A program made the translations under genes and the position numbers. 64,000 nt of DNA from an uncultured Coxiellaceae bacterium (GTDB taxonomy: Bacteria; Pseudomonadota; Gammaproteobacteria; DSM-16500), in assembly GCA_964449835.1 (NCBI GenBank), contig CAYVBZ010000002.1, positions 6,837-70,836 of the forward strand. The letters run 5' to 3'. The notes under the pieces are model-generated. The model ran no database searches, was not told the origin of the DNA, and saw only the letters and a list, made by a program, of their open reading frames with translations. Positions 1 to 64,000 of the stretch are shown piece by piece (position 1 is the first letter of the stretch; each line of letters opens with the position of its first letter).

Positions 1-1
1 G

Positions 2-430
2 CACAGGCAATGGTCGCAAAAGCGCTTGTTAGAGGTATTTCCCGATTTGAGCAATAAGGTGATCGTTACCCTGGGACTGACCTACAAAGCAGACACTGAC
101 ACTTTGCGCCGTTCAACGGCCATTGAACTCTGTCAGTGGCTAAAAGATCAAGGCGCGAAGACAGTCGCCTACGATCCGGTCGTGCGTCAACTGCCCGACG
201 CTCTGACAAAAATCATCGACCTAAAAAATAGCCTGACAGAAGCGCTTCAGGAAGCAGACGCCGTCGTCGTCGCAACCGAGTGGCCGCAATTTCTATCCTT
301 GTCGCCTGAACAGTTCACGCGTTCCGCGGGCAAGACCCATATCTTTGACGCCAGCGGCTTTTTAATGAAAAACTTAGGCCAGGATGAACGCGTTTATTAT
401 CATTCCGTCGGGAGAGTGGCATGCGTTTAA
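2..430 (+). CDS. nucleotide-sugar dehydrogenase (UDP-glucose/GDP-mannose dehydrogenase family), C-terminal part; 5' end lies outside the window
   Basis: Frame is open from nt 2, and the listed M at 26 is a TTG. VIVTLGLTYKADTDTLRRSTAIEL...AYDPVV matches the C-terminal UDP-binding domain of this family. Confidence 0.7.
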   Translation, partial: HRQWSQKRLLEVFPDLSNKVIVTLGLTYKADTDTLRRSTAIELCQWLKDQGAKTVAYDPVVRQLPDALTKIIDLKNSLTEALQEADAVVVATEWPQFLSLSPEQFTRSAGKTHIFDASGFLMKNLGQDERVYYHSVGRVACV

Positions 431-1293
431 AAAATAAAAATGCAATCATTACCGGTGGAAGCCAAGGCTTCGGACTCGAGATTGCTAAGCAATTTCTGCT
501 AGAAGGCGCAGATCTCATGCTCTGTGCCCGCAATGCTGAAACGCTTTATCAAGCACAACAAGCGTTGCTGAAAATAGCAAAACCCAGTCAAAAGGTATTG
601 ACTAAAACCGTTGATGTCGCAGACCTTGGCCAGGTTGAACAACTTGCGGCAGAGACCCTAGCTCAACTTGGAACAATAGATATCCTCGTGGCAAATGCCG
701 GCGTCTACGGCACCAAAGGCCCTATCGAGGAAATTGACTGGGAAGAATGGTCACGCGCTATTGATATTAATTTAAAGGGAACGGTTTGGCAGTGCCGGGC
801 TGTTTTACCGCACATGAAAAGACAAGGCCGAGGGAAAATCATTATTATCTCCGGCGGAGGTGCTACCAAGCCGATGCCCAATTTAAGCGCTTATGCGGCG
901 TCAAAAGCCGGCGTGGTCCGTTTTGCTGAAACGCTTGCAGGAGAGGTGGCTGATTTTAATATTGACGTCAACACCGTAGCACCCGGCGCCTTAAATACAA
1001 GATTATTGGAGGAAATACTGGAAGCCGGCCCCGATAAAGTCGGCAGACAATTCTATGAGCAATCCCTGAAGCAACAACAAAGCGGAGGAACGCCATTGAA
1101 TGTCGGCGCCGCTCTCTGTGTTTTTCTGGCCTCCGAGGCAAGCAAGGGTATTACGGGCCGCCTCATCAGCGCTGTCTGGGACCCTTGGAAACAATTCCCA
1201 GATATCAAGGCTGTGCTGCAACAATCTGATATTTATACCTTGCGCCGCATCGTCCCCTCCGATCGCGGCCAACTCTGGGACGCAGCCAAATGA
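421..1293 (+). CDS. short-chain dehydrogenase/reductase (SDR)
   Basis: TGGSQGFG Rossmann motif, NAG motif (VANAGVYG) and catalytic YAASK (YxxxK). Overlaps the upstream gene by 10 nt. Confidence 0.8.
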   Translation: MRLKNKNAIITGGSQGFGLEIAKQFLLEGADLMLCARNAETLYQAQQALLKIAKPSQKVLTKTVDVADLGQVEQLAAETLAQLGTIDILVANAGVYGTKGPIEEIDWEEWSRAIDINLKGTVWQCRAVLPHMKRQGRGKIIIISGGGATKPMPNLSAYAASKAGVVRFAETLAGEVADFNIDVNTVAPGALNTRLLEEILEAGPDKVGRQFYEQSLKQQQSGGTPLNVGAALCVFLASEASKGITGRLISAVWDPWKQFPDIKAVLQQSDIYTLRRIVPSDRGQLWDAAK

Positions 1294-2267
1294 AAGTAGC
1301 GATTATCGGCTGTGGTCTAATCGGTCAAAAGCGGGCAAAAACACTGGGGCAAGGCCAACTCGTTGCCTGCGCGGACCTCCACCTGGAAAAGGCCGAGGCC
1401 TTGGCAAAGGGGCACTCCCCCTGCCGCGCCTATCAAAACTATTCTGACATGCTAGCGCGCGAGGACCTTGATATTGTGGTTGTCTCAACCTTGCACGCCT
1501 CTCTCGCTCAAATTGCCTATGACTCGCTTCAAGCCGGCAAACATACGCTGATTGAAAAACCAGCCGGCCGGCGGGCCGTTGAACTGGATTTGGTTATAAA
1601 AGCGGCCAAGCAGTCCGGCGCTTGCGTCCGGATTGGCTTTAATCATCGCTATCACCGTGCCTTTCGTAAAGCGCGGGAGCTGGTCGATGCGGGTGAACTA
1701 GGCGATTTAATGTTCATTCGCGCACGCTATGGGCACGGCGGCAGGCTGGGCTATGACCAAGAGTGGCGCGCGCGGCCCGAACTATCCGGCGGAGGCGAAC
1801 TGATTGACCAAGGCGTGCATCTCATTGACCTCGCACGCTGGTTTCTGGGTGATTTTGTGGAAACTTCCGGCTTTGCACATACTTATTACTGGAACATGCC
1901 GGTAGATGACAACGGCTTTCTTATTTTAAAAACAGCGAAAAAACAAGTCGCTCATTTGCACGCGAGCTGCACTGAATGGAAAAATACCTTTTCCTTTGAG
2001 CTTTACGGGAAGAAAGGCAAGATCGAGGTGAATGGCCTGGGCGGCAGCTATGGCGTTGAACGCCTCAGTTTTTACAAAATGGGCCCGGAAATGGGCCCGC
2101 CTGAAACCTTCATGTGGGAATACCCAATGGCAGACGACTCCTGGGAAGTTGAATTTAAAGAATTTATGGCTGATATTCATCATCAGCGACAGCCCAGTCC
2201 AGGCTTGGGCGACGCGCAAGCTGCTTTAAGGATCGTGGAAGAAATTTATAGGATCTCAGAAATATGA
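1290..2267 (+). CDS. Gfo/Idh/MocA family oxidoreductase
   Basis: N-terminal MKVAIIGCGLIGQKR Rossmann fold and the LIEKPAG (EKP) motif. 4-nt ATGA overlap with the SDR gene. Confidence 0.8.
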   Translation: MKVAIIGCGLIGQKRAKTLGQGQLVACADLHLEKAEALAKGHSPCRAYQNYSDMLAREDLDIVVVSTLHASLAQIAYDSLQAGKHTLIEKPAGRRAVELDLVIKAAKQSGACVRIGFNHRYHRAFRKARELVDAGELGDLMFIRARYGHGGRLGYDQEWRARPELSGGGELIDQGVHLIDLARWFLGDFVETSGFAHTYYWNMPVDDNGFLILKTAKKQVAHLHASCTEWKNTFSFELYGKKGKIEVNGLGGSYGVERLSFYKMGPEMGPPETFMWEYPMADDSWEVEFKEFMADIHHQRQPSPGLGDAQAALRIVEEIYRISEI

Positions 2268-3247
2268 TTATAGTCCGTAGTCCCTTACGCATTTCCCTTG
2301 GCGGGGGCGGCACAGACCTGCCGTCCTATTATCGAGATCATAGCGGATTTTTAATCGCGGCGGCCATTGATAAATATGTTTACATTACTCTACATCAAAC
2401 TTTTGTTGACGAGCTGATCATAAAATATTCCAAATTGGAGCGCGTTAAGTCAGTTCAGGATGTGGAACACCCCATTATCCGAGAAGCCTTGATACATGCC
2501 GGCGTTCCCGCCCCGTATTTGGAAATTACGAGCATGGCGGACATTCCCGCAGGAACAGGCCTCGGCTCATCCGGCAGTTTTACAACGGCCTTAGTGAAGG
2601 CCTTGAACACGCTAAAAAAGAATTTAATTCATCCCCAAGAACTGGCCGAACAAGCCTGCCACATTGAGTTAAACTTGCTGAAAGAGCCTATTGGAAAGCA
2701 GGACCAATACATTGCCGCTTATGGTGGTATCACTTGCTTTCATTTTCATCATAACGATACCGTGGAAGCCTGGCCGCTTAAAATTGACCAGGAAACTCTT
2801 TTTAACTTGGAAGATAATTTACTATTGTTTTTCACCGGCTACTCCCGCTCAGCTTCCCATATCCTCAAGGAACAGGACGTCAAAAGCAAAGAGAAAGACA
2901 GCGACATGATCGCTAACCTGCATTTCATCAAAGACTTGGGCTTAAAAAGCAAAGACGCCTTGGAAAAAGGCGATTTACAAGAGTTCGCAAGCCTCATGAA
3001 TGTTCATTGGGAACATAAAAAGCAGCGCTCTGCCCAAATGAGCAATAACAACATTGATGACTGGTATGAACTTGCCTTGAAAAATGGTGCTCGCGGCGGA
3101 AAAATGATTGGCGCCGGCGGTGGTGGTTTTTTAATGTTTTACACCGATGATCGAGCAAAACTGCGTCACGCTTTGCATGGAGCAGGCCTGCAGGAAGTCC
3201 GTTTTCGATTTGATTTTTTGGGTACGCAGGTACTTGCCCAAGCCTAA
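2264..3247 (+). CDS. GHMP-family sugar kinase, HddA-like (D-glycero-D-manno-heptose 7-phosphate kinase type)
   Basis: GHMP motif PAGTGLGSSGSF and C-terminal GAGGGGF. 4-nt overlap with the upstream gene; sits directly upstream of the nucleotidyltransferase/SIS/GmhB cassette. Confidence 0.75.
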   Translation: MIIVRSPLRISLGGGGTDLPSYYRDHSGFLIAAAIDKYVYITLHQTFVDELIIKYSKLERVKSVQDVEHPIIREALIHAGVPAPYLEITSMADIPAGTGLGSSGSFTTALVKALNTLKKNLIHPQELAEQACHIELNLLKEPIGKQDQYIAAYGGITCFHFHHNDTVEAWPLKIDQETLFNLEDNLLLFFTGYSRSASHILKEQDVKSKEKDSDMIANLHFIKDLGLKSKDALEKGDLQEFASLMNVHWEHKKQRSAQMSNNNIDDWYELALKNGARGGKMIGAGGGGFLMFYTDDRAKLRHALHGAGLQEVRFRFDFLGTQVLAQA

Positions 3248-3263
3248 GCAGAGGACAGCCGCC

Positions 3264-3968
3264 ATGACGCTCGACCTTTATCCTGTTGTTGTCCTCGCCG
3301 GTGGACTGGCTACGCGACTGCGCCCAGTCACTTCAACCCTTCCAAAATCTTTGGTGTCCATAAAAGGGGAACCCTTTATCGACCACCAATTGCGTCTACT
3401 GGCAAAACGCGGCGTTCGCAAAGTGCTGCTCTGCGTAGGTTATCTGGGAGAAATGATTCAAGACCACGTTAAAGACGGCCGGCAATTTGGTTTAAACGTC
3501 ATTTATTCCTTTGACGGTCCTGAATTACTTGGCACTGCAGGCGCCATCAAACGTTCCTTGCCACAGTTAGAAGAATATTTTTTTGTCACTTATGGTGACT
3601 CCTATCTGGACTTGGACTATGCATCCGTACAAGCTGCGTTTCAATCCTCGCAAAAACCAGCCTTAATGACCGTTTTTCATAATCAAGGACAGTGGGACAC
3701 GAGCAATGTTGAATTTTCGAATGGCAATTTAATCGCCTATGATAAAAAAAATTTAACCAAACAAATGCATTATATTGACTACGGACTGGGCGTGTTTAAA
3801 AAAAACGCATTCGACCAAGTGCCTAGCAATAAAGTCTTTGATCTCGCTGCACTCTATCAACAGTTATTAACTCATAACCAGTTGGCAGGGCATGAGGTAG
3901 ACCGTCGTTTTTATGAAATAGGATCATTTGCCGGGATCAAAGAACTCGAGTATTATCTTTCTCAGTAA
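3264..3968 (+). CDS. sugar-1-phosphate nucleotidyltransferase, HddC-like
   Basis: VVVLAGGLATRLRPVTSTLPKSLV is the GxGxRL signature. I chose the ATG at 3264 (MTLDLYP...) over the listed 3147 start, which overlaps the kinase gene by about 100 nt. Confidence 0.75.
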   Translation: MTLDLYPVVVLAGGLATRLRPVTSTLPKSLVSIKGEPFIDHQLRLLAKRGVRKVLLCVGYLGEMIQDHVKDGRQFGLNVIYSFDGPELLGTAGAIKRSLPQLEEYFFVTYGDSYLDLDYASVQAAFQSSQKPALMTVFHNQGQWDTSNVEFSNGNLIAYDKKNLTKQMHYIDYGLGVFKKNAFDQVPSNKVFDLAALYQQLLTHNQLAGHEVDRRFYEIGSFAGIKELEYYLSQ

Positions 3969-3981
3969 AAAGGAATATTAC

Positions 3982-4593
3982 ATGCAATTCATTAATCAGT
4001 TTTTGGATGAAGCCACCTCGATCATCAACTCCCTTGATAAAAATCAACTTGAAAAAACGGTTGACCTCTTGGCCGACCTTCGCGCTCAAGAAGGCCGTTT
4101 ATTTGTTCTCGGCGTCGGCGGGAGCGCCGCGAACGCCTCACATGCAGTCAACGATTTTCGTAAAATCTCCGGCATAGAAGCTTATGCACCTACTGATAAT
4201 GTTTCTGAACTGACCGCGCGCACCAACGATGAAGGATGGGCAACCGTGTTTTCAAAATGGCTGGAAGTGAGCCGCTTAAACAAAAACGATGCCTTGCTCA
4301 TTTTATCCGTCGGCGGCGGTAATCTTGACAAAAATGTCAGCCCCAATTTGGTCACGGCCTTGCAATATGCCAAAGAAATCGGCTCCAAGGTAATGGGCAT
4401 TGTCAGCCGTGATGGAGGCTACACTGCAAAAGTGGCCGATGCCTGCATTATTATTCCCACACCCAACCCCGACAATACAACGCCTCACGCGGAAGCTTTT
4501 CAATCCGTTATTTGGCATTTATTTGTTTCACATCCTAAATTAAAAATGATTCAAACCAAGTGGGAATCCGTTCATTTAGAAGTCGTGGGCTAA
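3982..4593 (+). CDS. SIS-domain sugar-phosphate isomerase, GmhA-like
   Basis: VLGVGGSAANASHAVNDF is the SIS phosphosugar-binding motif. ATG at 3982 is preceded by AAAGGAA; the listed 3928 start overlaps the upstream gene. Confidence 0.75.
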   Translation: MQFINQFLDEATSIINSLDKNQLEKTVDLLADLRAQEGRLFVLGVGGSAANASHAVNDFRKISGIEAYAPTDNVSELTARTNDEGWATVFSKWLEVSRLNKNDALLILSVGGGNLDKNVSPNLVTALQYAKEIGSKVMGIVSRDGGYTAKVADACIIIPTPNPDNTTPHAEAFQSVIWHLFVSHPKLKMIQTKWESVHLEVVG

Positions 4594-4594
4594 T

Positions 4595-5128
4595 ATGCGA
4601 ACAAAAGCTATATTCCTTGACCGTGATGGCGTGCTGAATGAACCGATCATCAAAAATGGGAAACCTTACCCGCCCGGCACGCTTTCTGACTTACAGATCT
4701 CGGAGCAGGTGTTGCCTGCCCTGCAAAATTTAAAAGCGCAGGGTTATCTGCTGATCGGCGCTACTAATCAGCCGGATGTCGCCCGCGGAACAACGCAGCG
4801 CAGTCTGGTCGAAGCCATCAATCAAAGGTTAATCTGCGATTTGCCCTTAAATGAGATCCGCGTCTGCTACCATGATGACCAAGATCATTGCGCATGCCGG
4901 AAACCCGCGCCGGGTTTATTGCTGCAAGCCGCGGAAGAACATAAGATCGATCTCCACAAGAGCTTCATGATTGGCGATCGCTGGAAAGACATTGAAGCCG
5001 GCCGCCGCGCGGGCTGCAAAACAATCTGGCTGAATTACCATTATGCGGAAAAAGCACCTGAGCCAGCACCGGACTTTATCGCCGCCAACCTGCTTGAGGC
5101 GACAAGATGGATTTTAAACCTGAATTGA
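4595..5128 (+). CDS. gmhB: HAD-IIIA D,D-heptose 1,7-bisphosphate phosphatase-like
   Basis: FLDRDGVLN (HAD motif I), GATNQPDVARG and MIGDRWKDIEAG. The Cys/His cluster CYHDDQDHCACRKP is typical of GmhB. Confidence 0.8.
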   Translation: MRTKAIFLDRDGVLNEPIIKNGKPYPPGTLSDLQISEQVLPALQNLKAQGYLLIGATNQPDVARGTTQRSLVEAINQRLICDLPLNEIRVCYHDDQDHCACRKPAPGLLLQAAEEHKIDLHKSFMIGDRWKDIEAGRRAGCKTIWLNYHYAEKAPEPAPDFIAANLLEATRWILNLN

Positions 5129-5153
5129 TTTCACAGATAGAAGGAGTTGTACC

Positions 5154-5888
5154 ATGCGATTAGTGAATGATTTACAAGTAAAGATCTTTGCTGATGGCGC
5201 CGACAAGGCCGGCATGCTGGAAATGCATAAGCTCGCTCACATTAAAGGGTTCACCACAAACCCCACCTTGATGCGCAAAGCAGGCATCTCCAACTATGAA
5301 GTTTTCGCAAAAGACATTTTAACTCACATTCAAGACAAACCCATTTCCTTTGAGGTTTTTTCGGATGATTTCTCTGAAATGCAAAGACAAGCTCGAGAAA
5401 TCGCCCAATGGGGAGAAAATGTTTACGTTAAAATTCCCGTCACGAACACGCAGGGCAAAACCGCCGCTCCCTTGGTCCAAGCCCTGGCCAAAAGCGGCGT
5501 AAAACAAAACGTGACAGCCTTGATGACTGTAGAGCAAGTCAAAGAAGTCACCACCGCTTTAAAGGACGGCCCGCCAGCCTGTATTTCTGTTTTTGCCGGA
5601 CGCATTGCAGATACCGGTCGTGATCCCTTGCCTATTTTGAAAGAAGCTTTGAACATCATGAAGCCTTACCCCCATTTGGAATTAATTTGGGCCAGTCCGC
5701 GCGAACTACTAAACATTTTTCAAGCGCATGAACTCGGTTGTCATATTATTACGGTTACAAACGACATCCTTAAAAAACTATCTTTGGTCGGCGAAGACCT
5801 AGGCAAGTTTTCCTTGGACACGGTAAAAATGTTCTACGATGACGCGCTCAAGGCCGGATTTACACTGGGAGAAATGGAAACTATATGA
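5154..5888 (+). CDS. small transaldolase / fructose-6-phosphate aldolase family protein
   Basis: 244 aa. GFTTNPTLM (TTNP motif) and VYVKIPVT (Schiff-base Lys context). Size matches the Fsa/TalC/LmbR subclass. Confidence 0.7.
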   Translation: MRLVNDLQVKIFADGADKAGMLEMHKLAHIKGFTTNPTLMRKAGISNYEVFAKDILTHIQDKPISFEVFSDDFSEMQRQAREIAQWGENVYVKIPVTNTQGKTAAPLVQALAKSGVKQNVTALMTVEQVKEVTTALKDGPPACISVFAGRIADTGRDPLPILKEALNIMKPYPHLELIWASPRELLNIFQAHELGCHIITVTNDILKKLSLVGEDLGKFSLDTVKMFYDDALKAGFTLGEMETI

Positions 5889-7513
5889 AAGAAAACACAG
5901 CTAACACCTATAATTCCTGTCTAATCTGCCATGAAAAAAAGACCTATTATGATTTTTCCATCGATAAATTCCGTGTTGAGGAGTGTGCTGTTTGCGGCTT
6001 GATGCGTCTCAATCCGCAACCTTCAGATCAAGAGCTTGCGGAAATTTATAGCTCAAACTATTTCATTGCCTTAAGTGATCAAAAGGGCCAATCACATACC
6101 GCCGCCTTGAAATCAGGCACGGCCGACCACTATCTGGACTTGCTAGAGCATTATGCTGGAAAACCCTTAAAAGGACGCCTTCTTGAAGTGGGCTGCGGCC
6201 AAGGAGAATTTCTCTCCCGAGCGGAAGCGCGGGGACTTTCTATCACAGGACTTGAATATTCTTCACATGCTGCGGATATCGCCGCGAAGAAAATAGGGTC
6301 GAAAGGAAAAGTGATCTGCGGCGAGCTGACTCATTTGCAGGGGTCTACAGAACTATTCGACTACATTATTTTTGCGGACGTTCTTGAGCATGTGCGTAAT
6401 CCACGCGAATTTCTAGCCTTGGTCCATTCCTTATTACGGCCAAACGGCATCGCCGTTACCATTGTGCCCAGTCTTGATTCCTTGTCAGCACGGCTGATGA
6501 AAAACAAATGGGTTGAATTTAAAAAGGAACACCTGTGGTATTTTTCCAATGCGACGCTCCGGCGCTTACTCTACACGGAAAGCTTTGGCGAAGTCCAATG
6601 CAAGCCTGCAAAAAAGACTTTGAGCTTTGATTATATTGCCCAACATTTTGATAATTACCCGGTCCAGCCCTTTTCAAGCCTCCTCATGGTCTTAAAGCGA
6701 TTGCTGCCTCACTTCCTAAGAAGATATCCCATCCAGGTCGTCGCGAGCGGTATCGTCAATTTTGCGCGCAGACAGGAAAAATCTTCCGTTCAAAAGTTGT
6801 CAGTGATCATGGCGGCATACAATGAGGAAAAAACGCTTAGAAACGTCATCGAAAAAGTCTTGGCGAAGCAAATTTCAGGAATTGAAATTGAGCTCATTAT
6901 TGTTGAGAGTCATTCAACGGACAATACACAAAGTATTGTCCGGGAATATGAAAACCATGCGCGGGTAAAAGTGGTTTGGCAGGAAAGAGCGCTTGGTAAA
7001 GGAAATGCAATTCGAGCTGGATTAGAGAAGGTCACCGGTGATTATATCTTAATTCAGGATGCGGACGAAGAATATGACATAGAAGACTACGACGCCCTCA
7101 TCCAACCGCTTGTTTCCGGTGAGGCCGCCTTTGTGCTAGGTGCCCGTCACGGCGGGCGCATGTGGAAAATGCGCACCTTCACTGACCAACACCTAACCGG
7201 CCATTTCTTAAACTTCGGTCATTGGTGTTTCACGGCCCTAATCAATATCTTGTATGGTTTGCGACTGAAAGACCCCTTTACAATGTATAAAGTTTTTCGT
7301 GCTGACTGTCTTCACGGTTTAAAATTTAAATGTAATCGTTTTGACTTTGATTGTGAGCTTCTGATTAAGCTTGTTAAAAATGGGTACCGGCCGATAGAAA
7401 TCCCTGTGAATTATCGCTCGCGCTCCTTCAAGGAAGGAAAAAAAGTCAGAGTATTTCGCGACCCCCTCACTTGGCTTAAGACCATTATTATGAATCGGTT
7501 TCAGAATGCATAA
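5885..7513 (+). CDS. fusion protein: Zn-ribbon + class I SAM methyltransferase + family-2 glycosyltransferase (polyprenyl-phosphate sugar synthase type)
   Basis: CLICHEKK..CAVCGL ribbon, LLEVGCGQGEF SAM motif I, and GT2 motifs LSVIMAAYNEEKTL and DADEEYD. 4-nt overlap with the transaldolase gene. Confidence 0.75.
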   Translation: MKENTANTYNSCLICHEKKTYYDFSIDKFRVEECAVCGLMRLNPQPSDQELAEIYSSNYFIALSDQKGQSHTAALKSGTADHYLDLLEHYAGKPLKGRLLEVGCGQGEFLSRAEARGLSITGLEYSSHAADIAAKKIGSKGKVICGELTHLQGSTELFDYIIFADVLEHVRNPREFLALVHSLLRPNGIAVTIVPSLDSLSARLMKNKWVEFKKEHLWYFSNATLRRLLYTESFGEVQCKPAKKTLSFDYIAQHFDNYPVQPFSSLLMVLKRLLPHFLRRYPIQVVASGIVNFARRQEKSSVQKLSVIMAAYNEEKTLRNVIEKVLAKQISGIEIELIIVESHSTDNTQSIVREYENHARVKVVWQERALGKGNAIRAGLEKVTGDYILIQDADEEYDIEDYDALIQPLVSGEAAFVLGARHGGRMWKMRTFTDQHLTGHFLNFGHWCFTALINILYGLRLKDPFTMYKVFRADCLHGLKFKCNRFDFDCELLIKLVKNGYRPIEIPVNYRSRSFKEGKKVRVFRDPLTWLKTIIMNRFQNA

Positions 7514-9032
7514 TGAAGCAGATAAGGAGAACCAGCTGATGTTATTTTCATTTTTCCAACGTAAAAAAATTTTATTGACCGGAATTCTTGCAACACTTGC
7601 TTTTCTATTAATTCATTTCCATCTATACAATCCCCACGAACAGCATGGCTCTGATAGCCTGGAAAATCTAGCCGGCGCCTATAACATCGCTAAGTACAAC
7701 ACCTACGCCATTTGGACAGGTGATCACCGCCCGCATGCGACTGCCTCGCGGGAACCTCTCTTTCCCTTCATGCTCGGCATGCTCATCAAGGTAGAAAATC
7801 TATTCGTCAGCAAGGCTGATAATATAAACAATAAACCAATTGAAAGTATTTATACGCTCACCATCCGGTCTCCTAGAGCTATAAACTCCTTAAAAATACT
7901 CAACATTGCCATTTCCTATGCGAGCATCGCCTTAGCTTGTGCCTTTGTTTACTGGGCCACACAAAGTTATCTTTTATTTCTTTACTCCACTCTGACGCTC
8001 GTGTTCAGCGCGGCCTTAGCTCAGGGTGCCGAGAGTTTCTTAACCGAACCCTTGGCCGCCTTATTATGCACCCTGGTTTCTATTTTATTGTATTATTCTA
8101 AACCGCTGTCTGCTAAGCGTTCTTATTGGCTTGCTCTGGGTTTTTCGCTGTCAGCCCTGGTCTTGACTAAAGCGCTGTATTTATACTTTCTGCCCCTTGT
8201 GTTTATCTATTTAAATATCATCTATCGCAAGGAAATAAAAATACGGGACAAGGCCCTCCTACGTCATCTTGGTATTTTTTCAGCCTGTTTAGTCATTTTG
8301 GTCGGCGGTTGGATGTTGAGAAATTTCATCGATTTTAACCGCTTTTTCATTGCCGACCGTAAAGCAGAAATGCTCATGTACCGGGCAGAATACGACGCTA
8401 CCTCTTTTAAAGACTATCCTTATCTGTTCGCTCTTTATGCGCCAGGACTCAGCAAACATTTTCTGACCCAAGAAACAGAAGCCAATTGGACTCATGTGTA
8501 CAATTGGATTGGGAACGATCAAATCATTGCCAGCACTTATCATAGCGTTTTTGAGCCTTTCTTCAAAGACTTGCCCCTTCAGCCGCATGGACGCTACAAA
8601 CAGTCGCACTTCAAAAAACTGGAAAGGCAATCTATGAACCGCATTCTGGACCGTAAATTAGGGCATCTCGCAATGACTATCGCCTTCTTCTATCGCTGTT
8701 TATTTGTGGAAGACGGCGCCGGTTTAAAATTTTTAGGCTTCAATCTGCCTCACGAGGATTTTGGCGAAAAGCGCGTGGACAATTTTCTTTTTGCTTTTCT
8801 AGTGAATCTGCCTTATTGGTTTGGCTTTTTCTATTTCATGATCACAGCCATTCGCAAAAAGGATTATAGTGGTTATAGCTTGTTACTGATACCCACTTTT
8901 ACCATTTTGGCCTATTCCTGTTTAGCGATGTCGCACCCTCGTTACATGCAGCCCATGATTCCTCTTTTTACTATCCTATTTTGTCTGGCAGCAAAAAGGT
9001 CTCAGCGTGTTTTTGCAGGTAATAGAGGCTAG
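7506..9032 (+). CDS. polytopic membrane protein, GT-C-like (ArnT/PMT-type glycosyltransferase candidate)
   Basis: At least 10 hydrophobic segments. An early loop, SREPLFPFMLGML, resembles the first periplasmic loop of GT39/GT83 enzymes. Coupled to the GT2 fusion by an 8-nt overlap. The start may instead be the internal M at 7539. Confidence 0.45.
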   Translation: MHNEADKENQLMLFSFFQRKKILLTGILATLAFLLIHFHLYNPHEQHGSDSLENLAGAYNIAKYNTYAIWTGDHRPHATASREPLFPFMLGMLIKVENLFVSKADNINNKPIESIYTLTIRSPRAINSLKILNIAISYASIALACAFVYWATQSYLLFLYSTLTLVFSAALAQGAESFLTEPLAALLCTLVSILLYYSKPLSAKRSYWLALGFSLSALVLTKALYLYFLPLVFIYLNIIYRKEIKIRDKALLRHLGIFSACLVILVGGWMLRNFIDFNRFFIADRKAEMLMYRAEYDATSFKDYPYLFALYAPGLSKHFLTQETEANWTHVYNWIGNDQIIASTYHSVFEPFFKDLPLQPHGRYKQSHFKKLERQSMNRILDRKLGHLAMTIAFFYRCLFVEDGAGLKFLGFNLPHEDFGEKRVDNFLFAFLVNLPYWFGFFYFMITAIRKKDYSGYSLLLIPTFTILAYSCLAMSHPRYMQPMIPLFTILFCLAAKRSQRVFAGNRG

Positions 9033-10947
9033 GCTGTGCAGCGCCGTAATATTCGGGAAAGGCGAGGCTGGCTTTCCATTGGGTGAGCAAGCGCCGACAC
9101 TCTGGGAAGTTTTGATTATAGCTTGGCGCTTCTCCCTTAGCGAGGTGGTGGACTTCTTTGACGGTTTCGAGAATTTCGTCAGCGGTATTGTTTTGAATCT
9201 CTGCATCGTGCCGCTGCAGCACCTCAATATTAAACATACGCCAACGCCAGGGCGTTGAAGTCAGCTCTAACTGATTCAAAGGCCCCCCGGTTGAACGCAG
9301 GACCGGCTTGAAAACAAAACGCACGCGACTACTCCACACTTGAGCATCCGGCGAAGCGCAATTGACTAAAGCGCAGGGGAGGTTAAAACTAATGGCGACA
9401 TTCGTTAAACCTGAGGTTGTGCCGATGAAAAAACGCGCATGACGGACCAGATATAAGTCTAGAAGCTCAGATTTAACCTGAGAACGAGCATAATCAATGA
9501 CCTGCGCCATTTTCGGCAAAGCTGGCGCCTTGGGGCCGCCTAATTTAATGACCCAACCGCCTTGTGCTGTAATGTAACGTATTGCATCGAGATAGGTTTC
9601 AAGATCACCACTATTGCGGATCGCTTGCCCAAACCCGCCTAGCTCGCCATAAAACTCAGCATCGCGGACATGCAAGCAGACATACCAATCATCCGGCTGC
9701 ATGCCCCACTCTCTTTTGAGTTGGGCAACTTGGTCCTTTAAAGCCTGGGAGCCACCCTGTCCCTCATCAAAGGCCTGCAGCAAAGGGCAAGGCCTTTGTT
9801 CGGCTTCCCATTGCCCCATCAGTCTTGCGGCTGCCTCTTGCCAAGCAACCACTTCACCGTTTGAGAATTTCCAAGCATTGAAATTGATGCCACAGTAGCG
9901 TTGTAGAGAAAATAATTCCTGCGCCAGCGTTTCACTGATATTCACCCCACCCGTCAGGATGCGGGCCTGTTTTTCGAAGAGGGAAAGCATGACTTGATTG
10001 GCTGCCTTGCCCTTTGGGGACAGAAGCAAGGCGGGGCCAGACCACCAGCCGAGGTCGCGCATGCGAAAGAGAATTTCGAGCGAGCCTAAATGACCGATTT
10101 GTGTCACCCATTCCCAGGGCAGAATGTGCAGATTTTCAAAACGAAGCTGTTCCTTCTTGAGCCATTGTTCTAATTCGTGGGACAACACTGGCCTTGTTTT
10201 CATCAAATGGGCCTGGGTCTCAAAAGCCTTGCGAAAAAGATCGACCGCATACTCTCCTCTGCCGACCCGGATGACCCGCTGGCCCAGAAAATTGTAAGCG
10301 TCAAAAAGCAAACCCTTCGCACCGGCATTTTTATCCGTGGGCTGAGGGGGGTAAACATCCGGGTAGCGAGCGGCGATATTTTGATGTGGACACCAGCCAT
10401 CGGATACTTTATCGGCATATTGAAGCAGACAGGAGGAGGCCAGGTCTTCACGGCTGCCCAGTAAGGCAATAAAAGCTTTATAACGCAGAAGTTCAGGGGC
10501 CTTGGGAGTATATTCGGAACACAGCCTAAGAATGGCTTGGGCCTGATCAAACTCCCCATAGTCGAGATAATCGAGGGCGAGCGCCAGAAAGTTTTCATTG
10601 GCCCTTAAGGCAGGACTGCAGGTCGCAAACCAAGTATTAACGGCTTCAAAAATGCCCAGTCGAATATAAATACTAGCAGCCTGTAGCGGTAAGCCGGCCG
10701 TTAGAACAGATGAGAAATTATAATCCGGAGAAAGGCCCCGCTGATTTATGACCGCCTTAAAATCACTCGCCAAAAAATAAGAAAGCCGTCGATCAAAGAA
10801 TCGAGTCAGCGTGATGAATAAAAAAGATACTTTAAGAGGAAGAAGCTTGAAAAGCAGCCTAGAGCTTGCGAAAAAGACAGCCATGCCCTTTTTGACAAAG
10901 CGAGTTTCACGATGACGGATGAGCAAGGATTTGATGTGTTTTAACAT
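8971..10947 (-). CDS. large uncharacterised protein, paralog of 13741-15492; TPR-like N-terminus plus a conserved C-terminal domain (possible glycosyltransferase)
   Basis: Blocks shared with the paralog: DDWYVCLHVRDAEF, GGWVIKLGGP, VIDYARS, FFIGTTSG, NLPCALVN. From memory this resembles the uncharacterised TIGR04372-type putative glycosyltransferases; not verifiable here. Confidence 0.5.
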   Translation of the reverse strand: MLKHIKSLLIRHRETRFVKKGMAVFFASSRLLFKLLPLKVSFLFITLTRFFDRRLSYFLASDFKAVINQRGLSPDYNFSSVLTAGLPLQAASIYIRLGIFEAVNTWFATCSPALRANENFLALALDYLDYGEFDQAQAILRLCSEYTPKAPELLRYKAFIALLGSREDLASSCLLQYADKVSDGWCPHQNIAARYPDVYPPQPTDKNAGAKGLLFDAYNFLGQRVIRVGRGEYAVDLFRKAFETQAHLMKTRPVLSHELEQWLKKEQLRFENLHILPWEWVTQIGHLGSLEILFRMRDLGWWSGPALLLSPKGKAANQVMLSLFEKQARILTGGVNISETLAQELFSLQRYCGINFNAWKFSNGEVVAWQEAAARLMGQWEAEQRPCPLLQAFDEGQGGSQALKDQVAQLKREWGMQPDDWYVCLHVRDAEFYGELGGFGQAIRNSGDLETYLDAIRYITAQGGWVIKLGGPKAPALPKMAQVIDYARSQVKSELLDLYLVRHARFFIGTTSGLTNVAISFNLPCALVNCASPDAQVWSSRVRFVFKPVLRSTGGPLNQLELTSTPWRWRMFNIEVLQRHDAEIQNNTADEILETVKEVHHLAKGEAPSYNQNFPECRRLLTQWKASLAFPEYYGAAQPSLYYLQKHAETFLLPDKIG

Positions 10948-11056
10948 GCTAGATTTATACTACAGTCTTTTGATATTGTCATTATGGCCAGACTTGGCAT
11001 AAAATCCTCCAAGGCTTAACTGTTGGATGCCATTAACTGATGGAACAATAATTTTT

Positions 11057-12571
11057 ATGTTGTTTAATTCTTTTGAGTTTATTCTCTTATTTCTGCCACT
11101 GACCTTATTAGGTTATTTTTTGATTGCTCGCTTGACTAAGGCCCCCATTTATAGCCTTTCCTTTTTAGCGCTTGCTTCACTTGGCTTTTATGCTTATTGG
11201 GACCTTCGCTTTCTTGCCGTGATCGGATGTTCCATTCTTGTCAATTACTGTTTTGGCTTATTGCTTGGAAAACCTGCGCTTAAGCCAGGACCGCGCAAAC
11301 TCCTATTCATTGCTGCAATCGCGGCCAATCTTCTTGCGCTCGGGTTTTATAAATACATCAATTTTGGCATTCATGTTTTAAATAAAATTTCAGGTGGTTC
11401 GCTGGATGCTTTAGAGCTTGTTTTGCCTTTGGGCATCTCATTTTTTACCTTTACACAAATTACCTATTTGGCAGATATTTATTTAGGCTATCCCAGAGAA
11501 AGAAATTTTATTAAATATTTACTTTTCGTGACCTATTTTCCCCACTTGATTGCAGGGCCCATTCTTCATCATAAAGAAATGATGCCACAGTTTAGCGGCC
11601 AAGGAGGCAAGCGTCTTTCGGCCGAAAATCTAGCACTTGGGTTAACCGTATTTGCCATCGGTCTTTTTAAGAAATGTATTATTGCAGATGGTTTTTCCCA
11701 TATTGCAAATCCAGTCTTTAATTCCATTGGTCACAGTGTCATGGTCGCAAAGGATGCCTGGGGTGGCGCACTTGCCTACGCCTTGCAAATCTATTTTGAT
11801 TTTTCTGGCTACTCAGACATGGCCGTTGGGCTCTCGATTATGTTTGGAATTAAGCTCCCATTTAATTTCGAGGCCCCCTATAAATCCAGAAACATCATTG
11901 AATTTTGGCGCCGATGGCATATTACCCTCTCACGCTTATTACGTGATTACGTCTATATTCCGCTGGGGGGGAACCAGCATGGTAAATTTAGGCGGTATTT
12001 TAATCTCTTAACAACGATGATTTTAGGTGGGTTGTGGCATGGTGCAGGCTGGACCTACCTTGCCTGGGGATACCTGCATGGTTGTTATCTGATTATTAAT
12101 CATGCTTGGAAAAAACTCCTCCCAAAAAATCAGTTGCTCACAAAGATATCCGGTACGCTTCCCTATGCCCTTTTTTCTCTGCTCCTGACACAAATCGCAG
12201 TCGTGGTTGCTTGGGTCTATTTTCGTGCGGACTCATTAAGAGTGGCCCACCGGATGCTTGGCATGATGTTCCATCTCGGAAAATTCAGACATAAAGCTGA
12301 AATTGCACCGGCGATCGTCACTAATCTTCATTTGGCTCTTATTGCCTTTGTTTACCTGAGTTGTTTCCTCTTGCCGAACATTAGCGCCATGTTTAACAAA
12401 CAGGCCTTGGCCTTTAAAACCTATGAAAACCAAGCTTCTTGGAGCCTGTTATCACTGCAATGGAAACTTAGCCTTTCATGGGCCATTCTTACAACCTTAC
12501 TTCTATTAATTTCTATTCTTGTTATTTTGATCGTTGGAGATGGCAGTCAATTTTTGTATTTTAAATTTTAA
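11057..12571 (+). CDS. MBOAT family membrane O-acyltransferase (AlgI/DltB/PatA-like)
   Basis: Canonical N-terminus MLFNSFEFILLF. FDFSGYSDMAVG, EFWRRWHITLS and the catalytic-His region GGLWHGAGW. ATG at 11057 preferred over the listed 11027. Confidence 0.85.
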   Translation: MLFNSFEFILLFLPLTLLGYFLIARLTKAPIYSLSFLALASLGFYAYWDLRFLAVIGCSILVNYCFGLLLGKPALKPGPRKLLFIAAIAANLLALGFYKYINFGIHVLNKISGGSLDALELVLPLGISFFTFTQITYLADIYLGYPRERNFIKYLLFVTYFPHLIAGPILHHKEMMPQFSGQGGKRLSAENLALGLTVFAIGLFKKCIIADGFSHIANPVFNSIGHSVMVAKDAWGGALAYALQIYFDFSGYSDMAVGLSIMFGIKLPFNFEAPYKSRNIIEFWRRWHITLSRLLRDYVYIPLGGNQHGKFRRYFNLLTTMILGGLWHGAGWTYLAWGYLHGCYLIINHAWKKLLPKNQLLTKISGTLPYALFSLLLTQIAVVVAWVYFRADSLRVAHRMLGMMFHLGKFRHKAEIAPAIVTNLHLALIAFVYLSCFLLPNISAMFNKQALAFKTYENQASWSLLSLQWKLSLSWAILTTLLLLISILVILIVGDGSQFLYFKF

Positions 12572-12594
12572 TGAATTTACCTAGCGGGTAAAGA

Positions 12595-13644
12595 ATGAAT
12601 CAGCAACTATTTGGACCGATTCGCTATCTTTTTTTAGTATTAGCTTTGCTGCTCGCGGTGTGTGCTGCCCTTCTTTTTTGGGGATTAGGAAAAATGAAAG
12701 CAGGGTCGGACCATTTTGGGCAAATACCGCTCAACGGAGACCCCTCCTATTATCAAAATTGGGGTGATCACGTCACACGCGAAATACAAGATCGTGATAT
12801 TTTCTATCATCATGTGGGAAAGTCGATCGATTATGCAAAAAAAGCTGACATTATTATCTTGGGCCACTCCATGCTCTTATTTGGATTGCGCGGCGAAATC
12901 CTAGCGCAATTTGAAAAAAAGTATGGAATCAAAATTTATAATCTCGCCTCTGCCGGAGATGCCAGTGGGGAGTTTTTAAGACGGGTGATTAAGCGTTGGG
13001 GATTAAGACCTAAACTATGGATTATCAATGCCGACGACCATGCGGCCAATTTTTTTAACGTTTCCTTAGATGATTTTGGCGCTTCGAATGGCAGTTCTGC
13101 CATTCGCGTCGTAAAATATAACCGCATCAATGGCTATCTGCGAGTCGTTGGAAGAAACCTTCGTTGGCGAATTGAAGACCTCCTGATTGCCTATTTACCA
13201 ACCAAAATAACCAAGCGTTTATTCTCAGCGCCCGTTCTAACCTGTTGGCGACATGTTCAATCCGGAAACTGGTATCTTGATCAAACCCCAGTCTATGTTA
13301 AACCTGATAACTCACTGATTAAACTGGCCCGCCCTCAAGACTGTCATACCAATCCAGAGGAAATTCAACGCGCTCAAAAATATTTATCTGAAATCGAGGG
13401 CCATAGCATTTTAATGCTCATGCCCTACCACAATTTTTGCCCCCTGCGAGTACGTGAAATTGCAAAGGCCTTGAAAATTGAAGCAGTCCTGCCAAAGCGG
13501 GTGGCCTTTTCAACTTGGGACAACGGCGGTCATTTGGACCGCAAGGGCGCCATTGCCTTTACTCAGTTATTTCTAGCCCAATTAGAACATACGACCGCCT
13601 TTAAAAAACTGGTCCATGACAAGCAATCCAGGAGAAATAGCTAG
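12595..13644 (+). CDS. membrane-anchored SGNH-like protein, putative O-acyltransferase partner of the MBOAT (PatB/AlgJ-analogous)
   Basis: N-terminal TM anchor. IIILGHSML is a GDS-like block and WDNGGHLDRKGA a DxxH-like block. Lies immediately downstream of the MBOAT. Paralog at 27174-28190. Confidence 0.4.
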   Translation: MNQQLFGPIRYLFLVLALLLAVCAALLFWGLGKMKAGSDHFGQIPLNGDPSYYQNWGDHVTREIQDRDIFYHHVGKSIDYAKKADIIILGHSMLLFGLRGEILAQFEKKYGIKIYNLASAGDASGEFLRRVIKRWGLRPKLWIINADDHAANFFNVSLDDFGASNGSSAIRVVKYNRINGYLRVVGRNLRWRIEDLLIAYLPTKITKRLFSAPVLTCWRHVQSGNWYLDQTPVYVKPDNSLIKLARPQDCHTNPEEIQRAQKYLSEIEGHSILMLMPYHNFCPLRVREIAKALKIEAVLPKRVAFSTWDNGGHLDRKGAIAFTQLFLAQLEHTTAFKKLVHDKQSRRNS

Positions 13645-13740
13645 GATAAACAATTGCGGATAAACCCTGGATAAGGACTATTCTTAGCCTTTCAGTAACA
13701 CTCCTTTTTGAGGCAATTCGGGTCCAAGCGAAATCTTAAA

Positions 13741-15492
13741 TTAACTTACCGCTAACAATTGTTCACTTGGCAAAAAAATATCAGCGTGTTTTTCCACAAA
13801 AGTTCTTGCTAAACGACTACCCATATAGCTGCCATACTGTTTCGCAATACTGCGGTAGTAATCTTCAAAGATTGCGGATGCACCAACGCTCATACGTGGT
13901 TGTTCAACAGCAAGATTACACTGAGCGAGCATCTCTAAAGTAATCTGAGCAATCTCTTCTGGTGTATTCGCAACCAATTCAATATTTGAGGGTAAATCAC
14001 TCCAGTTTTGGAGAAAAGCAAGACCCTGCTCAAATATTTCTTCTAGAGACAAATATTGGCCGGTATTCTTGTCACGAAAAAGTTTTGGAATCATTAAATC
14101 ATGACGCAACCATAAAGGCCAACCGATGGGTACCCAGTTAGTCAAAGCGCAGGGTACATTATACATAGCACAAACATTCACGTAGCCGGAATTGGTACCT
14201 AAAATAAACTTGCAACCCGCGCCCAGGAAAACGTCCGCTGTTTGCGATTTATAAGGACTATGCGCATAATCAACAACATTACGCATAGGAGCTAAGGGTT
14301 TCATACTCGGATCTCCCATTCGCAACACCCAGCCACCGGCATTGACAATTTTCTCAATTGCCAAAGTATAATCGTTAATATTCGCATCTCGCATAGAAGG
14401 GTAAAGTGAATTCCAGTCTTTATGGAATCCAGCCTCTCTTACATGCAAACAAACATACCAAGCATCAGCGGGGACACCTAAATAAGAAAGATAATTCGAA
14501 ATCCATTGTCTCTCCATTTCAGACAAGAAGAATAAAGGTTGATGTTGGGCTTTCTCCCATTCACGCTGTATCCGAGCAAGCGCATAAGTCACCCCTAGAA
14601 CTTCGCCATCGGGGAAATTGAACTCCCAAAACTCATCGGTAAATGAAGCAATCTCAGCGGAAGAAAGCTGGTCCCACCTAGGATAACCACGCCTCATCGC
14701 CCACTGATTATAGTCCTCTTCCAAGTTTTCTGGCGTTACAACCTTAATGCCCAATGGTTCAAATTTATTTATCAAATCAGTCCAAGGAATTTGTTGGGGC
14801 TGCCAAGGCGCGACCACATGAATATCCTTTTCTCCAAATAACTTTAAATACTTAATATAGTAATCAAGCTGTCCAATATGCCCAAACGCTGCGTGCCAGC
14901 CGGGGCCCAAAATTCTATATCCTTTGGGTGTGGACGGTTTTAATAAAGCGCCGCGTAATTGGCCCGTTAAACGCCAAAAATAATTAGCTTCATCATTTCT
15001 TCCTGATAGAAAATGAACAATCCCCAAATAGCGCAGTGCTTTAAATTGCACCTCCAAAGGCACATAACTTGAATTCCTTTGAGTAAGGTCAAGAAAACCG
15101 ACTTGAGCCAAATCAAGGCGGCCCAAGCCCATAAAGTGCTGGGCCCATTCAAAACGTCCTTCAACATTAAGCTGCGTTCTATCCAAGAAACTAACATAAT
15201 CGTCCATGTTAATTGTCTTATCTCCCGTCAACGCTCTAATTAAAAATATATCTGGTAGAAAACGCGACGAAACTGCAGATTCAGATTTCTTATTTGCAAT
15301 TTTACTTTTTTGCACGAACATCAAAAGCTTAAAATAATCCTCGCCAAAAAAATAATAGAGCGGCGCACAGAGTAATTTTGCAGCCCAAGCTATCGGAAAA
15401 AAAGCTGAGTATTGCCCTCTTGAGAGTATTGCAATGAGCTCAATGAAAAATTTTTGCCGTTTGAAAAAATTTTTAAGTTTTCTTATTATCAT
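13741..15492 (-). CDS. large uncharacterised protein, paralog of 8971-10947 (possible glycosyltransferase)
   Basis: Shared blocks DAWYVCLHVREAGF, GGWVLRMGDP, VVDYAHS, FILGTNSG, NVPCALTN. I chose the ATG at 15492, which forms an ATGA overlap with the upstream methyltransferase stop, over the listed 15546. Confidence 0.5.
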   Translation of the reverse strand: MIIRKLKNFFKRQKFFIELIAILSRGQYSAFFPIAWAAKLLCAPLYYFFGEDYFKLLMFVQKSKIANKKSESAVSSRFLPDIFLIRALTGDKTINMDDYVSFLDRTQLNVEGRFEWAQHFMGLGRLDLAQVGFLDLTQRNSSYVPLEVQFKALRYLGIVHFLSGRNDEANYFWRLTGQLRGALLKPSTPKGYRILGPGWHAAFGHIGQLDYYIKYLKLFGEKDIHVVAPWQPQQIPWTDLINKFEPLGIKVVTPENLEEDYNQWAMRRGYPRWDQLSSAEIASFTDEFWEFNFPDGEVLGVTYALARIQREWEKAQHQPLFFLSEMERQWISNYLSYLGVPADAWYVCLHVREAGFHKDWNSLYPSMRDANINDYTLAIEKIVNAGGWVLRMGDPSMKPLAPMRNVVDYAHSPYKSQTADVFLGAGCKFILGTNSGYVNVCAMYNVPCALTNWVPIGWPLWLRHDLMIPKLFRDKNTGQYLSLEEIFEQGLAFLQNWSDLPSNIELVANTPEEIAQITLEMLAQCNLAVEQPRMSVGASAIFEDYYRSIAKQYGSYMGSRLARTFVEKHADIFLPSEQLLAVS

Positions 15493-16664
15493 GGTTTCAT
15501 CCGCATTAAAGAAACATAAACCGTCTCCCTGCCAAATAAGCCGCAAAAAAATGACATCTTCGCAACGCTATCACTGTTTATTAAAGCAGGAGACGCCATT
15601 AAGTTCCGGGCCTCAAGCAACCCATGGCGGGCCGCCCTTAAATGGCTTGGAAGCAGGGCAATAAAATCATCAAGAATTTGCAGAGTTTTGTTAGCAAAGG
15701 CCAGAACAGAATCTTGTTTAAGCTGTGCATCCTCATGCTCCGCTGCCGCAGCTAAGAGTTCTAAGGCTTTTTTCTCAAGCTGTATGTTAAGGGCCTTATC
15801 ACCCGTCATTGTCTTTTCACGGAAATCCAAAAAATTATGGGCCTTTCGCCAATACTCCAACAGAAAATGCTGATTAAAAGCACGTTCCTTGCCGTGCAAA
15901 GCTTTAAACCACCGCCAATCTTCAGAGAAAGCAGGCGAAGACCCCATGATCTCAAAGTGTTCACCTAAACGCTCAAGCAAAAGAGGAATACTGAGTGCCA
16001 GGCCAAAATAAGCTGGATTGATCATATTGTCTTGCACCCAATCTACGATATTCCGTGTCATCGCAGACATCGTCGTCAGATGATTTTTAAAAGCTGAAGC
16101 TAAGAGTTCTGTGCGCTCTTGAAATCCCTTATTCATTGGTGCAATGTAGCTTGCCATGAAGCGGCGTAGCACATTAGGCAAAAATCCAATAGGGGATATT
16201 GTTGTTAGAACCAACATTCCCTGCTCCGCAACTAAATCACTTATTCGATTCATCAGGGATAGCTCTCGCATAGAACTGCCAAGCCAGTTTTCACACAAAA
16301 CGATGTCGAAATGACTCTTCGGCGAATACTCTTCAATCGAGCTCGCAATAATTTCAGGTGTGGTATGCGACAAAGCAAAACACTTATAAGCTTGATGTAT
16401 ATACTCAACCGCCGTTTCATTGGGCTCGAGTAAAACCAAGCTCGAAGGAAGCGTTTGAGCAACATATAAACTATTATGGCCCGTGCCCGCCGCGACTTCC
16501 AGAACGCTTGCTTTTTTAAAAGAGACCGGCAAAAGTCCCAACCTTGCATATAGCGCAAAACGACGTTCTAAATGAGCATCCAAACTGCTTAAATCATAGC
16601 GTACTGGTGTAATTTTATGTTCACGGTAAAACTCTAAATGCGTCTGGCGGACAGCTTGATTCAT
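15489..16664 (-). CDS. class I SAM-dependent methyltransferase
   Basis: VLEVAAGTGHNSLYV (SAM motif I) and DIVLCENWL (motif II-like). Confidence 0.7.
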   Translation of the reverse strand: MNQAVRQTHLEFYREHKITPVRYDLSSLDAHLERRFALYARLGLLPVSFKKASVLEVAAGTGHNSLYVAQTLPSSLVLLEPNETAVEYIHQAYKCFALSHTTPEIIASSIEEYSPKSHFDIVLCENWLGSSMRELSLMNRISDLVAEQGMLVLTTISPIGFLPNVLRRFMASYIAPMNKGFQERTELLASAFKNHLTTMSAMTRNIVDWVQDNMINPAYFGLALSIPLLLERLGEHFEIMGSSPAFSEDWRWFKALHGKERAFNQHFLLEYWRKAHNFLDFREKTMTGDKALNIQLEKKALELLAAAAEHEDAQLKQDSVLAFANKTLQILDDFIALLPSHLRAARHGLLEARNLMASPALINSDSVAKMSFFCGLFGRETVYVSLMRMKP

Positions 16665-16695
16665 CTTTAATCTTCCCTTTTTGCGAGCATCATTT

Positions 16696-17502
16696 TTATA
16701 CGTGCTCTTTTCTTTTCTGTGAATTCATTAGCTCACTGAAGTTAGCCCGCGCCATTACCATCGTAATTTCGGCGCTAACCCGTGTTTTATTACTTTTATT
16801 AACAACGCCGCCATGTAGGATATCTTCATTAAAGATAAGAAGATTCCCAGGCCCTGTAGGCACTAAAGCAGCGCCCAGCTTTATAAGGTCCTCATCGGGA
16901 ACTGGCCTTTGCACACCGGTTTCATCTTCTTCCAAATGATATTTCCACTCCCGCAAATGAGAGCCGCCCAATAAGCACAAGCCGCTTTTGCCTGGTTCAC
17001 AATAAATAGGGATCCATATCTTGACCGTCACTTGATCTTTGGTATACATGCCATAGCCGCTATTAATCGCACCATGAAACCAACTGTCCTTGTGCAGGGA
17101 GCCCACGTCACTTTCGACGTTTGGCCGTACCAAACGCCAATAGACTTCCTCTCGGCCATAATGTTGCTTCACTTCGATCACATCAGAGATTGCAAACTCT
17201 CCAAATTCATCTTTCAGTTGAGCTAAAAAAGGAAATTTTTTAATTTGATTGACCACCTCCTGTGGGAAAACCCTATTTATTTTAGGCCACAAACCTTTAT
17301 GATCAATACGATCTGCGATAAGATGATAGTTCTCAATTCCTAGTTTTTCAGCTTCTGCCACTATCCCAGGACAATTTGCGCTAAGATGAGAAAGCCAATG
17401 CTCACTGATACGAGCGCGAAAAAAATCGAGCTCCTTAGCTGATAATTTCATATCAGCCGAATATCCTTTTTGACCGAAAACTTGCTCCTTAAGTTTCAAC
17501 AT
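16696..17502 (-). CDS. Fe(II)/2-oxoglutarate dioxygenase, PhyH-like
   Basis: HKD (HxD) within GSLHKDSWFHG, plus a distal His in FNEDILHGGVVN. Size and layout fit the phytanoyl-CoA dioxygenase superfamily. Confidence 0.5.
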   Translation of the reverse strand: MLKLKEQVFGQKGYSADMKLSAKELDFFRARISEHWLSHLSANCPGIVAEAEKLGIENYHLIADRIDHKGLWPKINRVFPQEVVNQIKKFPFLAQLKDEFGEFAISDVIEVKQHYGREEVYWRLVRPNVESDVGSLHKDSWFHGAINSGYGMYTKDQVTVKIWIPIYCEPGKSGLCLLGGSHLREWKYHLEEDETGVQRPVPDEDLIKLGAALVPTGPGNLLIFNEDILHGGVVNKSNKTRVSAEITMVMARANFSELMNSQKRKEHV

Positions 17503-17721
17503 TTATAAACCTTTATTTTGCCAATCAACCTCAGCAAATTGCACAAAAAATAACATCCAATACAATATCAGTCAAGAACCTAGCATCGCTCAAAACAGAT
17601 TGTATTATTATGAAAATAAAAAAGGAAGAATTTTATCTAATGCTCTAATTTGGATTGCCATTTATTTCTACTTAGGATAGAAATATATTCTAAAGTTTAT
17701 TACTCACGATGATTACAGATA

Positions 17722-18924
17722 ATGAAGCCTAGCTCACACTCTCAGTTTTTACCTTATTTTGATGGACTCCGAGGGCTGGCAGCTCTTGTTGTCTTTTTGG
17801 GCCACTCCGCCTGTTCGGTTTATCCTGCTTTGACCTCGGGCAACCTAGACTTATCTGGCTTATCGATCTTACCCACCCTCGCTAGAACGCCTTTCTCTCT
17901 ACTCACGGCAGCCAATTCTGCAGTGTGCATTTTTTTTGTTTTAAGTGGATTTGTGATGTCAATGGTGTCAGCCCGAAGTCAGGAAAGCTTCATGGCCATT
18001 TCAACTAGGCGCTATTTACGCTTGGCAGGCCCTGCTATGGGGTGCTGTCTTTTAAGCGCCTTTTTATTAAAACATCACCTCTATTTCAACCAAGCTGTCG
18101 CGGGCCTCACAGCCAGTACCTGGTTAAAACAATGGTTTCTCTTTGATGGTCACTACCACATCGCTTTAAAAGAAGGTCTAAGCGGTATATTCCGTAATCC
18201 TAGCTCGACCTATAATTCCAGCTTGTGGACCATGTACGTAGAATTGTGGGGTTCTCTCGCCATATTTTCAGTCGTTTATTTGGTCGAAAATAAATATTTA
18301 CGCCTACTCACCTTTGCCATTGCCTGCAGACTTTCAGCACACTATTTCGATCGCTATGAATTCTTCTGCATCTTTGCCGGCGCTGTTTCATATAACTTGC
18401 ACCAACTATTTACCTTCCCAAACAAATTAAAAAACCTTAACACCGCTTGTGTTTTGGCTGGCCTATTCCTATGCTCCTATCCCGATTTTGCTCCTCTAGG
18501 AAATGGCGGGATTGTATACAACTGGCTTGCCAGTCGATTTTTTGTTACCTGGTATCATGCTTTAGGTGCTGTTTTAATCGTACACTTTATCCATGGTTCG
18601 ACTTTGTTCAGGAAATTTTTCTCTGCCCCTCCTCTTCTCTGGCTTGGAAAAGTTTCTTTTTCATTCTATCTACTTCACTTGCCTGTTATCTGTAGCTTAG
18701 GCGCTGGTTTAATCTACTTACTTCACTCCACCCTGAGCTACAATGAAATGACCTTCATCGTTATTTTGAGCACAGGTATCGTTTCTTTATCTTTAGCAGC
18801 CCTCTATGAAAAGTCCGTCGACAGGCTATTTATTCGCCTGGGGCACTGGTTCTCTCATAAAATAGATCGGCTCTTTCCAACTTATGGAACCAAAGTACCG
18901 AGCTTGGCAACTGCCGCTTCGTAA
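17722..18924 (+). CDS. acyltransferase family 3 (OafA/NolL-type integral membrane O-acyltransferase)
   Basis: FDGLRGLAALVVFLGH N-terminal signature; polytopic membrane protein. Confidence 0.8.
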   Translation: MKPSSHSQFLPYFDGLRGLAALVVFLGHSACSVYPALTSGNLDLSGLSILPTLARTPFSLLTAANSAVCIFFVLSGFVMSMVSARSQESFMAISTRRYLRLAGPAMGCCLLSAFLLKHHLYFNQAVAGLTASTWLKQWFLFDGHYHIALKEGLSGIFRNPSSTYNSSLWTMYVELWGSLAIFSVVYLVENKYLRLLTFAIACRLSAHYFDRYEFFCIFAGAVSYNLHQLFTFPNKLKNLNTACVLAGLFLCSYPDFAPLGNGGIVYNWLASRFFVTWYHALGAVLIVHFIHGSTLFRKFFSAPPLLWLGKVSFSFYLLHLPVICSLGAGLIYLLHSTLSYNEMTFIVILSTGIVSLSLAALYEKSVDRLFIRLGHWFSHKIDRLFPTYGTKVPSLATAAS

Positions 18925-20348
18925 TTTTGATGGCCCGGCGATAAGCTTAAAGCAGCCCGATAGCTCTCTAAGGCTTCTGGAAAAGCGCTCTCTTTTTCAA
19001 AGATAAGACCCAAACGATAACAAGCCTCCGCATGCTTAGGAAAGATCTCGAGAAGCTTCTGAAATAACTGCTTTGCTTTTGCTAAATCAGCTTTGGCTTC
19101 ATAGCGGGCAGCCAAATCAAAAGCTTCCTGGGCCGAAAATTCTCTATTCATCCATTCTACTTTAGGCTCAATTGATACATTCCAATCATCTAAAAATTCT
19201 CTATATTTTGGACCGAGGACTGACACTACATAATCATCTTGTAGATGTAGTTTGTGGGCCGTATACCCCAGATCTAAAGAATATTTTTGACAAGTCTTGC
19301 AAAAACTATGCTTATATTTTCTCTGCCGAAGCTCTTCTCGCGAAACCTCTAAAAAGTTATTGGCAATGATCTGTTCTTTTTCAAAGGTGGCGCAGCAGAG
19401 TGGTACAGAACCATCAAAATTAATCGTTGTTCTTTGTTGGCGAAACTGGCAGTCACGGAGTTTTGGAGCACCAGCGGATAAAATTTCGCCCATTTTTTTT
19501 GTTGGAACCACTAAATTAGCTAATATTGCCTCATCGCCAGGCATAGGCTCTCCAGCAGCCACTTTAGCTGATTTCTCAACCGGCATAAAAGTAGCCAAGG
19601 TCGGGGCAAAAATAAAGCCCAGGTCCTCACAGAGCTGGCGCATCTTCCAAAAATCAACCTCAAAGTTACTTTTATAGATGTGAAAACCAACCTGAATGAT
19701 AACGTCAGACTTGAGCTCATCAATTAAATGACGGAGCAAATGCATGTTGGATTTAACAACATTAATATCACCCTTTTTATGGGTAAGTTGATAGGTATGA
19801 TTAAAATACCCTGACAAGGAAATTCGAATATAGGAAGGTGAAGCTTGAATGACTCGTCTCATGTCTGGAAAAGCGTTTAAGTTGGTCGAGATGCCGATAC
19901 CATAACCCTTTTCCTTTGTAATGCGAACGAGCTCACCCAGATGTTTGTGAAGTACTGATTCGCCCCAATTATAAAGGTCAATAAATATATTTTCACCCGG
20001 ATGCTCAAGGGCAATTTTATCCAAGATCTTTTGATAAGTTTCAACAGACATCAGGCCTTTCGGCGTTGCTTCGGTATAATTTCCAACTGGACAAGAAGGA
20101 CAGCGTAGATTACAAGTCCCCACCACATCAATGTGATAATAAAACTCTGCCCCCTGCCTTTGATCTAAAATTGAACGTAGACGCTGCTGCTCTTTTTTAA
20201 CAGCAAGCTTCGCTTTTGCTTCACTTTCTGTTTGTGTATTGATTTTTTTAGCCGGTAGATAATTTAATTTAAAATCTAATAAAGAATTTTTTGAGTTGCG
20301 AACCAGATTGCGGATCTTCCCAGATATTGCTGATCTTGTTAAACGCAT
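18882..20348 (-). CDS. radical SAM protein with extra Cys cluster and C-terminal TPR repeats
   Basis: VVGTCNLRCPSCPVGN is CxxxCxxC. Later cysteines: CQF..PLCCATF..SFCKTCQ. The C-terminus (EACYRLGLIFEKESAFPEALESYRAALSLSP) is TPR-like. Confidence 0.7.
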   Translation of the reverse strand: MRLTRSAISGKIRNLVRNSKNSLLDFKLNYLPAKKINTQTESEAKAKLAVKKEQQRLRSILDQRQGAEFYYHIDVVGTCNLRCPSCPVGNYTEATPKGLMSVETYQKILDKIALEHPGENIFIDLYNWGESVLHKHLGELVRITKEKGYGIGISTNLNAFPDMRRVIQASPSYIRISLSGYFNHTYQLTHKKGDINVVKSNMHLLRHLIDELKSDVIIQVGFHIYKSNFEVDFWKMRQLCEDLGFIFAPTLATFMPVEKSAKVAAGEPMPGDEAILANLVVPTKKMGEILSAGAPKLRDCQFRQQRTTINFDGSVPLCCATFEKEQIIANNFLEVSREELRQRKYKHSFCKTCQKYSLDLGYTAHKLHLQDDYVVSVLGPKYREFLDDWNVSIEPKVEWMNREFSAQEAFDLAARYEAKADLAKAKQLFQKLLEIFPKHAEACYRLGLIFEKESAFPEALESYRAALSLSPGHQNYEAAVAKLGTLVP

Positions 20349-20386
20349 CTACTTTAATCTCCTATACTATATTTTTCATCCACTTT

Positions 20387-21631
20387 CTATCCAACCACTT
20401 TTAACGTAGGTAAGGGGACAAGAAACACACCCCCTTCATCAATAAGACGCTGATTCTTTTGTATGATAATATCAGCATAATTCCAGGCCAGAATGACCAC
20501 GAGATCTGGTCGACGCACATATAATTCAGAAGAAGCTAATACAGGCAAGTGGAACCCTGGGCTAAATAAATTCTGTTTAATAGGGTTATCATCGATAATA
20601 TAGCCGATACGCGTTCCTAGCTCAAAATGATAAAGTAAAGTCGTTGTGGTGGTTGAAGCGCCGTATGCCACGATCTTTTTTCCTTCCTGAATGGCTTTAT
20701 CTAGATAAGCCAGTGTCGCGCGTTTCCGCCCTTCAAGGGCTTGATAAAAGTCATGATAGATTTTTGGTTTAGTAATGCCACGGCGTTCCTCTTCCTTCAT
20801 TAGGGTCTTTAAAAGTTCAGACTTTGGCCGCTTGCCTGTTGAAATGGGTTGAGCAAAGCCGCGTATTGAACCTCCTTTAGTCTTTATCCGAGTAACATCA
20901 AATAAAGTCATGTCTAAACGATTAAAAAACCGCTCTAAGGGGAGTAAAGCATGATGTGAGACATGTTCATGATAAATCGTATCAAAAACAAAACCGTCAA
21001 TCATGTCAGGAACATAAGAAACTTCAAAAACAAAGACGCCATCAGGGGTAAGCAAACTGCGGGTCCCCAGAACAATATCAGTTAAATTATCAGCATGCGC
21101 AAAAATGTTGTTAGCGCAAATTAGCTTGGCGAGGCCATTTTCTTCAGCGATTGTCTTTGCCAAAGCCGAAGTGAAAAAATCAGGAATAGTTGGGATTCCA
21201 GCTTCTGTTGCTACAGCAGCAATCGCCCTAGCGGGATCCACACCCCTTACCTTCATACCCAGCTCTTTAAAGGCTTTTAACAAGGAACCATCATTACTCC
21301 CAATCTCGACCACCAAAGAGTTAGAGGGTAGTTGAAGGGCCTGACTCACCTCCGCGGCATAACGTTTGAAATGATCCACCAGCCCCAAGGAACTAGAGGT
21401 GCGATAGATATAGTTTCTAAATAAAATATCCGGGTTAATAATATCTAGGTTTTGAAGATGCCCACAAGTAGTGCAAAGATAGGTATCGAGCGGATAAACT
21501 CCTTGTTTCTCATTCAAACGCTCCTTAGGTACGAAGGAATCCCCAATAGCAGAAGCGAGGATAGGCAATACCAAATCGAGCTCAGTGGACGCGCATAAAC
21601 GACAATCATTACGATGAATAAAATCAGCCAT
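20387..21631 (-). CDS. Zn-ribbon SAM-dependent sugar C-methyltransferase-like protein (TylCIII-type architecture), copy 1
   Basis: CRLC..CTTCGH 4-Cys ribbon, VVEIGSNDGSLL SAM motif and a C-terminal Rossmann-like domain. Close paralog of 25883-27127. Confidence 0.75.
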   Translation of the reverse strand: MADFIHRNDCRLCASTELDLVLPILASAIGDSFVPKERLNEKQGVYPLDTYLCTTCGHLQNLDIINPDILFRNYIYRTSSSLGLVDHFKRYAAEVSQALQLPSNSLVVEIGSNDGSLLKAFKELGMKVRGVDPARAIAAVATEAGIPTIPDFFTSALAKTIAEENGLAKLICANNIFAHADNLTDIVLGTRSLLTPDGVFVFEVSYVPDMIDGFVFDTIYHEHVSHHALLPLERFFNRLDMTLFDVTRIKTKGGSIRGFAQPISTGKRPKSELLKTLMKEEERRGITKPKIYHDFYQALEGRKRATLAYLDKAIQEGKKIVAYGASTTTTTLLYHFELGTRIGYIIDDNPIKQNLFSPGFHLPVLASSELYVRRPDLVVILAWNYADIIIQKNQRLIDEGGVFLVPLPTLKVVG

Positions 21632-21666
21632 GAACAGACCCTTTTAATTTTTTATCCTTTCACCAG

Positions 21667-21897
21667 TTAAGTCCTCGATGAACCAAAAAATTCATGAATG
21701 GCATCGATCACATAATCCGCCTCACTATCCCTTAGCTCCGAATAAACCGGCAGGCTCATCATTTGCTCCCCTAGCATTTCTGCCCGAGGAAAATTACCCA
21801 ACTGATAGCCCAAAGTGGCCAAGTCTATAACTGCAACCTTTCGCACTGCTTCAAGCTCATGATTGATCATAAAACTCCTTAATTCTCGCAACGACAT
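21667..21897 (-). pseudogene. C-terminal remnant of a DegT/DnrJ/EryC1/StrS aminotransferase
   Basis: LGYQLGNFPRAEMLGEQMMSLPVYSELRDSEADYVIDAIHEFF parallels the C-terminus of the adjacent DegT-like ORF (HLGYMIGDFPICERIAKHTLSLPVHDFLTENDLEYVVARIKEF). Only 76 aa. Confidence 0.55.
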
Positions 21898-22564
21898 ATT
21901 CTAAGTCATTTTCGGTCAGAAAGTCGTGCACAGGCAAAGAAAGAGTGTGCTTAGCTATCCGCTCACAAATAGGAAAATCGCCAATCATATACCCCAGATG
22001 ACGGGCTGCGGGTTGCAAATGCATAGGTACTGGATAATGTATTTTTGCGTCAACACCCTTCTCAATTAAAAAAGCTTGCAATTGGTCTCGATTATCGCAC
22101 TGAATAGAATAAAGATGAAAAACCTGCTTGATCTTGTCCTCTCTCCGGGGAACCTGAACACCCTCGACTGTCGCAAGCTGTTGATCATAAAATGCCGCGT
22201 TTTTAATGCGTCCTTCCGTAATACCCTTTAGCTTTTCCAGCATATGAGAGGCAGCGACGGCTTGCATCGTATCCAGTCGTGAATTATAGGAAAAAATCAG
22301 ACATTCATCCCGACTTTGAAGCCCGTGATTTCTCATTAAGCGCAGGCGATCAGCCAGCTCATCTGAATCGGTGACAATAATACCGCCATCGCCCCATACA
22401 TTGGGGTCAACAGGCTCGCCAAGTGTAAAATCACCCTTACTTACAACTTGCTTTAATTTTTCAAAAATTTTCTCAAAATCCGCAAATTGGCGCCTAAGAT
22501 AATTATGATTGATCTGCATCATGCCTGTACGCAGGTATTGTTCTGGCAGAAAATTTTTTATCAT
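21857..22564 (-). pseudogene. DegT-family aminotransferase with a large in-frame internal deletion (probably inactive)
   Basis: The N-terminal segment (...KGDFTLGEPV) joins directly to ...WGDGGIIVTDSDELADRLRLMRNHG. About 150 aa of the typical fold are missing, including the PLP-lysine segment. 235 aa versus roughly 370 expected. Confidence 0.65.
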
Positions 22565-23805
22565 CAGATCAAACCCTTCGCTTTATTAAATTCCATATCC
22601 ACTATCGATTGCTTACTATCTTCTGAAAGCAAGCGTTTGTCCACCCATGACCCCATTGACCGTGAAAATCCCATAGCATACTCGTCTACATAGCGGAACA
22701 ACAGCTTAGAAACCCAAATGACGGCTATCAGTGTTCCCACCATGGAAACTAAGGCCATTTGCCAATAAGGCAGCCCTTTAAACGCAAAGATAAAGAGGGG
22801 GGTGATACTGCAAATCAGTGGAATATGAATAAGATACAAAACAAAGGAAATCTTCCCAAGAAACTTGCCTAAACGGCTAGCTAGAATCAGATGCAAGAGC
22901 CTAGATTGCAGGACAATCATGACCAAGAGCATGGCACCCAACATGTGCCACTGCAATACAGAAGGGGCCTTACTCAGCCAAGCGTGCCAGGGAGCAACCA
23001 TCCCTGGCTGTATATCCGGAACCCCCCCAAAATAAAGTGCCACTAGAAAAATGCCGAGAATAAAAACACTGCGTAAGAACTGAAGCGGCAATAAACGCTT
23101 TACCAACCCAGTTAATTCTAGCTGAAAGTCATGCAACAGCACGCCCCAAGCGAATAAAAGATAATAACCCTCATAATTGAAACGCATAAACCAAAGAACA
23201 GCGGCCAGCCGCAAATAGCGGTTTCTAAGTAAAGCAAAAAGCGCAAACACATAAGCCGAACCAATCAACTCAAAATGCATGGACCAAAGATTACAGTTAT
23301 ATTTCGCGTGAGCGCGGATGAAAGCATTGACAAGGGCCTCCCGGGTCATCTTTAACACCTGCGGGTCGAAGTTATACCAGGCGGAAAGCCAACCGCTGTG
23401 CGTGACTTCGCGGGAGGCAGCGAAGTTATTATAAACGCCCAAATGCAGCAGGGCCCAAGCGCAAGTCGAGGTCATCAGCATTGGAAATGCTAACCGACAA
23501 TAACGTCGCGCCAATTGTGCCGGAAAAGAAAGATGGGCCCTTTGACAAAAATCTGCCAGAACAAAGCCGCTCAAAACAAAAAAAATGCAGACAGCAAAAT
23601 TACCCGTCCAAAAAACGGCAATAGGCGAAAGGCCCAGGGAGATATCAAAGGAGGTGTGAACTTCTTGCGGCAGAAAAGTCACAACCGCTGGAAAAAGTGA
23701 AATCATGAGATGCGCCATAAGTACCATTAAGGCAGCTATACCTCTTAAACCATCTAAATAAGCGATGCGAGGCACTTCACTTTTTTGTATTGTATACATC
23801 TTCAA
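22564..23805 (-). CDS. acyltransferase family 3 (integral membrane O-acyltransferase)
   Basis: LDGLRGIAALMVLMAH signature; polytopic. Confidence 0.8.
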   Translation of the reverse strand: MKMYTIQKSEVPRIAYLDGLRGIAALMVLMAHLMISLFPAVVTFLPQEVHTSFDISLGLSPIAVFWTGNFAVCIFFVLSGFVLADFCQRAHLSFPAQLARRYCRLAFPMLMTSTCAWALLHLGVYNNFAASREVTHSGWLSAWYNFDPQVLKMTREALVNAFIRAHAKYNCNLWSMHFELIGSAYVFALFALLRNRYLRLAAVLWFMRFNYEGYYLLFAWGVLLHDFQLELTGLVKRLLPLQFLRSVFILGIFLVALYFGGVPDIQPGMVAPWHAWLSKAPSVLQWHMLGAMLLVMIVLQSRLLHLILASRLGKFLGKISFVLYLIHIPLICSITPLFIFAFKGLPYWQMALVSMVGTLIAVIWVSKLLFRYVDEYAMGFSRSMGSWVDKRLLSEDSKQSIVDMEFNKAKGLI

Positions 23806-23875
23806 ATCTCCCTTTTTCCACGCTCGAGAATTGTAAAGCTTAAAATCATGGAAAGAAAGCTCCGCGCTGATTGCC

Positions 23876-24160
23876 TTATAAGCGATTTAATAAGCGCAAA
23901 CAGAGTAACTTGCACAATATCCCTCCAAAAACAAGCAACGTTTTCGGCTTCATAACGCCTGAGGTGAAGTCTGGACGGGGATTGAGGGTAACCGGCACCT
24001 CTGTGTAGGCTTTCGATCGAAGCAAGAGCCGGCTCAAGATCTCAATATGATAACCATAATTTTTCGCTTTCACATTCAAGCTGCGCGTCTCAGCAACCGG
24101 AAAAAGATAAAGACTGTGAGCATCTTTGACCTTGAGACCTGTATTGACATCCTCTCCGGC
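23876..24160 (-). pseudogene. C-terminal remnant of a GT2 polyprenyl-phosphate glycosyltransferase
   Basis: My translation reads AGEDVNTGLKVKDAHSLYLFPVAETRSLNVKAKNYGYHIEILSRLLLRSKAYTEVPVTLNPR. This resembles the GT2 C-terminal half (..DtqsGf.., ..EvPv...R). The frame opens just after a stop lying inside the 24153-24175 hairpin. Confidence 0.5.
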
Positions 24161-24175
24161 CTAAAAGGCCGGAGA
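24153..24175. repeat. perfect 9-bp-stem hairpin (TCTCCGGCC-TAAAA-GGCCGGAGA), candidate IS200/IS605 right-end structure
   Basis: Inverted repeat read directly from the DNA. Lies 64 nt 3' of the TnpB remnant on the minus strand, at the junction with the truncated GT2 gene. Confidence 0.4.
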
Positions 24176-24238
24176 TTCCTATTATTAGACTGGTACTCAG
24201 TCACCTTTTCCCAGAAGCTCCTGCTTCATTGAGTGGCC

Positions 24239-24484
24239 TTACTGCGCCAGCTCTCCACAGGCTAACACGGCATGCCCTGCCGCTAAAATGTTTTTCGACT
24301 CATTGCTGTCAGCATTGTCTCTATGACCGCAGCTTAAACAGTGAAACAGGCTTTGGCTCCGTCTATTCCCTTTATCGGTAAATCCGCAGCAGTTGCACTG
24401 TTGGCTTGTGTATTTTGGGCCCACTCTGAGAAAAATACCTCCCCGCCAGTCCTGCTTATATCGCAGTATGTTTTCATGGGGCAC
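24239..24484 (-). mobile_element. tnpB: IS200/IS605-family TnpB, C-terminal remnant (RuvC-III plus Zn-ribbon region only)
   Basis: ENILRYKQDWRGGIFLRVGPKYTSQQCNCCGF..FHCLSCGHRDNADSNESKNIL matches the TnpB C-terminal pattern (Y.SQ.C..CG...F.C..CG...NAD.NAA.NI). An in-frame TGA sits immediately upstream, so about 300 N-terminal aa are absent. Confidence 0.65.
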
Positions 24485-24599
24485 TCAGAAATAAAAAATG
24501 CCAAAATTGTACAATAAATGACAACAAGCCACTTCCTTTAACTCATTGATTTACTTGTTGGTATCTGTTGTAATGCGTTGATATTAATGAGCTGATGAT

Positions 24600-24643
24600 G
24601 ATTCGTAATCAGTAGGTTCGCAGTTCGACTCTGCGCGTCTGCA
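24600..24643 (+). other. tRNA-Thr(CGU)-like 3' fragment (possible att-site scar), not an intact tRNA
   Basis: TTCGTAA anticodon-loop-like segment, AGGTT variable region, T-arm CGCAG-TTCGACT-CTGCG, then CGTCTGC-A acceptor 3' strand. No complementary 5' acceptor (GCAGACG) or D-arm upstream. A 6-nt TGATGA disrupts the anticodon stem. Confidence 0.35.
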
Positions 24644-24773
24644 TAGTAAAATCAATAGGTTATAAGTGCAGATTGATTAAAATTAAATCAATCAAAATTT
24701 TCGGGTACACTTCAGGGTACACTTTTTGTTAAATGGCATGCTTTTTAGGGATTTTAGAAAATAAGGATTTATT

Positions 24774-25631
24774 GTGATTACTCGCTTATTAGCTTCTCAA
24801 TTTTTTGCGTTTCTCTTAGGGAATATCATTTTTATAAATGGTGCCTTTGCTTCGCCTTCAGAAGATGGCGCAATTTATGATGTGTTCAATCGACTCATAT
24901 ATTACCCAGGTAAAATAGAGACGGCTTGTCCGACTCCGACTGATAAAGTGGGTACTATTCTTGTTATTGGTCAATCAAATGCTTCCAACTCTGGTGAAAA
25001 GAAATTTGTTACCAAATACCCAACCAAAGTTTTTAATTATTTTAATGGAAAATGCTATGTGGCTTCCTCTCCCTTGCTTGGCACTGATGGAAATTTAGGT
25101 GAGTTTATGACCCCGCTTGCGGATCATCTAATCGAGGATGGTGTTTATGATTCTGTTTTAATTATTGCTTCATCTATTGGGGGATCGCCAGTAAGATATT
25201 GGCAGAAAGGTGGGTATTTAAATGATATGTTATTAACAGTTTTAGAAGATGCCTCCAGAATGTATAAAATAACAGAAATTATTTGGCATCAAGGTGAGGC
25301 TGATTTTTATTATAAAACAACAAAAGAACAATATCTTGAAGGTCTTCATTCTGTAATCGATAGTATACGAGGTGCTGGTACGAATGAGCCGCCATTTTAT
25401 TTTTCTATTTCTACTTATTGTGGCTACAGTGATTGGACTCCTGAGAATCCAATTGCGGAAGCGCAACGCAATTTTGAAGATAGTACAAAAAAAATATTTT
25501 TAGGTGCCGATACTGATAGCTTGGTATCTGATGCTGAACGATTTGACCATTGTCATTTTAAGGAGTCTGGGCAATTAAAGACTGCTAGGGCTTACGCAAC
25601 AGCTATACATCAACATAAGCAATTTTCTTGA
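24774..25631 (+). CDS. secreted SASA/DUF303-type carbohydrate (sialate-type) O-acetylesterase-like protein
   Basis: GTG start preceded by AAGGA. Signal peptide ...FINGAFA-SP. ILVIGQSNASNSGE and IIWHQGEADF match the GQSN / W.QGE.D motifs. Markedly AT-rich versus its neighbours. Confidence 0.6.
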   Translation: MITRLLASQFFAFLLGNIIFINGAFASPSEDGAIYDVFNRLIYYPGKIETACPTPTDKVGTILVIGQSNASNSGEKKFVTKYPTKVFNYFNGKCYVASSPLLGTDGNLGEFMTPLADHLIEDGVYDSVLIIASSIGGSPVRYWQKGGYLNDMLLTVLEDASRMYKITEIIWHQGEADFYYKTTKEQYLEGLHSVIDSIRGAGTNEPPFYFSISTYCGYSDWTPENPIAEAQRNFEDSTKKIFLGADTDSLVSDAERFDHCHFKESGQLKTARAYATAIHQHKQFS

Positions 25632-25641
25632 TTAAAAGTGT

Positions 25642-25881
25642 TTATATAAGCGGGTTGATCCCAAAGAACAGTGAAAGACCCACGGCCATATCGGAATAGC
25701 CGGAAAAATCAAAATAGATTTGTGAAGCATAGGCCAAAGCCGTACCCCAGGCATCTTGCCCCGTAAAAACACTGTGCCCAACCGCATTAAATACAGGATT
25801 GGCAAGATGTGAAAAACCGTCTGCTATAATGGCTTTCTTAAAAAGCGCTATGACAAAAGAAGACTTCCTTAAAAAGGGTGA
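25642..25881 (-). pseudogene. internal fragment of a second MBOAT O-acyltransferase gene
   Basis: My translation reads ..[72 protein letters not shown]. It aligns to [52 protein letters not shown] of 11057-12571. Both ends are missing. Confidence 0.7.
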
Positions 25882-25882
25882 A

Positions 25883-27127
25883 CTAGCTAATGATTTTCAT
25901 CTCGGGCAAAGGAATAAGGAATTCCCCCCCCTCCTCAATGAACCGCTGATGTCGTTTGATGATTGGGTCCGCGTAGATCCAAGCTAGAATAACCACAACA
26001 TTCGGCCGCCGTACATAAAGCTCAGAAGAAGCCAGTACAGGCAAATGCAGCCCCGGGCTAAATAAATTCTGCTTAATCGGATTATCATCAACAATATAAT
26101 CCAGACGCTCACCCAGTTCAAAATGATATAAAAGGGTCGTTGTCGTTGTAGACGCGCCATAAGCAGCAACAGTTTTTCCTTCCTGCCTTGCTTGATCAAG
26201 ATAGGCCAAGGTCGCGCGCTTACGTTCTTCGATAGCCTGAAAAAAATTGCGGTAAATTTCAGGCCCTGTGATCTTGCGGCGCTCTTCTTCCGCCATCATA
26301 TTTTTAAGCAACTCGGATTTCGGCCGCTGCCCCGTCGAAAGGGGTTGCGCGAAGCCTCGAATAGAGCCGCCTTTGGATTGCACCCGTTTAACGTCAAACA
26401 AGGTCATGTCCAGTCGGTTAAAAAAGCGCTCCAAGGGGAGCAGGGCATGATGCGACAGATGCTCATGATAAATTGTGTCGAAAACAAAATGGTCGATAAG
26501 GTCCGGCACATAGGAAACCTCAAAAATGAAAACGCCATTCGGCGCAAGCAGGCTACGAATGCCTTGTGCAATATCCGCCAAATTATCCGCGTGTGCAAAA
26601 ACATTATTCGCGCACACTAAAGCCGCAGGGCCATTTTTTTCATTAATTTGCTTCGCAATTTTGGAATTAAAAAACTCAGGGATAGTGGGAATTCCGTTTT
26701 CGGTGGCAGAAACCGCGATTGTTCTCGCCGGGTCCACTCCGACGACCTGCATGCCTTGGGCTTTAAAAGCTTTGAGCAAGGAACCATCATTGCTGCCCAG
26801 TTCAACCACCAGAGAACCTACGGGGACCTTCAGGGATTGGACCACATCGGCCGCATAGGCGCGAAAATGTTCAACTAACCCTAGAGAAACCGAGGTCCGA
26901 TAAGTGTAATTACGAAATAAAATATCAGGGTCCACAATATCTAAATTTTGAAGATGACCGCAGTCCATACAAAGGTAAGTGTCTAGGGGATAGGTCCCTT
27001 GTTCTTCTTTCAGTTCATCCTTAGAAACAAAAGCATCTCCAATCGCGGAGGGAAGAATGGGCAGCACCAAGTCGAGCTGGGTGGAGTCGCAAAGGCGGCA
27101 ATCATTTCGATGCGTAAAATCAGTCAT
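25883..27127 (-). CDS. Zn-ribbon SAM-dependent sugar C-methyltransferase-like protein, copy 2
   Basis: Collinear with 20387-21631 over all 414 aa (for example HRNDCRLC, YPLDTYLC..CGHLQNLDI, ELGSNDGSLLKAFK, LPVLASSELYVRRP). The majority of positions are identical by eye. Confidence 0.75.
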   Translation of the reverse strand: MTDFTHRNDCRLCDSTQLDLVLPILPSAIGDAFVSKDELKEEQGTYPLDTYLCMDCGHLQNLDIVDPDILFRNYTYRTSVSLGLVEHFRAYAADVVQSLKVPVGSLVVELGSNDGSLLKAFKAQGMQVVGVDPARTIAVSATENGIPTIPEFFNSKIAKQINEKNGPAALVCANNVFAHADNLADIAQGIRSLLAPNGVFIFEVSYVPDLIDHFVFDTIYHEHLSHHALLPLERFFNRLDMTLFDVKRVQSKGGSIRGFAQPLSTGQRPKSELLKNMMAEEERRKITGPEIYRNFFQAIEERKRATLAYLDQARQEGKTVAAYGASTTTTTLLYHFELGERLDYIVDDNPIKQNLFSPGLHLPVLASSELYVRRPNVVVILAWIYADPIIKRHQRFIEEGGEFLIPLPEMKIIS

Positions 27128-27173
27128 TTTTTGGGTCCTTCATTTTGACAGGGGAATTGTAAGGGTTTGAATT

Positions 27174-28190
27174 TTAGCTGGCAACCGCTTTCTTAAAAGC
27201 TTGAGTACGTTCCAAGGATGAGAGAAAAAAGCGGGTAAAAGCAATTGCACCCTTTTTATCCAAATGCTGTCCGCCGTCCGCAGTAGTATAGGCCACATTT
27301 GGGGGCATTACCGCTTCACGTCTAAGGGCACTCGCCAATTCTTTGACTCTCTGCGAACAAAAATTTTCTGAAGGGACCAACATAAACAGGCTGTTTCCGC
27401 CTAAATCAGAGAGATAGGATTTTGCCTGCTCAAGTTCCTTCGAGCTCAGCGGACAAGGAGAAGTCCGCTTCAGATGAATCAGTGGATTAGCTGGGTTGGT
27501 ATATACCGCAAGCTTTTCTAGATACCAGTTTCCATTTTCAATGCTTCTCCAGACCACTTGAGATGGTCCGAGACCCAGTGCTTGTTTCAGCGATTCAGGC
27601 AGAAAATGATTGAGCTTATTCTCCAAGCGCCAGCGGAGGTTACGTCCGGTCACCTTTAAGTAGCTGTTAAACCGTCCGTATTTCACGACTTCAAGCGCAG
27701 TGCTCTTCCCAAAAGGCCCAAAATCATCCAAAACCGGATTAAAAAAACTAGTCATTTGGTCGTCGGCATTGATCACCCAAAGCTTCGGTTTCAACCCCCA
27801 ACGCTTGGCGATCTTTTTCACAAATTCGCCGGAGGCAATGCCGGCGAAGCTCAGGTTATAAATTTTAACGCCGTGTTTTTGTTCAAACTCCTTGATAAGA
27901 TCTTCGCGAAAGGCCCACATTACCATGGAGTGGCCCACTAGAATAATGTCGGCTTTGCGGGCATTTTCGATAGACGGACCAAGGTTATGGTAAAAGATAT
28001 CACGGTCTTGGATCTCCCTAACGGGCCATTCGCCATAATTTTGGTAATAGTTCAAATTACCCTCTAAGGGAACTGTCGCAAAATAATCTTGATACAAACC
28101 GAGCCTTATATAGAACGCGTAAAATACCAGGCCGACGAGAGCCAGAATAAAACCAAGATAACGCTGGGGCGAATTTATAATAAAACGCAT
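27174..28190 (-). CDS. membrane-anchored SGNH-like protein, paralog of 12595-13644
   Basis: YYQNYGEWPVREIQDRDIFYHNLGPSIENARKADIILVGHSMV aligns with YYQNWGDHVTREIQDRDIFYHHVGKSIDYAKKADIIILGHSML. The C-terminal GGQHLDKKGAIAFT block is also shared. Confidence 0.4.
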   Translation of the reverse strand: MRFIINSPQRYLGFILALVGLVFYAFYIRLGLYQDYFATVPLEGNLNYYQNYGEWPVREIQDRDIFYHNLGPSIENARKADIILVGHSMVMWAFREDLIKEFEQKHGVKIYNLSFAGIASGEFVKKIAKRWGLKPKLWVINADDQMTSFFNPVLDDFGPFGKSTALEVVKYGRFNSYLKVTGRNLRWRLENKLNHFLPESLKQALGLGPSQVVWRSIENGNWYLEKLAVYTNPANPLIHLKRTSPCPLSSKELEQAKSYLSDLGGNSLFMLVPSENFCSQRVKELASALRREAVMPPNVAYTTADGGQHLDKKGAIAFTRFFLSSLERTQAFKKAVAS

Positions 28191-28208
28191 GACCGTCTCG
28201 AACCGCTG

Positions 28209-28955
28209 TTAAACTCCTGACAAAGATTTTGCCAGCTCCTCCGGCCAAATCACAGAAACGCCGCCATCAATAAAGATACTTTGTCCATTAATAAAAGCCG
28301 CTTTATCACTGCAGAGAAAGTCGAGTAAATTCGCCGAGTCTTCCGCGCTGCCGATGCGCTTTAAGGGAACAAAACGATGATAGAGATCCATTAAATCCGG
28401 CTTGGACAAATAATAATCACGTGACTCAGGCTTGAGATAAGTCAAAGGCATGATCCCGTTAATACGCACGCCTTTCTGGCCCATGGTCCAAGCATAATAT
28501 TTAATAAGTTGATTCAGCCCTGCTTTGGCGACGTGATAGCCTGCTGGTTGTGAGCCTCCGACAAAATCAGCATAAACCGAGCTAACCACCGCTATCGCTT
28601 TGTCGCCTTCAGCGCAGAAATGATCGGCGAAAGCCTGGGCTAAAAGATGCGTCGCCGTCAAGCTGACCTGAAGCTCACCGAGCCAAGGGTCTTCGGTCCC
28701 GCGATAGCGCTGGGAAAATACAAGATAACGCAAAGGCCCTGCCGCGGTGATCACTTGATCCACTATGACTTTCGGATCTTTGAGGGTTTCTAAATCCACA
28801 GAGACATGGTGCAACAGCGGATTGGCGCCGCTTTGTTCCGGCGGCTTGCGCGAAAGCACAGTCACTGGATAGCCACGGGCAAGAAAACGCTCTACTACAA
28901 CTTTGCCTAAACCTTTGGTCCCACCGACAACAACGACTTGTTCTTTGGACTTCAT
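28209..28955 (-). CDS. short-chain dehydrogenase/reductase (SDR)
   Basis: VVVGGTKGLGKVV Rossmann motif and YHVAKAG catalytic YxxxK. Confidence 0.8.
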   Translation of the reverse strand: MKSKEQVVVVGGTKGLGKVVVERFLARGYPVTVLSRKPPEQSGANPLLHHVSVDLETLKDPKVIVDQVITAAGPLRYLVFSQRYRGTEDPWLGELQVSLTATHLLAQAFADHFCAEGDKAIAVVSSVYADFVGGSQPAGYHVAKAGLNQLIKYYAWTMGQKGVRINGIMPLTYLKPESRDYYLSKPDLMDLYHRFVPLKRIGSAEDSANLLDFLCSDKAAFINGQSIFIDGGVSVIWPEELAKSLSGV

Positions 28956-28957
28956 TT

Positions 28958-29482
28958 TTACGCAACCTGTTTCAGTTGTGCGAGCAGACCTGCCTCAAAA
29001 GCAGCGTTCTCAGCAGCATTACTCCCATCCGGAGCAAAGGGCGCATACAGCGTCCCTCCGGGGACAAAGGGGCCATTGGTGATTTCATGAATGATCAAAA
29101 GTTCGGACTGCAAAAGCAAGGTATGGAAATAGGGCTTTGAGAGACGATAATAAAAAGGTTTCCCCGGCGCATTGGCGTGCAAATCGACCACGGCCTTGAT
29201 GTCTCCCTCATCCGTGAAAATCACAATTTGTGCCGCGCCGTAAACGGCGTGAAAAGCTTCGCTTTTATTGGGATGTTTATGAGGACGAATATAGGAGCCC
29301 TTTTCAATGGCAATAAACATTTCATGCAGGCCGTCTTCGTTGGAGGAATGGAGATTGAGACGCACGCGCTTTAAGGGCGTTTCCTTCACTGCCGCCTTCA
29401 AAAAGTCGATTTCTTTTTCACTGATGGTCGCAATTTCAGCCTGGGACAAATAGACTTCGGGAGATTTCTTTATAAACTGCAT
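28958..29482 (-). CDS. cupin-fold protein (WbuC-like)
   Basis: About 170 aa. His-rich cupin core (LNLHSSNEDGLHEMFIAIEKGSYIRPHKHPNKSEAFH). O-antigen locus context. Family assignment is from memory only. Confidence 0.45.
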   Translation of the reverse strand: MQFIKKSPEVYLSQAEIATISEKEIDFLKAAVKETPLKRVRLNLHSSNEDGLHEMFIAIEKGSYIRPHKHPNKSEAFHAVYGAAQIVIFTDEGDIKAVVDLHANAPGKPFYYRLSKPYFHTLLLQSELLIIHEITNGPFVPGGTLYAPFAPDGSNAAENAAFEAGLLAQLKQVA

Positions 29483-30708
29483 TGCGCTTCTTCCTCCGCT
29501 CCCTTAAATGGATACAAGTTGCTGCCCGGAAATATGGAGATCATCTTTCCGCCGCGTTCTAACAAGGCGCGGCATTTTTCCAAAATTTTGCCTTCAATTC
29601 GCGGGCTAACGGCCAGAAGGCAAGTGTCAATTTTATCATCACTCAGCATCTTGTTCGAGGAAACAATCGGTAAATGGGCGCCGGGGCTTAAATAAGCCTG
29701 TTTGTTGACATCATCATCGACAAAATAGGAAATATAGTCCTGCAAACCAAGTGCATTAATAAATAGAATGGCTTGATGACCTGCCCCAAAAACGGCAACC
29801 TTGCCGCCACGCTCGCAAATCGCAGCCAACTGCTTTTGGTAGGCCGTGCGAATACCGGCAAAGGCGGCCATATAGGGTGCAAACAAACTGGCGCTCTTAT
29901 GCTCGATCGGTCTGGCTGGTCTATTCCCTTGGGGAAGCGGTTGAGCTAAGGCTACCAAAGCATCTTCGAGTTGACCTTCGAAACGCAGGAGCTTCACTAA
30001 TTGATATCCGGCTTGATCAAATAAACGGCCAAGGGTCATTTCAGTGAAATAGCAAACATGCTCTTCCCAGATAAAACTATAATCTTTGCGGTTGAGAAAT
30101 TTGCTACTGTCCGGCACTTCGATTAAAACCAGGCCATTTTCAGTCAGCAAGGAGCGGAAACTATCTAACGCAGCCAAAGGATTGCGGCAATGCTCAAGGA
30201 GGTAGCGGCAGACCAGCAGTTCCGCCCGCTCTTTGCTTTTGAACAGGCTTTGCAGCAGCGCAGGCTGCAAACGGGCTTGCAGCGTTTCGAGATAGGGATA
30301 GCTGTCCTTCTGGTTTTTAGCTTCGGCGGCCAGCAAGTCCAGCGTTTCGCAGGGAAAGTTTTTCTCTTGGAATTTCTTCAATAAGGGTTGGTCAAAAGGA
30401 CCTACGCCATAGACCGGCGCTTGGGTTTTGAGGTAAGGGAGCAGTTCTGCGCTTACAGCATCTAAGTGAGCATCGGGTTCGTTATAACGGACCCAAGGGA
30501 CCTGGGGAATGAAAGTTTCAGCTGGCGGAGGTCCTAAGAGTTGAATCAAGGAACAGTTCGAGCATTCGGTGAGCATCAGTGGATAAAGACTGGGAGAAGC
30601 CCCCGGCCGCAGAACAAAACGATTGCAGGGCGGGAGCTCGCCTAGGTCCAGGACAGGGCCAGAAAGTCCGCTGTTACAGAGAATGCAGTGAGCTAGCTTG
30701 GGTTTCAT
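29470..30708 (-). CDS. Zn-ribbon SAM-dependent C-methyltransferase-like protein, divergent copy 3
   Basis: CILCNS..CSNCSLIQ ribbon. Same three-part architecture as copies 1 and 2 but low sequence identity. C-terminal VAVFGAGHQA Rossmann-like segment. Confidence 0.6.
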   Translation of the reverse strand: MKPKLAHCILCNSGLSGPVLDLGELPPCNRFVLRPGASPSLYPLMLTECSNCSLIQLLGPPPAETFIPQVPWVRYNEPDAHLDAVSAELLPYLKTQAPVYGVGPFDQPLLKKFQEKNFPCETLDLLAAEAKNQKDSYPYLETLQARLQPALLQSLFKSKERAELLVCRYLLEHCRNPLAALDSFRSLLTENGLVLIEVPDSSKFLNRKDYSFIWEEHVCYFTEMTLGRLFDQAGYQLVKLLRFEGQLEDALVALAQPLPQGNRPARPIEHKSASLFAPYMAAFAGIRTAYQKQLAAICERGGKVAVFGAGHQAILFINALGLQDYISYFVDDDVNKQAYLSPGAHLPIVSSNKMLSDDKIDTCLLAVSPRIEGKILEKCRALLERGGKMISIFPGSNLYPFKGAEEEAQCSL

Positions 30709-30812
30709 ACAGTTTGCCTTTTACTTTTGGGTTTTATTTTACGCTCCTCATTTTGGAGAAATACTTTCTGCTAGGCAAGGAAAAAAGAAGCAAGAAGGAC
30801 GGCAGGATAGTC

Positions 30813-30855
30813 GCCGATTATAATGATAATCGGCTACATAGATGCCGATTATCAT
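30813..30855. promoter_or_regulatory. three copies of a 12-nt motif GCCGATTAT(A/C)AT (direct, inverted, direct); candidate operator upstream of the 30708 operon
   Basis: GCCGATTAT-AATG-ATAATCGGC is a perfect 9-bp palindrome at 30813-30834, with a third copy GCCGATTATCAT at 30844-30855. Located 105-150 nt upstream of the 29470-30708 start. Confidence 0.3.
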
Positions 30856-31062
30856 GAACTTCGTGTGACTTATGTATCATCGAATATTAAAAATCAATGA
30901 GTTATTGAAAATTAGAGGCGCTGAAAGAAGAAGGTTTAATTGAGAATTACCTTGTTGTCAGCCTGGATTTGGATGAGCGTGTTACTGAAGACGGAATAAA
31001 GATCTTACCCTTGGCAGTTTTTCTGAAAAAACTTTGGGAAGGGCCGTGGTTTTTTAAATAAT

Positions 31063-32145
31063 TCACAGCTCTATAACACAGCGCCCAACAATCTTACCAC
31101 TGCGAATATTCGCAATCGCTTCGTTCAACTGGTCCAACGAACAAAAATCCGTAATCAGTTCACGCAGTTTGATCCTGCCGGTATTAAAAAGCTGCTGATA
31201 GCGCGGAATATCTTGATGAGGGACAGTATCACCTCCGTGAGAGCCGCTCAGCCCTTTGCCGAAATGCAGGGGCAAAGAGAAAATATTGATGTTGTTGCCT
31301 TTGCGTGGGACGCCGACCAGTGTGACGCGGCCTTGGGGTTTAATCAGTTGATAGCCCATTTCAATAATGGCCGGAACGCCGGTGTTGTCGATAAAGACAT
31401 CGAGACCCTTGCCACCGATGATTTCTTGAATGGCTTTTTGGGCATCTTGTTTGGCGCTATTGATGCAATGCGTTGCGCCCATGGCTTTGGCCAATTCTAA
31501 TTTGTTGTCATGCAAATCAACGGCGATAATCGGATAAGCGGAGACCAGGGCTGCGGCTTGCACGATATTCAGGCCGATGCCGCCGGCACCGAAAATGACG
31601 ACGGACTCGCCGATGCGGACCTTGGCGTTGTTTTCGATCACGCCGAAGCCGGTGGTCACGGCGCAGCCGAAGAGCGCGGCAACCGCAAGATCGCTGTCAG
31701 CGGGAATTTTGGTCGTGCGGTTTTCGGAGACGATGGCGTACTCATTAAAGGTCGCAATCCAACCCGCATTGACTTTACGGCCCTGCCAGGAATAGGACGG
31801 GGTTTCGGATTCGATGCCTTGGCTTTTGCGCCAGTGGAGAACAACTTTGTCCTCGGGCTTGACGTGGCGGACGCCTGGGCCTATGGCAAGGACGGTGCCG
31901 GAACCTTCGTGGCCGAGGAGATGGGGAAGAAATTTATCTTCACCTTTGGCGCCGTCGATTTCACCGAGTTGGGAGCCGCAGATGCCGCTGTAGTGGACTT
32001 TAACGAGGACTTGGCCGACTTCGAGTTTGGACGGCAGGGTGACCTCGGTGATGAGCAGAGGGGCGCGGAGTTCGGTGAGAATAGCGGCTTTCATGGTTTG
32101 GGGGAATGTTGTCATGGTTAGTGCCTCTTGTTTAATAAGTGTCAA
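31063..32145 (-). CDS. zinc-dependent alcohol dehydrogenase (MDR superfamily)
   Basis: GICGSQLGEIDG..GHEGSGTVLAIG zinc-ADH signature and VIFGAGGIGLNIV NAD motif. The start may be the internal M at 32115. Clearly GC-richer than surrounding genes. Confidence 0.8.
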   Translation of the reverse strand: MTLIKQEALTMTTFPQTMKAAILTELRAPLLITEVTLPSKLEVGQVLVKVHYSGICGSQLGEIDGAKGEDKFLPHLLGHEGSGTVLAIGPGVRHVKPEDKVVLHWRKSQGIESETPSYSWQGRKVNAGWIATFNEYAIVSENRTTKIPADSDLAVAALFGCAVTTGFGVIENNAKVRIGESVVIFGAGGIGLNIVQAAALVSAYPIIAVDLHDNKLELAKAMGATHCINSAKQDAQKAIQEIIGGKGLDVFIDNTGVPAIIEMGYQLIKPQGRVTLVGVPRKGNNINIFSLPLHFGKGLSGSHGGDTVPHQDIPRYQQLFNTGRIKLRELITDFCSLDQLNEAIANIRSGKIVGRCVIEL

Positions 32146-32161
32146 GTGAAGACCCTCACCC

Positions 32162-33526
32162 CTACCCCTCTCCCGCGAAGCGGGAGAGGGGATTATTAGA
32201 GGAGGGGTGTTGTCGAATTAATCGGGGGAGTTGCTCTATTAGGTAAAGCGGGATGCTCCAAATTGCCCCTTTCGTATTCAATGCTTCCTGCGATAGTTTG
32301 ATTCCCAAAGCGGATCGATGTGATTCCATAAAGAGCTGCAAAGATTTGAGACGACCGGATTTTCCGGACTTTACCTCTAAAGGAATAATGCGGTCATCCA
32401 CCGCGATAGCATAATCAATTTCAGCTTGGCTGCCCCGTGCGTCACGATGCCAATAAAACAACTGTGCACGATCATCGCTAGGTTGAATAGTCAAAAGATG
32501 CTGCCCAACATATTGCTCGGTCAGGGCCCCTCGATTGAGTTGCATTAAATCTTGCCGGAACAGCAATTCCGGCGGGAGATGCTGTGCCGCCTGGATCAAT
32601 CCAAGATCGATAAACAAAAGCTTATAATGCTTTTCTACTTGTGTGGCTGTTAGGGGTAAACCGGTCGCTGAGGTATAGTAAACAGGCATCAGTATATTCG
32701 CTTTAAAGAGCAATTGAATCGCCGCTTTAATGACGCGCCCATCCAGATCGGCGTCAATGTCTGTGTATTTAAAATGCTGACTAACCAAGCCTGGCGCTTT
32801 TTCAAAAACACGCTCACAATAGCGTTGTTGCACGCGGCTGGCATATTTTCCAAAATCAGAACGGTAAGTATTCAATAAAGCGGTTTGAATTTTTCGGCAT
32901 TGCAATAAATCTTTCAGTTCAGCGTAGCATGCCAGGACCTGCGGCATGCCGCCCGTGATAAAGTATAAACGCAACAATTCGAGTAGCTTTTCGTGGACTG
33001 AAACTGGAATTTCATCTTTTATCCCCAACTGGCCCATGAAATCTAAAAGCTGGTTTTCTCCTAGGGCCATCAGCATTTCAGTAAAGGTCAGCGGATATAA
33101 ATACTGAAACTCCACGCGCCCCACCGGCATGCTAAAGTTATCTGCATTCAAGCTAAACTCTAAAAGTGATCCGGCGCCAATGACATGTAACTGGGGAAGC
33201 TCCTCAAAGAAATAACGCAGCGCTTGAATCGCTGCGGGACATTCCTGAATTTCATCCAAAAATAAGAGGCTTTCGCCTGGGACTAAGGCTTGATTGGAGA
33301 GCAGTTCAATTTCTTGGATGATTTGCTTGACCTTGAGGGTCTTGAAGCAATTTTTGTACCGGGGGTCTTGCTCGAAATTGATTATGATGACCCTTTTGAA
33401 ATGACCTCCTCCAAACTCCTTGATTATATAAGTTTTTCCAGTTTGCCTTGCGCCTCGGACCAAAAGCGGCATACGGGTGGGGCTGGTTTTCCACTCAATA
33501 AGCTTTTGAATAATTAGTCTTTTCAT
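32162..33526 (-). CDS. AAA+ ATPase with C-terminal DUF4143-like (PD-(D/E)xK-like) region
   Basis: Walker A GARQTGKT and Walker B LLFLDEIQ. Distal IPLEVKSGKS block. The last 9 codons (PLSRFAGEG) are encoded by the 32165-32191 hairpin repeat. Confidence 0.75.
   Translation of the reverse strand: MKRLIIQKLIEWKTSPTRMPLLVRGARQTGKTYIIKEFGGGHFKRVIIINFEQDPRYKNCFKTLKVKQIIQEIELLSNQALVPGESLLFLDEIQECPAAIQALRYFFEELPQLHVIGAGSLLEFSLNADNFSMPVGRVEFQYLYPLTFTEMLMALGENQLLDFMGQLGIKDEIPVSVHEKLLELLRLYFITGGMPQVLACYAELKDLLQCRKIQTALLNTYRSDFGKYASRVQQRYCERVFEKAPGLVSQHFKYTDIDADLDGRVIKAAIQLLFKANILMPVYYTSATGLPLTATQVEKHYKLLFIDLGLIQAAQHLPPELLFRQDLMQLNRGALTEQYVGQHLLTIQPSDDRAQLFYWHRDARGSQAEIDYAIAVDDRIIPLEVKSGKSGRLKSLQLFMESHRSALGIKLSQEALNTKGAIWSIPLYLIEQLPRLIRQHPSSNNPLSRFAGEG
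32165..32191. repeat. REP-like GC-rich hairpin, 12-bp stem (CCCCTCTCCCGC-GAA-GCGGGAGAGGGG)
   Basis: Perfect inverted repeat read from the DNA. Sits between the ATPase and ADH genes. Related C/G-rich hairpins occur at 62429-62495. Confidence 0.6.
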
Positions 33527-33617
33527 TGATTACCGTGCTAAATTTCATTTTAATGTAGAAATTACAGGGTAATTTTATACGGTTTCTGTTGAAATTACAA
33601 AGCTCCGCCTAAGGAGA

Positions 33618-34289
33618 TTATTCAAAATAAATAAACGAGTGGTCCCCTGTATACCCCGTCTGCTTAAACCACCAATCCCACTCTTCCGGCGTACAAAAAG
33701 ACTCACAGGTCACTTGCCAGTAAAGTAAATTAGCCTTCTCTTGCTCATTCCGGTAAGACTCAACACAGACATATTTATTTTTCTTGCCCACGCGTTCAAT
33801 TTCGCGCAAAGCAGGATCCAGGTCGTAATTGTGCAGATTATGCAAGGTGGTGATTGAGACCACAAGGTCAAAATATTGGTCCGGAAAAGGCAGCTGCTTA
33901 GCATGGCCCACCTGCAGGCGGTCACGGATTTCTTCTTTGGCATTTTCAATGGCATAGGGGGAAACATCCATGCCATAAACTTCAACGCCGGGAACGATCT
34001 TCGTAAAATCATAAAGCAAATAGCCTTTGCCGCAGCCAACGTCCAAGACCTTGTCGCCGGGTTTAATACCATAATGCTCAGCCAAAGCACGGGCCACTTT
34101 TTCCCAGCGGCCTTCCATATAGCGATAGCCGCCGTAACAAATGCGTCGGTCGCCGTCCCAATAGTCGTAGCCCCATTGCTTGGCCAGGACTGCGGCTTTG
34201 GCCTTGGGATATTCCGGCTCATTCACACGGGCAAGATAATCGCGTTTGGTACTTTTATGCAGCACTGACATAAAATCATGGTAAGCCAT
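33618..34289 (-). CDS. class I SAM-dependent methyltransferase
   Basis: VLDVGCGKGYLL (motif I) and FDLVVSITTLHNL (motif II/III). Last gene of the minus-strand operon. Confidence 0.8.
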   Translation of the reverse strand: MAYHDFMSVLHKSTKRDYLARVNEPEYPKAKAAVLAKQWGYDYWDGDRRICYGGYRYMEGRWEKVARALAEHYGIKPGDKVLDVGCGKGYLLYDFTKIVPGVEVYGMDVSPYAIENAKEEIRDRLQVGHAKQLPFPDQYFDLVVSITTLHNLHNYDLDPALREIERVGKKNKYVCVESYRNEQEKANLLYWQVTCESFCTPEEWDWWFKQTGYTGDHSFIYFE

Positions 34290-35334
34290 AAGCTTGCGTC
34301 TCCAAAGACTGTATTAAACGGTTGACCTTATTCACTTGCGTGCGCTTCAACTCCGCAACATTCAAGCTGGGATTGGCGAAGCGGTAACGGGCAAGATGGA
34401 CGGGAAGAAAAATGTTCAGCGCGATGCAGCACCATTTCACGCGGTAAACCAAGCGCAAAAGCTTTGCGCGAAATACGAGTTGCTGCGCGTTCACAAAAGG
34501 CTGCATGACGGTTGCAACAAAGCTATCGAAGAGTTCCGGGGGAACCGGCAAGGCGAGTTGTGAAAAAAAGTCGCCTGTCATTTTTGCAGGGTCGTCCCAA
34601 CCAGCATATTCAAAATCAAGAAAACAGAGCTGCCCATCCGCAAGCTTAAGCGCATTGTGAAAACCAAAATCTGATGGCGAAATGCAACGCTGCCCCGTCT
34701 TCAGTTCAACGTTCAGGTCCACTCCCGCGCTTTGGGCGGCACGGGCCACTTCCACCATTAGACCGCGCCAATAAGCGCTTAAGCGCAAAATCAAAAGCCG
34801 CGCCTCATGGTCTTCGACGGTCTCCGGGAGCATTTTCTCCAATTGTTGAATGCGGGCGCTGATCAACTGAAAATGTTCTTGGATTGAAAAACAGGCTTCC
34901 GAAGCCTTGGGCAAAGCTTTGGCTTTTGCGCGCTGCTCGGACTGATTGAGGGCACAGAAAAAATCGGCGGCCTGGGCCACTTCATTCGCTGTGACGTCTT
35001 GCGGCAGCAAAGGTTGGCCTTCAATTAATTCATAGAGTGCCATACTCATTTGCGGATCTTGATAAAAAGGCTTAGGCACCTGTTTTGGCGCAACCGTCAC
35101 AGCATAAGTCAAAAAAGCAAATTCCGCCGCTAAACGATCGCGAAGGTCGCCCGTCTGACACAAATATTGCTTAATGATAAAAGCGCCATCCGCCGTTTGA
35201 ATGCGATAAGTTCGATTATTACGCCCCTGGGTACAATTTTTGATGGACAAAACATCCGGCTGTAAACCCGCGGCAGTGAGTAAGGCAGCAATTTGCATCA
35301 CAAATTCAATAGAAGAAGGTCGGGTATCAATCAT
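34276..35334 (-). CDS. phosphotransferase of the APH / choline-ethanolamine kinase fold
   Basis: ISPSDFGFHNAL (Brenner-type catalytic loop) and CFLDFEYAGWDDPA (ChoK-like DFEY motif). I chose the ATG at 35334 because of its ATGA overlap with the HAD gene stop. Confidence 0.65.
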   Translation of the reverse strand: MIDTRPSSIEFVMQIAALLTAAGLQPDVLSIKNCTQGRNNRTYRIQTADGAFIIKQYLCQTGDLRDRLAAEFAFLTYAVTVAPKQVPKPFYQDPQMSMALYELIEGQPLLPQDVTANEVAQAADFFCALNQSEQRAKAKALPKASEACFSIQEHFQLISARIQQLEKMLPETVEDHEARLLILRLSAYWRGLMVEVARAAQSAGVDLNVELKTGQRCISPSDFGFHNALKLADGQLCFLDFEYAGWDDPAKMTGDFFSQLALPVPPELFDSFVATVMQPFVNAQQLVFRAKLLRLVYRVKWCCIALNIFLPVHLARYRFANPSLNVAELKRTQVNKVNRLIQSLETQAYGLP

Positions 35335-35942
35335 GACAATCCTATTTGCTTTTCCAAAGCCCCCCAAGAACCGGCCACTTCAACTTCCGGGAGGCTTTTA
35401 TCTAAGTGATGGCCCTGGGGATCAAAGAGGAAGCGCTTGATATGCCGCGGGAAATTAGCAGCCAGCAGAATTTCCGGCAAATCATCAATGAAGACCTCAC
35501 AGCCAAAATCACGGATCCGGGCTAGTTTTTCATCTTTCGTTAACTCGAAGAAAACACGGTCTTCTGGAATATAAGGAACCTGGTTATCACAGAGATAACG
35601 CTCAACCCAGGCGCGGGCAGCCAAATGAAGATCGTATTTGGGGCCGAGATAATTATGCTTGGTTTTATGACTAACGATAGCCAGGGTGTGGCCGGCCTCT
35701 TTGGCCAAACGAATAAAACGCAAAACGCCCGGGTAAGGCCCTGCTTCTACCATGCGAAGTCCGTAGACATAGCCTTGCATTTCAGTCCACAGGTCTTCTT
35801 TGTCAATACTACGCAGATAATCACGAACAGCGGTTTTGTTCGCCGGCAGGTCTTTGGGGACTACCCCCTGCTCCAGGGCTACCTTGTGAAAAATTTGATC
35901 GTAGTTTACGATGGTATTATCAAAATCAAGACCGATCCGCAT
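35331..35942 (-). CDS. HAD-superfamily hydrolase (phosphatase candidate)
   Basis: MRIGLDFDNTIV (DxDxT motif I), AIVSHKT and VFIDDLPE. ATG at 35942 preferred over the listed TTG at 35957. Confidence 0.7.
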   Translation of the reverse strand: MRIGLDFDNTIVNYDQIFHKVALEQGVVPKDLPANKTAVRDYLRSIDKEDLWTEMQGYVYGLRMVEAGPYPGVLRFIRLAKEAGHTLAIVSHKTKHNYLGPKYDLHLAARAWVERYLCDNQVPYIPEDRVFFELTKDEKLARIRDFGCEVFIDDLPEILLAANFPRHIKRFLFDPQGHHLDKSLPEVEVAGSWGALEKQIGLS

Positions 35943-35953
35943 AACAACCCCCT

Positions 35954-36895
35954 TCAAGCCACGATTCTTGCGCGTTGTTCTGGCATTTTTGCGAGAACAC
36001 GGGCAGCAATTTGCTCGGCTTCGAGGCCGTATTTCACCTGCGCGTATTTTTGGCTGCCAATTTCATGCATGAATTCATCCGGTGTTCCGAGACTCAGATG
36101 AGGAATTTGCGCTTCATCTCGTGAACGCCATTCAGCCACCGCGCCGCCTAGACCGCCAATGCAATTGTGTTCTTCAATGGTCACGAGCAATTTAAAGCGG
36201 GAATTGGCTTTCTGCAGATAAACTGTGTCCAGTGGTTTAATGCTGTGAAAGGAAACCACTTCGGCGGAAATGCCATGGTCTTTTAAAATATCCGCGGCTT
36301 TCAGCACTTCCGGCATGATGATGCCGGCACTAAGCAAAGCCACATCGACGCCTTCGCGTACCACCAGGCTTTCGCCGATGCAAAGCTGCGGTCTTTCTTG
36401 ATGAATTTTGGGCTCCCCTTTTTTGCCGATGCGAATATAAACGGGCCTCTCTTGCTGCAGCGCTGCACGCAGCATTAAATCAAGCTCAACCGCATCACAA
36501 GGCGCTAAGACACACATACCTGGCAGCGTCCGTAAAATAGCCATATCTTCCAAGGAATGGTGCGTAGGACCGAGTTCTGCATAAGACAAGCCTGAACCGG
36601 TGCCCACAATAATCACAGGCGCCTGATGATAACAAACATCCACGCGAATCTGCTCAAAACAACGGGTGGTGGTGAAAGGCGTAATGGTGTAAATCACCGG
36701 CCTGAGTCCATTCAAAGCCATGCCGGCCGCAACGCCCATCATATTGGCCTCGGCCACCCCGCAATTATAAAACCGGGCGGCATCCACTTTTTTGAAATTG
36801 TCGAATAACTTATTGCCAATATCGCCCGAAAGCAAAACGACACGCGGGTCTTCTTGGGCTAATTGGGTCAGTGTGTCTGCAAACGCATTTCTCAT
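35954..36895 (-). CDS. transketolase, C-terminal (pyrimidine-binding) subunit of a split enzyme
   Basis: FYNCGVAEANMMGVAAGMALNGLRPV pyrimidine-binding motif. 313 aa. 4-nt overlap with the N-terminal subunit gene. Confidence 0.85.
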   Translation of the reverse strand: MRNAFADTLTQLAQEDPRVVLLSGDIGNKLFDNFKKVDAARFYNCGVAEANMMGVAAGMALNGLRPVIYTITPFTTTRCFEQIRVDVCYHQAPVIIVGTGSGLSYAELGPTHHSLEDMAILRTLPGMCVLAPCDAVELDLMLRAALQQERPVYIRIGKKGEPKIHQERPQLCIGESLVVREGVDVALLSAGIIMPEVLKAADILKDHGISAEVVSFHSIKPLDTVYLQKANSRFKLLVTIEEHNCIGGLGGAVAEWRSRDEAQIPHLSLGTPDEFMHEIGSQKYAQVKYGLEAEQIAARVLAKMPEQRARIVA

Positions 36896-37716
36896 GTTCC
36901 AGTCTCCAATTCACGCTCCGCCGCTTCAACTTCCGCCGCATTCGGAATACGGTAATGCCAATTATTATCATCTTCCATAAAAGAAACGCCCTTCCCTTTC
37001 ACAGTGTGGGCGATAATGGCCGTCGGTTTGCCGTTTGCGGCAGGAAAGCTTTTCAAGGCATCCAAGAGCTCTTCTATGTTGTGGCCGTCGATCTCGCAGG
37101 CATTCCAGCCAAAGGCACGCCATTTTTCGGCGAGCGGCTCAAGTGACATGACTTCACAACTGCGTCCGGTGGCCTGCCATTTATTAAAGTCGATGATGGC
37201 GCAGAGCTTTGACACTTTTTGGGACGAAGCCAATAGAGCAGCCTCCCATACAGAGCCTTCATTGCATTCACCATCACTCAGGACCGCATAGACGCGATAA
37301 TCTTTCTGGTGGATCCGCCCAGCAAGCGCCATGCCTAAGCCCATGGGAAAGCCATGGCCCAGGGAACCCGTTGCAGCCTCAATACCTGGTAATTGTTCCG
37401 GTGCGGGAGGATGTTCGGCAAACAAGCCACCGTCTTCACCATAGGTCTCTAGCAAGCTTTCCGGATAAAATCCGCGCATAGCCAGAACTTGAAAGAGCGC
37501 TGGCGCCCCGTGTCCCTTGCTGAGAACAAGGCGGTCGCGGTCAGGATCTCGCGGCTTCTTCGGATCAAGACGCAGCACAGAAAAATACAGCGCTGTTAGA
37601 ATATCCACGCAAGACAGGCAAGAACCCAAATGTGGAATCGAGGCCTGGTGCGAAGTTTTGATGATGCGCCCCCGCAATTTGCGGGCAATGGCTTCCAGCT
37701 CTTTAATCGTCGTCAT
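36892..37716 (-). CDS. transketolase, N-terminal (ThDP/PP-binding) subunit of a split enzyme
   Basis: PHLGSCLSCVDILTALYF, LSKGHGAPALF and GSLGHGFPMGLGMA...LSDGECNEGSVWEA (ThDP motif). I chose the start at 37716 (MTTIKELE...); the listed 37974 start runs through the upstream gene. Confidence 0.85.
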   Translation of the reverse strand: MTTIKELEAIARKLRGRIIKTSHQASIPHLGSCLSCVDILTALYFSVLRLDPKKPRDPDRDRLVLSKGHGAPALFQVLAMRGFYPESLLETYGEDGGLFAEHPPAPEQLPGIEAATGSLGHGFPMGLGMALAGRIHQKDYRVYAVLSDGECNEGSVWEAALLASSQKVSKLCAIIDFNKWQATGRSCEVMSLEPLAEKWRAFGWNACEIDGHNIEELLDALKSFPAANGKPTAIIAHTVKGKGVSFMEDDNNWHYRIPNAAEVEAAERELETGT

Positions 37717-37720
37717 CTCA

Positions 37721-38707
37721 TTAAGCCTTATGAATATAGTCATAGGGTTGCCCTTTGAGCATTTCAAAGTGCTTATGGACCCAGGCAATACAATCATCAA
37801 GCCCTTGGTCCAGGCTGACCTGGTCCTGCCAGCCCAATTCTTTGCGCAATTTGCCGCTGTCCAGTTGATAAGCCGCGTCTTTGCCGAGGCGTTCACCCAC
37901 AACTTCCACATAGTCCTCGAAGGGCACCTCCAACTTCTTACAAATCCGTTCAACCAGTTCGCGGATAGAAACAATTTCCTGGGTAGAAATATGATAAGTG
38001 TCGCCGTTCACGCCCTTTTCCATAATGCGCCAGGTGGCCTCGGAAACATCTTTCATATGAATGAAGGAGCGGGTGGAGACACCCCCGCCATGCAACTGGA
38101 GTTTTCTCCCCAAAAGAATAAACAAAATCGTGCGCGGAATGATGCGATAGAGCTGCTGGCCTGGCCCATAGACATTCGCCGCGCGCGTTGTGACTACGGG
38201 AAAATTGTAGGCGTTGTGAAAGGTGCGCAGACTCAGGTCAGCCGCGGCGCGGGACACGGCGTAAGGCGTGCTGGGGTTTAAGGGATAATCTTCCCTCACA
38301 AAACCCGAACAAGAACCGTAGACTTCCGGCGTCGAAACATGCACATAGTGCTGGATAAAGTCATATTTGCGCAATTCATCATGCAGTTTGATGGTGGACA
38401 CCGTATTGGTTTGAAACCAATCACCAGGCGCGCGCCAACTTTCAGCCACCATGCTTTGCGCCGCGAAATTGATAACATAAGCCGGTTTAAATTTTTGAAT
38501 CAAGTCCATCATTTCCGGCAAATGTGCATTTAAGTCCATTTGATGGAAGGTGAACTGCTTTCGGGGACGCCACTTATAGGGCAAAAGAGCGTCGACGGGC
38601 TCCGCTGAACGGCTGGTGCCAATGACTTCCACCCCATGGTCCAGGGCAAAATCAACAAAGCTTGAGCCGGAAAAGGAATTGCTGCCAATCACAAATAACT
38701 TATGCAC
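37721..38707 (-). CDS. extended SDR, NDP-sugar 4,6-dehydratase/epimerase-like, with atypical YxxxR in place of YxxxK
   Basis: VIGSNSFSGSSF Rossmann motif. STPYAVSRAAADL occupies the position where the family has SPYSASKAA. I chose the GTG at 38707, 6 nt after AAGGAG; the listed start is a TTG at 38722. Confidence 0.75.
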   Translation of the reverse strand: MHKLFVIGSNSFSGSSFVDFALDHGVEVIGTSRSAEPVDALLPYKWRPRKQFTFHQMDLNAHLPEMMDLIQKFKPAYVINFAAQSMVAESWRAPGDWFQTNTVSTIKLHDELRKYDFIQHYVHVSTPEVYGSCSGFVREDYPLNPSTPYAVSRAAADLSLRTFHNAYNFPVVTTRAANVYGPGQQLYRIIPRTILFILLGRKLQLHGGGVSTRSFIHMKDVSEATWRIMEKGVNGDTYHISTQEIVSIRELVERICKKLEVPFEDYVEVVGERLGKDAAYQLDSGKLRKELGWQDQVSLDQGLDDCIAWVHKHFEMLKGQPYDYIHKA

Positions 38708-39293
38708 AAGAAACTCCTTCAACTAATTCCACATGAGGCCTATTTTCATAGCACCATTGCATGAGCATATGGCCCACGATCAATTGCAGATCTTCTGCAA
38801 TTTGCATGTCATCCACTGGAAAATGTACGGCGACATCGGCCAGATCTTTGCTGCGCCCGCCAGAATAACCCAAGATAGCGTAGGATTTCACCCTCATGGA
38901 CTTAGCCTGCTGCAGAGCGGCGAGAATATTGGGTGAATTGCCGCTGCCGGAAAGCACAAGCAGCAAATCGCCGGGTTCCGCTTGAACGGCCAGTTGCTCA
39001 GAATAGATGCGGTCATAGCCGACGTCGTTTGCAAGACAAGTCAGGACAGCGGGATTGGCTGAGAGAGCATGTATGCGCATGCCGCCGCCAACACGCTTAG
39101 CGATGCCATAGATAAAGTCGTTGGCAAGGTGCATGGCGTTGCCGGCACTGCCGCCATTGCCGCAAATAAAAATTTGCTTTTTATGGATCCAGCAGTGATA
39201 GAGGTCTTGCGCCAACTGGGCCACCGGCTCCCAATCCGCTTGCGCCAGCACTTCTTGCAAGCGCTTCGCATAGTTCGAGAAAAATGCTTTCAT
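38700..39293 (-). CDS. SIS-domain sugar-phosphate isomerase, GmhA-like (second copy)
   Basis: IFICGNGGSAGNAMHLANDF. ATG at 39293 is preceded by AAGGAAA. Confidence 0.8.
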   Translation of the reverse strand: MKAFFSNYAKRLQEVLAQADWEPVAQLAQDLYHCWIHKKQIFICGNGGSAGNAMHLANDFIYGIAKRVGGGMRIHALSANPAVLTCLANDVGYDRIYSEQLAVQAEPGDLLLVLSGSGNSPNILAALQQAKSMRVKSYAILGYSGGRSKDLADVAVHFPVDDMQIAEDLQLIVGHMLMQWCYENRPHVELVEGVSCA

Positions 39294-39303
39294 GAGACTT
39301 TCC

Positions 39304-40239
39304 TTATACAACGTTTTTTTGCATCCACTTCAGATTATAAAAATGTTCTTCATTTTTGAGGAGGCCAGCGCGGTAGTGTTCGACCATTTCCTGGATGGCG
39401 TCCTTGACCTTTTTCTTAGGCTTGAAGCCGGCTTTCAGAATTTTGTCTGAATTGACACGATAGGAACGCGGATCGTTTGAGGCCGTGACAGAAATTTCCG
39501 CGGGCACGTACTCGGTGACCATTTTGGCGATCTCCAGGATCGAGATATTTTCAAAACCGGCATTAAAGATACCTGTCGCCTCGGGATGATCTAAAAGGAA
39601 AAGATAGGCGTCGGTGATGTCATCGATATGAATATTCGGCCTGACCTGATTGCCGCCGAAAACCGTGATTTTGCCGGCGGTGAGCGCCTGCATGGTCAGC
39701 ATGTTGACGGAAACGTCGAGACGCATGCGGGGTGAATAACCGCAGACCGTGGCCGGGCGGACCATTTGCACGACCATGTCGTTCTGGTAGCTCATCAGGA
39801 CGCGCTCGGAGACCATTTTAGTCTTGTTATAAGCAGAAATCGGGTCCAATTCCAGGTCTTCCGTCACCTGTTCTTCTTCCTTAACGCCATAGACGGAGCC
39901 TGAGGAGGCATAGATGAAGCGCTTAATGCCCTGGCGCTTGGCTTTATCGGCAAGCTGCATCGTGGCGAGTGCGCTGACTTCCCAAGTCAATTGAGGGTTT
40001 AGGTCGCCGCAGGGATCATTGGCCACGGAAGAAAGATGAATAATGCAGTCCACGCCCTGAAGCGGGACCTTGTTCAGGTCACGGATATCCCCTTTCATGA
40101 CTTGCAGTTTGGGATGGGGTTGATGGAAATTACCGAACCATTGGGTATCGAAGGCGACCACCTCGTAGCCGCGATCTAAAAGTTTTGGGACAAGAACGTG
40201 GCCTTTGTAGCCGCAACCGCCGGTGACTAAAACTTTCAT
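39304..40239 (-). CDS. NAD-dependent nucleotide-sugar epimerase/dehydratase (extended SDR)
   Basis: VLVTGGCGYKGHVL Rossmann motif and YNKTK catalytic YxxxK. Confidence 0.8.
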   Translation of the reverse strand: MKVLVTGGCGYKGHVLVPKLLDRGYEVVAFDTQWFGNFHQPHPKLQVMKGDIRDLNKVPLQGVDCIIHLSSVANDPCGDLNPQLTWEVSALATMQLADKAKRQGIKRFIYASSGSVYGVKEEEQVTEDLELDPISAYNKTKMVSERVLMSYQNDMVVQMVRPATVCGYSPRMRLDVSVNMLTMQALTAGKITVFGGNQVRPNIHIDDITDAYLFLLDHPEATGIFNAGFENISILEIAKMVTEYVPAEISVTASNDPRSYRVNSDKILKAGFKPKKKVKDAIQEMVEHYRAGLLKNEEHFYNLKWMQKNVV

Positions 40240-40258
40240 GCTGTACCTCTTATTATAG

Positions 40259-40960
40259 TTAATAGGGACGAAATTCTAACTCTGCCTGTTTTAAACTGTC
40301 CACCGTGCCGATATCGCGATGATAATCGTCATTATGAAAAGCCTGCATTTTGCCCAGAAAATGGGGAAGGACTTCCGTGCTGAGATCAATGACCTCTTTG
40401 CGAAGCGTTGCTAAAAACGAAATGACACTGGGTTCTACGAGATAAACTGCCGCGTTAGCGCAGATACCAGGCGGTCGAGCAACTTTTTCGTGAAAAGCGA
40501 CCACCCTGCCCTGCGCGTCCTGCTCGACGATGCCGCAGCTTTTGGGCGTGTCGGTGTCGAAAGTCATCATGGTGATTTCAACGCCGGGTTGACGTTGCTC
40601 ATGGGCTTGGATAAAAGCCCCAACGTCAAAGCGCGTCAGATTGTCGGCATGCGCTAAAATAAAAGGCCCTTCTTCTAAAAAATCTCGGTTCTTGAGCACA
40701 GTGCCGCCTGTGCCCAGCAATTGATCTTCATGCACCAAATGGAGCCGCTCGCACCAATGCGAGTTGCGTACAAAATTTCTGACAGCCTCGGGCAAATAAT
40801 GGGTATTCACCAGAATTTGATCAACATGATCAGGCAGTAACAGGTCCAGCCAATATTCCATTAAGGGTTTGCCATGGACTGGCGCCAGGCATTTAGGCAG
40901 GGTATCCGTTAAAGGCCGTAGACGAGTTCCTAGCCCTGCCGCCAGTAACACTGCTTTCAT
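40259..40960 (-). CDS. sugar-1-phosphate nucleotidyltransferase
   Basis: MKAVLLAAGLGTRLRPLTDTLPKCL signature. 4-nt overlap with the upstream gene. Confidence 0.8.
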   Translation of the reverse strand: MKAVLLAAGLGTRLRPLTDTLPKCLAPVHGKPLMEYWLDLLLPDHVDQILVNTHYLPEAVRNFVRNSHWCERLHLVHEDQLLGTGGTVLKNRDFLEEGPFILAHADNLTRFDVGAFIQAHEQRQPGVEITMMTFDTDTPKSCGIVEQDAQGRVVAFHEKVARPPGICANAAVYLVEPSVISFLATLRKEVIDLSTEVLPHFLGKMQAFHNDDYHRDIGTVDSLKQAELEFRPY

Positions 40961-42477
40961 AAACTGTTTAACTCCTGCAAGACCTCATTGGCAGTCAAAG
41001 GTAAATTGCCAATCCGTCCCACCTGACAAGCCGCCGCGATCGAACCGAGATAGGCGCTCTCCCAGATATCTGCTCCCGCAACAAGGGCCATAGCAGCACA
41101 GGTTAATAAGCAATCGCCGCCCCCGGCCACATCTTTGGGCGCAGCGTTTAAAGCGGGCAAGCGATCAATATGAATACCGCTGCGTGTATTGTCCGAAGTC
41201 TGAATCAGCAAGCCTTCCGCACCCAAAGTGATCAGCACATGCTTCGCGCCGGCTTTTTTCTGCAAGCCTTCAGCGAGAACACCAAGACCGGAACCGGTCC
41301 CTTCTCGCACCGCCAAACGCGCCTCATGTTCAGTTGGGGTAATAAGCAGCATACCCTGAAAGCGGGAAACATCTCCGACCTGGGAAGAAGACTGGCTGTC
41401 CGCCACCATTGGAATATTATATTGATTGCAGAGCGAAGTTGCCGCATCCACCAAGGAGGGCGACAAACAGCCATAATTAAAATCGGAAAAAATAACAAGA
41501 TCAGCGTCCTGAATGGTTTTGGCTAATTCATTGCGCAGCTTCTTGACCAACTCCTGGCCGATTTGATGATGGCGCAGCTGTGAAACACGCAGCAAGGTTT
41601 TATTGTCGGCACGAAAACGTTGCTTCAAGGTCGTCGGCCGGCTCTTGTCTTTAATGAGATTGGCTTCGACTTGATAAGCCTGCAAAGCATCGCGCGCGAA
41701 TTTAGCAGCTTCATCTTCCCCAACAACGCTGAAGTAATTCACGTGGGCGCCCAGACTGCGCGCATGAGCAGCCACAATGCCGGCACCACCTAAAAAGAGG
41801 TCTTTTTTGATTGGCATGACGACGATGGTTGGATCTTCCTGGGACATGCCCAAGGGGTTGCAAGTGATATATTCATCCACAATGAGATCACCGAGGACAA
41901 CAACTTTAAGTTCGGCAAAACCATGCACCACTTCGGCCAATTTTTTGACGTCAAGTTGATGACGCTCGACAAAATCTGTCGGTTGGCGAATGGTGGAAAT
42001 ATTAACTTCTTTAAACTCTCGGCGCAAAAGATCCAGTGAGGAAAGCGAAGACTCACCGGAGGTGAACAAAAGTCTGCCGCCATAGCTCTCAACAACGGCC
42101 TGCTCTGGATTAAAATGTTGCTCGTGTTCCTTTCCCTTGACGACGATATCGGGTTTTAGGCAGGTAATCAGTTCTTCAACAGGACAGGGCAGCACAGCGG
42201 CATAATCCACACAGCCAATGGCACGCACGCCCTCTAAGCGCAAATTTTGTGGCAAGTGCGTTCCCGGCGTGAAATCAGGACTGAGGCCAACGACCAAAAA
42301 ATCCGCGCATTCCGCGGCAAAATTCAGCAAACTCAAATGCCCAGGGTGAACGATATTAAAATTTCCCGAGACAAAAGCCATGCGTTTGCCTTCCTTCATC
42401 TGGCTTTTAATTTCAGCGGTTAACCTCACAACCTCCGCAGCTTGCTCTTCCTTTAAGACAACTTGTCCTAAGCTCAT
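40957..42477 (-). CDS. bifunctional cytidylyl/adenylyltransferase-like + PfkB sugar kinase (HldE/RfaE-like domains in reversed order)
   Basis: N-terminal FVSGNFNIVHPGHLSLL (HxGH nucleotidyltransferase). C-terminal VVVLGDLIVDEYI..QEDPTIVV..GGAGIVA and DVAGGGD, which is PfkB and resembles the heptose-7-P kinase domain of RfaE. Confidence 0.75.
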   Translation of the reverse strand: MSLGQVVLKEEQAAEVVRLTAEIKSQMKEGKRMAFVSGNFNIVHPGHLSLLNFAAECADFLVVGLSPDFTPGTHLPQNLRLEGVRAIGCVDYAAVLPCPVEELITCLKPDIVVKGKEHEQHFNPEQAVVESYGGRLLFTSGESSLSSLDLLRREFKEVNISTIRQPTDFVERHQLDVKKLAEVVHGFAELKVVVLGDLIVDEYITCNPLGMSQEDPTIVVMPIKKDLFLGGAGIVAAHARSLGAHVNYFSVVGEDEAAKFARDALQAYQVEANLIKDKSRPTTLKQRFRADNKTLLRVSQLRHHQIGQELVKKLRNELAKTIQDADLVIFSDFNYGCLSPSLVDAATSLCNQYNIPMVADSQSSSQVGDVSRFQGMLLITPTEHEARLAVREGTGSGLGVLAEGLQKKAGAKHVLITLGAEGLLIQTSDNTRSGIHIDRLPALNAAPKDVAGGGDCLLTCAAMALVAGADIWESAYLGSIAAACQVGRIGNLPLTANEVLQELNSL

Positions 42478-42547
42478 GAATCGTAGTCCAATGATGGTTT
42501 ATATTATTTTTCCTGAGAAGGATTCTAAAACATTATTTACATCAAGG

Positions 42548-43162
42548 CTACAAGTTGGTCCCTTCCCGCAACGAAGTTGCGGGAAGGGACCCATAGAGGG
42601 CGGCTTCCACCAAAGCGCAAATAATATGGCCAAAAATGATATGTCCTTCTTGAATTTTGGATGTTTCAGAAGAGGGAATGTTTAAAACGAGATCACAACG
42701 CTCAGTCATCTGTGGCGCTGAGACGCCTGTAAAACCAATGGGGACCACTCCCTTCGCACGTGCAGCCTCCAAGGCTTTCAGCACATTCGCAGACTTTCCC
42801 GAAGTTGAAATGCCGATAAACAGGTCCCCTTCTCGCCCTAAGGCTTCAATCTGGCGGGCAAAAAGATAGTCAAAAGAATAATCATTCCCAATCGCTGTTA
42901 AAGCAGAAGTATCTGTGGTTAAAGCCATGCCAGCCATCGCTGGCCGATCTGCAGACAAACGGCAGACCAACTCTGCCGCCAAATGCTGGCTATCTGCGGC
43001 AGAGCCGCCATTGCCAGCGAATAAAATTTTTCCACCGTTGCGCAGCACTTGTGCACAACGGTCTGCAATTCTCTCAGCCGTCTTGAGCAAGCTCTCACTC
43101 GCTAGCATTTGGTCTAGCAAAGCCCGCGACTTGAGCAGTTCTTGCTTAATCAAAGCATACAT
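42548..43162 (-). CDS. gmhA: D-sedoheptulose-7-phosphate isomerase (SIS), most canonical of the three copies
   Basis: ILFAGNGGSAADSQHLAAEL, ISTSGKSANVL and the C-terminal QEGHIIFGHIIC. Confidence 0.75.
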   Translation of the reverse strand: MYALIKQELLKSRALLDQMLASESLLKTAERIADRCAQVLRNGGKILFAGNGGSAADSQHLAAELVCRLSADRPAMAGMALTTDTSALTAIGNDYSFDYLFARQIEALGREGDLFIGISTSGKSANVLKALEAARAKGVVPIGFTGVSAPQMTERCDLVLNIPSSETSKIQEGHIIFGHIICALVEAALYGSLPATSLREGTNL

Positions 43163-43175
43163 ACATTAAACTCGC

Positions 43176-44387
43176 TTACGTCAATTTTGACTGAATCAGG
43201 TCCACCACATAGTCCGCAAAGGGCAGGGCGCAAGTAAAAGCCGGCGACACCGCATTCAAAACATGCATGGACTTCTGATCGCCTTCCAAAATAAAGTCCA
43301 TTTCCAGCTTACGTGTCTGGGTATTTAAGAGTTGCGCCCGGATACCGGGTTTGCCCCAGGTTTTATAATTGCCTGGGTAAACTTCAGACACCAGCTCCGC
43401 GGCCCGCCTCGCCAAAACAGCGCGGCTATATTTTCTAAGCTCTTCAAAAGCGAGTTGTCTAAAATCAAAACCCGCATTCACAAACAAACCCAGTTCGCGC
43501 GTGAAAATTTGCCACAATTCCGAAAAACTAAATCCTGACAAACCGCTATAATGTTCGCGCCAAAAAGCCGGTATGGCCGTTGGACCAATTTTAACCTTGC
43601 CGTCCACGGTGAGCGTAAAGTGTACCCCAAGAAAGGGATTTCGTAAATCTGGGACGGGATAGATGTGCGTTTTTAAACTCTCTTGCAGATTGGAGGCATA
43701 AAGATACAAGCCTTTGAAAGGCAAAATTGTATAATTTTTGCAAAAGGAAAAATTTTTGGCAATCTGGTCGGCGTATAAACCAGCGGCATTCACCACATAC
43801 CCTGCCTCAAAAATATCACACTGGGTCTTGATGCGTTGTCCGCGATTGCTTAAATATTTTACGCCCAGTAAAACCTCCACCCCCTCAGCGCGGGCATCCA
43901 CTAACATTTGCTCGATGACCTGCTTAGGCGAAACCGTGGAAGTTGTCGGTGAAAAAAGCGCTTTTTCCCAGGTTTTCACGCGGGGTTCAATTTCTTGAGC
44001 TTCTTCTGCACTCAGCTCTTCCAATTGAATGCCATTTTGTTGACCACGCTGCAGCAGTTCATGGAGGCCGGCCAGCTCATTTTCATTGCGGGCCACGACC
44101 AATTTCCCGCAGCGGTCCAAAGGGAGTTTTTTTTCTATGCAGTATTCTGTCAGCCTGCGATTGCCGTCACGGGTAAATTTGGCCTTGAGGCTATCTTTGG
44201 TGTAGTAAAATCCCGCATGCAAAACACCGCTATTGCGTCCGCTGGCGTGTTCGCCAATGTGTGCTTCTTTTTCCAGCACAAGAACCTGACAGTCGCGATA
44301 ACGGGACTTTAGGGTACGCGCAATGCTTAAACCAACGATGCCGCCGCCAATAATGATAAAGTCGGCTGTTTGCTGGGCTTTTGGCAT
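43176..44387 (-). CDS. FAD-dependent oxidoreductase, L-2-hydroxyglutarate oxidase (LhgO)-like
   Basis: DFIIIGGGIVGLSIA FAD motif and HASGRNSGVLHAGFYY. ATG at 44387 lies 1 nt after the upstream stop; the listed 44453 start overlaps the kinase gene. Confidence 0.7.
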   Translation of the reverse strand: MPKAQQTADFIIIGGGIVGLSIARTLKSRYRDCQVLVLEKEAHIGEHASGRNSGVLHAGFYYTKDSLKAKFTRDGNRRLTEYCIEKKLPLDRCGKLVVARNENELAGLHELLQRGQQNGIQLEELSAEEAQEIEPRVKTWEKALFSPTTSTVSPKQVIEQMLVDARAEGVEVLLGVKYLSNRGQRIKTQCDIFEAGYVVNAAGLYADQIAKNFSFCKNYTILPFKGLYLYASNLQESLKTHIYPVPDLRNPFLGVHFTLTVDGKVKIGPTAIPAFWREHYSGLSGFSFSELWQIFTRELGLFVNAGFDFRQLAFEELRKYSRAVLARRAAELVSEVYPGNYKTWGKPGIRAQLLNTQTRKLEMDFILEGDQKSMHVLNAVSPAFTCALPFADYVVDLIQSKLT

Positions 44388-44388
44388 C

Positions 44389-45402
44389 CTAGGCACAGAT
44401 CTCTTGGGAAGTTTTTTGCACACGCTCACGGACCAAATCAAGTTCTTCTTCATTCAAACGGGGGCCAAACTTTGAAACCACTTTAGAGGCGGCAAAGCTC
44501 GCTAAATTACCTGCTTCGAAATAGTCATAGCCATTGGTGATTGCATAGAGAAAAGCACCTGCAAAAACATCTCCTGCGCCCACCGTGTCCATCACAGGAA
44601 CACTGTAAGCCTGGATAAATGAAAAACGTTCGCCGTCGTAGACAATCGCCCCTTCCCCACCCAGGGTAATAATAAAAGTACGTGCACATTTTTTAAGAAC
44701 AGCTTGCGCTTCCGCCAGGGTTTCTGTTTTGGTGAAAAGCAAGGCTTCCCGTTCATTGCAAAATAAAATATCAACCTGATCGCCGATAATGGCACAAAGC
44801 CCTTCATTAAAATAAGTGACCATATTGGGATCTGAGAGAGAGAGGGCTGTTTTCACGTTATGCTTTTTTGCCATTTGACGGGCAATAATAGCCGCTTCAC
44901 AACCCAAGGGTGAAGCGACCAGATAACCTTCGATATAAAGGTATTCCGCTTTTTTTAAGGCTGCTTCTGAGAGTTGGTCTTTGGAGAACTCTGAGGTGGC
45001 GCCTAAAAAAGTATTCATGGTACGGTCCGCGTCCGGCGTGACAAGGACAATACATTTTCCCGTGGTCCCTTTGCGGTGACCTTCATGCAGGTTGGTTTGA
45101 ATGCCATTCACAACTAAGTCGCGGTAGAAAAAATCGCCGGTTTCATCAGTTCCAACTTTGCAGGAATAGAAAGCTTTGCCGCCCAATTTTTGCAGCGTGA
45201 AAACCGTGTTGGCCGCAGACCCGCCGCAAGTCTTTAAATGTTTCACGCCATCCAATTCTTCCAATAAAGAATGGTGTTTTTCCTCATCTATTAAGGTCAT
45301 GACGCCTTTGGCAATATTGAGCCTCTCTAAGGTCTCCGCGCTTACCTCAAAATCAATATCGACTAAAGCATTGCCAATGGCATACACGTGAAATTTGGTC
45401 AT
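44389..45402 (-). CDS. PfkB-family kinase, adenosine kinase-like
   Basis: AIGNALVDIDFEV N-terminus and DTVGAGDVFAGAFLYA PfkB signature. Confidence 0.7.
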   Translation of the reverse strand: MTKFHVYAIGNALVDIDFEVSAETLERLNIAKGVMTLIDEEKHHSLLEELDGVKHLKTCGGSAANTVFTLQKLGGKAFYSCKVGTDETGDFFYRDLVVNGIQTNLHEGHRKGTTGKCIVLVTPDADRTMNTFLGATSEFSKDQLSEAALKKAEYLYIEGYLVASPLGCEAAIIARQMAKKHNVKTALSLSDPNMVTYFNEGLCAIIGDQVDILFCNEREALLFTKTETLAEAQAVLKKCARTFIITLGGEGAIVYDGERFSFIQAYSVPVMDTVGAGDVFAGAFLYAITNGYDYFEAGNLASFAASKVVSKFGPRLNEEELDLVRERVQKTSQEICA

Positions 45403-45435
45403 TATAAAACTTCCTGTAAAAAGGTTCGCAGTTTA

Positions 45436-46323
45436 TTACAATACTCTCCACTTTGAAACAGGCAGGCGCGCCGCTTGTTCTTTCAAGTTAAGCAGGTCCA
45501 GTATCTCCAAACTCAGTTCAGCTTGATTTAAAGTATAAAAATGCAGTCCAGGCGCTCCGCCTTCGATCAGGCGGCGGCACAGTTCATACACCACTTCCAA
45601 GCCGAGTTTCCGCAATGACTCTTGATCATCGCCATAGGCTTCGAGCCGCCTGCTCAGCCAACGGGGAATTTCAGCGCCGCAAGCTTCTGAAAAACGGCGT
45701 AATTTACTAAACTGGCCGATGGGCATAATGCCCGGCACAATCGGAATAGAGATGCCAAAATCCGCGCAATAGTCCTGAAAATAAAAATAAGCATCTGGGT
45801 TAAAAAAATACTGTGTGATGGCGCTGTTTGCACCCGCTTCGACTTTCTTCTTAAAGTTTAAAATATCGCTCAAGGCATTCTTCGACTGAGGATGAAACTC
45901 GGGATAGGCCGCGACCTCAATATGAAAATGATCATGCGTGACCTCACGAATCAACTCGACTAATTCGCTTGCAAAACGAAACTCTCCGCTTTGGCCCATG
46001 CCGGAAGGCAGATCACCCCGCAGGGCCACTAAACGGCTGACGCCGAGCTGCTGATAAAAATGCAGTAATTCGACCACTTCCTCACGGCCTGCGCCCACAC
46101 AGGATAAATGTGGCGCAATCGGAATGTCTGTTTTTTTCTGGAGCATCGTGACCGTGTCCAAGGTCCCAGTCCGTGTCGAGCCGCCCGCTCCAAAGGTCAC
46201 TGAAAAAAAATCTGGGACTGTTTGCGCTAAAGTTGCAGCTGTGTCAGAAAGGTTTTCTTTTCCTTCCGATGTTTTCGGGGGAAAAAACTCAAAGCTGATG
46301 TTGAGATTTACTTGCCTTTTCAT
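45436..46323 (-). CDS. metF: 5,10-methylenetetrahydrofolate reductase
   Basis: SFEFFPPKT.., FFSVTFGAGGSTR and LRGD motifs. 295 aa. Confidence 0.9.
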   Translation of the reverse strand: MKRQVNLNISFEFFPPKTSEGKENLSDTAATLAQTVPDFFSVTFGAGGSTRTGTLDTVTMLQKKTDIPIAPHLSCVGAGREEVVELLHFYQQLGVSRLVALRGDLPSGMGQSGEFRFASELVELIREVTHDHFHIEVAAYPEFHPQSKNALSDILNFKKKVEAGANSAITQYFFNPDAYFYFQDYCADFGISIPIVPGIMPIGQFSKLRRFSEACGAEIPRWLSRRLEAYGDDQESLRKLGLEVVYELCRRLIEGGAPGLHFYTLNQAELSLEILDLLNLKEQAARLPVSKWRVL

Positions 46324-46406
46324 GAGAGAGCAGTCCTTGTTGATTCAACATTATATACCCATTACACTTCAAAATGCGATATTAGCATTATGAAGTGACT
46401 CTACAC

Positions 46407-49400
46407 TTAATCTTTTAAATGCTGCGTTAGCCACCGCTTGATTGACGCAAGGTCCAGTTCTTTTCTCTCCGCGTAATCATTGACCTGGTCCTCATCAATC
46501 TTACCCACCCCAAAATATCGCGACTCTGGATGAGAAAAGTAAAAGCCACTCACAGAAGAAGCCGGCAGCATCGCGTAATTGTCGGTCAAAATCATCCCAG
46601 CCTGCCGTGGGGCATCCAACAAACTAAACAAAAGCGGCTTTTCCGTATGGTCCGGACAAGCTGGGTAACCAGGCGCGGGACGAATGCCCACATATTTTTC
46701 TGCAATTAAATCTGCGTTATTCCACTGTTCGCCTGCTTGATATCCCCAAAACTCTTTTCGCACCCGCTCATGCACATGCTCCGCAAACGCTTCCGCCAAA
46801 CGGTCCGCCAAGGCTTTGAGCAAAATACTGCTATATTCATCATTATTTTTTTCAAACGCCAGCACACGCTCATCCAAGTTCAAACCAGCAGTTACTGCAA
46901 ACCCTCCCAGGTAATCAGGCACACCGGAAGACTTAGGCGCGACGAAATCCGCGAGACAAAGATTAAATTTATCCTTGGGCTTTCTGGTTTGCTGGCGCAG
47001 CATCCGAAATGTCGCGATCACTTGCTCGCGGTTTTCATCCGCGTAAAGTTCAATATCATCTCCAACGCTGTTTGCAGGGAAAAAGCCGATGACGCCGTTG
47101 GCTTTGAGCCACTGCTCTTCAGTTATTTTATGCAGCATGGCTTGCGCGTCTGCGAACAAACTTCTTGCGGCTTCGCCAATCACTTCATCCTCTAAAATTT
47201 TGGGATAAGATCCGGCTAATTCCCAAGCATGGAAAAAGGGAGACCAGTCAATATAAGGCACTAAGTTGCTTAAGGGATAAGCTTCTAAAGTTTGCAACCC
47301 CAGTTTCGCAGGCTTAGGCGGCAGATACCCTTCCCAGCTCAAGGCAAGCTTATTCTGACGCGCTTCGGAAAGACTCAGCATTTCATTTTCAGAGCGCTTG
47401 TTTTTATGCCGTTCACGAAGCTTCGCGTAATCTTCCCGGGTTGTTTGAACAAAAGCAGCCTGGTGTTCCTCACTCAAAAGTTGCGAGACCACACCGACTG
47501 CACGGGAGGCATCCACCACATGGACAGTTGCGCCGGCATAGTTCTGCTCTATTTTAATGGCCGTATGTGCGCGAGAGGTCGTTGCGCCGCCAATCAACAA
47601 GGGAAGATTAAATTGCAGTCTTTGCATTTCTTTGGCAACCTGGACCATTTCTTCTAGCGAGGGGGTAATCAGGCCGCTTAAACCGATGATGTCCACCTTC
47701 TCCGCACGCGCCGTTTCCAAGATTTTTTCGCAGGGAACCATAACACCGAGATCCAAAACCTCATAATTATTACAGCGCAAAACAACACCAACGATATTTT
47801 TGCCAATATCGTGGACATCGCCTTTGACGGTCGCCATTAAAATTTTTCCCTTATGTTGCTTGCGGCCAGCGCTCTCCGCTTCGAGAAAGGGAAGCAAATA
47901 AGCAACAGCCTGCTTCATCACCCGCGCGCTTTTAACAACCTGAGGCAAAAACATTTTGCCGGCACCAAATAAATCCCCGACGATGTTCATGCCGTCCATC
48001 AAAGGGCCTTCGATCACTTTCAGCGGGCTGCCTAAATGCAGGCGCGCCGCCTCCGCGTCCTCCGTGATATAGGTATTAATCCCCTTCACTAAAGCATGAC
48101 TCAAACGCTCCGTTACACTTTGTTGCCGCCAGCTTAAATCTTCGGTTTTGGTCTTGGCCTGCCCTTTGATGGAATCAGCCACTTCCAACAAACGGTCTGT
48201 CGCATCGGGGCGACGATTTAAAATCACATCTTCTACGCGTTCCAGCAGTGCTTTGGGAATTTCCTCATAAATCGCCAAACTGCCCGCGTTGACAATTCCC
48301 ATGGTCAGTCCCGCGCGGATAGCGTGATAAAGAAAAACGGCGTGAATGGCTTCCCGGATAGGGTTATTGCCACGAAAAGCAAAAGAAACATTGCTCACCC
48401 CACCGCTCACCAGCGCATGAGGCAGAGAGGCCTTGATACGCCGGGTAGCGTTAATAAAGTCGACGCCATAGTTATTATGCTCTTCGATGCCGGTCGCAAC
48501 TGCAAAGATATTCGGATCAAAAATAATGTCCTCCGGCGAAAATCCCACTTGTTCGACCAGAAGCTGATAGGAGCGGGCACAAATCGCGACTTTTCGTTCC
48601 TCCGTATCTGCTTGGCCCGTCTCATCAAAGGCCATCACAACCACTGCGGCACCATAACATTTAGCCAAGCTCGCTTTCTCAAGAAAGGCGGACTCGCCAT
48701 CTTTCAAGCTAATGGAGTTAATGATGCCCTTGCCCTGAATACATTTCAGGCCAGCTTCAATCACAGACCACTTGGAAGAATCAATCATCACGGGTACACG
48801 GGCAATGTCCGGTTCCGAAGCGATTAAATTTAAAAATTTCACCATGGCTGCTTCAGCATCAAGCATCCCTTCATCCATGTTAACGTCGATGATCTGAGCG
48901 CCATTCAGAACTTGATCACGCGCAACTTCTAATGCAGCGGTATAATTGTCGTTGCGAATTAAATCGGCGAAACGGATGGAACCGGTCACGTTCGTGCGCT
49001 CTCCGACATTCACAAAAAGCGAGCTCTCGTCGATAATTAAAGGCTCCAGGCCACTAAGACGGCAGGCTTTTTGAATGGAAGGGATTTGGCGGGGGGGACA
49101 AGCTTGGACAACTTCTGCTAAAACGCGGACATGCTCGGGTGTTGTGCCACAACAGCCGCCCACTATATTTAGAAAACCGCTTTCGGCAAACTCACCGACC
49201 ACGCTAGCCATGGTCTCTGGTGATTCATCATACTCACCAAAAGCATTAGGCAGGCCGGCATTGGCATGTAAACTCGTATAGGTATCGGCCAGTCCCGCTA
49301 ATTCCTGAATATAAGGCCGCAAGGCCGCGGCGCCGAGCGCACAATTTAAACCGATGGCCACAGGCTTAGCATGACGGACTGAATTCCAAAAAGCTGCTGT

Positions 49401-50075
49401 GGTTTGACCAGACAAGGTACGCCCGCTGGCATCAGTGATGGTACCTGAAATCATCAAAGGCAAACGGACTTGATGTTCTGCGAAATATTTTTCCACGGCA
49501 AAAATCGCCGCCTTGCAATTCAAGGTGTCAAAGATGGTTTCGATCATCAGTAAATCAGCTTGGCCTTCAACTAAACCTTGTACAGCATTAAGATAGGCAG
49601 TCACTAAAGCATCGAAGGTGACATTACGGAAGCCAGGGTCATTCACATCAGGAGACAGAGAAGCAGTACGATTGGTAGGACCTATGACTCCCACCACAAA
49701 CCGGGGTTTCTGGGGCGTTTTCAAGCTGGCTGCGTCCGCCGCGCGGCGAGCGAGCTTGGCCGCGGTAAAATTCAATTCATAGGCCAAATCGGCCATATGG
49801 TAATCCGCAAGCGAGATCGAGGTTGAATTAAAGCTATTGGTTTCGATTAGGTCAGCACCCGCATCCAGATAGGCTGTGTGAATGTCAGAAATAATTTGAG
49901 GTTGGGTCAAGCAAAGAAGGTCGTTGTTTCCCTTTAGAGAATGGGAAAAATCGCGGAAACGTTCGCCACGGTAATCGCTTTCTTGCAGCTGATAAGCCTG
50001 GATCATGGTGCCCATGCCGCCGTCGAGTAGCAAGATGCGTTGTTTTAGAAGGGTTGTTAGTTTGGCTTGGGTCAT
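46407..50075 (-). CDS. metH: cobalamin-dependent methionine synthase
   Basis: 1222 aa, full five-module layout. GGCCGTTP (Hcy domain), [10 protein letters not shown] (B12 DxHxxG) and the C-terminal AdoMet activation domain. Confidence 0.95.
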
Positions 50076-50194
50076 TGGTGGTTACACTTAAGGTGGCCCT
50101 TTGAGACGGTGCTTCGCACCTCCTCAGGGCGAATGATTTTTTTGTTCTTCCGATGAAGTCCTTGGGAGACTTCATCGGGAAGAATTATTACGTT
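50076..50194 (-). promoter_or_regulatory. structured metK-metH intergenic leader: 16-bp hairpin (50145-50184) plus an imperfect hairpin (50096-50130)
   Basis: Minus-strand RNA reads UUCUUCC(C)GAUGAAGUC-UCCCAAG-GACUUCAUCGGAAGAA, then GCCCUGAGGAGGUGCGAAGCACCGUCUCAAAGGGC. A downstream CACCU can pair with AGGUG. Confidence 0.3.
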
Positions 50195-51358
50195 TTAAGC
50201 TGCTTTTAAAAGCAAATTCGCTTTATCAATGCTTTCCCAGCTTACCTTGAGATCATCGCGGCCAAAATGTCCATAAGCCGCCGTTTGACGGTAAATGGGA
50301 TGCAGCAGGTCCAACATTTTAACAATACCATAAGGACGCAGATCAAAATTTTCACGGACCAGTTGAATGATCTTGTGATTGGGGAGCTTGCCGGTGCCAA
50401 AAGTATCTACGTGAATGGAAGTGGGCTCGGCCACGCCAATCGCGTAAGAAATTTGAATTTCGCAACGTTCTGCAAGGCCGGCTGCCACAATATTTTTCGC
50501 AACATAACGGCAAGCATAGGCTGCGGAACGGTCCACTTTAGACGGGTCCTTGCCTGAGAAACAGCCGCCGCCATGACGCGCCATGCCGCCATAAGTGTCC
50601 ACAATAATTTTTCGGCCGGTCAAACCACAGTCGCCTAAAGGCCCGCCGATCACAAAACGCCCGGTGGGGTTGACTAAGTAGCGCGTTTCTTTGCTAATCC
50701 ATTCTTTAGGAAGGACCGGTTTGATAATTTCTTCAATGACGGCTTCTTGCAAGTCCGCATGAGAGATGTCCGGATGATGTTGCGTGGAAAGCACGACGGT
50801 CTGGACGGAAACAGGCTTGTTATCGACATAACGGAAAGTGATTTGACTCTTGGCGTCTGGTCGCAGCCATTTTAAGCTGCCATTTTTACGCAACTGAGAC
50901 TGGCGCTTCACTAATTCGTGTGCATAGAAAATCGGGGCTGGCATTAAGCTCTGTGTTTCATTGCAAGCATAGCCAAACATGAGTCCTTGGTCTCCGGCAC
51001 CCTGGTCTTCGGATTTTGCACGATCGACGCCTTGGGCAATATCAACGGATTGTTTGCCAATCGCAGACATCACGGCACAAGAAGCCCAGTCAAAACCCAT
51101 TTCAGAGCTATCGTAGCCAATATCGCGCACCACATTGCGGGCCAGTTGCTCCACATCGACCCAAGCTGAGGTCGTGACTTCCCCGCCCACTAAAACCATG
51201 CCGGTTTTAACAAAGGTTTCACAGGCGACTCGCGCTTGTTTATCGGTTGCAAGCATGGCATCCAAAATAGCATCAGAAATTTGGTCGGCGATTTTATCCG
51301 GATGTCCTTCCGAAACAGATTCGGACGTAAAAAGATATTCATCGTGCATATTGGGCAT
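50195..51358 (-). CDS. metK: S-adenosylmethionine synthetase
   Basis: [26 protein letters not shown] and [16 protein letters not shown]. Confidence 0.95.
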
Positions 51359-51472
51359 TCCTTTCTTAAATGGAGATTAAAGTGCAAAATCATACTACTT
51401 TTTGAATCAGAAGGGTAGCAGAACTAAAAGCGAATGCCGCATTGTGAGGAGAGCAGCGAGGCGGCAACTGAA

Positions 51473-52069
51473 TTACCGTAGAGAGGCGTTTTGTGCTGGA
51501 AAAGACTCTGGAAGATAGTGAGCAGTCCGCAGATAATCCGCTGTGTCCCAAACAACCTGCCCATTCGGATAAATACGCAGCGTTTGCCCCTTTTGCTGGG
51601 CTTTTTTGTAAGACTGCTCTTTAATCCGCGCAATTAGCACCTTGATACTTTTAAGCTGATGAAAATGACTTTCAGGAATACTATCGCGCAATTGGATTAA
51701 GTTCATCAGCGGCGTCTTCCCGCGGTTATTTGCCCGCAATGGGTCAGCAGCATGCGCAAGGAGGGTATCGATCACTGCTAGCTTTTTTTGCAGAGAACGC
51801 GTTGGCGCTTGAACGAGGAGGTTAAATGGCGTATTCCCATCCGCATCGAGAGGATCGACGCTGGCGTTTTTCTTAAGCAAATAACTGACTATTTCATTGT
51901 TTTCACAAGAGGCGCCCCAATGAAGCGATGTTTTGAGGCTTTCAGGACCGGCTTCGTTAACATTAGCCCCGCGAACTTTAGTTAGCCTTTTTACTTCTTG
52001 AAAATTTCCTTCACTTGCCGCTTGACGCAAAGGCTGCATTCCAGCAACCAAATAAGGCAAATTTCTCAT
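51473..52069 (-). CDS. ankyrin-repeat protein (about 3 ANK repeats)
   Basis: TSLHWGASCENNEIVSYLLKKNASVDPLDADGNTPFNLL and GKTPLMNLI fit the ANK consensus. ATG at 52069 is preceded by GGGAGACAAGG; the listed 52138 start is a TTG. Confidence 0.75.
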   Translation of the reverse strand: MRNLPYLVAGMQPLRQAASEGNFQEVKRLTKVRGANVNEAGPESLKTSLHWGASCENNEIVSYLLKKNASVDPLDADGNTPFNLLVQAPTRSLQKKLAVIDTLLAHAADPLRANNRGKTPLMNLIQLRDSIPESHFHQLKSIKVLIARIKEQSYKKAQQKGQTLRIYPNGQVVWDTADYLRTAHYLPESFPAQNASLR

Positions 52070-52162
52070 CCTTGTCTCCCGATCGTTGTCTTTCAACTCT
52101 CGGATAGGTAGTATATAAAAAAAATTGACTTCTGCCAAGGCTTAGAATTTAACAAAAAACTC

Positions 52163-52537
52163 ATGACCTCATTTTCTTTAGATAACAACCAAGCCCACTA
52201 CCAAATTCGCGCCTTCCGGCCTGGACAAATTCAAGTGAACGATCGTCTTTTGAATACTAGCTTGATTATTGCTGCGCAGCATTTAATTGAGAACTGGACG
52301 CCGACGACGGCTGCTGAGATCACAGCGGAAAGCTTGGCCCAGGCTGCGGCGCTGCGGCCGGATATTTTGCTGATCGGGACGGGAACAACGCAGCAGCTCC
52401 TTCCACTGGAAATTTATGGAGAGCTGCTGAATCAAGGGATTGGCGTAGAAGTGATGGATACTTCAGCCGCTTGCAGGACTTACAATGCGCTGACTTCAGA
52501 AAACCGGAATGTGGTGGCGGCTTTGGTGCTTATTTGA
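52163..52537 (+). CDS. Mth938-like / DUF498 domain protein
   Basis: 124 aa. ..PDILLIGTGTTQQLLP..GIGVEVMDTSAACRTYN pattern is typical of the family. Assignment is from memory. Confidence 0.55.
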   Translation: MTSFSLDNNQAHYQIRAFRPGQIQVNDRLLNTSLIIAAQHLIENWTPTTAAEITAESLAQAAALRPDILLIGTGTTQQLLPLEIYGELLNQGIGVEVMDTSAACRTYNALTSENRNVVAALVLI

Positions 52538-52550
52538 ATCCCCTTACTGC

Positions 52551-53831
52551 TTATTGCACAACCTCTTTCGCCCCCAAACAAGGAAAAATCCTCGCAACCT
52601 TCACCCGGTTCGCTCTCACCTCAATAATCTCAATCGGATATTTAGCAATCAAAAGCCCCGTGCCCGTCCGCGGCAGGGCCTCAAGATGTTCCGTGATCAA
52701 ACCATTAATCGTGCGTGGACCTTTGACCGGTAACTCCCAATGCACCAGGCGATTAAACTCACGCACCGGCACCATCCCATCCACCAGATAACTCCCGTCT
52801 GCTTGAATTTGGACCATCTTATGCAGGTCCGTAATACCCATCGTAAACTCACCCACAATTTCTTCTAAAATATCCTCAACGGTAATAGACCCCAAAATTT
52901 CACCGTATTCATCCACCACAAAAGCGACCTGTTCCCGTTTTTCTTGAAAACTATGCAACTGGATATTCAGCGGCGTTTGCTCCGGAATAAAATAAGGTTC
53001 TCGACGCAACGTCAGCAAATCGTCTAGCGTCAGCTCTTTCCGCCTTAATAAAAAGGCCGCCACGTCTCGCAGATACAAAACGCCGGTCAATTGATTCAGA
53101 CTCTCTCGGTAAACTGGAATCCAGTCCTGCTGTAATTTTGCGAGCCGCGAAAGGATTTCCCCCCAGGGCTGCGCCAAGTCCAAACCTTGGGTATAACGAC
53201 GCGATACCATCACATCGTTCACCGTCAATTTATTCAAATCCAGAATACCCAAGAGCATGGACTGATAGCGGCCCGGGATTTTTCCTGTGGTCTCATAGAC
53301 GACAGTACGCAGCTCTTCATGAGACAAGGCTTCTGACATCGAATGCTTTATTTTCACACCAAACAACCTTAACAGACCGTTTGACATGACATTCACTAAC
53401 CAAATCAAGGGATAAAAAAGTTGCCGCAAAATATAAATAGGAAAAACAATAATCCGGGCCACATGCTCCGGATAAAGCGCCGCCAAAGTCTTTGGGGCTG
53501 CCTCACTAAAGACTAAAATAACCAAGGTCAGCAAGAGCGTCGTCAAGAGCACACTATTTTCGCCCCACAAGTAAACACTGATGATGGTCATAATGGCTGA
53601 GCCCGAGACTGAGGCCAGGGTATTTCCAACCAGCACCACCCCCAGCAGACGGTCTGGACGCTTCAGCAAATTCAATATCAGCAAAGCAGAGCGTTTCTTA
53701 AGGCGCGCTTGATGGCGCATGCGGTAACGGTTGATCGCCATCATGGCCGTTTCGGCGGCGGAGAAAAAACCTGAAATGATAATTAAAAAAACCAGGACCG
53801 CAATTAAAATGACGAGCTTCGTATCACTCAA
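52551..53831 (-). CDS. CNNM/HlyC/CorC-family transporter (DUF21-CBS-CorC_HlyC)
   Basis: N-terminal DUF21 TM region (FFSAAETAM), CBS pair and a C-terminal CorC domain. Confidence 0.85.
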   Translation of the reverse strand: MSDTKLVILIAVLVFLIIISGFFSAAETAMMAINRYRMRHQARLKKRSALLILNLLKRPDRLLGVVLVGNTLASVSGSAIMTIISVYLWGENSVLLTTLLLTLVILVFSEAAPKTLAALYPEHVARIIVFPIYILRQLFYPLIWLVNVMSNGLLRLFGVKIKHSMSEALSHEELRTVVYETTGKIPGRYQSMLLGILDLNKLTVNDVMVSRRYTQGLDLAQPWGEILSRLAKLQQDWIPVYRESLNQLTGVLYLRDVAAFLLRRKELTLDDLLTLRREPYFIPEQTPLNIQLHSFQEKREQVAFVVDEYGEILGSITVEDILEEIVGEFTMGITDLHKMVQIQADGSYLVDGMVPVREFNRLVHWELPVKGPRTINGLITEHLEALPRTGTGLLIAKYPIEIIEVRANRVKVARIFPCLGAKEVVQ

Positions 53832-53935
53832 ATCAAGTCTCCTCCATATTCAATTTATCTTTCCCAAAAATACAGGCATAATCCGCGCACTTTATGAGTT
53901 TATAAACACTATAATTCAATTAGGGAGACAAGAGA

Positions 53936-55420
53936 ATGCCCAGAAATCCCCAGACAAGAGTGGATGCGGCATTGCCCCAAGAACCGGCGGCCCCTCGAGA
54001 CAATGCTTCGCACCCCAGGGCGAACGGTTTTGAATCCCGTCCCCTGCTCTCACGCGGTCAAATTTTAACCTCATGGGGCCTGACCGTATTCGTCGCCGGT
54101 TACTCCGCCTTTGCCGATGTCATGGAAAGCATCTTTACCTTGAACCCGCTCCGTTCTGAATATGAACTAGAAGAGGTCGTTTCCGAAAAAGCCTGGCTTA
54201 GTTATGCCGTCGCCCTCGCAGGCATCTATGGCCTGGCCACCCTGTTCTGTGAAGGAAAAGGCGTTTATGATTCAATCACTGCTTATTTCCAAAATCAGAA
54301 TGAAAGAAAAGGGCCGAGCAATGAGGAAGAGCTTCAGGAGGTGATCGAAGTCGAGCCAAGAGAGCTTGAACAACCCCCGCTGCCCGCCCAAACCTGCTCA
54401 AAAAAACTGGGTGCCGGCGCGCTTTGGTTCTTTCCCCGCGCCCTGGCCGTCATCAGCTCCGCTGTAGGCTCTTCTGAAACCACTATGGGCTTAGTCAAGG
54501 AAAACGCTTCCTTACCCAAAGTCATCGCCGTTTCCGTGCTCAGTTTTTCAGGCTCAGTTGCCTTCTATGGCCCTATTACGGTTGATGCGGTGAATGAGCT
54601 AGTCTATGGCGCAAAACCCTTTCCGCCTATGGAAAACTCTCACTCGCGCCTTTTGTCTCAAATTGTGGGCTATCCGGTCGCTTTTTTTAGCGCGATTCAA
54701 GATACCTTGGAATGCGGCGCCAGCCTTTTTCAGAATTTTGGCGTCACCGGCTTGGCACAACGCTGGGGCCTCGTTGGGATTAGCTCGCTTGCCGGAATCA
54801 GCGGTCTCTGTCTCGATGGGAAAATGGGCGTGGAAATTCTGGACCATTTTTTTGTCCATCTTGAAAAAAATTATGCCTGGCTGCCGAAAACGCTGCTCTT
54901 GAAGCAATGCCCTACCCAGGGCCAGCTCATTCAGCTCGCCTATGAAACAAATACCACTGCCCTCGCCGCTTATGCTGCCAGTTATATCGCTTTTGCCGAC
55001 AAACAATTAGTTATTTCGCTTAGCGAGCTCATTTTAAATATTTTGCACCTGAATGTTCCGGGGCTGCCGCTCATTTTAGGTTGGTGTGTCGCATTGCGTG
55101 ATTTTGTCATTCAAACTAAAACGCTGCATATGTTAGAAGACCTGCTTTTAAATGCTGGCTATCGCAGTGGAAAATATCTATGGCAACGCTGCGCTGCAGA
55201 AGCTTCGGCCTCCCAGCTTGAAGAGCTTGAGCTTCACTCATTAGACGCGTCAGAGGGAGAAGAAGATGATGATGACGAAGAAACAGGTCTTTTATCTAGA
55301 AAGCCGGTCAGGCAGCCCCCTCAATCCTGTTTTTCTCGTTTTTTTCAAGGTTTTCAAAAGGCGCCGGCAAGCTCTTATGAGGTCGAACCACAGAGCGCAC
55401 TAAGTTGCACTATACTTTAA
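53936..55420 (+). CDS. orphan polytopic membrane protein with an acidic tract and a C-terminal CaaX-like CTIL
   Basis: ATG preceded by GGGAGACAAGAGA. About 8 hydrophobic segments. EGEEDDDDEE tract. The final four codons TGC ACT ATA CTT are followed by TAA. I recognise no family. Confidence 0.5.
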   Translation: MPRNPQTRVDAALPQEPAAPRDNASHPRANGFESRPLLSRGQILTSWGLTVFVAGYSAFADVMESIFTLNPLRSEYELEEVVSEKAWLSYAVALAGIYGLATLFCEGKGVYDSITAYFQNQNERKGPSNEEELQEVIEVEPRELEQPPLPAQTCSKKLGAGALWFFPRALAVISSAVGSSETTMGLVKENASLPKVIAVSVLSFSGSVAFYGPITVDAVNELVYGAKPFPPMENSHSRLLSQIVGYPVAFFSAIQDTLECGASLFQNFGVTGLAQRWGLVGISSLAGISGLCLDGKMGVEILDHFFVHLEKNYAWLPKTLLLKQCPTQGQLIQLAYETNTTALAAYAASYIAFADKQLVISLSELILNILHLNVPGLPLILGWCVALRDFVIQTKTLHMLEDLLLNAGYRSGKYLWQRCAAEASASQLEELELHSLDASEGEEDDDDEETGLLSRKPVRQPPQSCFSRFFQGFQKAPASSYEVEPQSALSCTIL

Positions 55421-55474
55421 AAGCCTGACTTAGGTATACTCCTTGCGACAATTTTAACAATGAATGGTTCAACG

Positions 55475-56836
55475 ATGTTTACAAATCTCTCAGAACGATT
55501 AAATCGTGTTATCAAGAACTTAAGCGGTCAAGGACGTCTGACCGAAGAAAATATTAAAGACACCCTGCGCGACATTCGCATGGCCTTGCTTGAGGCCGAT
55601 GTCGCCCTGCCTGTTGTCAAAGAGTTAGTCGATCACCTTCAAGAAAAAGCCTTGGGCAGCGAAGTCGCAGGCAGCCTGACGCCTGGGCAGGCTTTCATTA
55701 AGTTAGTCAATGATGAGCTTGTCGCTTTGATGGGCGAAGCCTATGCTGAACTGAATCTACAGACTGAACCGCCTGCTGTCTTTCTTATGGCGGGCTTACA
55801 AGGCTCGGGTAAAACCACGACCGTGGCCAAGCTCGCCCGTTGGTTAAAGCAGAATCAAAAAAAATCTGTTTTAGTGACGAGCACCGATATCTACCGCCCC
55901 GCAGCCATCGAGCAGTTGAAAACCCTGGCTGCGACTGTCGAAGCAGAGTTCTATCCCAGTGACCCGTCTCAAGATCCACTGACCATCGCCCGTAACGCCA
56001 TCCAAACCGCCAAAGCCAAGGTGCTGGATGTCGTCATCATTGATACCGCGGGGCGCCTGCACATTGACCAAGAAATGATGAATGAAATCAAAGGTCTCCA
56101 TGCTGGAATTCAACCCATTGAAACCTTGTTCGTCGTCGACAGCATGACCGGACAAGACGCCGCCAATACCGCCAAGGCCTTCAATGAAGCCTTGCCCCTG
56201 ACCGGCGTAATTCTCACCAAAACCGACGGCGACGCCCGTGGCGGCGCAGCGCTTTCAATCCGCTATCTCACCGGAAAACCCATTAAGTTTATGGGCGTGG
56301 GTGAGAAAATTGATAATCTTGAACCCTTTCACCCAGAGCGGGTCGCCTCCCGCATCTTGGGAATGGGTGACATTGTCAGCCTCGTTGAGGAAGTTGGACA
56401 AAAACTGGATCGTGAAAAGGCAGAGAAACTTGCCAAAAAGATCAAAAAAGGAAAAGCTTTTGATCTGGAGGATTTCCGCGACCAACTGCGGGAAATCGCA
56501 AAAATGGGCGGCATGATGGGGATTATGAGTAAATTACCCGGCATGGGCCAAATTCCGCCCGCGCTGAAAAATCAATTTGATGACAAAATTACTAAGCGTT
56601 ATGTGGCAATCATTGACTCCATGACACCAAAAGAGCGCCGGTTTCCGGACAATATAAAAGGGTCGCATAAGCGGCGGATTGCTGGAGGGTCGGGGACTGA
56701 GATCCAGACGATTAATCAGCTGTTAAAGCAGTTTTTGATGATGCAGAAGATGATGAAAAAAGCCTCTAAGGGTGGGCTTTTTAAGATGATGCGGGGGATG
56801 CAGGGGAAATTGCCGCCGGGGGTTTTGCCTTGGTAG
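55475..56836 (+). CDS. ffh: signal recognition particle protein Ffh
   Basis: MFTNLSERLNRVIKNLSGQGRLTEENIKDTLRDIRMALLEADVALPVV, GLQGSGKTT and the Met-rich M domain. Confidence 0.95.
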   Translation: MFTNLSERLNRVIKNLSGQGRLTEENIKDTLRDIRMALLEADVALPVVKELVDHLQEKALGSEVAGSLTPGQAFIKLVNDELVALMGEAYAELNLQTEPPAVFLMAGLQGSGKTTTVAKLARWLKQNQKKSVLVTSTDIYRPAAIEQLKTLAATVEAEFYPSDPSQDPLTIARNAIQTAKAKVLDVVIIDTAGRLHIDQEMMNEIKGLHAGIQPIETLFVVDSMTGQDAANTAKAFNEALPLTGVILTKTDGDARGGAALSIRYLTGKPIKFMGVGEKIDNLEPFHPERVASRILGMGDIVSLVEEVGQKLDREKAEKLAKKIKKGKAFDLEDFRDQLREIAKMGGMMGIMSKLPGMGQIPPALKNQFDDKITKRYVAIIDSMTPKERRFPDNIKGSHKRRIAGGSGTEIQTINQLLKQFLMMQKMMKKASKGGLFKMMRGMQGKLPPGVLPW

Positions 56837-56865
56837 GTTCGTTAAAGGCCAACAATTACTTGGGG

Positions 56866-56995
56866 CTGTTGACAATTCATTGTGTCATTCTGAGCAAAGC
56901 GAAGAATCTTCAGCGTTTTTGTAGAAAGATCCTTCGCTGCGCTCAGGATGACAAATCAATTATTAATCAATGCATTACATCTTAATTGTCAACAG
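56866..56995. repeat. about 130-bp nested palindromic (MITE/REP-like) element in the ffh-rpsP spacer
   Basis: Outer 12-bp inverted repeat CTGTTGACAATT (56866-77) / AATTGTCAACAG (56984-95). Inner imperfect inverted repeat GTCATTCTGAGCAAAGCGAAGAATCT ... AGATCCTTCGCTGCGCTCAGGATGAC. Confidence 0.55.
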
Positions 56996-57108
56996 TCCTT
57001 TATTAGTCTGGTTCCCCCATCAAGGAAACATTGCTTTGACAAACCCTAAAATTTTCACGTATAATTCCCAGCCTTTAAATGATCCTTTATACAGGAAAAA
57101 AACAGAAT

Positions 57109-57384
57109 ATGGTCGTCATACGTTTAGCTCGGGGCGGTGCGAAAAAACGCCCGTTTTATCATATTGTTGCAGCGGACAAGCGTCGTGCCTTGAGTGGCCG
57201 GTACATCGAGCGTTTAGGGTACTTTAACCCCATCGCGCAAGGCAAAGAAGTGCCCTTGCATATGAATTTTGAGCGTGTACAGCATTGGTTGGCCAAAGGC
57301 GCCTTGCCGTCTGACCGCATGCAGCAGCTGATTAAGGACTATGTCAAACTGCAAGCCGCTACCCCCGCAACAGACCAAGCTTAG
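57109..57384 (+). CDS. rpsP: 30S ribosomal protein S16
   Basis: [28 protein letters not shown] at 57109 chosen over the listed 57079. Confidence 0.95.
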
Positions 57385-57390
57385 GTTTTC

Positions 57391-57906
57391 ATGGGCAGGA
57401 CCTACCGTGGTTACATTATCACTGGTAAAGTCGGTGCGACTTACGGGATAAAGGGCTGGCTGAAGGTCTATTCCTATACAGAAGAAGCGGCCCAAATTCT
57501 GCAGTACAAACCTTGGTATTTAGCAGAAGGCCCAAATTGGCAAGCTTTTGAACTTGAGGATGGCAGACAGCATGGCAAAGCCATCGTCGTCAAGTTTCCC
57601 GGCATTGAAACGCCGGAGGAGGCCCGGAAATTAACGGGCAGAGCGATTGCCATTCAGCGCGAGCAATTGCCAGTCTTGCCTGAAAACGAATATTACTGGG
57701 CTGATTTAGAAGGTTTAACGGTGCTTGACCAGAACGGGCAGATCTTGGGGCAAATTGCTTACCTGATTGCAACAGGCTCTAACGACGTTTTAGTCATCCG
57801 AGATCAAGCCGGAAAAGAGCGGGCTATCCCCTACCTTCCCGGAACCGTGATTAAGAAAATTGACCTCAAAGAACAGCGCATGGTTGTCGATTGGGATTTT
57901 ATTTAA
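57391..57906 (+). CDS. rimM: 16S rRNA processing protein RimM
   Basis: [15 protein letters not shown] motif and a PRC-barrel C-terminus. Conserved position between rpsP and trmD. Confidence 0.9.
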
Positions 57907-57907
57907 C

Positions 57908-58642
57908 ATGTGGTTTGGTATAATCGCCCTCTTTCCAGAAATCTTAAACGCACTGGAATATGGGGTCACGGGAAGAGGCCTAAAAAACGGCCTAGTAAGC
58001 TTAAGCACTTGGAATCCCAGAGATTTTACGCAGGATAAACATCGAACCGTAGACGACAAACCCTATGGCGGGGGGCCCGGAATGGTGATGATGGCGCAGC
58101 CTTTAGCGGACGCCATTCAGGCAGCAAGAAAAGCTGCCCCTCAAAAACCAACCGTGGTATATTTGTCGCCGCAAGGAAGGCGCTTTGACCAAAAAGCCGC
58201 TGAAGGCTTTCTGGAAAAAAAAGCCCTCATTTTGATTGCGGGCCGTTATGAAGGTGTTGATGAAAGGCTCCTCCGCTCGGAAGTGGATGAAGAATGGTCC
58301 ATCGGAGATTATATTTTATCCGGTGGCGAGTTGGCCGCCCTGGTCATGGTTGATGCGGTCAGCCGCTTGGTCCCAGGGGTTGTTAAGGAAGAGGACTCGG
58401 TCACACAGGACTCTTTAAGCTCCGGCTTACTGAAGTATCCGCAATATACTAGACCAGAGCTGTACCAGAATAAGAAAGTGCCTGACGTTCTATTGAGCGG
58501 GCATCACCAGGACATTGAAACCTGGCGCTTAAAGCAAGCTTTAGGCCAGACCTGGTTAAAACGGCCAGATTTATTAGAAAAAAAGAAGCTGACTTCGAAG
58601 CAGCAAAAGTTGTTACAAGAATTTATAGATGAAGAAGAGTGA
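57908..58642 (+). CDS. trmD: tRNA (guanine37-N1)-methyltransferase
   Basis: [22 protein letters not shown] and [13 protein letters not shown] at 57908 lies 1 nt after the rimM stop. Confidence 0.95.
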
Positions 58643-58670
58643 TCCAACGAATTTTAACAGGAGCTGTGCC

Positions 58671-59120
58671 ATGCGTAATAAAGTAATTAAAATGCTTGAG
58701 AATGAATTCATGCAACCCGGCGAAAACCAAGCCGCCAAGGTCATGCCGGAATTCTCAGCCGGCGACACCGTTATCGTTCACATTAAAGTGAAGGAAGGTG
58801 AAAGGGCCCGTGTACAGGCCTTCGAAGGCGTTGTCATTGCCAAACGTAACCGCGGCTATAATTCTGCTTTTACTGTGCGTAAAATTTCTCACGGCGTGGG
58901 CGTTGAGCGTGTTTTCCAAACCTACAGTCCCATCATTGAAAGCGTTGAAGTCAAACGCCGTGGCGATGTGCGGCGCGCCAAGCTCTACTACATGCGTGAG
59001 TTGAGTGGTAAAGCAGCGCGTATTCGCGAAAAGCTACCTTTAAAGGGAACAGCGGCCGCTGAAAGCGACGCCTCTTCTGCAGCGCCAGCTGATGATGCGG
59101 GCCAGAACACAGAAGAATAA
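58671..59120 (+). CDS. rplS: 50S ribosomal protein L19 (with an Ala/Asp/Glu-rich C-terminal extension)
   Basis: [35 protein letters not shown].. core. ATG at 58671 follows CAGGAG. Confidence 0.95.
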
Positions 59121-59140
59121 AAGAAAGAGTAGGCAATTTT

Positions 59141-59178
59141 TTTGGTGGATTATGTCAAAGAGCGCCTAATCCACCAAA
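59141..59178. repeat. 12-bp-stem inverted repeat between convergent rplS and the channel gene (possible terminator, non-canonical)
   Basis: TTTGGTGGATTA-(14 nt)-TAATCCACCAAA read from the DNA. No U-tract follows the stem in either orientation. Confidence 0.5.
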
Positions 59179-59203
59179 CAATAGTAAATCCCTCGCCCTC
59201 ATT

Positions 59204-61507
59204 TTACCGGCCTGGCCAATTTTTAATGTAAACATCCTGCTGCGGATAGGGAATAGCAATTTGATTTTTCGTGAAGGCTTCATAGATCGCGATGTTTAGG
59301 TCACTCTCAATCCCCCCCTTTTTATTAATATCGCTAATCAGACACCACAACTCGAACACGATTTGGCTCTCCTCAAATTTCTTTAAAAATACAGCGGGCT
59401 TTTTGCCCGTCTCTTGTATCACTTCTGGATGAGATTCCGCGGTTTTTAATAGGATTTCCTTGACCTTCACCACATCACTCCCATATGCCACGCCAACCGT
59501 GCAAAAGATACTCCAGGTCTTATCGTGGAAAACAAAATTTGTCACGCTTTTGGAGATGAGCTCTGAATTTGGAATGAAGATGTCCGCATGGCGGGGAGTG
59601 TAAATATGGGTGGCCCTTAAACGAATACGCTTCACAATTCCCTCAATATCTCCCACCTGAATGCGGTCTCCGGGGCGGATATTATCGTCTAGCAATAAAA
59701 TCAATCCGGAGATAAAGTTATTCACGATATGCTGTAAGCCGAAACCGATACCCACGGACAAGGCGCCTGCGATAATGGCAAGGCCGGTAAAATTCACTCC
59801 GGCAATGACTAAGGAAATGACTAGAAAAACAGCAAAACCCACATAGCCGACAATCGACGCCGTGACAACTTGCGCGCCCTCCTCAACATAATGGGGGCTA
59901 TGGTGGCTAATATAAACTTGGACCAGCCGATTGCCCAGCATCAACACAACAAAGATCACGGCCGCGAAAAGAATGCGGCTTGGCACCAAGTAAATACCGA
60001 AGATGCGAAAACCGTCCATGATAGCGTGCATCAATTGCGTATAATAATAGGCAGAAAGCACCCAACAATTTAATAAAACGCCAAGCAAAGCACCCCACAT
60101 CACCACCCATAAAACAAATTTCAAAAAAGATAGCTCAGGAATCGAGCGATGCATGCGGACGCCAAGATGGTAGCGAAAACCGGGGTGCTGCTCCAAGCGT
60201 TCAATTTGCTGTCGAATGAGAAAATGTAAGCAGAAGGCCAAACAAACCAGTAAGAAAGTCAGGATAATATTCTTGACGAGAAAGATGGAAAAATAGTGAT
60301 ACCCTAGCCATTCTGAAAACAGCACCGTCAAAAGAATAGCGATGATCGCAAGGTTCAAAGGACTATGTAGATATCTGTTCCATTTTTTGAGCTTGGGAAA
60401 CCTGAGGGTGAGCAAAATAATACTGGTTGCAGCAATACTCAAAAGTGAAAGATAAAGTGACATGCCCAATTCAAGAAGACTGATTGGCAAATTCTGACCG
60501 TAGACCCAAGCGCTGCAGACGTAATACAGTAAAACCAGGGTCAATAAAAAAACCAAGCGAAAATCGAGTTTCGCGGGAATAGGCTCGGGCAGAGAGACCA
60601 TGGCTTTGGCACCTAAGGGAGGATGAAAAATGGCCTGAAGCCAAGCCAATAAAAAAAAGTAAATAAAGATATAACTACTGAGTTGGCCTAGAAAAGTATA
60701 GAAAGTGGGCCAGCTATACAAAATGAAAAATACCGACATGGACAAAGAAAGAGACAGCCAATAGGAATAACGCGCGAACGAAGCCATTACTGTATATGTG
60801 AGAGAAAGTCTCTTGGTTTGGACTAATTTATTAGCGCTATAAGCAGAAAAACAACGGCCTAAAATGAAACCAGCAACCAGGAAAAAACCCAGGAGGCCCA
60901 CAGTAACCTTAGTAAAATAAGGAAAACCTATTTTTTGCAGCAAAAGAGAAGTATCCGCCGCTTTAAAAAGTTCACTCCATTGCGGAAGATGGCGAAGATT
61001 GTCGACCAAGGTCATGCCTTTTGAGAATACTTCGGTTGCAACAACACGCTCGTTGAGTTTATCGACTTCCGACAATACCTCTTCAGAACGAATCAAAAAC
61101 AAACGGCATTCCGCACGCAAATTACTGAGCCCAATTTCACGGCCACTCAAGGAAACAGCCGGTGCTGCTTGGGGTTGGTTCGGATTCACTGCCGCGCCTT
61201 GGGGTTGGGGTTGAGCTAGGGCCAGATTAATTCGGTCGAGTTCAGCTTGGTTGGAGTGGATACATTCCCGGGCGTTCTTTTGCAGGTCCGTTAACACCGC
61301 CAAGGTCGTGTGTATTCTTTGTGGCGTCCAATTTTTTTGGCTGAGTTTTGCTTCAATTAAATCGAGGCTTTTGTTCCATTGGTTGGGTTGGAAGGGGGAG
61401 AGAGGCCCAGGGGAAGAGGGGACAACTTCCGCATGCGCTTGAAAGAAGCAAAAGGACAGAAAGAGAAAGCCCAGCGCGAAGAATTTCAATAAAATTCTTT
61501 TTTTCAT
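59204..61507 (-). CDS. MscK/KefA-like mechanosensitive channel (MscS family)
   Basis: Signal peptide, long periplasmic N-domain, about 11 TM segments and an MscS core (GDRIQVGDIEGIVKRIRLRATHI). Confidence 0.85.
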   Translation of the reverse strand: MKKRILLKFFALGFLFLSFCFFQAHAEVVPSSPGPLSPFQPNQWNKSLDLIEAKLSQKNWTPQRIHTTLAVLTDLQKNARECIHSNQAELDRINLALAQPQPQGAAVNPNQPQAAPAVSLSGREIGLSNLRAECRLFLIRSEEVLSEVDKLNERVVATEVFSKGMTLVDNLRHLPQWSELFKAADTSLLLQKIGFPYFTKVTVGLLGFFLVAGFILGRCFSAYSANKLVQTKRLSLTYTVMASFARYSYWLSLSLSMSVFFILYSWPTFYTFLGQLSSYIFIYFFLLAWLQAIFHPPLGAKAMVSLPEPIPAKLDFRLVFLLTLVLLYYVCSAWVYGQNLPISLLELGMSLYLSLLSIAATSIILLTLRFPKLKKWNRYLHSPLNLAIIAILLTVLFSEWLGYHYFSIFLVKNIILTFLLVCLAFCLHFLIRQQIERLEQHPGFRYHLGVRMHRSIPELSFLKFVLWVVMWGALLGVLLNCWVLSAYYYTQLMHAIMDGFRIFGIYLVPSRILFAAVIFVVLMLGNRLVQVYISHHSPHYVEEGAQVVTASIVGYVGFAVFLVISLVIAGVNFTGLAIIAGALSVGIGFGLQHIVNNFISGLILLLDDNIRPGDRIQVGDIEGIVKRIRLRATHIYTPRHADIFIPNSELISKSVTNFVFHDKTWSIFCTVGVAYGSDVVKVKEILLKTAESHPEVIQETGKKPAVFLKKFEESQIVFELWCLISDINKKGGIESDLNIAIYEAFTKNQIAIPYPQQDVYIKNWPGR

Positions 61508-61521
61508 ATACGCTTATTCCT

Positions 61522-62346
61522 TTACCACAAATGAAATTTAAACAAACTGATCATAATCTCCACCAAAATCAAGATAATAATAATACTCTCGAGGAGATTA
61601 GAATGGCTCTGCTGCACTTGAATATTCAAAATGTGCAGCAATTCTTGCAATACATCTAATTTTTGATTGAGGGCCATGACCCGGCTCGGTACATCCAGAA
61701 ACTTCTTGACGGATACAAAAATCGGCTCCAAATTCGGGTTGCGCCAAAAAAATTCGGGCGCATCCAGGTATTCACTATTCAAGTTGATCGAAGAGCGGAC
61801 GAGAAAGATTTCTCCGATGCGCTTGAAGATCGCGCTGCGCGACAAGGAAATGATGCCATGTGAGGCGATTTCTTGGGGAAGATAGCTATTCTTGCGAATG
61901 GCGGTTTGAATGGCTTCTTCAAAGGTTTCGAGTTTTGTCGACTGGGCCAAGGCATAGGAAATCGCTAATTTAACCAGTGGGTTTTCAGTATCTAAGGTAA
62001 TGACATCCATCCTCAGCCTTTCATCGGCATCAATCGAGGTTTCTTCGCCTAAGGTATAGCAAAAGAAATCGCTTTCAATTTTCTCTAAGGGCGAATAACT
62101 AAGCTCTTGAATTTGCTCTGAAATTTTTTGCTCTTGGTGCTTGGTCAAGCCCCAACTCACAAAGCTGCCGTGAATGAAAAAAAACAATTCAACTGGCCTG
62201 CGAGTGTGTGAAACCTGAACTAGATCGCGAGACATGCGTACACTATACCCTCTTTTTTTAAAAAAGTGGGCGATTCCAGTCAGGTTATAACTGCCAGCTG
62301 TGCAGTAGGACACACAACGAGAGAAAGATTTGGGTAAATGGACCAC
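61522..62346 (-). CDS. RMD1/DUF155 family protein
   Basis: YCTAGSYNL..FFFIHGSFVSWG pattern and a C-terminal TM helix. GTG start. Assignment is from memory. Confidence 0.55.
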   Translation of the reverse strand: MVHLPKSFSRCVSYCTAGSYNLTGIAHFFKKRGYSVRMSRDLVQVSHTRRPVELFFFIHGSFVSWGLTKHQEQKISEQIQELSYSPLEKIESDFFCYTLGEETSIDADERLRMDVITLDTENPLVKLAISYALAQSTKLETFEEAIQTAIRKNSYLPQEIASHGIISLSRSAIFKRIGEIFLVRSSINLNSEYLDAPEFFWRNPNLEPIFVSVKKFLDVPSRVMALNQKLDVLQELLHILNIQVQQSHSNLLESIIIILILVEIMISLFKFHLW

Positions 62347-62428
62347 GGGTGTTTCCCTTCCTGAGGCCAGAGTGCTCTTTACAGTCTAATCGAGGGGAGG
62401 GAGGGAGGCAACTGGGAGGCAGACAAGT

Positions 62429-62495
62429 GGTAGGAGGTATTAATTTTACCTCCCACCCCCAACCCCTCCCTCCACAAAAAACGTGGAGGGAGGGG
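62429..62495. repeat. two adjacent GC-rich hairpins just 3' of tadA (REP-like or terminator-like)
   Basis: GGTAGGAGGTA-(7 nt)-TACCTCCCACC pairs at 10 of 11 positions. CCCCTCCCTCCAC-AAAAAAC-GTGGAGGGAGGGG has a perfect 13-bp stem (62463-62495). A related G-rich half-site lies at 62393-62409. Confidence 0.55.
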
Positions 62496-62498
62496 AGA

Positions 62499-62963
62499 TT
62501 ATCTTTTCCGTCGAAAAAAAACCTTTAACAAAGCACCACAATCCTCGGCCAAAAGCCCGCCCGCACAGGTCATCCGGTGATTAGCTGGCACTTCCAACCC
62601 CCGGCAAACACTTTGAATCGCTCCTGCCTTTGGATCATAAGCCCCAAACACCAAACGACTGATTCTCGCCTGGACCAAAGCCCCAACACACATTAAACAA
62701 GGCTCCAAAGTTACATATAAGGTCGTATTCAGCAGTCGGTAATTATTCAAGGCCTTCCCGCCACTCCGCAGCGCAATCGTTTCAGCATGCGCAGTGGGGT
62801 CGTTTGTTGCAATCGGGCAATTCCAACCTTCTGCGAGCAGTTCATCATTCAGCGTCAACACAGCGCCCACCGGCACCTCACCCAAAAGCTCTGCTTTTTT
62901 AGCTAGTGCCAGCGCCTTTTGCATCCAGAAATAATCACGTTCAGAAAACACCGTTATTCCCAC
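62499..62963 (-). CDS. tadA: tRNA adenosine(34) deaminase
   Basis: HAETIALR and [12 protein letters not shown] zinc-binding deaminase motifs. GTG start. Confidence 0.9.
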
Positions 62964-64000
62964 TCAATCGTTGCCGGCGGTTTACCCGTCACATCATAAA
63001 CCACGCGGGAAATGCCGGGCACTTCGTTAATAATGCGGTTTGAAACCTGCGCGAGAAATACATGCGGTAACTCAGCCCAATGGGCTGTCATAAAATCCGT
63101 GGTTTCCACCACGCGCAGGGCGATCACGTCATCATAATGTCTGCGGTCCCCAATCACGCCTACTGATTTCACGGCCAAAAAAACAGCAAAGGCTTGGCTC
63201 ACTTGCTGATAGAGTTTCGCCTGATAAAGTTCGTCGATTAAAATTGCGTCCGCGCGACGCAATTTATCTAGGTATTCTTTTTTCACCTCACCCAATATCC
63301 GCACAGCCAAACCTGGTCCTGGGAAAGGATGACGATAGACCAACTCCTCCGGCAAGCCCAATTCGAGACCCAGCTTTCTCACCTCGTCTTTAAAAAGTTC
63401 TCGCAAGGGTTCCAATAATTTAAGCCGCATGGTTTTTGGCAACCCGCCCACATTGTGATGAGACTTAATGACCTGGGCTTTTCCGGTTTGCGTGCCGGCC
63501 GATTCAATAACATCGGAATAGATCGTTCCCTGGGCCAACCAATGGGCACCTTTAATTTTCAAGGCCTCTTCTTCAAAAATTTGAATAAAGAGCATGCCGA
63601 TGATTTTTCTCTTTTGCTCTGGGTTGGTCACGCCCTTTAAGGCCACCAAGAAGCGTTTTTCCGCGGGCACCGTGATTAAGTGAATGCCTAAATGTTTAGC
63701 GAACAAAGCCTTCACTTGCTCGGCTTCTTCTAAGCGCAACAAACCCGTGTCTACAAAAATACAGGTCAGTTGATTGCCGATGGCACGATGCAGCAAGGCA
63801 GCTAAAACGGAAGAGTCGACCCCTCCGGAAAGGGCCAAAATAACCTGATCATTTTTAACTTTTTCGCGTATATCCCCGATCAGCTCTTCAATAATGTGAG
63901 AAGGGGTCCAATTGGGCCGACAGGCGCAAAGGTCCAGAACAAAACGCTCTAAAATTTTCTGTCCTTGTGGGGTATGCGTCACTTCTGGATGAAATTGCAG
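62954..64000 (-). CDS. guaA: GMP synthase (glutamine-hydrolysing), C-terminal ATP-pyrophosphatase and dimerisation part; 5' end lies outside the window
   Basis: [12 protein letters not shown]-loop and C-terminal ..[16 protein letters not shown]. Frame is open to nt 64000. Confidence 0.9.

Follow-up and report, generated by a model that had tools for sequence, protein, structure and literature searches.

In the YerE/YerF route to yersiniose, a ThDP enzyme encoded in an O-antigen locus puts a two-carbon unit on an NDP-4-keto sugar, which is followed by reduction; YerE is a pyruvate-using member of the decarboxylase (acetolactate-synthase-like) superfamily. The lincomycin LmbR/LmbN/LmbP/LmbK/LmbO route leads to GDP-octose. 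In transketolases, the Asp469 position binds the C2-hydroxyl of the acceptor, and D469 variants move the E. coli enzyme towards non-hydroxylated aldehydes. GDP-octose, LmbK and LmbN are mentioned in PMC12945683. The capsule ADP-/GDP-heptose pathways of Campylobacter jejuni employ GmhA, HldE or HddA/GmhB/HddC, Cj1427 and a 4,6-dehydratase, with the C4-dehydrogenase Cj1427 converting 2-oxoglutarate to L-2-hydroxyglutarate (PMC10680097). In miharamycin and amipurimycin biosynthesis, the proposed role of split-gene transketolases is to place a hydroxyacetyl group on a keto sugar once an oxidoreductase has acted; the 13 predicted examples all come from Streptomycetes, and in vitro proof exists for none of them (reviewed in PMC12247030). 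Full-text literature searches returned no characterised pathway matching the gene set analysed here, in agreement with a preliminary description that could map it to no known pathway. The cassette is uncharacterised in the literature searched; its closest precedent is the role proposed for split transketolases in nucleoside-antibiotic biosynthesis of Streptomyces.

The window, a stretch of 64,000 nucleotides from an uncultured Coxiellaceae bacterium, carries a packed, co-directional set of eleven minus-strand open reading frames. Their coordinates agree with those in the preliminary description, and its domain labels were upheld by Pfam and NCBIfam for all eleven genes, which are, in transcription order:

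42548..43162 (-): SIS1, GmhA-like sedoheptulose-7-P isomerase (PF13580)
40957..42477 (-): CT-PfkB, bifunctional, reversed HldE; N-terminal CTP_transf_like (cytidylyltransferase-like) and C-terminal PfkB (heptose-7-P-kinase-like) domains
40259..40960 (-): NTP, sugar-1-phosphate nucleotidyltransferase, ManC/HddC-like (NTP_transferase, PF00483)
39304..40239 (-): SDR1, extended SDR of the oxidoreductase/epimerase type (SSGSVYG, YxxxK; PF01370)
38700..39293 (-): SIS2, divergent GmhA-like sugar-phosphate isomerase (PF13580)
37721..38707 (-): SDR2, NDP-sugar 4,6-dehydratase-like SDR (S-T-P-E-V-Y-G, YxxxR/K; PF16363, 177 bits)
36892..37716 (-): TktN, transketolase N-terminal (ThDP/PP) subunit (Transketolase_N, PF00456)
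35954..36895 (-): TktC, transketolase C-terminal (Pyr + C) subunit of the "G/L" type (PF02779, Transket_pyr; PF02780, Transketolase_C)
35331..35942 (-): HAD, capped phosphatase (weak Pfam match; DxDxT, S, K and DD motifs invariant)
34276..35334 (-): APH, choline-kinase/APH-fold small-molecule kinase (PF01636)
33618..34289 (-): MT, class I SAM-dependent methyltransferase (PF13847, PF08241)

The gaps between these genes, in the same order, are 70, -4, 19, 10, -8, 4, -4, 11, -4 and -14 nt. The single large gap is therefore 70 nt, as had been described; however, the overlaps of 4 nt number three rather than four, and two longer overlaps, of 8 and 14 nt, occur in addition. No consensus promoter or terminator was found in any intergenic gap, and neither class was enriched over shuffles. 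The central claim, that a heptose-type activation line adjoins a split transketolase, a ChoK-fold kinase, a HAD phosphatase and a methyltransferase, holds.

The set resembles the C. jejuni heptose pathways in having a GmhA-like isomerase, a heptose-7-P-kinase-like domain fused to a nucleotidyltransferase, an HddC/ManC-like NTP transferase, and an SDR pair resembling a C4-dehydrogenase and a 4,6-dehydratase. However, its bifunctional enzyme is reversed, its NCBIfam scores are all under the equivalog cutoffs, the operon carries neither GmhB nor HldD, and the C. jejuni pathways have no counterparts of the cassette's transketolase, ChoK-fold kinase, capped HAD, Zn-dependent alcohol dehydrogenase (ADH) and C-methyltransferases. 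The top NCBIfam matches of SIS1 are phosphoheptose isomerase models (179-188 bits, under their cutoffs). In CT-PfkB, PF01467 covers residues 36-143 and PF00294 residues 227-490, the opposite order to that in HldE; the HxGH, GG-D and TPTE motifs are conserved, and the score against rfaE_dom_I (208 bits) does not reach the cutoff of 345. Its PDB matches are 4e84, a D-beta-D-heptose 7-P kinase, and 5x9q, annotated as a putative cytidylyltransferase, which we believe to be a heptose-1-P adenylyltransferase. NTP, which overlaps CT-PfkB by 4 nt and is adjacent to it in most of the 27 loci having both, best matches mannose-1-P guanylyltransferases and a 6-deoxy-D-mannoheptose pathway protein in the PDB. 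SIS2 reaches 109 bits against TIGR00441 (cutoff, 209), retaining the phosphate loop SGSGNS, His55 and His175, with Glu65 replaced by Asp. SDR2 scores 212 bits against TIGR01181 (cutoff, 365); its best PDB matches are dTDP-glucose 4,6-dehydratases, and Pro127 and Glu128 are invariant. The motifs of SDR1 are invariant across 65 homologues, and its best PDB match is 6vo6/6vo8 (E 1.6e-33), of which we take 6vo6 to be Cj1427; SDR1 is possibly a C4-dehydrogenase.

As in the lincomycin route, a pentose-phosphate-type C-C enzyme stands in a nucleotide-sugar line with a GmhA-like isomerase, a kinase, a phosphatase and a nucleotidyltransferase; unlike the operon, that route uses a transaldolase, a GHMP-type kinase and a GmhB-type phosphatase. 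A lincomycin-type set of the latter kind (transaldolase, SIS, GHMP-kinase, GmhB and NTP) lies elsewhere in the window, at 421-5888, outside the operon.

The natural unit is larger than these eleven genes. Comparative genomics splits the "eleven-gene operon" into a transketolase core (SDR1-SIS2-SDR2-TktNC-HAD-APH-MT-ADH) and a CT-PfkB/NTP pair, which lies at the opposite end of the cassette in most genomes. The preliminary description had overlooked the Zn-ADH, an L-2-hydroxyglutarate oxidase and a C-methyltransferase/cupin block, all of which flank the set:

43176..44453 (-): LhgO-like FAD-dependent L-2-hydroxyglutarate oxidase (PF01266; NF008726, 330 bits, cutoff 299)
32162..33526 (-): DUF4143/AAA_14 ATPase gene (PF13173, PF13635)
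31063..32145 (-): ADH, Zn-dependent NAD-type alcohol dehydrogenase, conserved in the cassette (PF08240, PF00107)
25883..30708 (-): tailoring block co-conserved with the cassette, consisting of the next five genes
29470-30708 (-): C-methyltransferase (PF08421, PF08484)
28958-29482 (-): WbuC-family cupin (TIGR04366)
28209-28955 (-): classical SDR (PF13561)
27174-28190 (-): uncharacterised 338-aa protein
25883-27127 (-): second C-methyltransferase (PF08421, PF08484)

The colinear core, SDR-SIS-SDR-TktN-TktC-HAD-kinase-methyltransferase-ADH, occurs in the genomes of at least 576 species, whose range extends from Coxiellaceae to cyanobacteria, Planctomycetes and Saccharibacteria, with 60-90% identity across phyla. 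The search for synteny that had been put forward as a check found the gene order repeated in at least 80 independent genomes, an arrangement far beyond chance. In 89 mapped loci, APH was present in 84, HAD in 83, TktC in 80, TktN and MT in 77 each, SDR1 in 73, SDR2 in 72, ADH in 64 and SIS2 in 52, and SIS1 (GmhA) in only 8. ADH comes after MT in 64 of the loci, directly so in most relatives; here the two are separated by the DUF4143 ATPase gene, an insertion outside the pathway that L015 alone shares and that the closest relatives, L005 and L010, lack at the MT-ADH junction. Class I/III and benzyl alcohol dehydrogenases are the nearest relatives of ADH, which has the features of an NAD-type primary-alcohol dehydrogenase and shows no variation at its catalytic Zn ligands or Asp210. 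All members of the tailoring block except the 338-aa protein are found downstream of ADH in 17-33 of the 89 loci, in varying order. The LhgO gene, whose true start is probably Met23 (~44387), lies 13 nt upstream of SIS1 on the same strand; it occurs in about 14-15 of the 89 loci, directly upstream of SDR1 in L009, L020, L045 and L051. Its adjacency suggests a 2-oxoglutarate/L-2-hydroxyglutarate link as in C. jejuni.

The closest sequence match to both transketolase subunits is the split-chain enzyme of Carboxydothermus hydrogenoformans (TktN with 6yak, 6e-71; TktC with 6yaj, 1.5e-60), which has the same two-gene layout and agrees at the ThDP and donor positions; across 71 homologues, TktN shows no change in its four donor-binding histidines or its ThDP motif. 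However, where that enzyme has the canonical T-H-x-G ... G-E-D-G, the cassette transketolases have T-G-x-G ... A-E-L-G. The TktC equivalent of E. coli H461, the phosphate-binding His, is Gly in 79 of 79 sequences, that of D469, the Asp reading the acceptor 2-hydroxyl, is Leu in 72, and that of S385 is Lys or Arg in 75, while the phosphate-binding arginines (R358 and R520 equivalents) are kept. Sequence comparison with canonical transketolases thus revealed a family-wide change at two substrate-binding positions. A second clade, from Desulfovibrionales, is 35-40% identical and carries the G/L signature in 116 of 120 members, again beside a HAD, a kinase, a methyltransferase and a reversed HldE-like gene; the CT-PfkB architecture travels with the transketolase core in both clades.

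The split transketolase could in principle be a housekeeping pentose-phosphate enzyme with unrelated neighbours packed by chance, as its best PDB match is a bona fide split transketolase with ThDP and donor residues intact. However, a canonical split transketolase sharing one plasmid locus with a G/L-type enzyme keeps both His and Asp, the gene order is kept across phyla within glycan loci, and the cassette is patchily distributed and looks horizontally mobile, with examples on Azospirillum and Solidesulfovibrio plasmids. Because the two substrate-binding residues are replaced family-wide, the predicted active site is clearly not that of a housekeeping enzyme, and this explanation, already disfavoured, is very improbable.

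Both readings of the transketolase in the preliminary description, synthesis of a ketose-phosphate precursor and two-carbon addition to a keto-sugar, still stand; the active site and gene neighbourhoods lean to the second, and we favour two-carbon addition to a non-canonical sugar carbonyl. SDR1 is directly upstream of TktN wherever SIS2 and SDR2 are missing. Among five sampled loci (L007, L090, L091, L092 and L093), the transketolase directly follows 4-keto-forming SDRs in two, namely SDR1 (L007) and pseB-pseC (L090); in L093, CT-PfkB separates two SDRs from the transketolase unit, the SDR of L092 is non-adjacent, and L091 has none. Like the miharamycin/amipurimycin systems, the cassette has a split transketolase beside an oxidoreductase that could make a keto acceptor. 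As described, those are Streptomyces clusters; the cassette differs in its HAD, kinase, methyltransferase and reversed-HldE partners and in its occurrence in polysaccharide loci of Gram-negative bacteria and other phyla. Unlike YerE, the enzyme belongs to the transketolase family; it is a heterodimer, and its ketol-donor histidines are intact.

From the gene content, conservation and active-site substitutions, which were directly observed, we infer the following steps. The SIS isomerase(s), the CT-PfkB kinase domain, a phosphatase and the cytidylyltransferase-like domain would convert sedoheptulose-7-P to an NDP-heptose-type sugar. Adjacent dehydrogenases would then create a carbonyl without a free alpha-hydroxyl: SDR1 may be a C4-dehydrogenase of the Cj1427 kind, its 2-oxoglutarate restored by L-2-hydroxyglutarate oxidase, SDR2 may work as a 4,6-dehydratase-like enzyme, and the NAD-type Zn-ADH may oxidise an alcohol. 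The split transketolase would still form the dihydroxyethyl-ThDP donor intermediate and, its acceptor pocket being remodelled (His to Gly, Asp to Leu, Ser to Lys/Arg), add a two-carbon glycolaldehyde unit to the carbonyl, giving a hydroxyacetyl branch or a chain extension. The tightly coupled HAD and ChoK-fold kinase may take a terminal phosphate off and put it back around this step, or add a cryptic phosphate; the methyltransferase would O-methylate, and the C-methyltransferases, cupin and classical SDR would tailor the sugar further. Several points count against two-carbon addition: a kinase and a phosphatase fit poorly in a tailoring route, two nucleotidyltransferases and two kinases exceed the needs of one activated sugar, LhgO is present in only ~15 of 89 loci, and no transketolase is known to use ketone acceptors.

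The AF2 model of the HAD (pLDDT 90) has 5'(3')-deoxyribonucleotidases as its top structural neighbours (TM 0.65-0.69), and its assignment as GmhB-like was rejected. The APH kinase has no PDB sequence match; its model (pLDDT 89.6) is nearest to choline/ethanolamine kinases, LicA, MTR kinase and NahK (TM 0.5-0.6). MT, for which a PDB search gave generic matches only, is the most conserved protein of the cassette, with 74-87% identity in most main-variant loci and 57-70% in a planctomycete/cyanobacterial/elusimicrobial variant. G/L-type transketolases always occur with HAD and APH, and usually with MT, ADH and CT-PfkB.

Alternatively, the transketolase may make an unusual ketose phosphate, e.g. 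octulose-8-P or a modified heptulose-7-P, which SIS2 would isomerise to an aldose phosphate; the ChoK-fold kinase would phosphorylate C1, the HAD would strip the terminal phosphate, the NTP_transferase would make the NDP-sugar, and the SDRs, ADH and methyltransferases would tailor it. The scheme follows the LmbR/N/P/K/O logic, a transketolase replacing the transaldolase, and such precursor-building logic is used in the locus, as the full transaldolase line at 421-5888 indicates, a point that also counts against two-carbon addition. So do the SIS2 phosphate loop, retained with the catalytic His, and both transketolase arginines, joined by the gained Lys/Arg, which fit chemistry at the sugar-phosphate level. 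HAD-kinase fusion proteins in several genomes suggest consecutive steps, and NTP resembles ManC, HddC and 6-deoxy-mannoheptose pathway enzymes. However, the lost Asp argues against ordinary aldose-phosphate acceptors, SIS2 is missing from 37 of the 89 loci and NTP from many, the unit can also follow pseB-pseC with no SIS gene present, and the HAD resembles deoxyribonucleotidases, not GmhB. Moreover, the planctomycete/cyanobacterial variant has CT-PfkB, followed in Microcoleus by a GmhB-like HAD-IIIA phosphatase; as activation is already covered there, HAD and APH would be redundant, which points to a separate role for the module HAD. We consider precursor synthesis unlikely, though a serious contender.

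The presence of a portable HAD-APH-TK-MT module in heptose-type, pseudaminic-acid-type and NeuB-type loci is also consistent with remodelling or substituent synthesis. In a kanosamine/AHBA-like form, an NDP-sugar would first be modified, the HAD would release it, the kinase would phosphorylate it again, and after isomerisation the transketolase would cut or rebuild it; the oxidoreductase, HAD, kinase, isomerase and transketolase classes match the RifL/K/M/N plus transketolase route. In a second form, the transketolase, ADH, HAD, kinase and methyltransferase would build a small methylated polyol phosphate, which the cytidylyltransferase would activate as a CDP-alcohol, yielding a phosphodiester substituent on the glycan. 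The choline/ethanolamine kinase and LicA neighbours of the kinase, and the glycerol-3-P/ethanolamine-P cytidylyltransferase fold of the CT domain, point the same way. However, the CT domain shares its polypeptide with a heptose-7-P-kinase-like domain, and the closest solved structure to it (5x9q), labelled in the PDB only as a putative cytidylyltransferase, is in our view a heptose-1-P adenylyltransferase; moreover, ADH resembles primary-alcohol dehydrogenases and not TarJ-type polyol-phosphate reductases, and no phosphodiester-forming transferase was co-conserved with the cassette in the mapped loci. Remodelling or substituent synthesis in either form is rather improbable.

We therefore return to two-carbon addition. 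The changed substrate-binding residues of the transketolase suggest that the product of the cassette is probably an undescribed extended or branched sugar. It is tentatively, and with somewhat less than even confidence, that we regard this region as one copy of a widespread, horizontally mobile surface-glycan cassette for a nucleotide-activated, methylated, higher-carbon or branched sugar.

All eleven open reading frames that the preliminary description had assigned to the minus strand were found where it had placed them, and the label it had given to each gene was upheld by Pfam and NCBIfam. They are listed here in transcription order together with adjoining genes.

Genes of the operon and its borders (SIS1 to methyltransferase: Pfam and NCBIfam assignments)
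43176-44453, minus strand: FAD oxidoreductase, L-2-hydroxyglutarate oxidase (LhgO; NCBIfam equivalog, 330 bits against a cutoff of 299)
42548-43162, minus strand: SIS1, SIS/GmhA-like protein
40957-42477, minus strand: CT-PfkB, 506 aa, N-terminal cytidylyltransferase-like domain and C-terminal PfkB kinase domain
40259-40960, minus strand: NTP_transferase
39304-40239, minus strand: SDR1, extended SDR
38700-39293, minus strand: SIS2, second SIS protein
37721-38707, minus strand: SDR2, dTDP-glucose-4,6-dehydratase-like SDR
36892-37716, minus strand: TktN, transketolase N subunit
35954-36895, minus strand: TktC, transketolase Pyr/C subunit
35331-35942, minus strand: HAD hydrolase
34276-35334, minus strand: APH/choline-kinase-fold (ChoK-fold) kinase
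33618-34289, minus strand: class I methyltransferase
32162-33526, minus strand: DUF4143/AAA_14 ATPase, between the methyltransferase and the Zn-alcohol dehydrogenase
31063-32145, minus strand: Zn-alcohol dehydrogenase (ADH), downstream of the ATPase gene

From SIS1 to the methyltransferase gene, successive gaps measure 70, -4, 19, 10, -8, 4, -4, 11, -4 and -14 nt. The tight packing described before, with its one 70-nt gap, was therefore confirmed, except that three overlaps of 4 nt are counted and not four. Consensus promoters and terminators were absent from the intergenic gaps of the operon, their frequency being no higher than in shuffled sequence. The LhgO gene lies 13 nt upstream of SIS1 and is co-directional with it. 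As its longest (annotated) reading frame overlaps the preceding kinase gene by 65 nt, and its FAD-binding motif starts just past Met23, the true start is probably Met23, near 44387. Beyond the ADH gene, region 25883-30708 opens and closes with C-methyltransferase genes, between which a WbuC-family cupin, a classical SDR and an unknown protein are encoded.

A scan of one genome per species, with a kinase alignment as the query, yielded at least 576 confirmed loci. Carriers include Coxiellaceae, Legionellaceae, Rhodocyclales, Herbaspirillum, Azospirillum plasmids, Polynucleobacter, Nitrospina, Microcoleus, Planctomycetes, Elusimicrobia and Saccharibacteria, with cultured strains among them, and a 75%-identical soil metagenome contig carries the full gene set in identical order. 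When the window proteins were mapped onto 89 loci, a colinear core was seen, SDR1-SIS2-SDR2-TktN-TktC-HAD-kinase-methyltransferase-ADH, whose order recurs across phyla. The kinase gene is present in 84 of the 89 loci, followed by HAD (83), TktC (80), TktN and the methyltransferase (77 each), SDR1 (73), SDR2 (72), ADH (64) and SIS2 (52), and identities of the core proteins are commonly 60-90%, interphylum comparisons included. ADH is a member of the cassette. The ATPase gene was inserted locally: it is missing from the methyltransferase/ADH junction in the closest relatives (loci L005 and L010), most other genomes have the methyltransferase and ADH genes side by side, and an 85%-identical ATPase copy follows the methyltransferase gene at only one of the 89 loci (L015). 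Wzm/Wzt ABC-transporter genes often neighbor the cassette, a pattern expected of loci for O-antigen or capsule.

SIS1 occurs in just 8/89 loci and LhgO in about 15/89. The core is often followed by C-methyltransferase, cupin, SDR and C-methyltransferase genes, and then by CT-PfkB with NTP_transferase. Homologues of CT-PfkB with 60-67% identity number in the thousands and occur in Nitrospira, Rhodocyclales and Methylomonas, among other taxa. In Methylomonas, as in a wastewater organism, it is encoded beside NTP_transferase, a DAO-family oxidase, C-methyltransferases and the cupin, and transketolase is absent from these loci. The packed gene set is real, but the "eleven-gene operon" is not the natural unit: it consists of two co-travelling modules that are adjacent here by happenstance. 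Variants of the core include a shorter form in Aquicella (SDR1-TktNC-HAD-kinase-methyltransferase-ADH, without SIS2 and SDR2) and a rearranged form in Planctomycetes, cyanobacteria and Elusimicrobia, in which the first gene encodes a second type of CT-PfkB, followed in Microcoleus by a gene for a GmhB-like HAD-IIIA phosphatase. In several variant and Desulfovibrionales-type loci (L038, L072 and L091), the gene after CT-PfkB encodes a conserved protein of some 316-340 aa whose only match, a weak one, is to an ArgZ-like Rossmann domain.

Both transketolase subunits match best the split transketolase of Carboxydothermus hydrogenoformans (6yak, 6e-71, for the N subunit; 6yaj, 1.5e-60, for the C subunit), the next-best matches being human transketolase for the former and DXP synthases for the latter. 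The ThDP motif and all four ketol-donor histidines of a canonical transketolase are present: human H37, H77, H110 and H258 correspond to H29, H69, H102 and H254, which are kept in 71 homologues apart from a change of H102 to Gln in 4/71, and the Asn of the xDGE...N motif is found in 68/71. As these elements are invariant or nearly so, formation of dihydroxyethyl-ThDP should be intact. At the acceptor side, however, the canonical T-H-x-G...G-E-D-G-x-[ST]-H of the C subunit is replaced by G-T-G-S-G-L-S-Y-A-E-L-G-P-T-H. Among window-type (clade 1) sequences, the equivalent of E. coli H461 is Gly in 79/79, that of D469 (yeast D477) is Leu in 72/79 and Asn in 7/79, and that of S385 is Lys or Arg in 75/79. 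In transketolase enzymology, H461 and S385 are established as binders of the substrate phosphate, and D469 forms a hydrogen bond to the C2-hydroxyl of the acceptor; engineered D469 variants take non-hydroxylated aldehydes. The signature-2 Asp for this hydroxyl, missing here, is kept in the C. hydrogenoformans enzyme and in Solidesulfovibrio TktC1. In the phosphate site of clade 1, the H461 and S385 equivalents are changed, while the equivalents of R358 and R520 are retained.

These family-wide substitutions argue that transketolases with Gly and Leu at the H461 and D469 positions (G/L-type) have a remodelled acceptor pocket and are not housekeeping enzymes. A housekeeping role for the split transketolase is very unlikely, and comparison with canonical transketolases bears out the earlier suspicion that this enzyme serves another purpose.

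A second, Desulfovibrionales-type clade (clade 2) was reached by searching plasmids for the kinase with tblastn; the one match, a distant one, lies on a Solidesulfovibrio carbinolicus plasmid in the order pseB-pseC-HAD-kinase-TktN-TktC-methyltransferase. The TktC beside the HAD and kinase genes is just 37% identical to that of the window, and its motif, G-N-G-G-G-M-V-Y-A-P-L-G-P-T-H, has the same Gly and Leu. This motif was found in 116 of 120 close homologues, and the D469 equivalent is Leu in all 116 readable clade 2 sequences. A canonical split transketolase encoded in this locus, at a distance of a few kilobases, retains His and Asp. On this plasmid (pDCAR1), the gene table omits an intact TktN gene at 12988-13910, which has the kinase gene on one side and that of the G/L-type TktC on the other; the canonical pair, at 2977-4745, has an ATP-grasp ligase gene and genes for pseudaminic acid as neighbors. 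Other clade 2 contexts are: NeuB-like, CT-PfkB, SIS, radical SAM, HAD, kinase, TktN, TktC and methyltransferase in Maridesulfovibrio salexigens; SDR, SDR, CT-PfkB, HAD, kinase, TktN, TktC, methyltransferase and ADH at locus L093; and a probable HAD-kinase fusion, TktN, TktC, methyltransferase and ADH at locus L092. As this partnership is repeated from context to context, HAD, the ChoK-fold kinase and the G/L-type transketolase form a portable core, usually accompanied by a methyltransferase, Zn-ADH and a reversed HldE-like protein, and in some loci adjoining makers of NDP-4-keto sugars.

The other enzymes of the cassette were compared with proteins of known structure. SDR1 has motifs of the epimerase/oxidoreductase type (SSGSVYG, YxxxK), and its best PDB match is 6vo6/6vo8 (E 1.6e-33), which we take to be Cj1427. 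Cj1427 is a ping-pong GDP-heptose C4-dehydrogenase in which 2-oxoglutarate re-oxidises the bound NADH and is thereby turned into L-2-hydroxyglutarate (PMC10680097). An equivalog-level LhgO gene lies close to SDR1 in the window, and by analogy, we infer that LhgO would close a 2-oxoglutarate/L-2-hydroxyglutarate cycle with SDR1. SDR2 carries the dehydratase-like motif S-T-P-E-V-Y-G, with Pro and Glu invariant. ADH keeps the catalytic Zn ligands and the NAD-type Asp, and is nearest to primary-alcohol dehydrogenases. All four HAD phosphatase motifs are present in the HAD protein, and its AF2 model (pLDDT 90) resembles 5'(3')-deoxyribonucleotidases (TM about 0.69), unlike GmhB. The kinase model (pLDDT 89.6) resembles choline/ethanolamine kinases, LicA, MTR kinase and NahK with TM values of just 0.5-0.6. 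A PDB sequence search gave no match for either protein, and fold searches with the two models returned generic neighbors only, which fix neither substrate. A kanosamine-like remodelling route, or a route to a CDP-alcohol substituent, appears improbable to us.

Several other assignments were considered and rejected. A WbdD-like methyl-phosphate chain terminator, made by kinase and methyltransferase, does not fit small, separate proteins encoded amid precursor genes, with a kinase that fuses with HAD; a phosphocholine (LicA/LicC) pathway does not fit a cassette without aminotransferase or choline-related genes. Synthesis of virenose or dihydrohydroxystreptose, as in Coxiella burnetii, was dismissed as C. 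burnetii is outside the best 80 loci and no paper in the full-text search connects either sugar with transketolase. Salvage of methylthioribose or 5-deoxyribose was hinted at by co-directional SAM-cycle genes just upstream of the cassette (44389-51358, minus strand: MetK, B12-dependent MetH, MTHFR and a PfkB-family, adenosine-kinase-like kinase), but this neighborhood is confined to the closest relatives: MTHFR occurs in 3/89 loci (L005, L012 and L016), whereas MetK was seen at a single locus, and so was the kinase. At L005, MetH, MTHFR and the kinase are arranged as in the window, except that the kinase gene is split and MetH is separated from MTHFR by two additional genes. The SAM-cycle genes probably serve to supply methyl groups specifically to the locus's methyltransferases, of which there are at least four, and to its radical SAM enzyme.

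Known sugar pathways differ from the operon in defining steps. In the ADP-heptose pathway, HldE has an N-terminal kinase and a C-terminal adenylyltransferase, whereas CT-PfkB is reversed (PF01467 at 36-143, PF00294 at 227-490) and scores under every NCBIfam equivalog cutoff (NF008454, 149 bits against 521; rfaE_dom_I, 208 against 345); its kinase domain is nearest to D-beta-D-heptose-7-P kinase 4e84 and its N-terminal domain to the cytidylyltransferase-like 5x9q. That pathway also uses a GmhB-type (HAD-IIIA) 7-phosphatase and the 6-epimerase HldD, whereas the operon HAD is like capped deoxyribonucleotidases, the GmhB-like gene of the window lies outside the operon (4595-5128), and the HldD model TIGR02197 gives only weak matches of 33-70 bits. 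The GDP-heptose pathway requires a GHMP kinase, HddA, and a guanylyltransferase, HddC. The operon has no GHMP kinase, the HddA-like gene (2264-3247) being in a separate operon, and its NTP_transferase, which resembles mannose-1-P guanylyltransferases and a 6-deoxy-mannoheptose pathway enzyme, scores 79 bits with the HddC model, whose cutoff is 300. YerE-like sugar-branching enzymes belong to the decarboxylase superfamily and act on NDP-4-keto sugars with a 2-oxoacid donor; the operon enzyme is of the transketolase family (PF00456, PF02779, PF02780), and a likeness in function is conceivable. Finally, the lincosamide octose line (LmbR/N/P/K/O) uses a transaldolase, a GmhA-like isomerase, a GHMP kinase, a GmhB phosphatase and an NTP transferase, whereas the operon encodes transketolase, a kinase of the APH fold and a HAD unlike GmhB. 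A full-text literature search gave no characterised pathway or paper matching the gene set, in agreement with the preliminary description, which could map it onto no known pathway. The cassette joins known kinds of enzymes, for nucleotide-heptose activation, SDR tailoring and ThDP-dependent C-C bonding, in an undescribed way, and centers on a distinct transketolase subfamily.

The defining set of the lincosamide line does occur in the window (421-5888), as part of a second, separate nucleotide-sugar line.

Second nucleotide-sugar line
421-7513, plus strand: classical SDR, GFO/IDH/MocA oxidoreductase, HddA-like GHMP kinase, NTP_transferase, third SIS isomerase, GmhB-like HAD-IIIA phosphatase, transaldolase (TIGR02134, 334 bits against a cutoff of 282), then a methyltransferase-GT2 fusion

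It has the same complement of enzymes as the GDP-octose route of lincomycin, here in a polysaccharide locus. Elsewhere in the glycan locus, a 235-aa DegT/DnrJ/EryC1 reading frame (21857-22564, minus strand) matches the Pfam model over the C-terminal half alone (178-359 of 360) and is probably a truncated aminotransferase pseudogene; its neighbors are an acyltransferase_3 gene and a third C-methyltransferase gene (20387-21631). The locus is flanked by an ankyrin-repeat protein (51473-52138, minus strand), of a kind typical of intracellular Legionellales/Coxiellaceae, and by a radical SAM-TPR fusion protein (18882-20348, minus strand). Together with the closest loci, the ankyrin-repeat gene suggests that the DNA comes from a relative of Coxiellaceae/Legionellales.

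The complete transaldolase-based line follows a logic like that of precursor synthesis, in which the transketolase would make a ketose phosphate to be processed in turn by SIS2, the kinase, HAD and NTP_transferase. This reading, the main rival of the one that we favor, is consistent with the presence of that line, with the phosphate loop of SIS2, which is retained along with the catalytic His, with the retention of both phosphate-binding arginines of the transketolase, and with HAD-kinase fusion proteins, which suggest consecutive steps; all the same, we consider it rather unlikely. We favor, tentatively, addition of a two-carbon unit by the remodelled transketolase to the carbonyl of an NDP-heptose-type sugar. 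This is suggested by: the Asp-to-Leu and His-to-Gly changes; the adjacency of SDR and transketolase genes; the re-use of the unit behind pseB-pseC; and the proposal, itself unproven, that split-gene transketolases put a hydroxyacetyl group on a keto sugar in miharamycin/amipurimycin biosynthesis, where the 13 predicted examples are all from Streptomycetes (PMC12247030). Under the two-carbon addition model, the SIS protein(s), CT-PfkB and a phosphatase would supply the NDP-heptose-type sugar; the flanking dehydrogenases would create a carbonyl without a free alpha-hydroxyl, either a C4 ketone (SDR1 or SDR2) or an aldehyde (ADH); the transketolase would put a glycolaldehyde unit on it as a branch or extension; HAD and the kinase would deal with a terminal phosphate around this step; and methyltransferases would complete the sugar.

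It is conceivable, though short of probable, that G/L-type split transketolases with their obligate HAD, ChoK-fold kinase, methyltransferase and reversed-HldE partners form a large unrecognised family for two-carbon extension or branching, leading to undescribed C8-C9 or hydroxyacetyl-branched methylated surface-glycan sugars in hundreds of environmental and host-associated species of more than 10 phyla. The cassette is of interest because it is very widespread and strongly conserved, and since it occurs in cultured strains, the question is directly testable. Were the model borne out, the enzyme would become the first transketolase with a demonstrated part in glycan precursor biosynthesis, a natural counterpart of the acceptor-pocket changes that engineers make at D469 to widen substrates, and a source of ready-made biocatalysts for stereoselective C-C bonds on sugar carbonyls. 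The model would also point to a new family of surface sugars, branched or higher-carbon, in bacteria that include relatives of intracellular Coxiellaceae and Legionellaceae, the plant-associated genera Herbaspirillum and Azospirillum, cyanobacteria and sulfate reducers.
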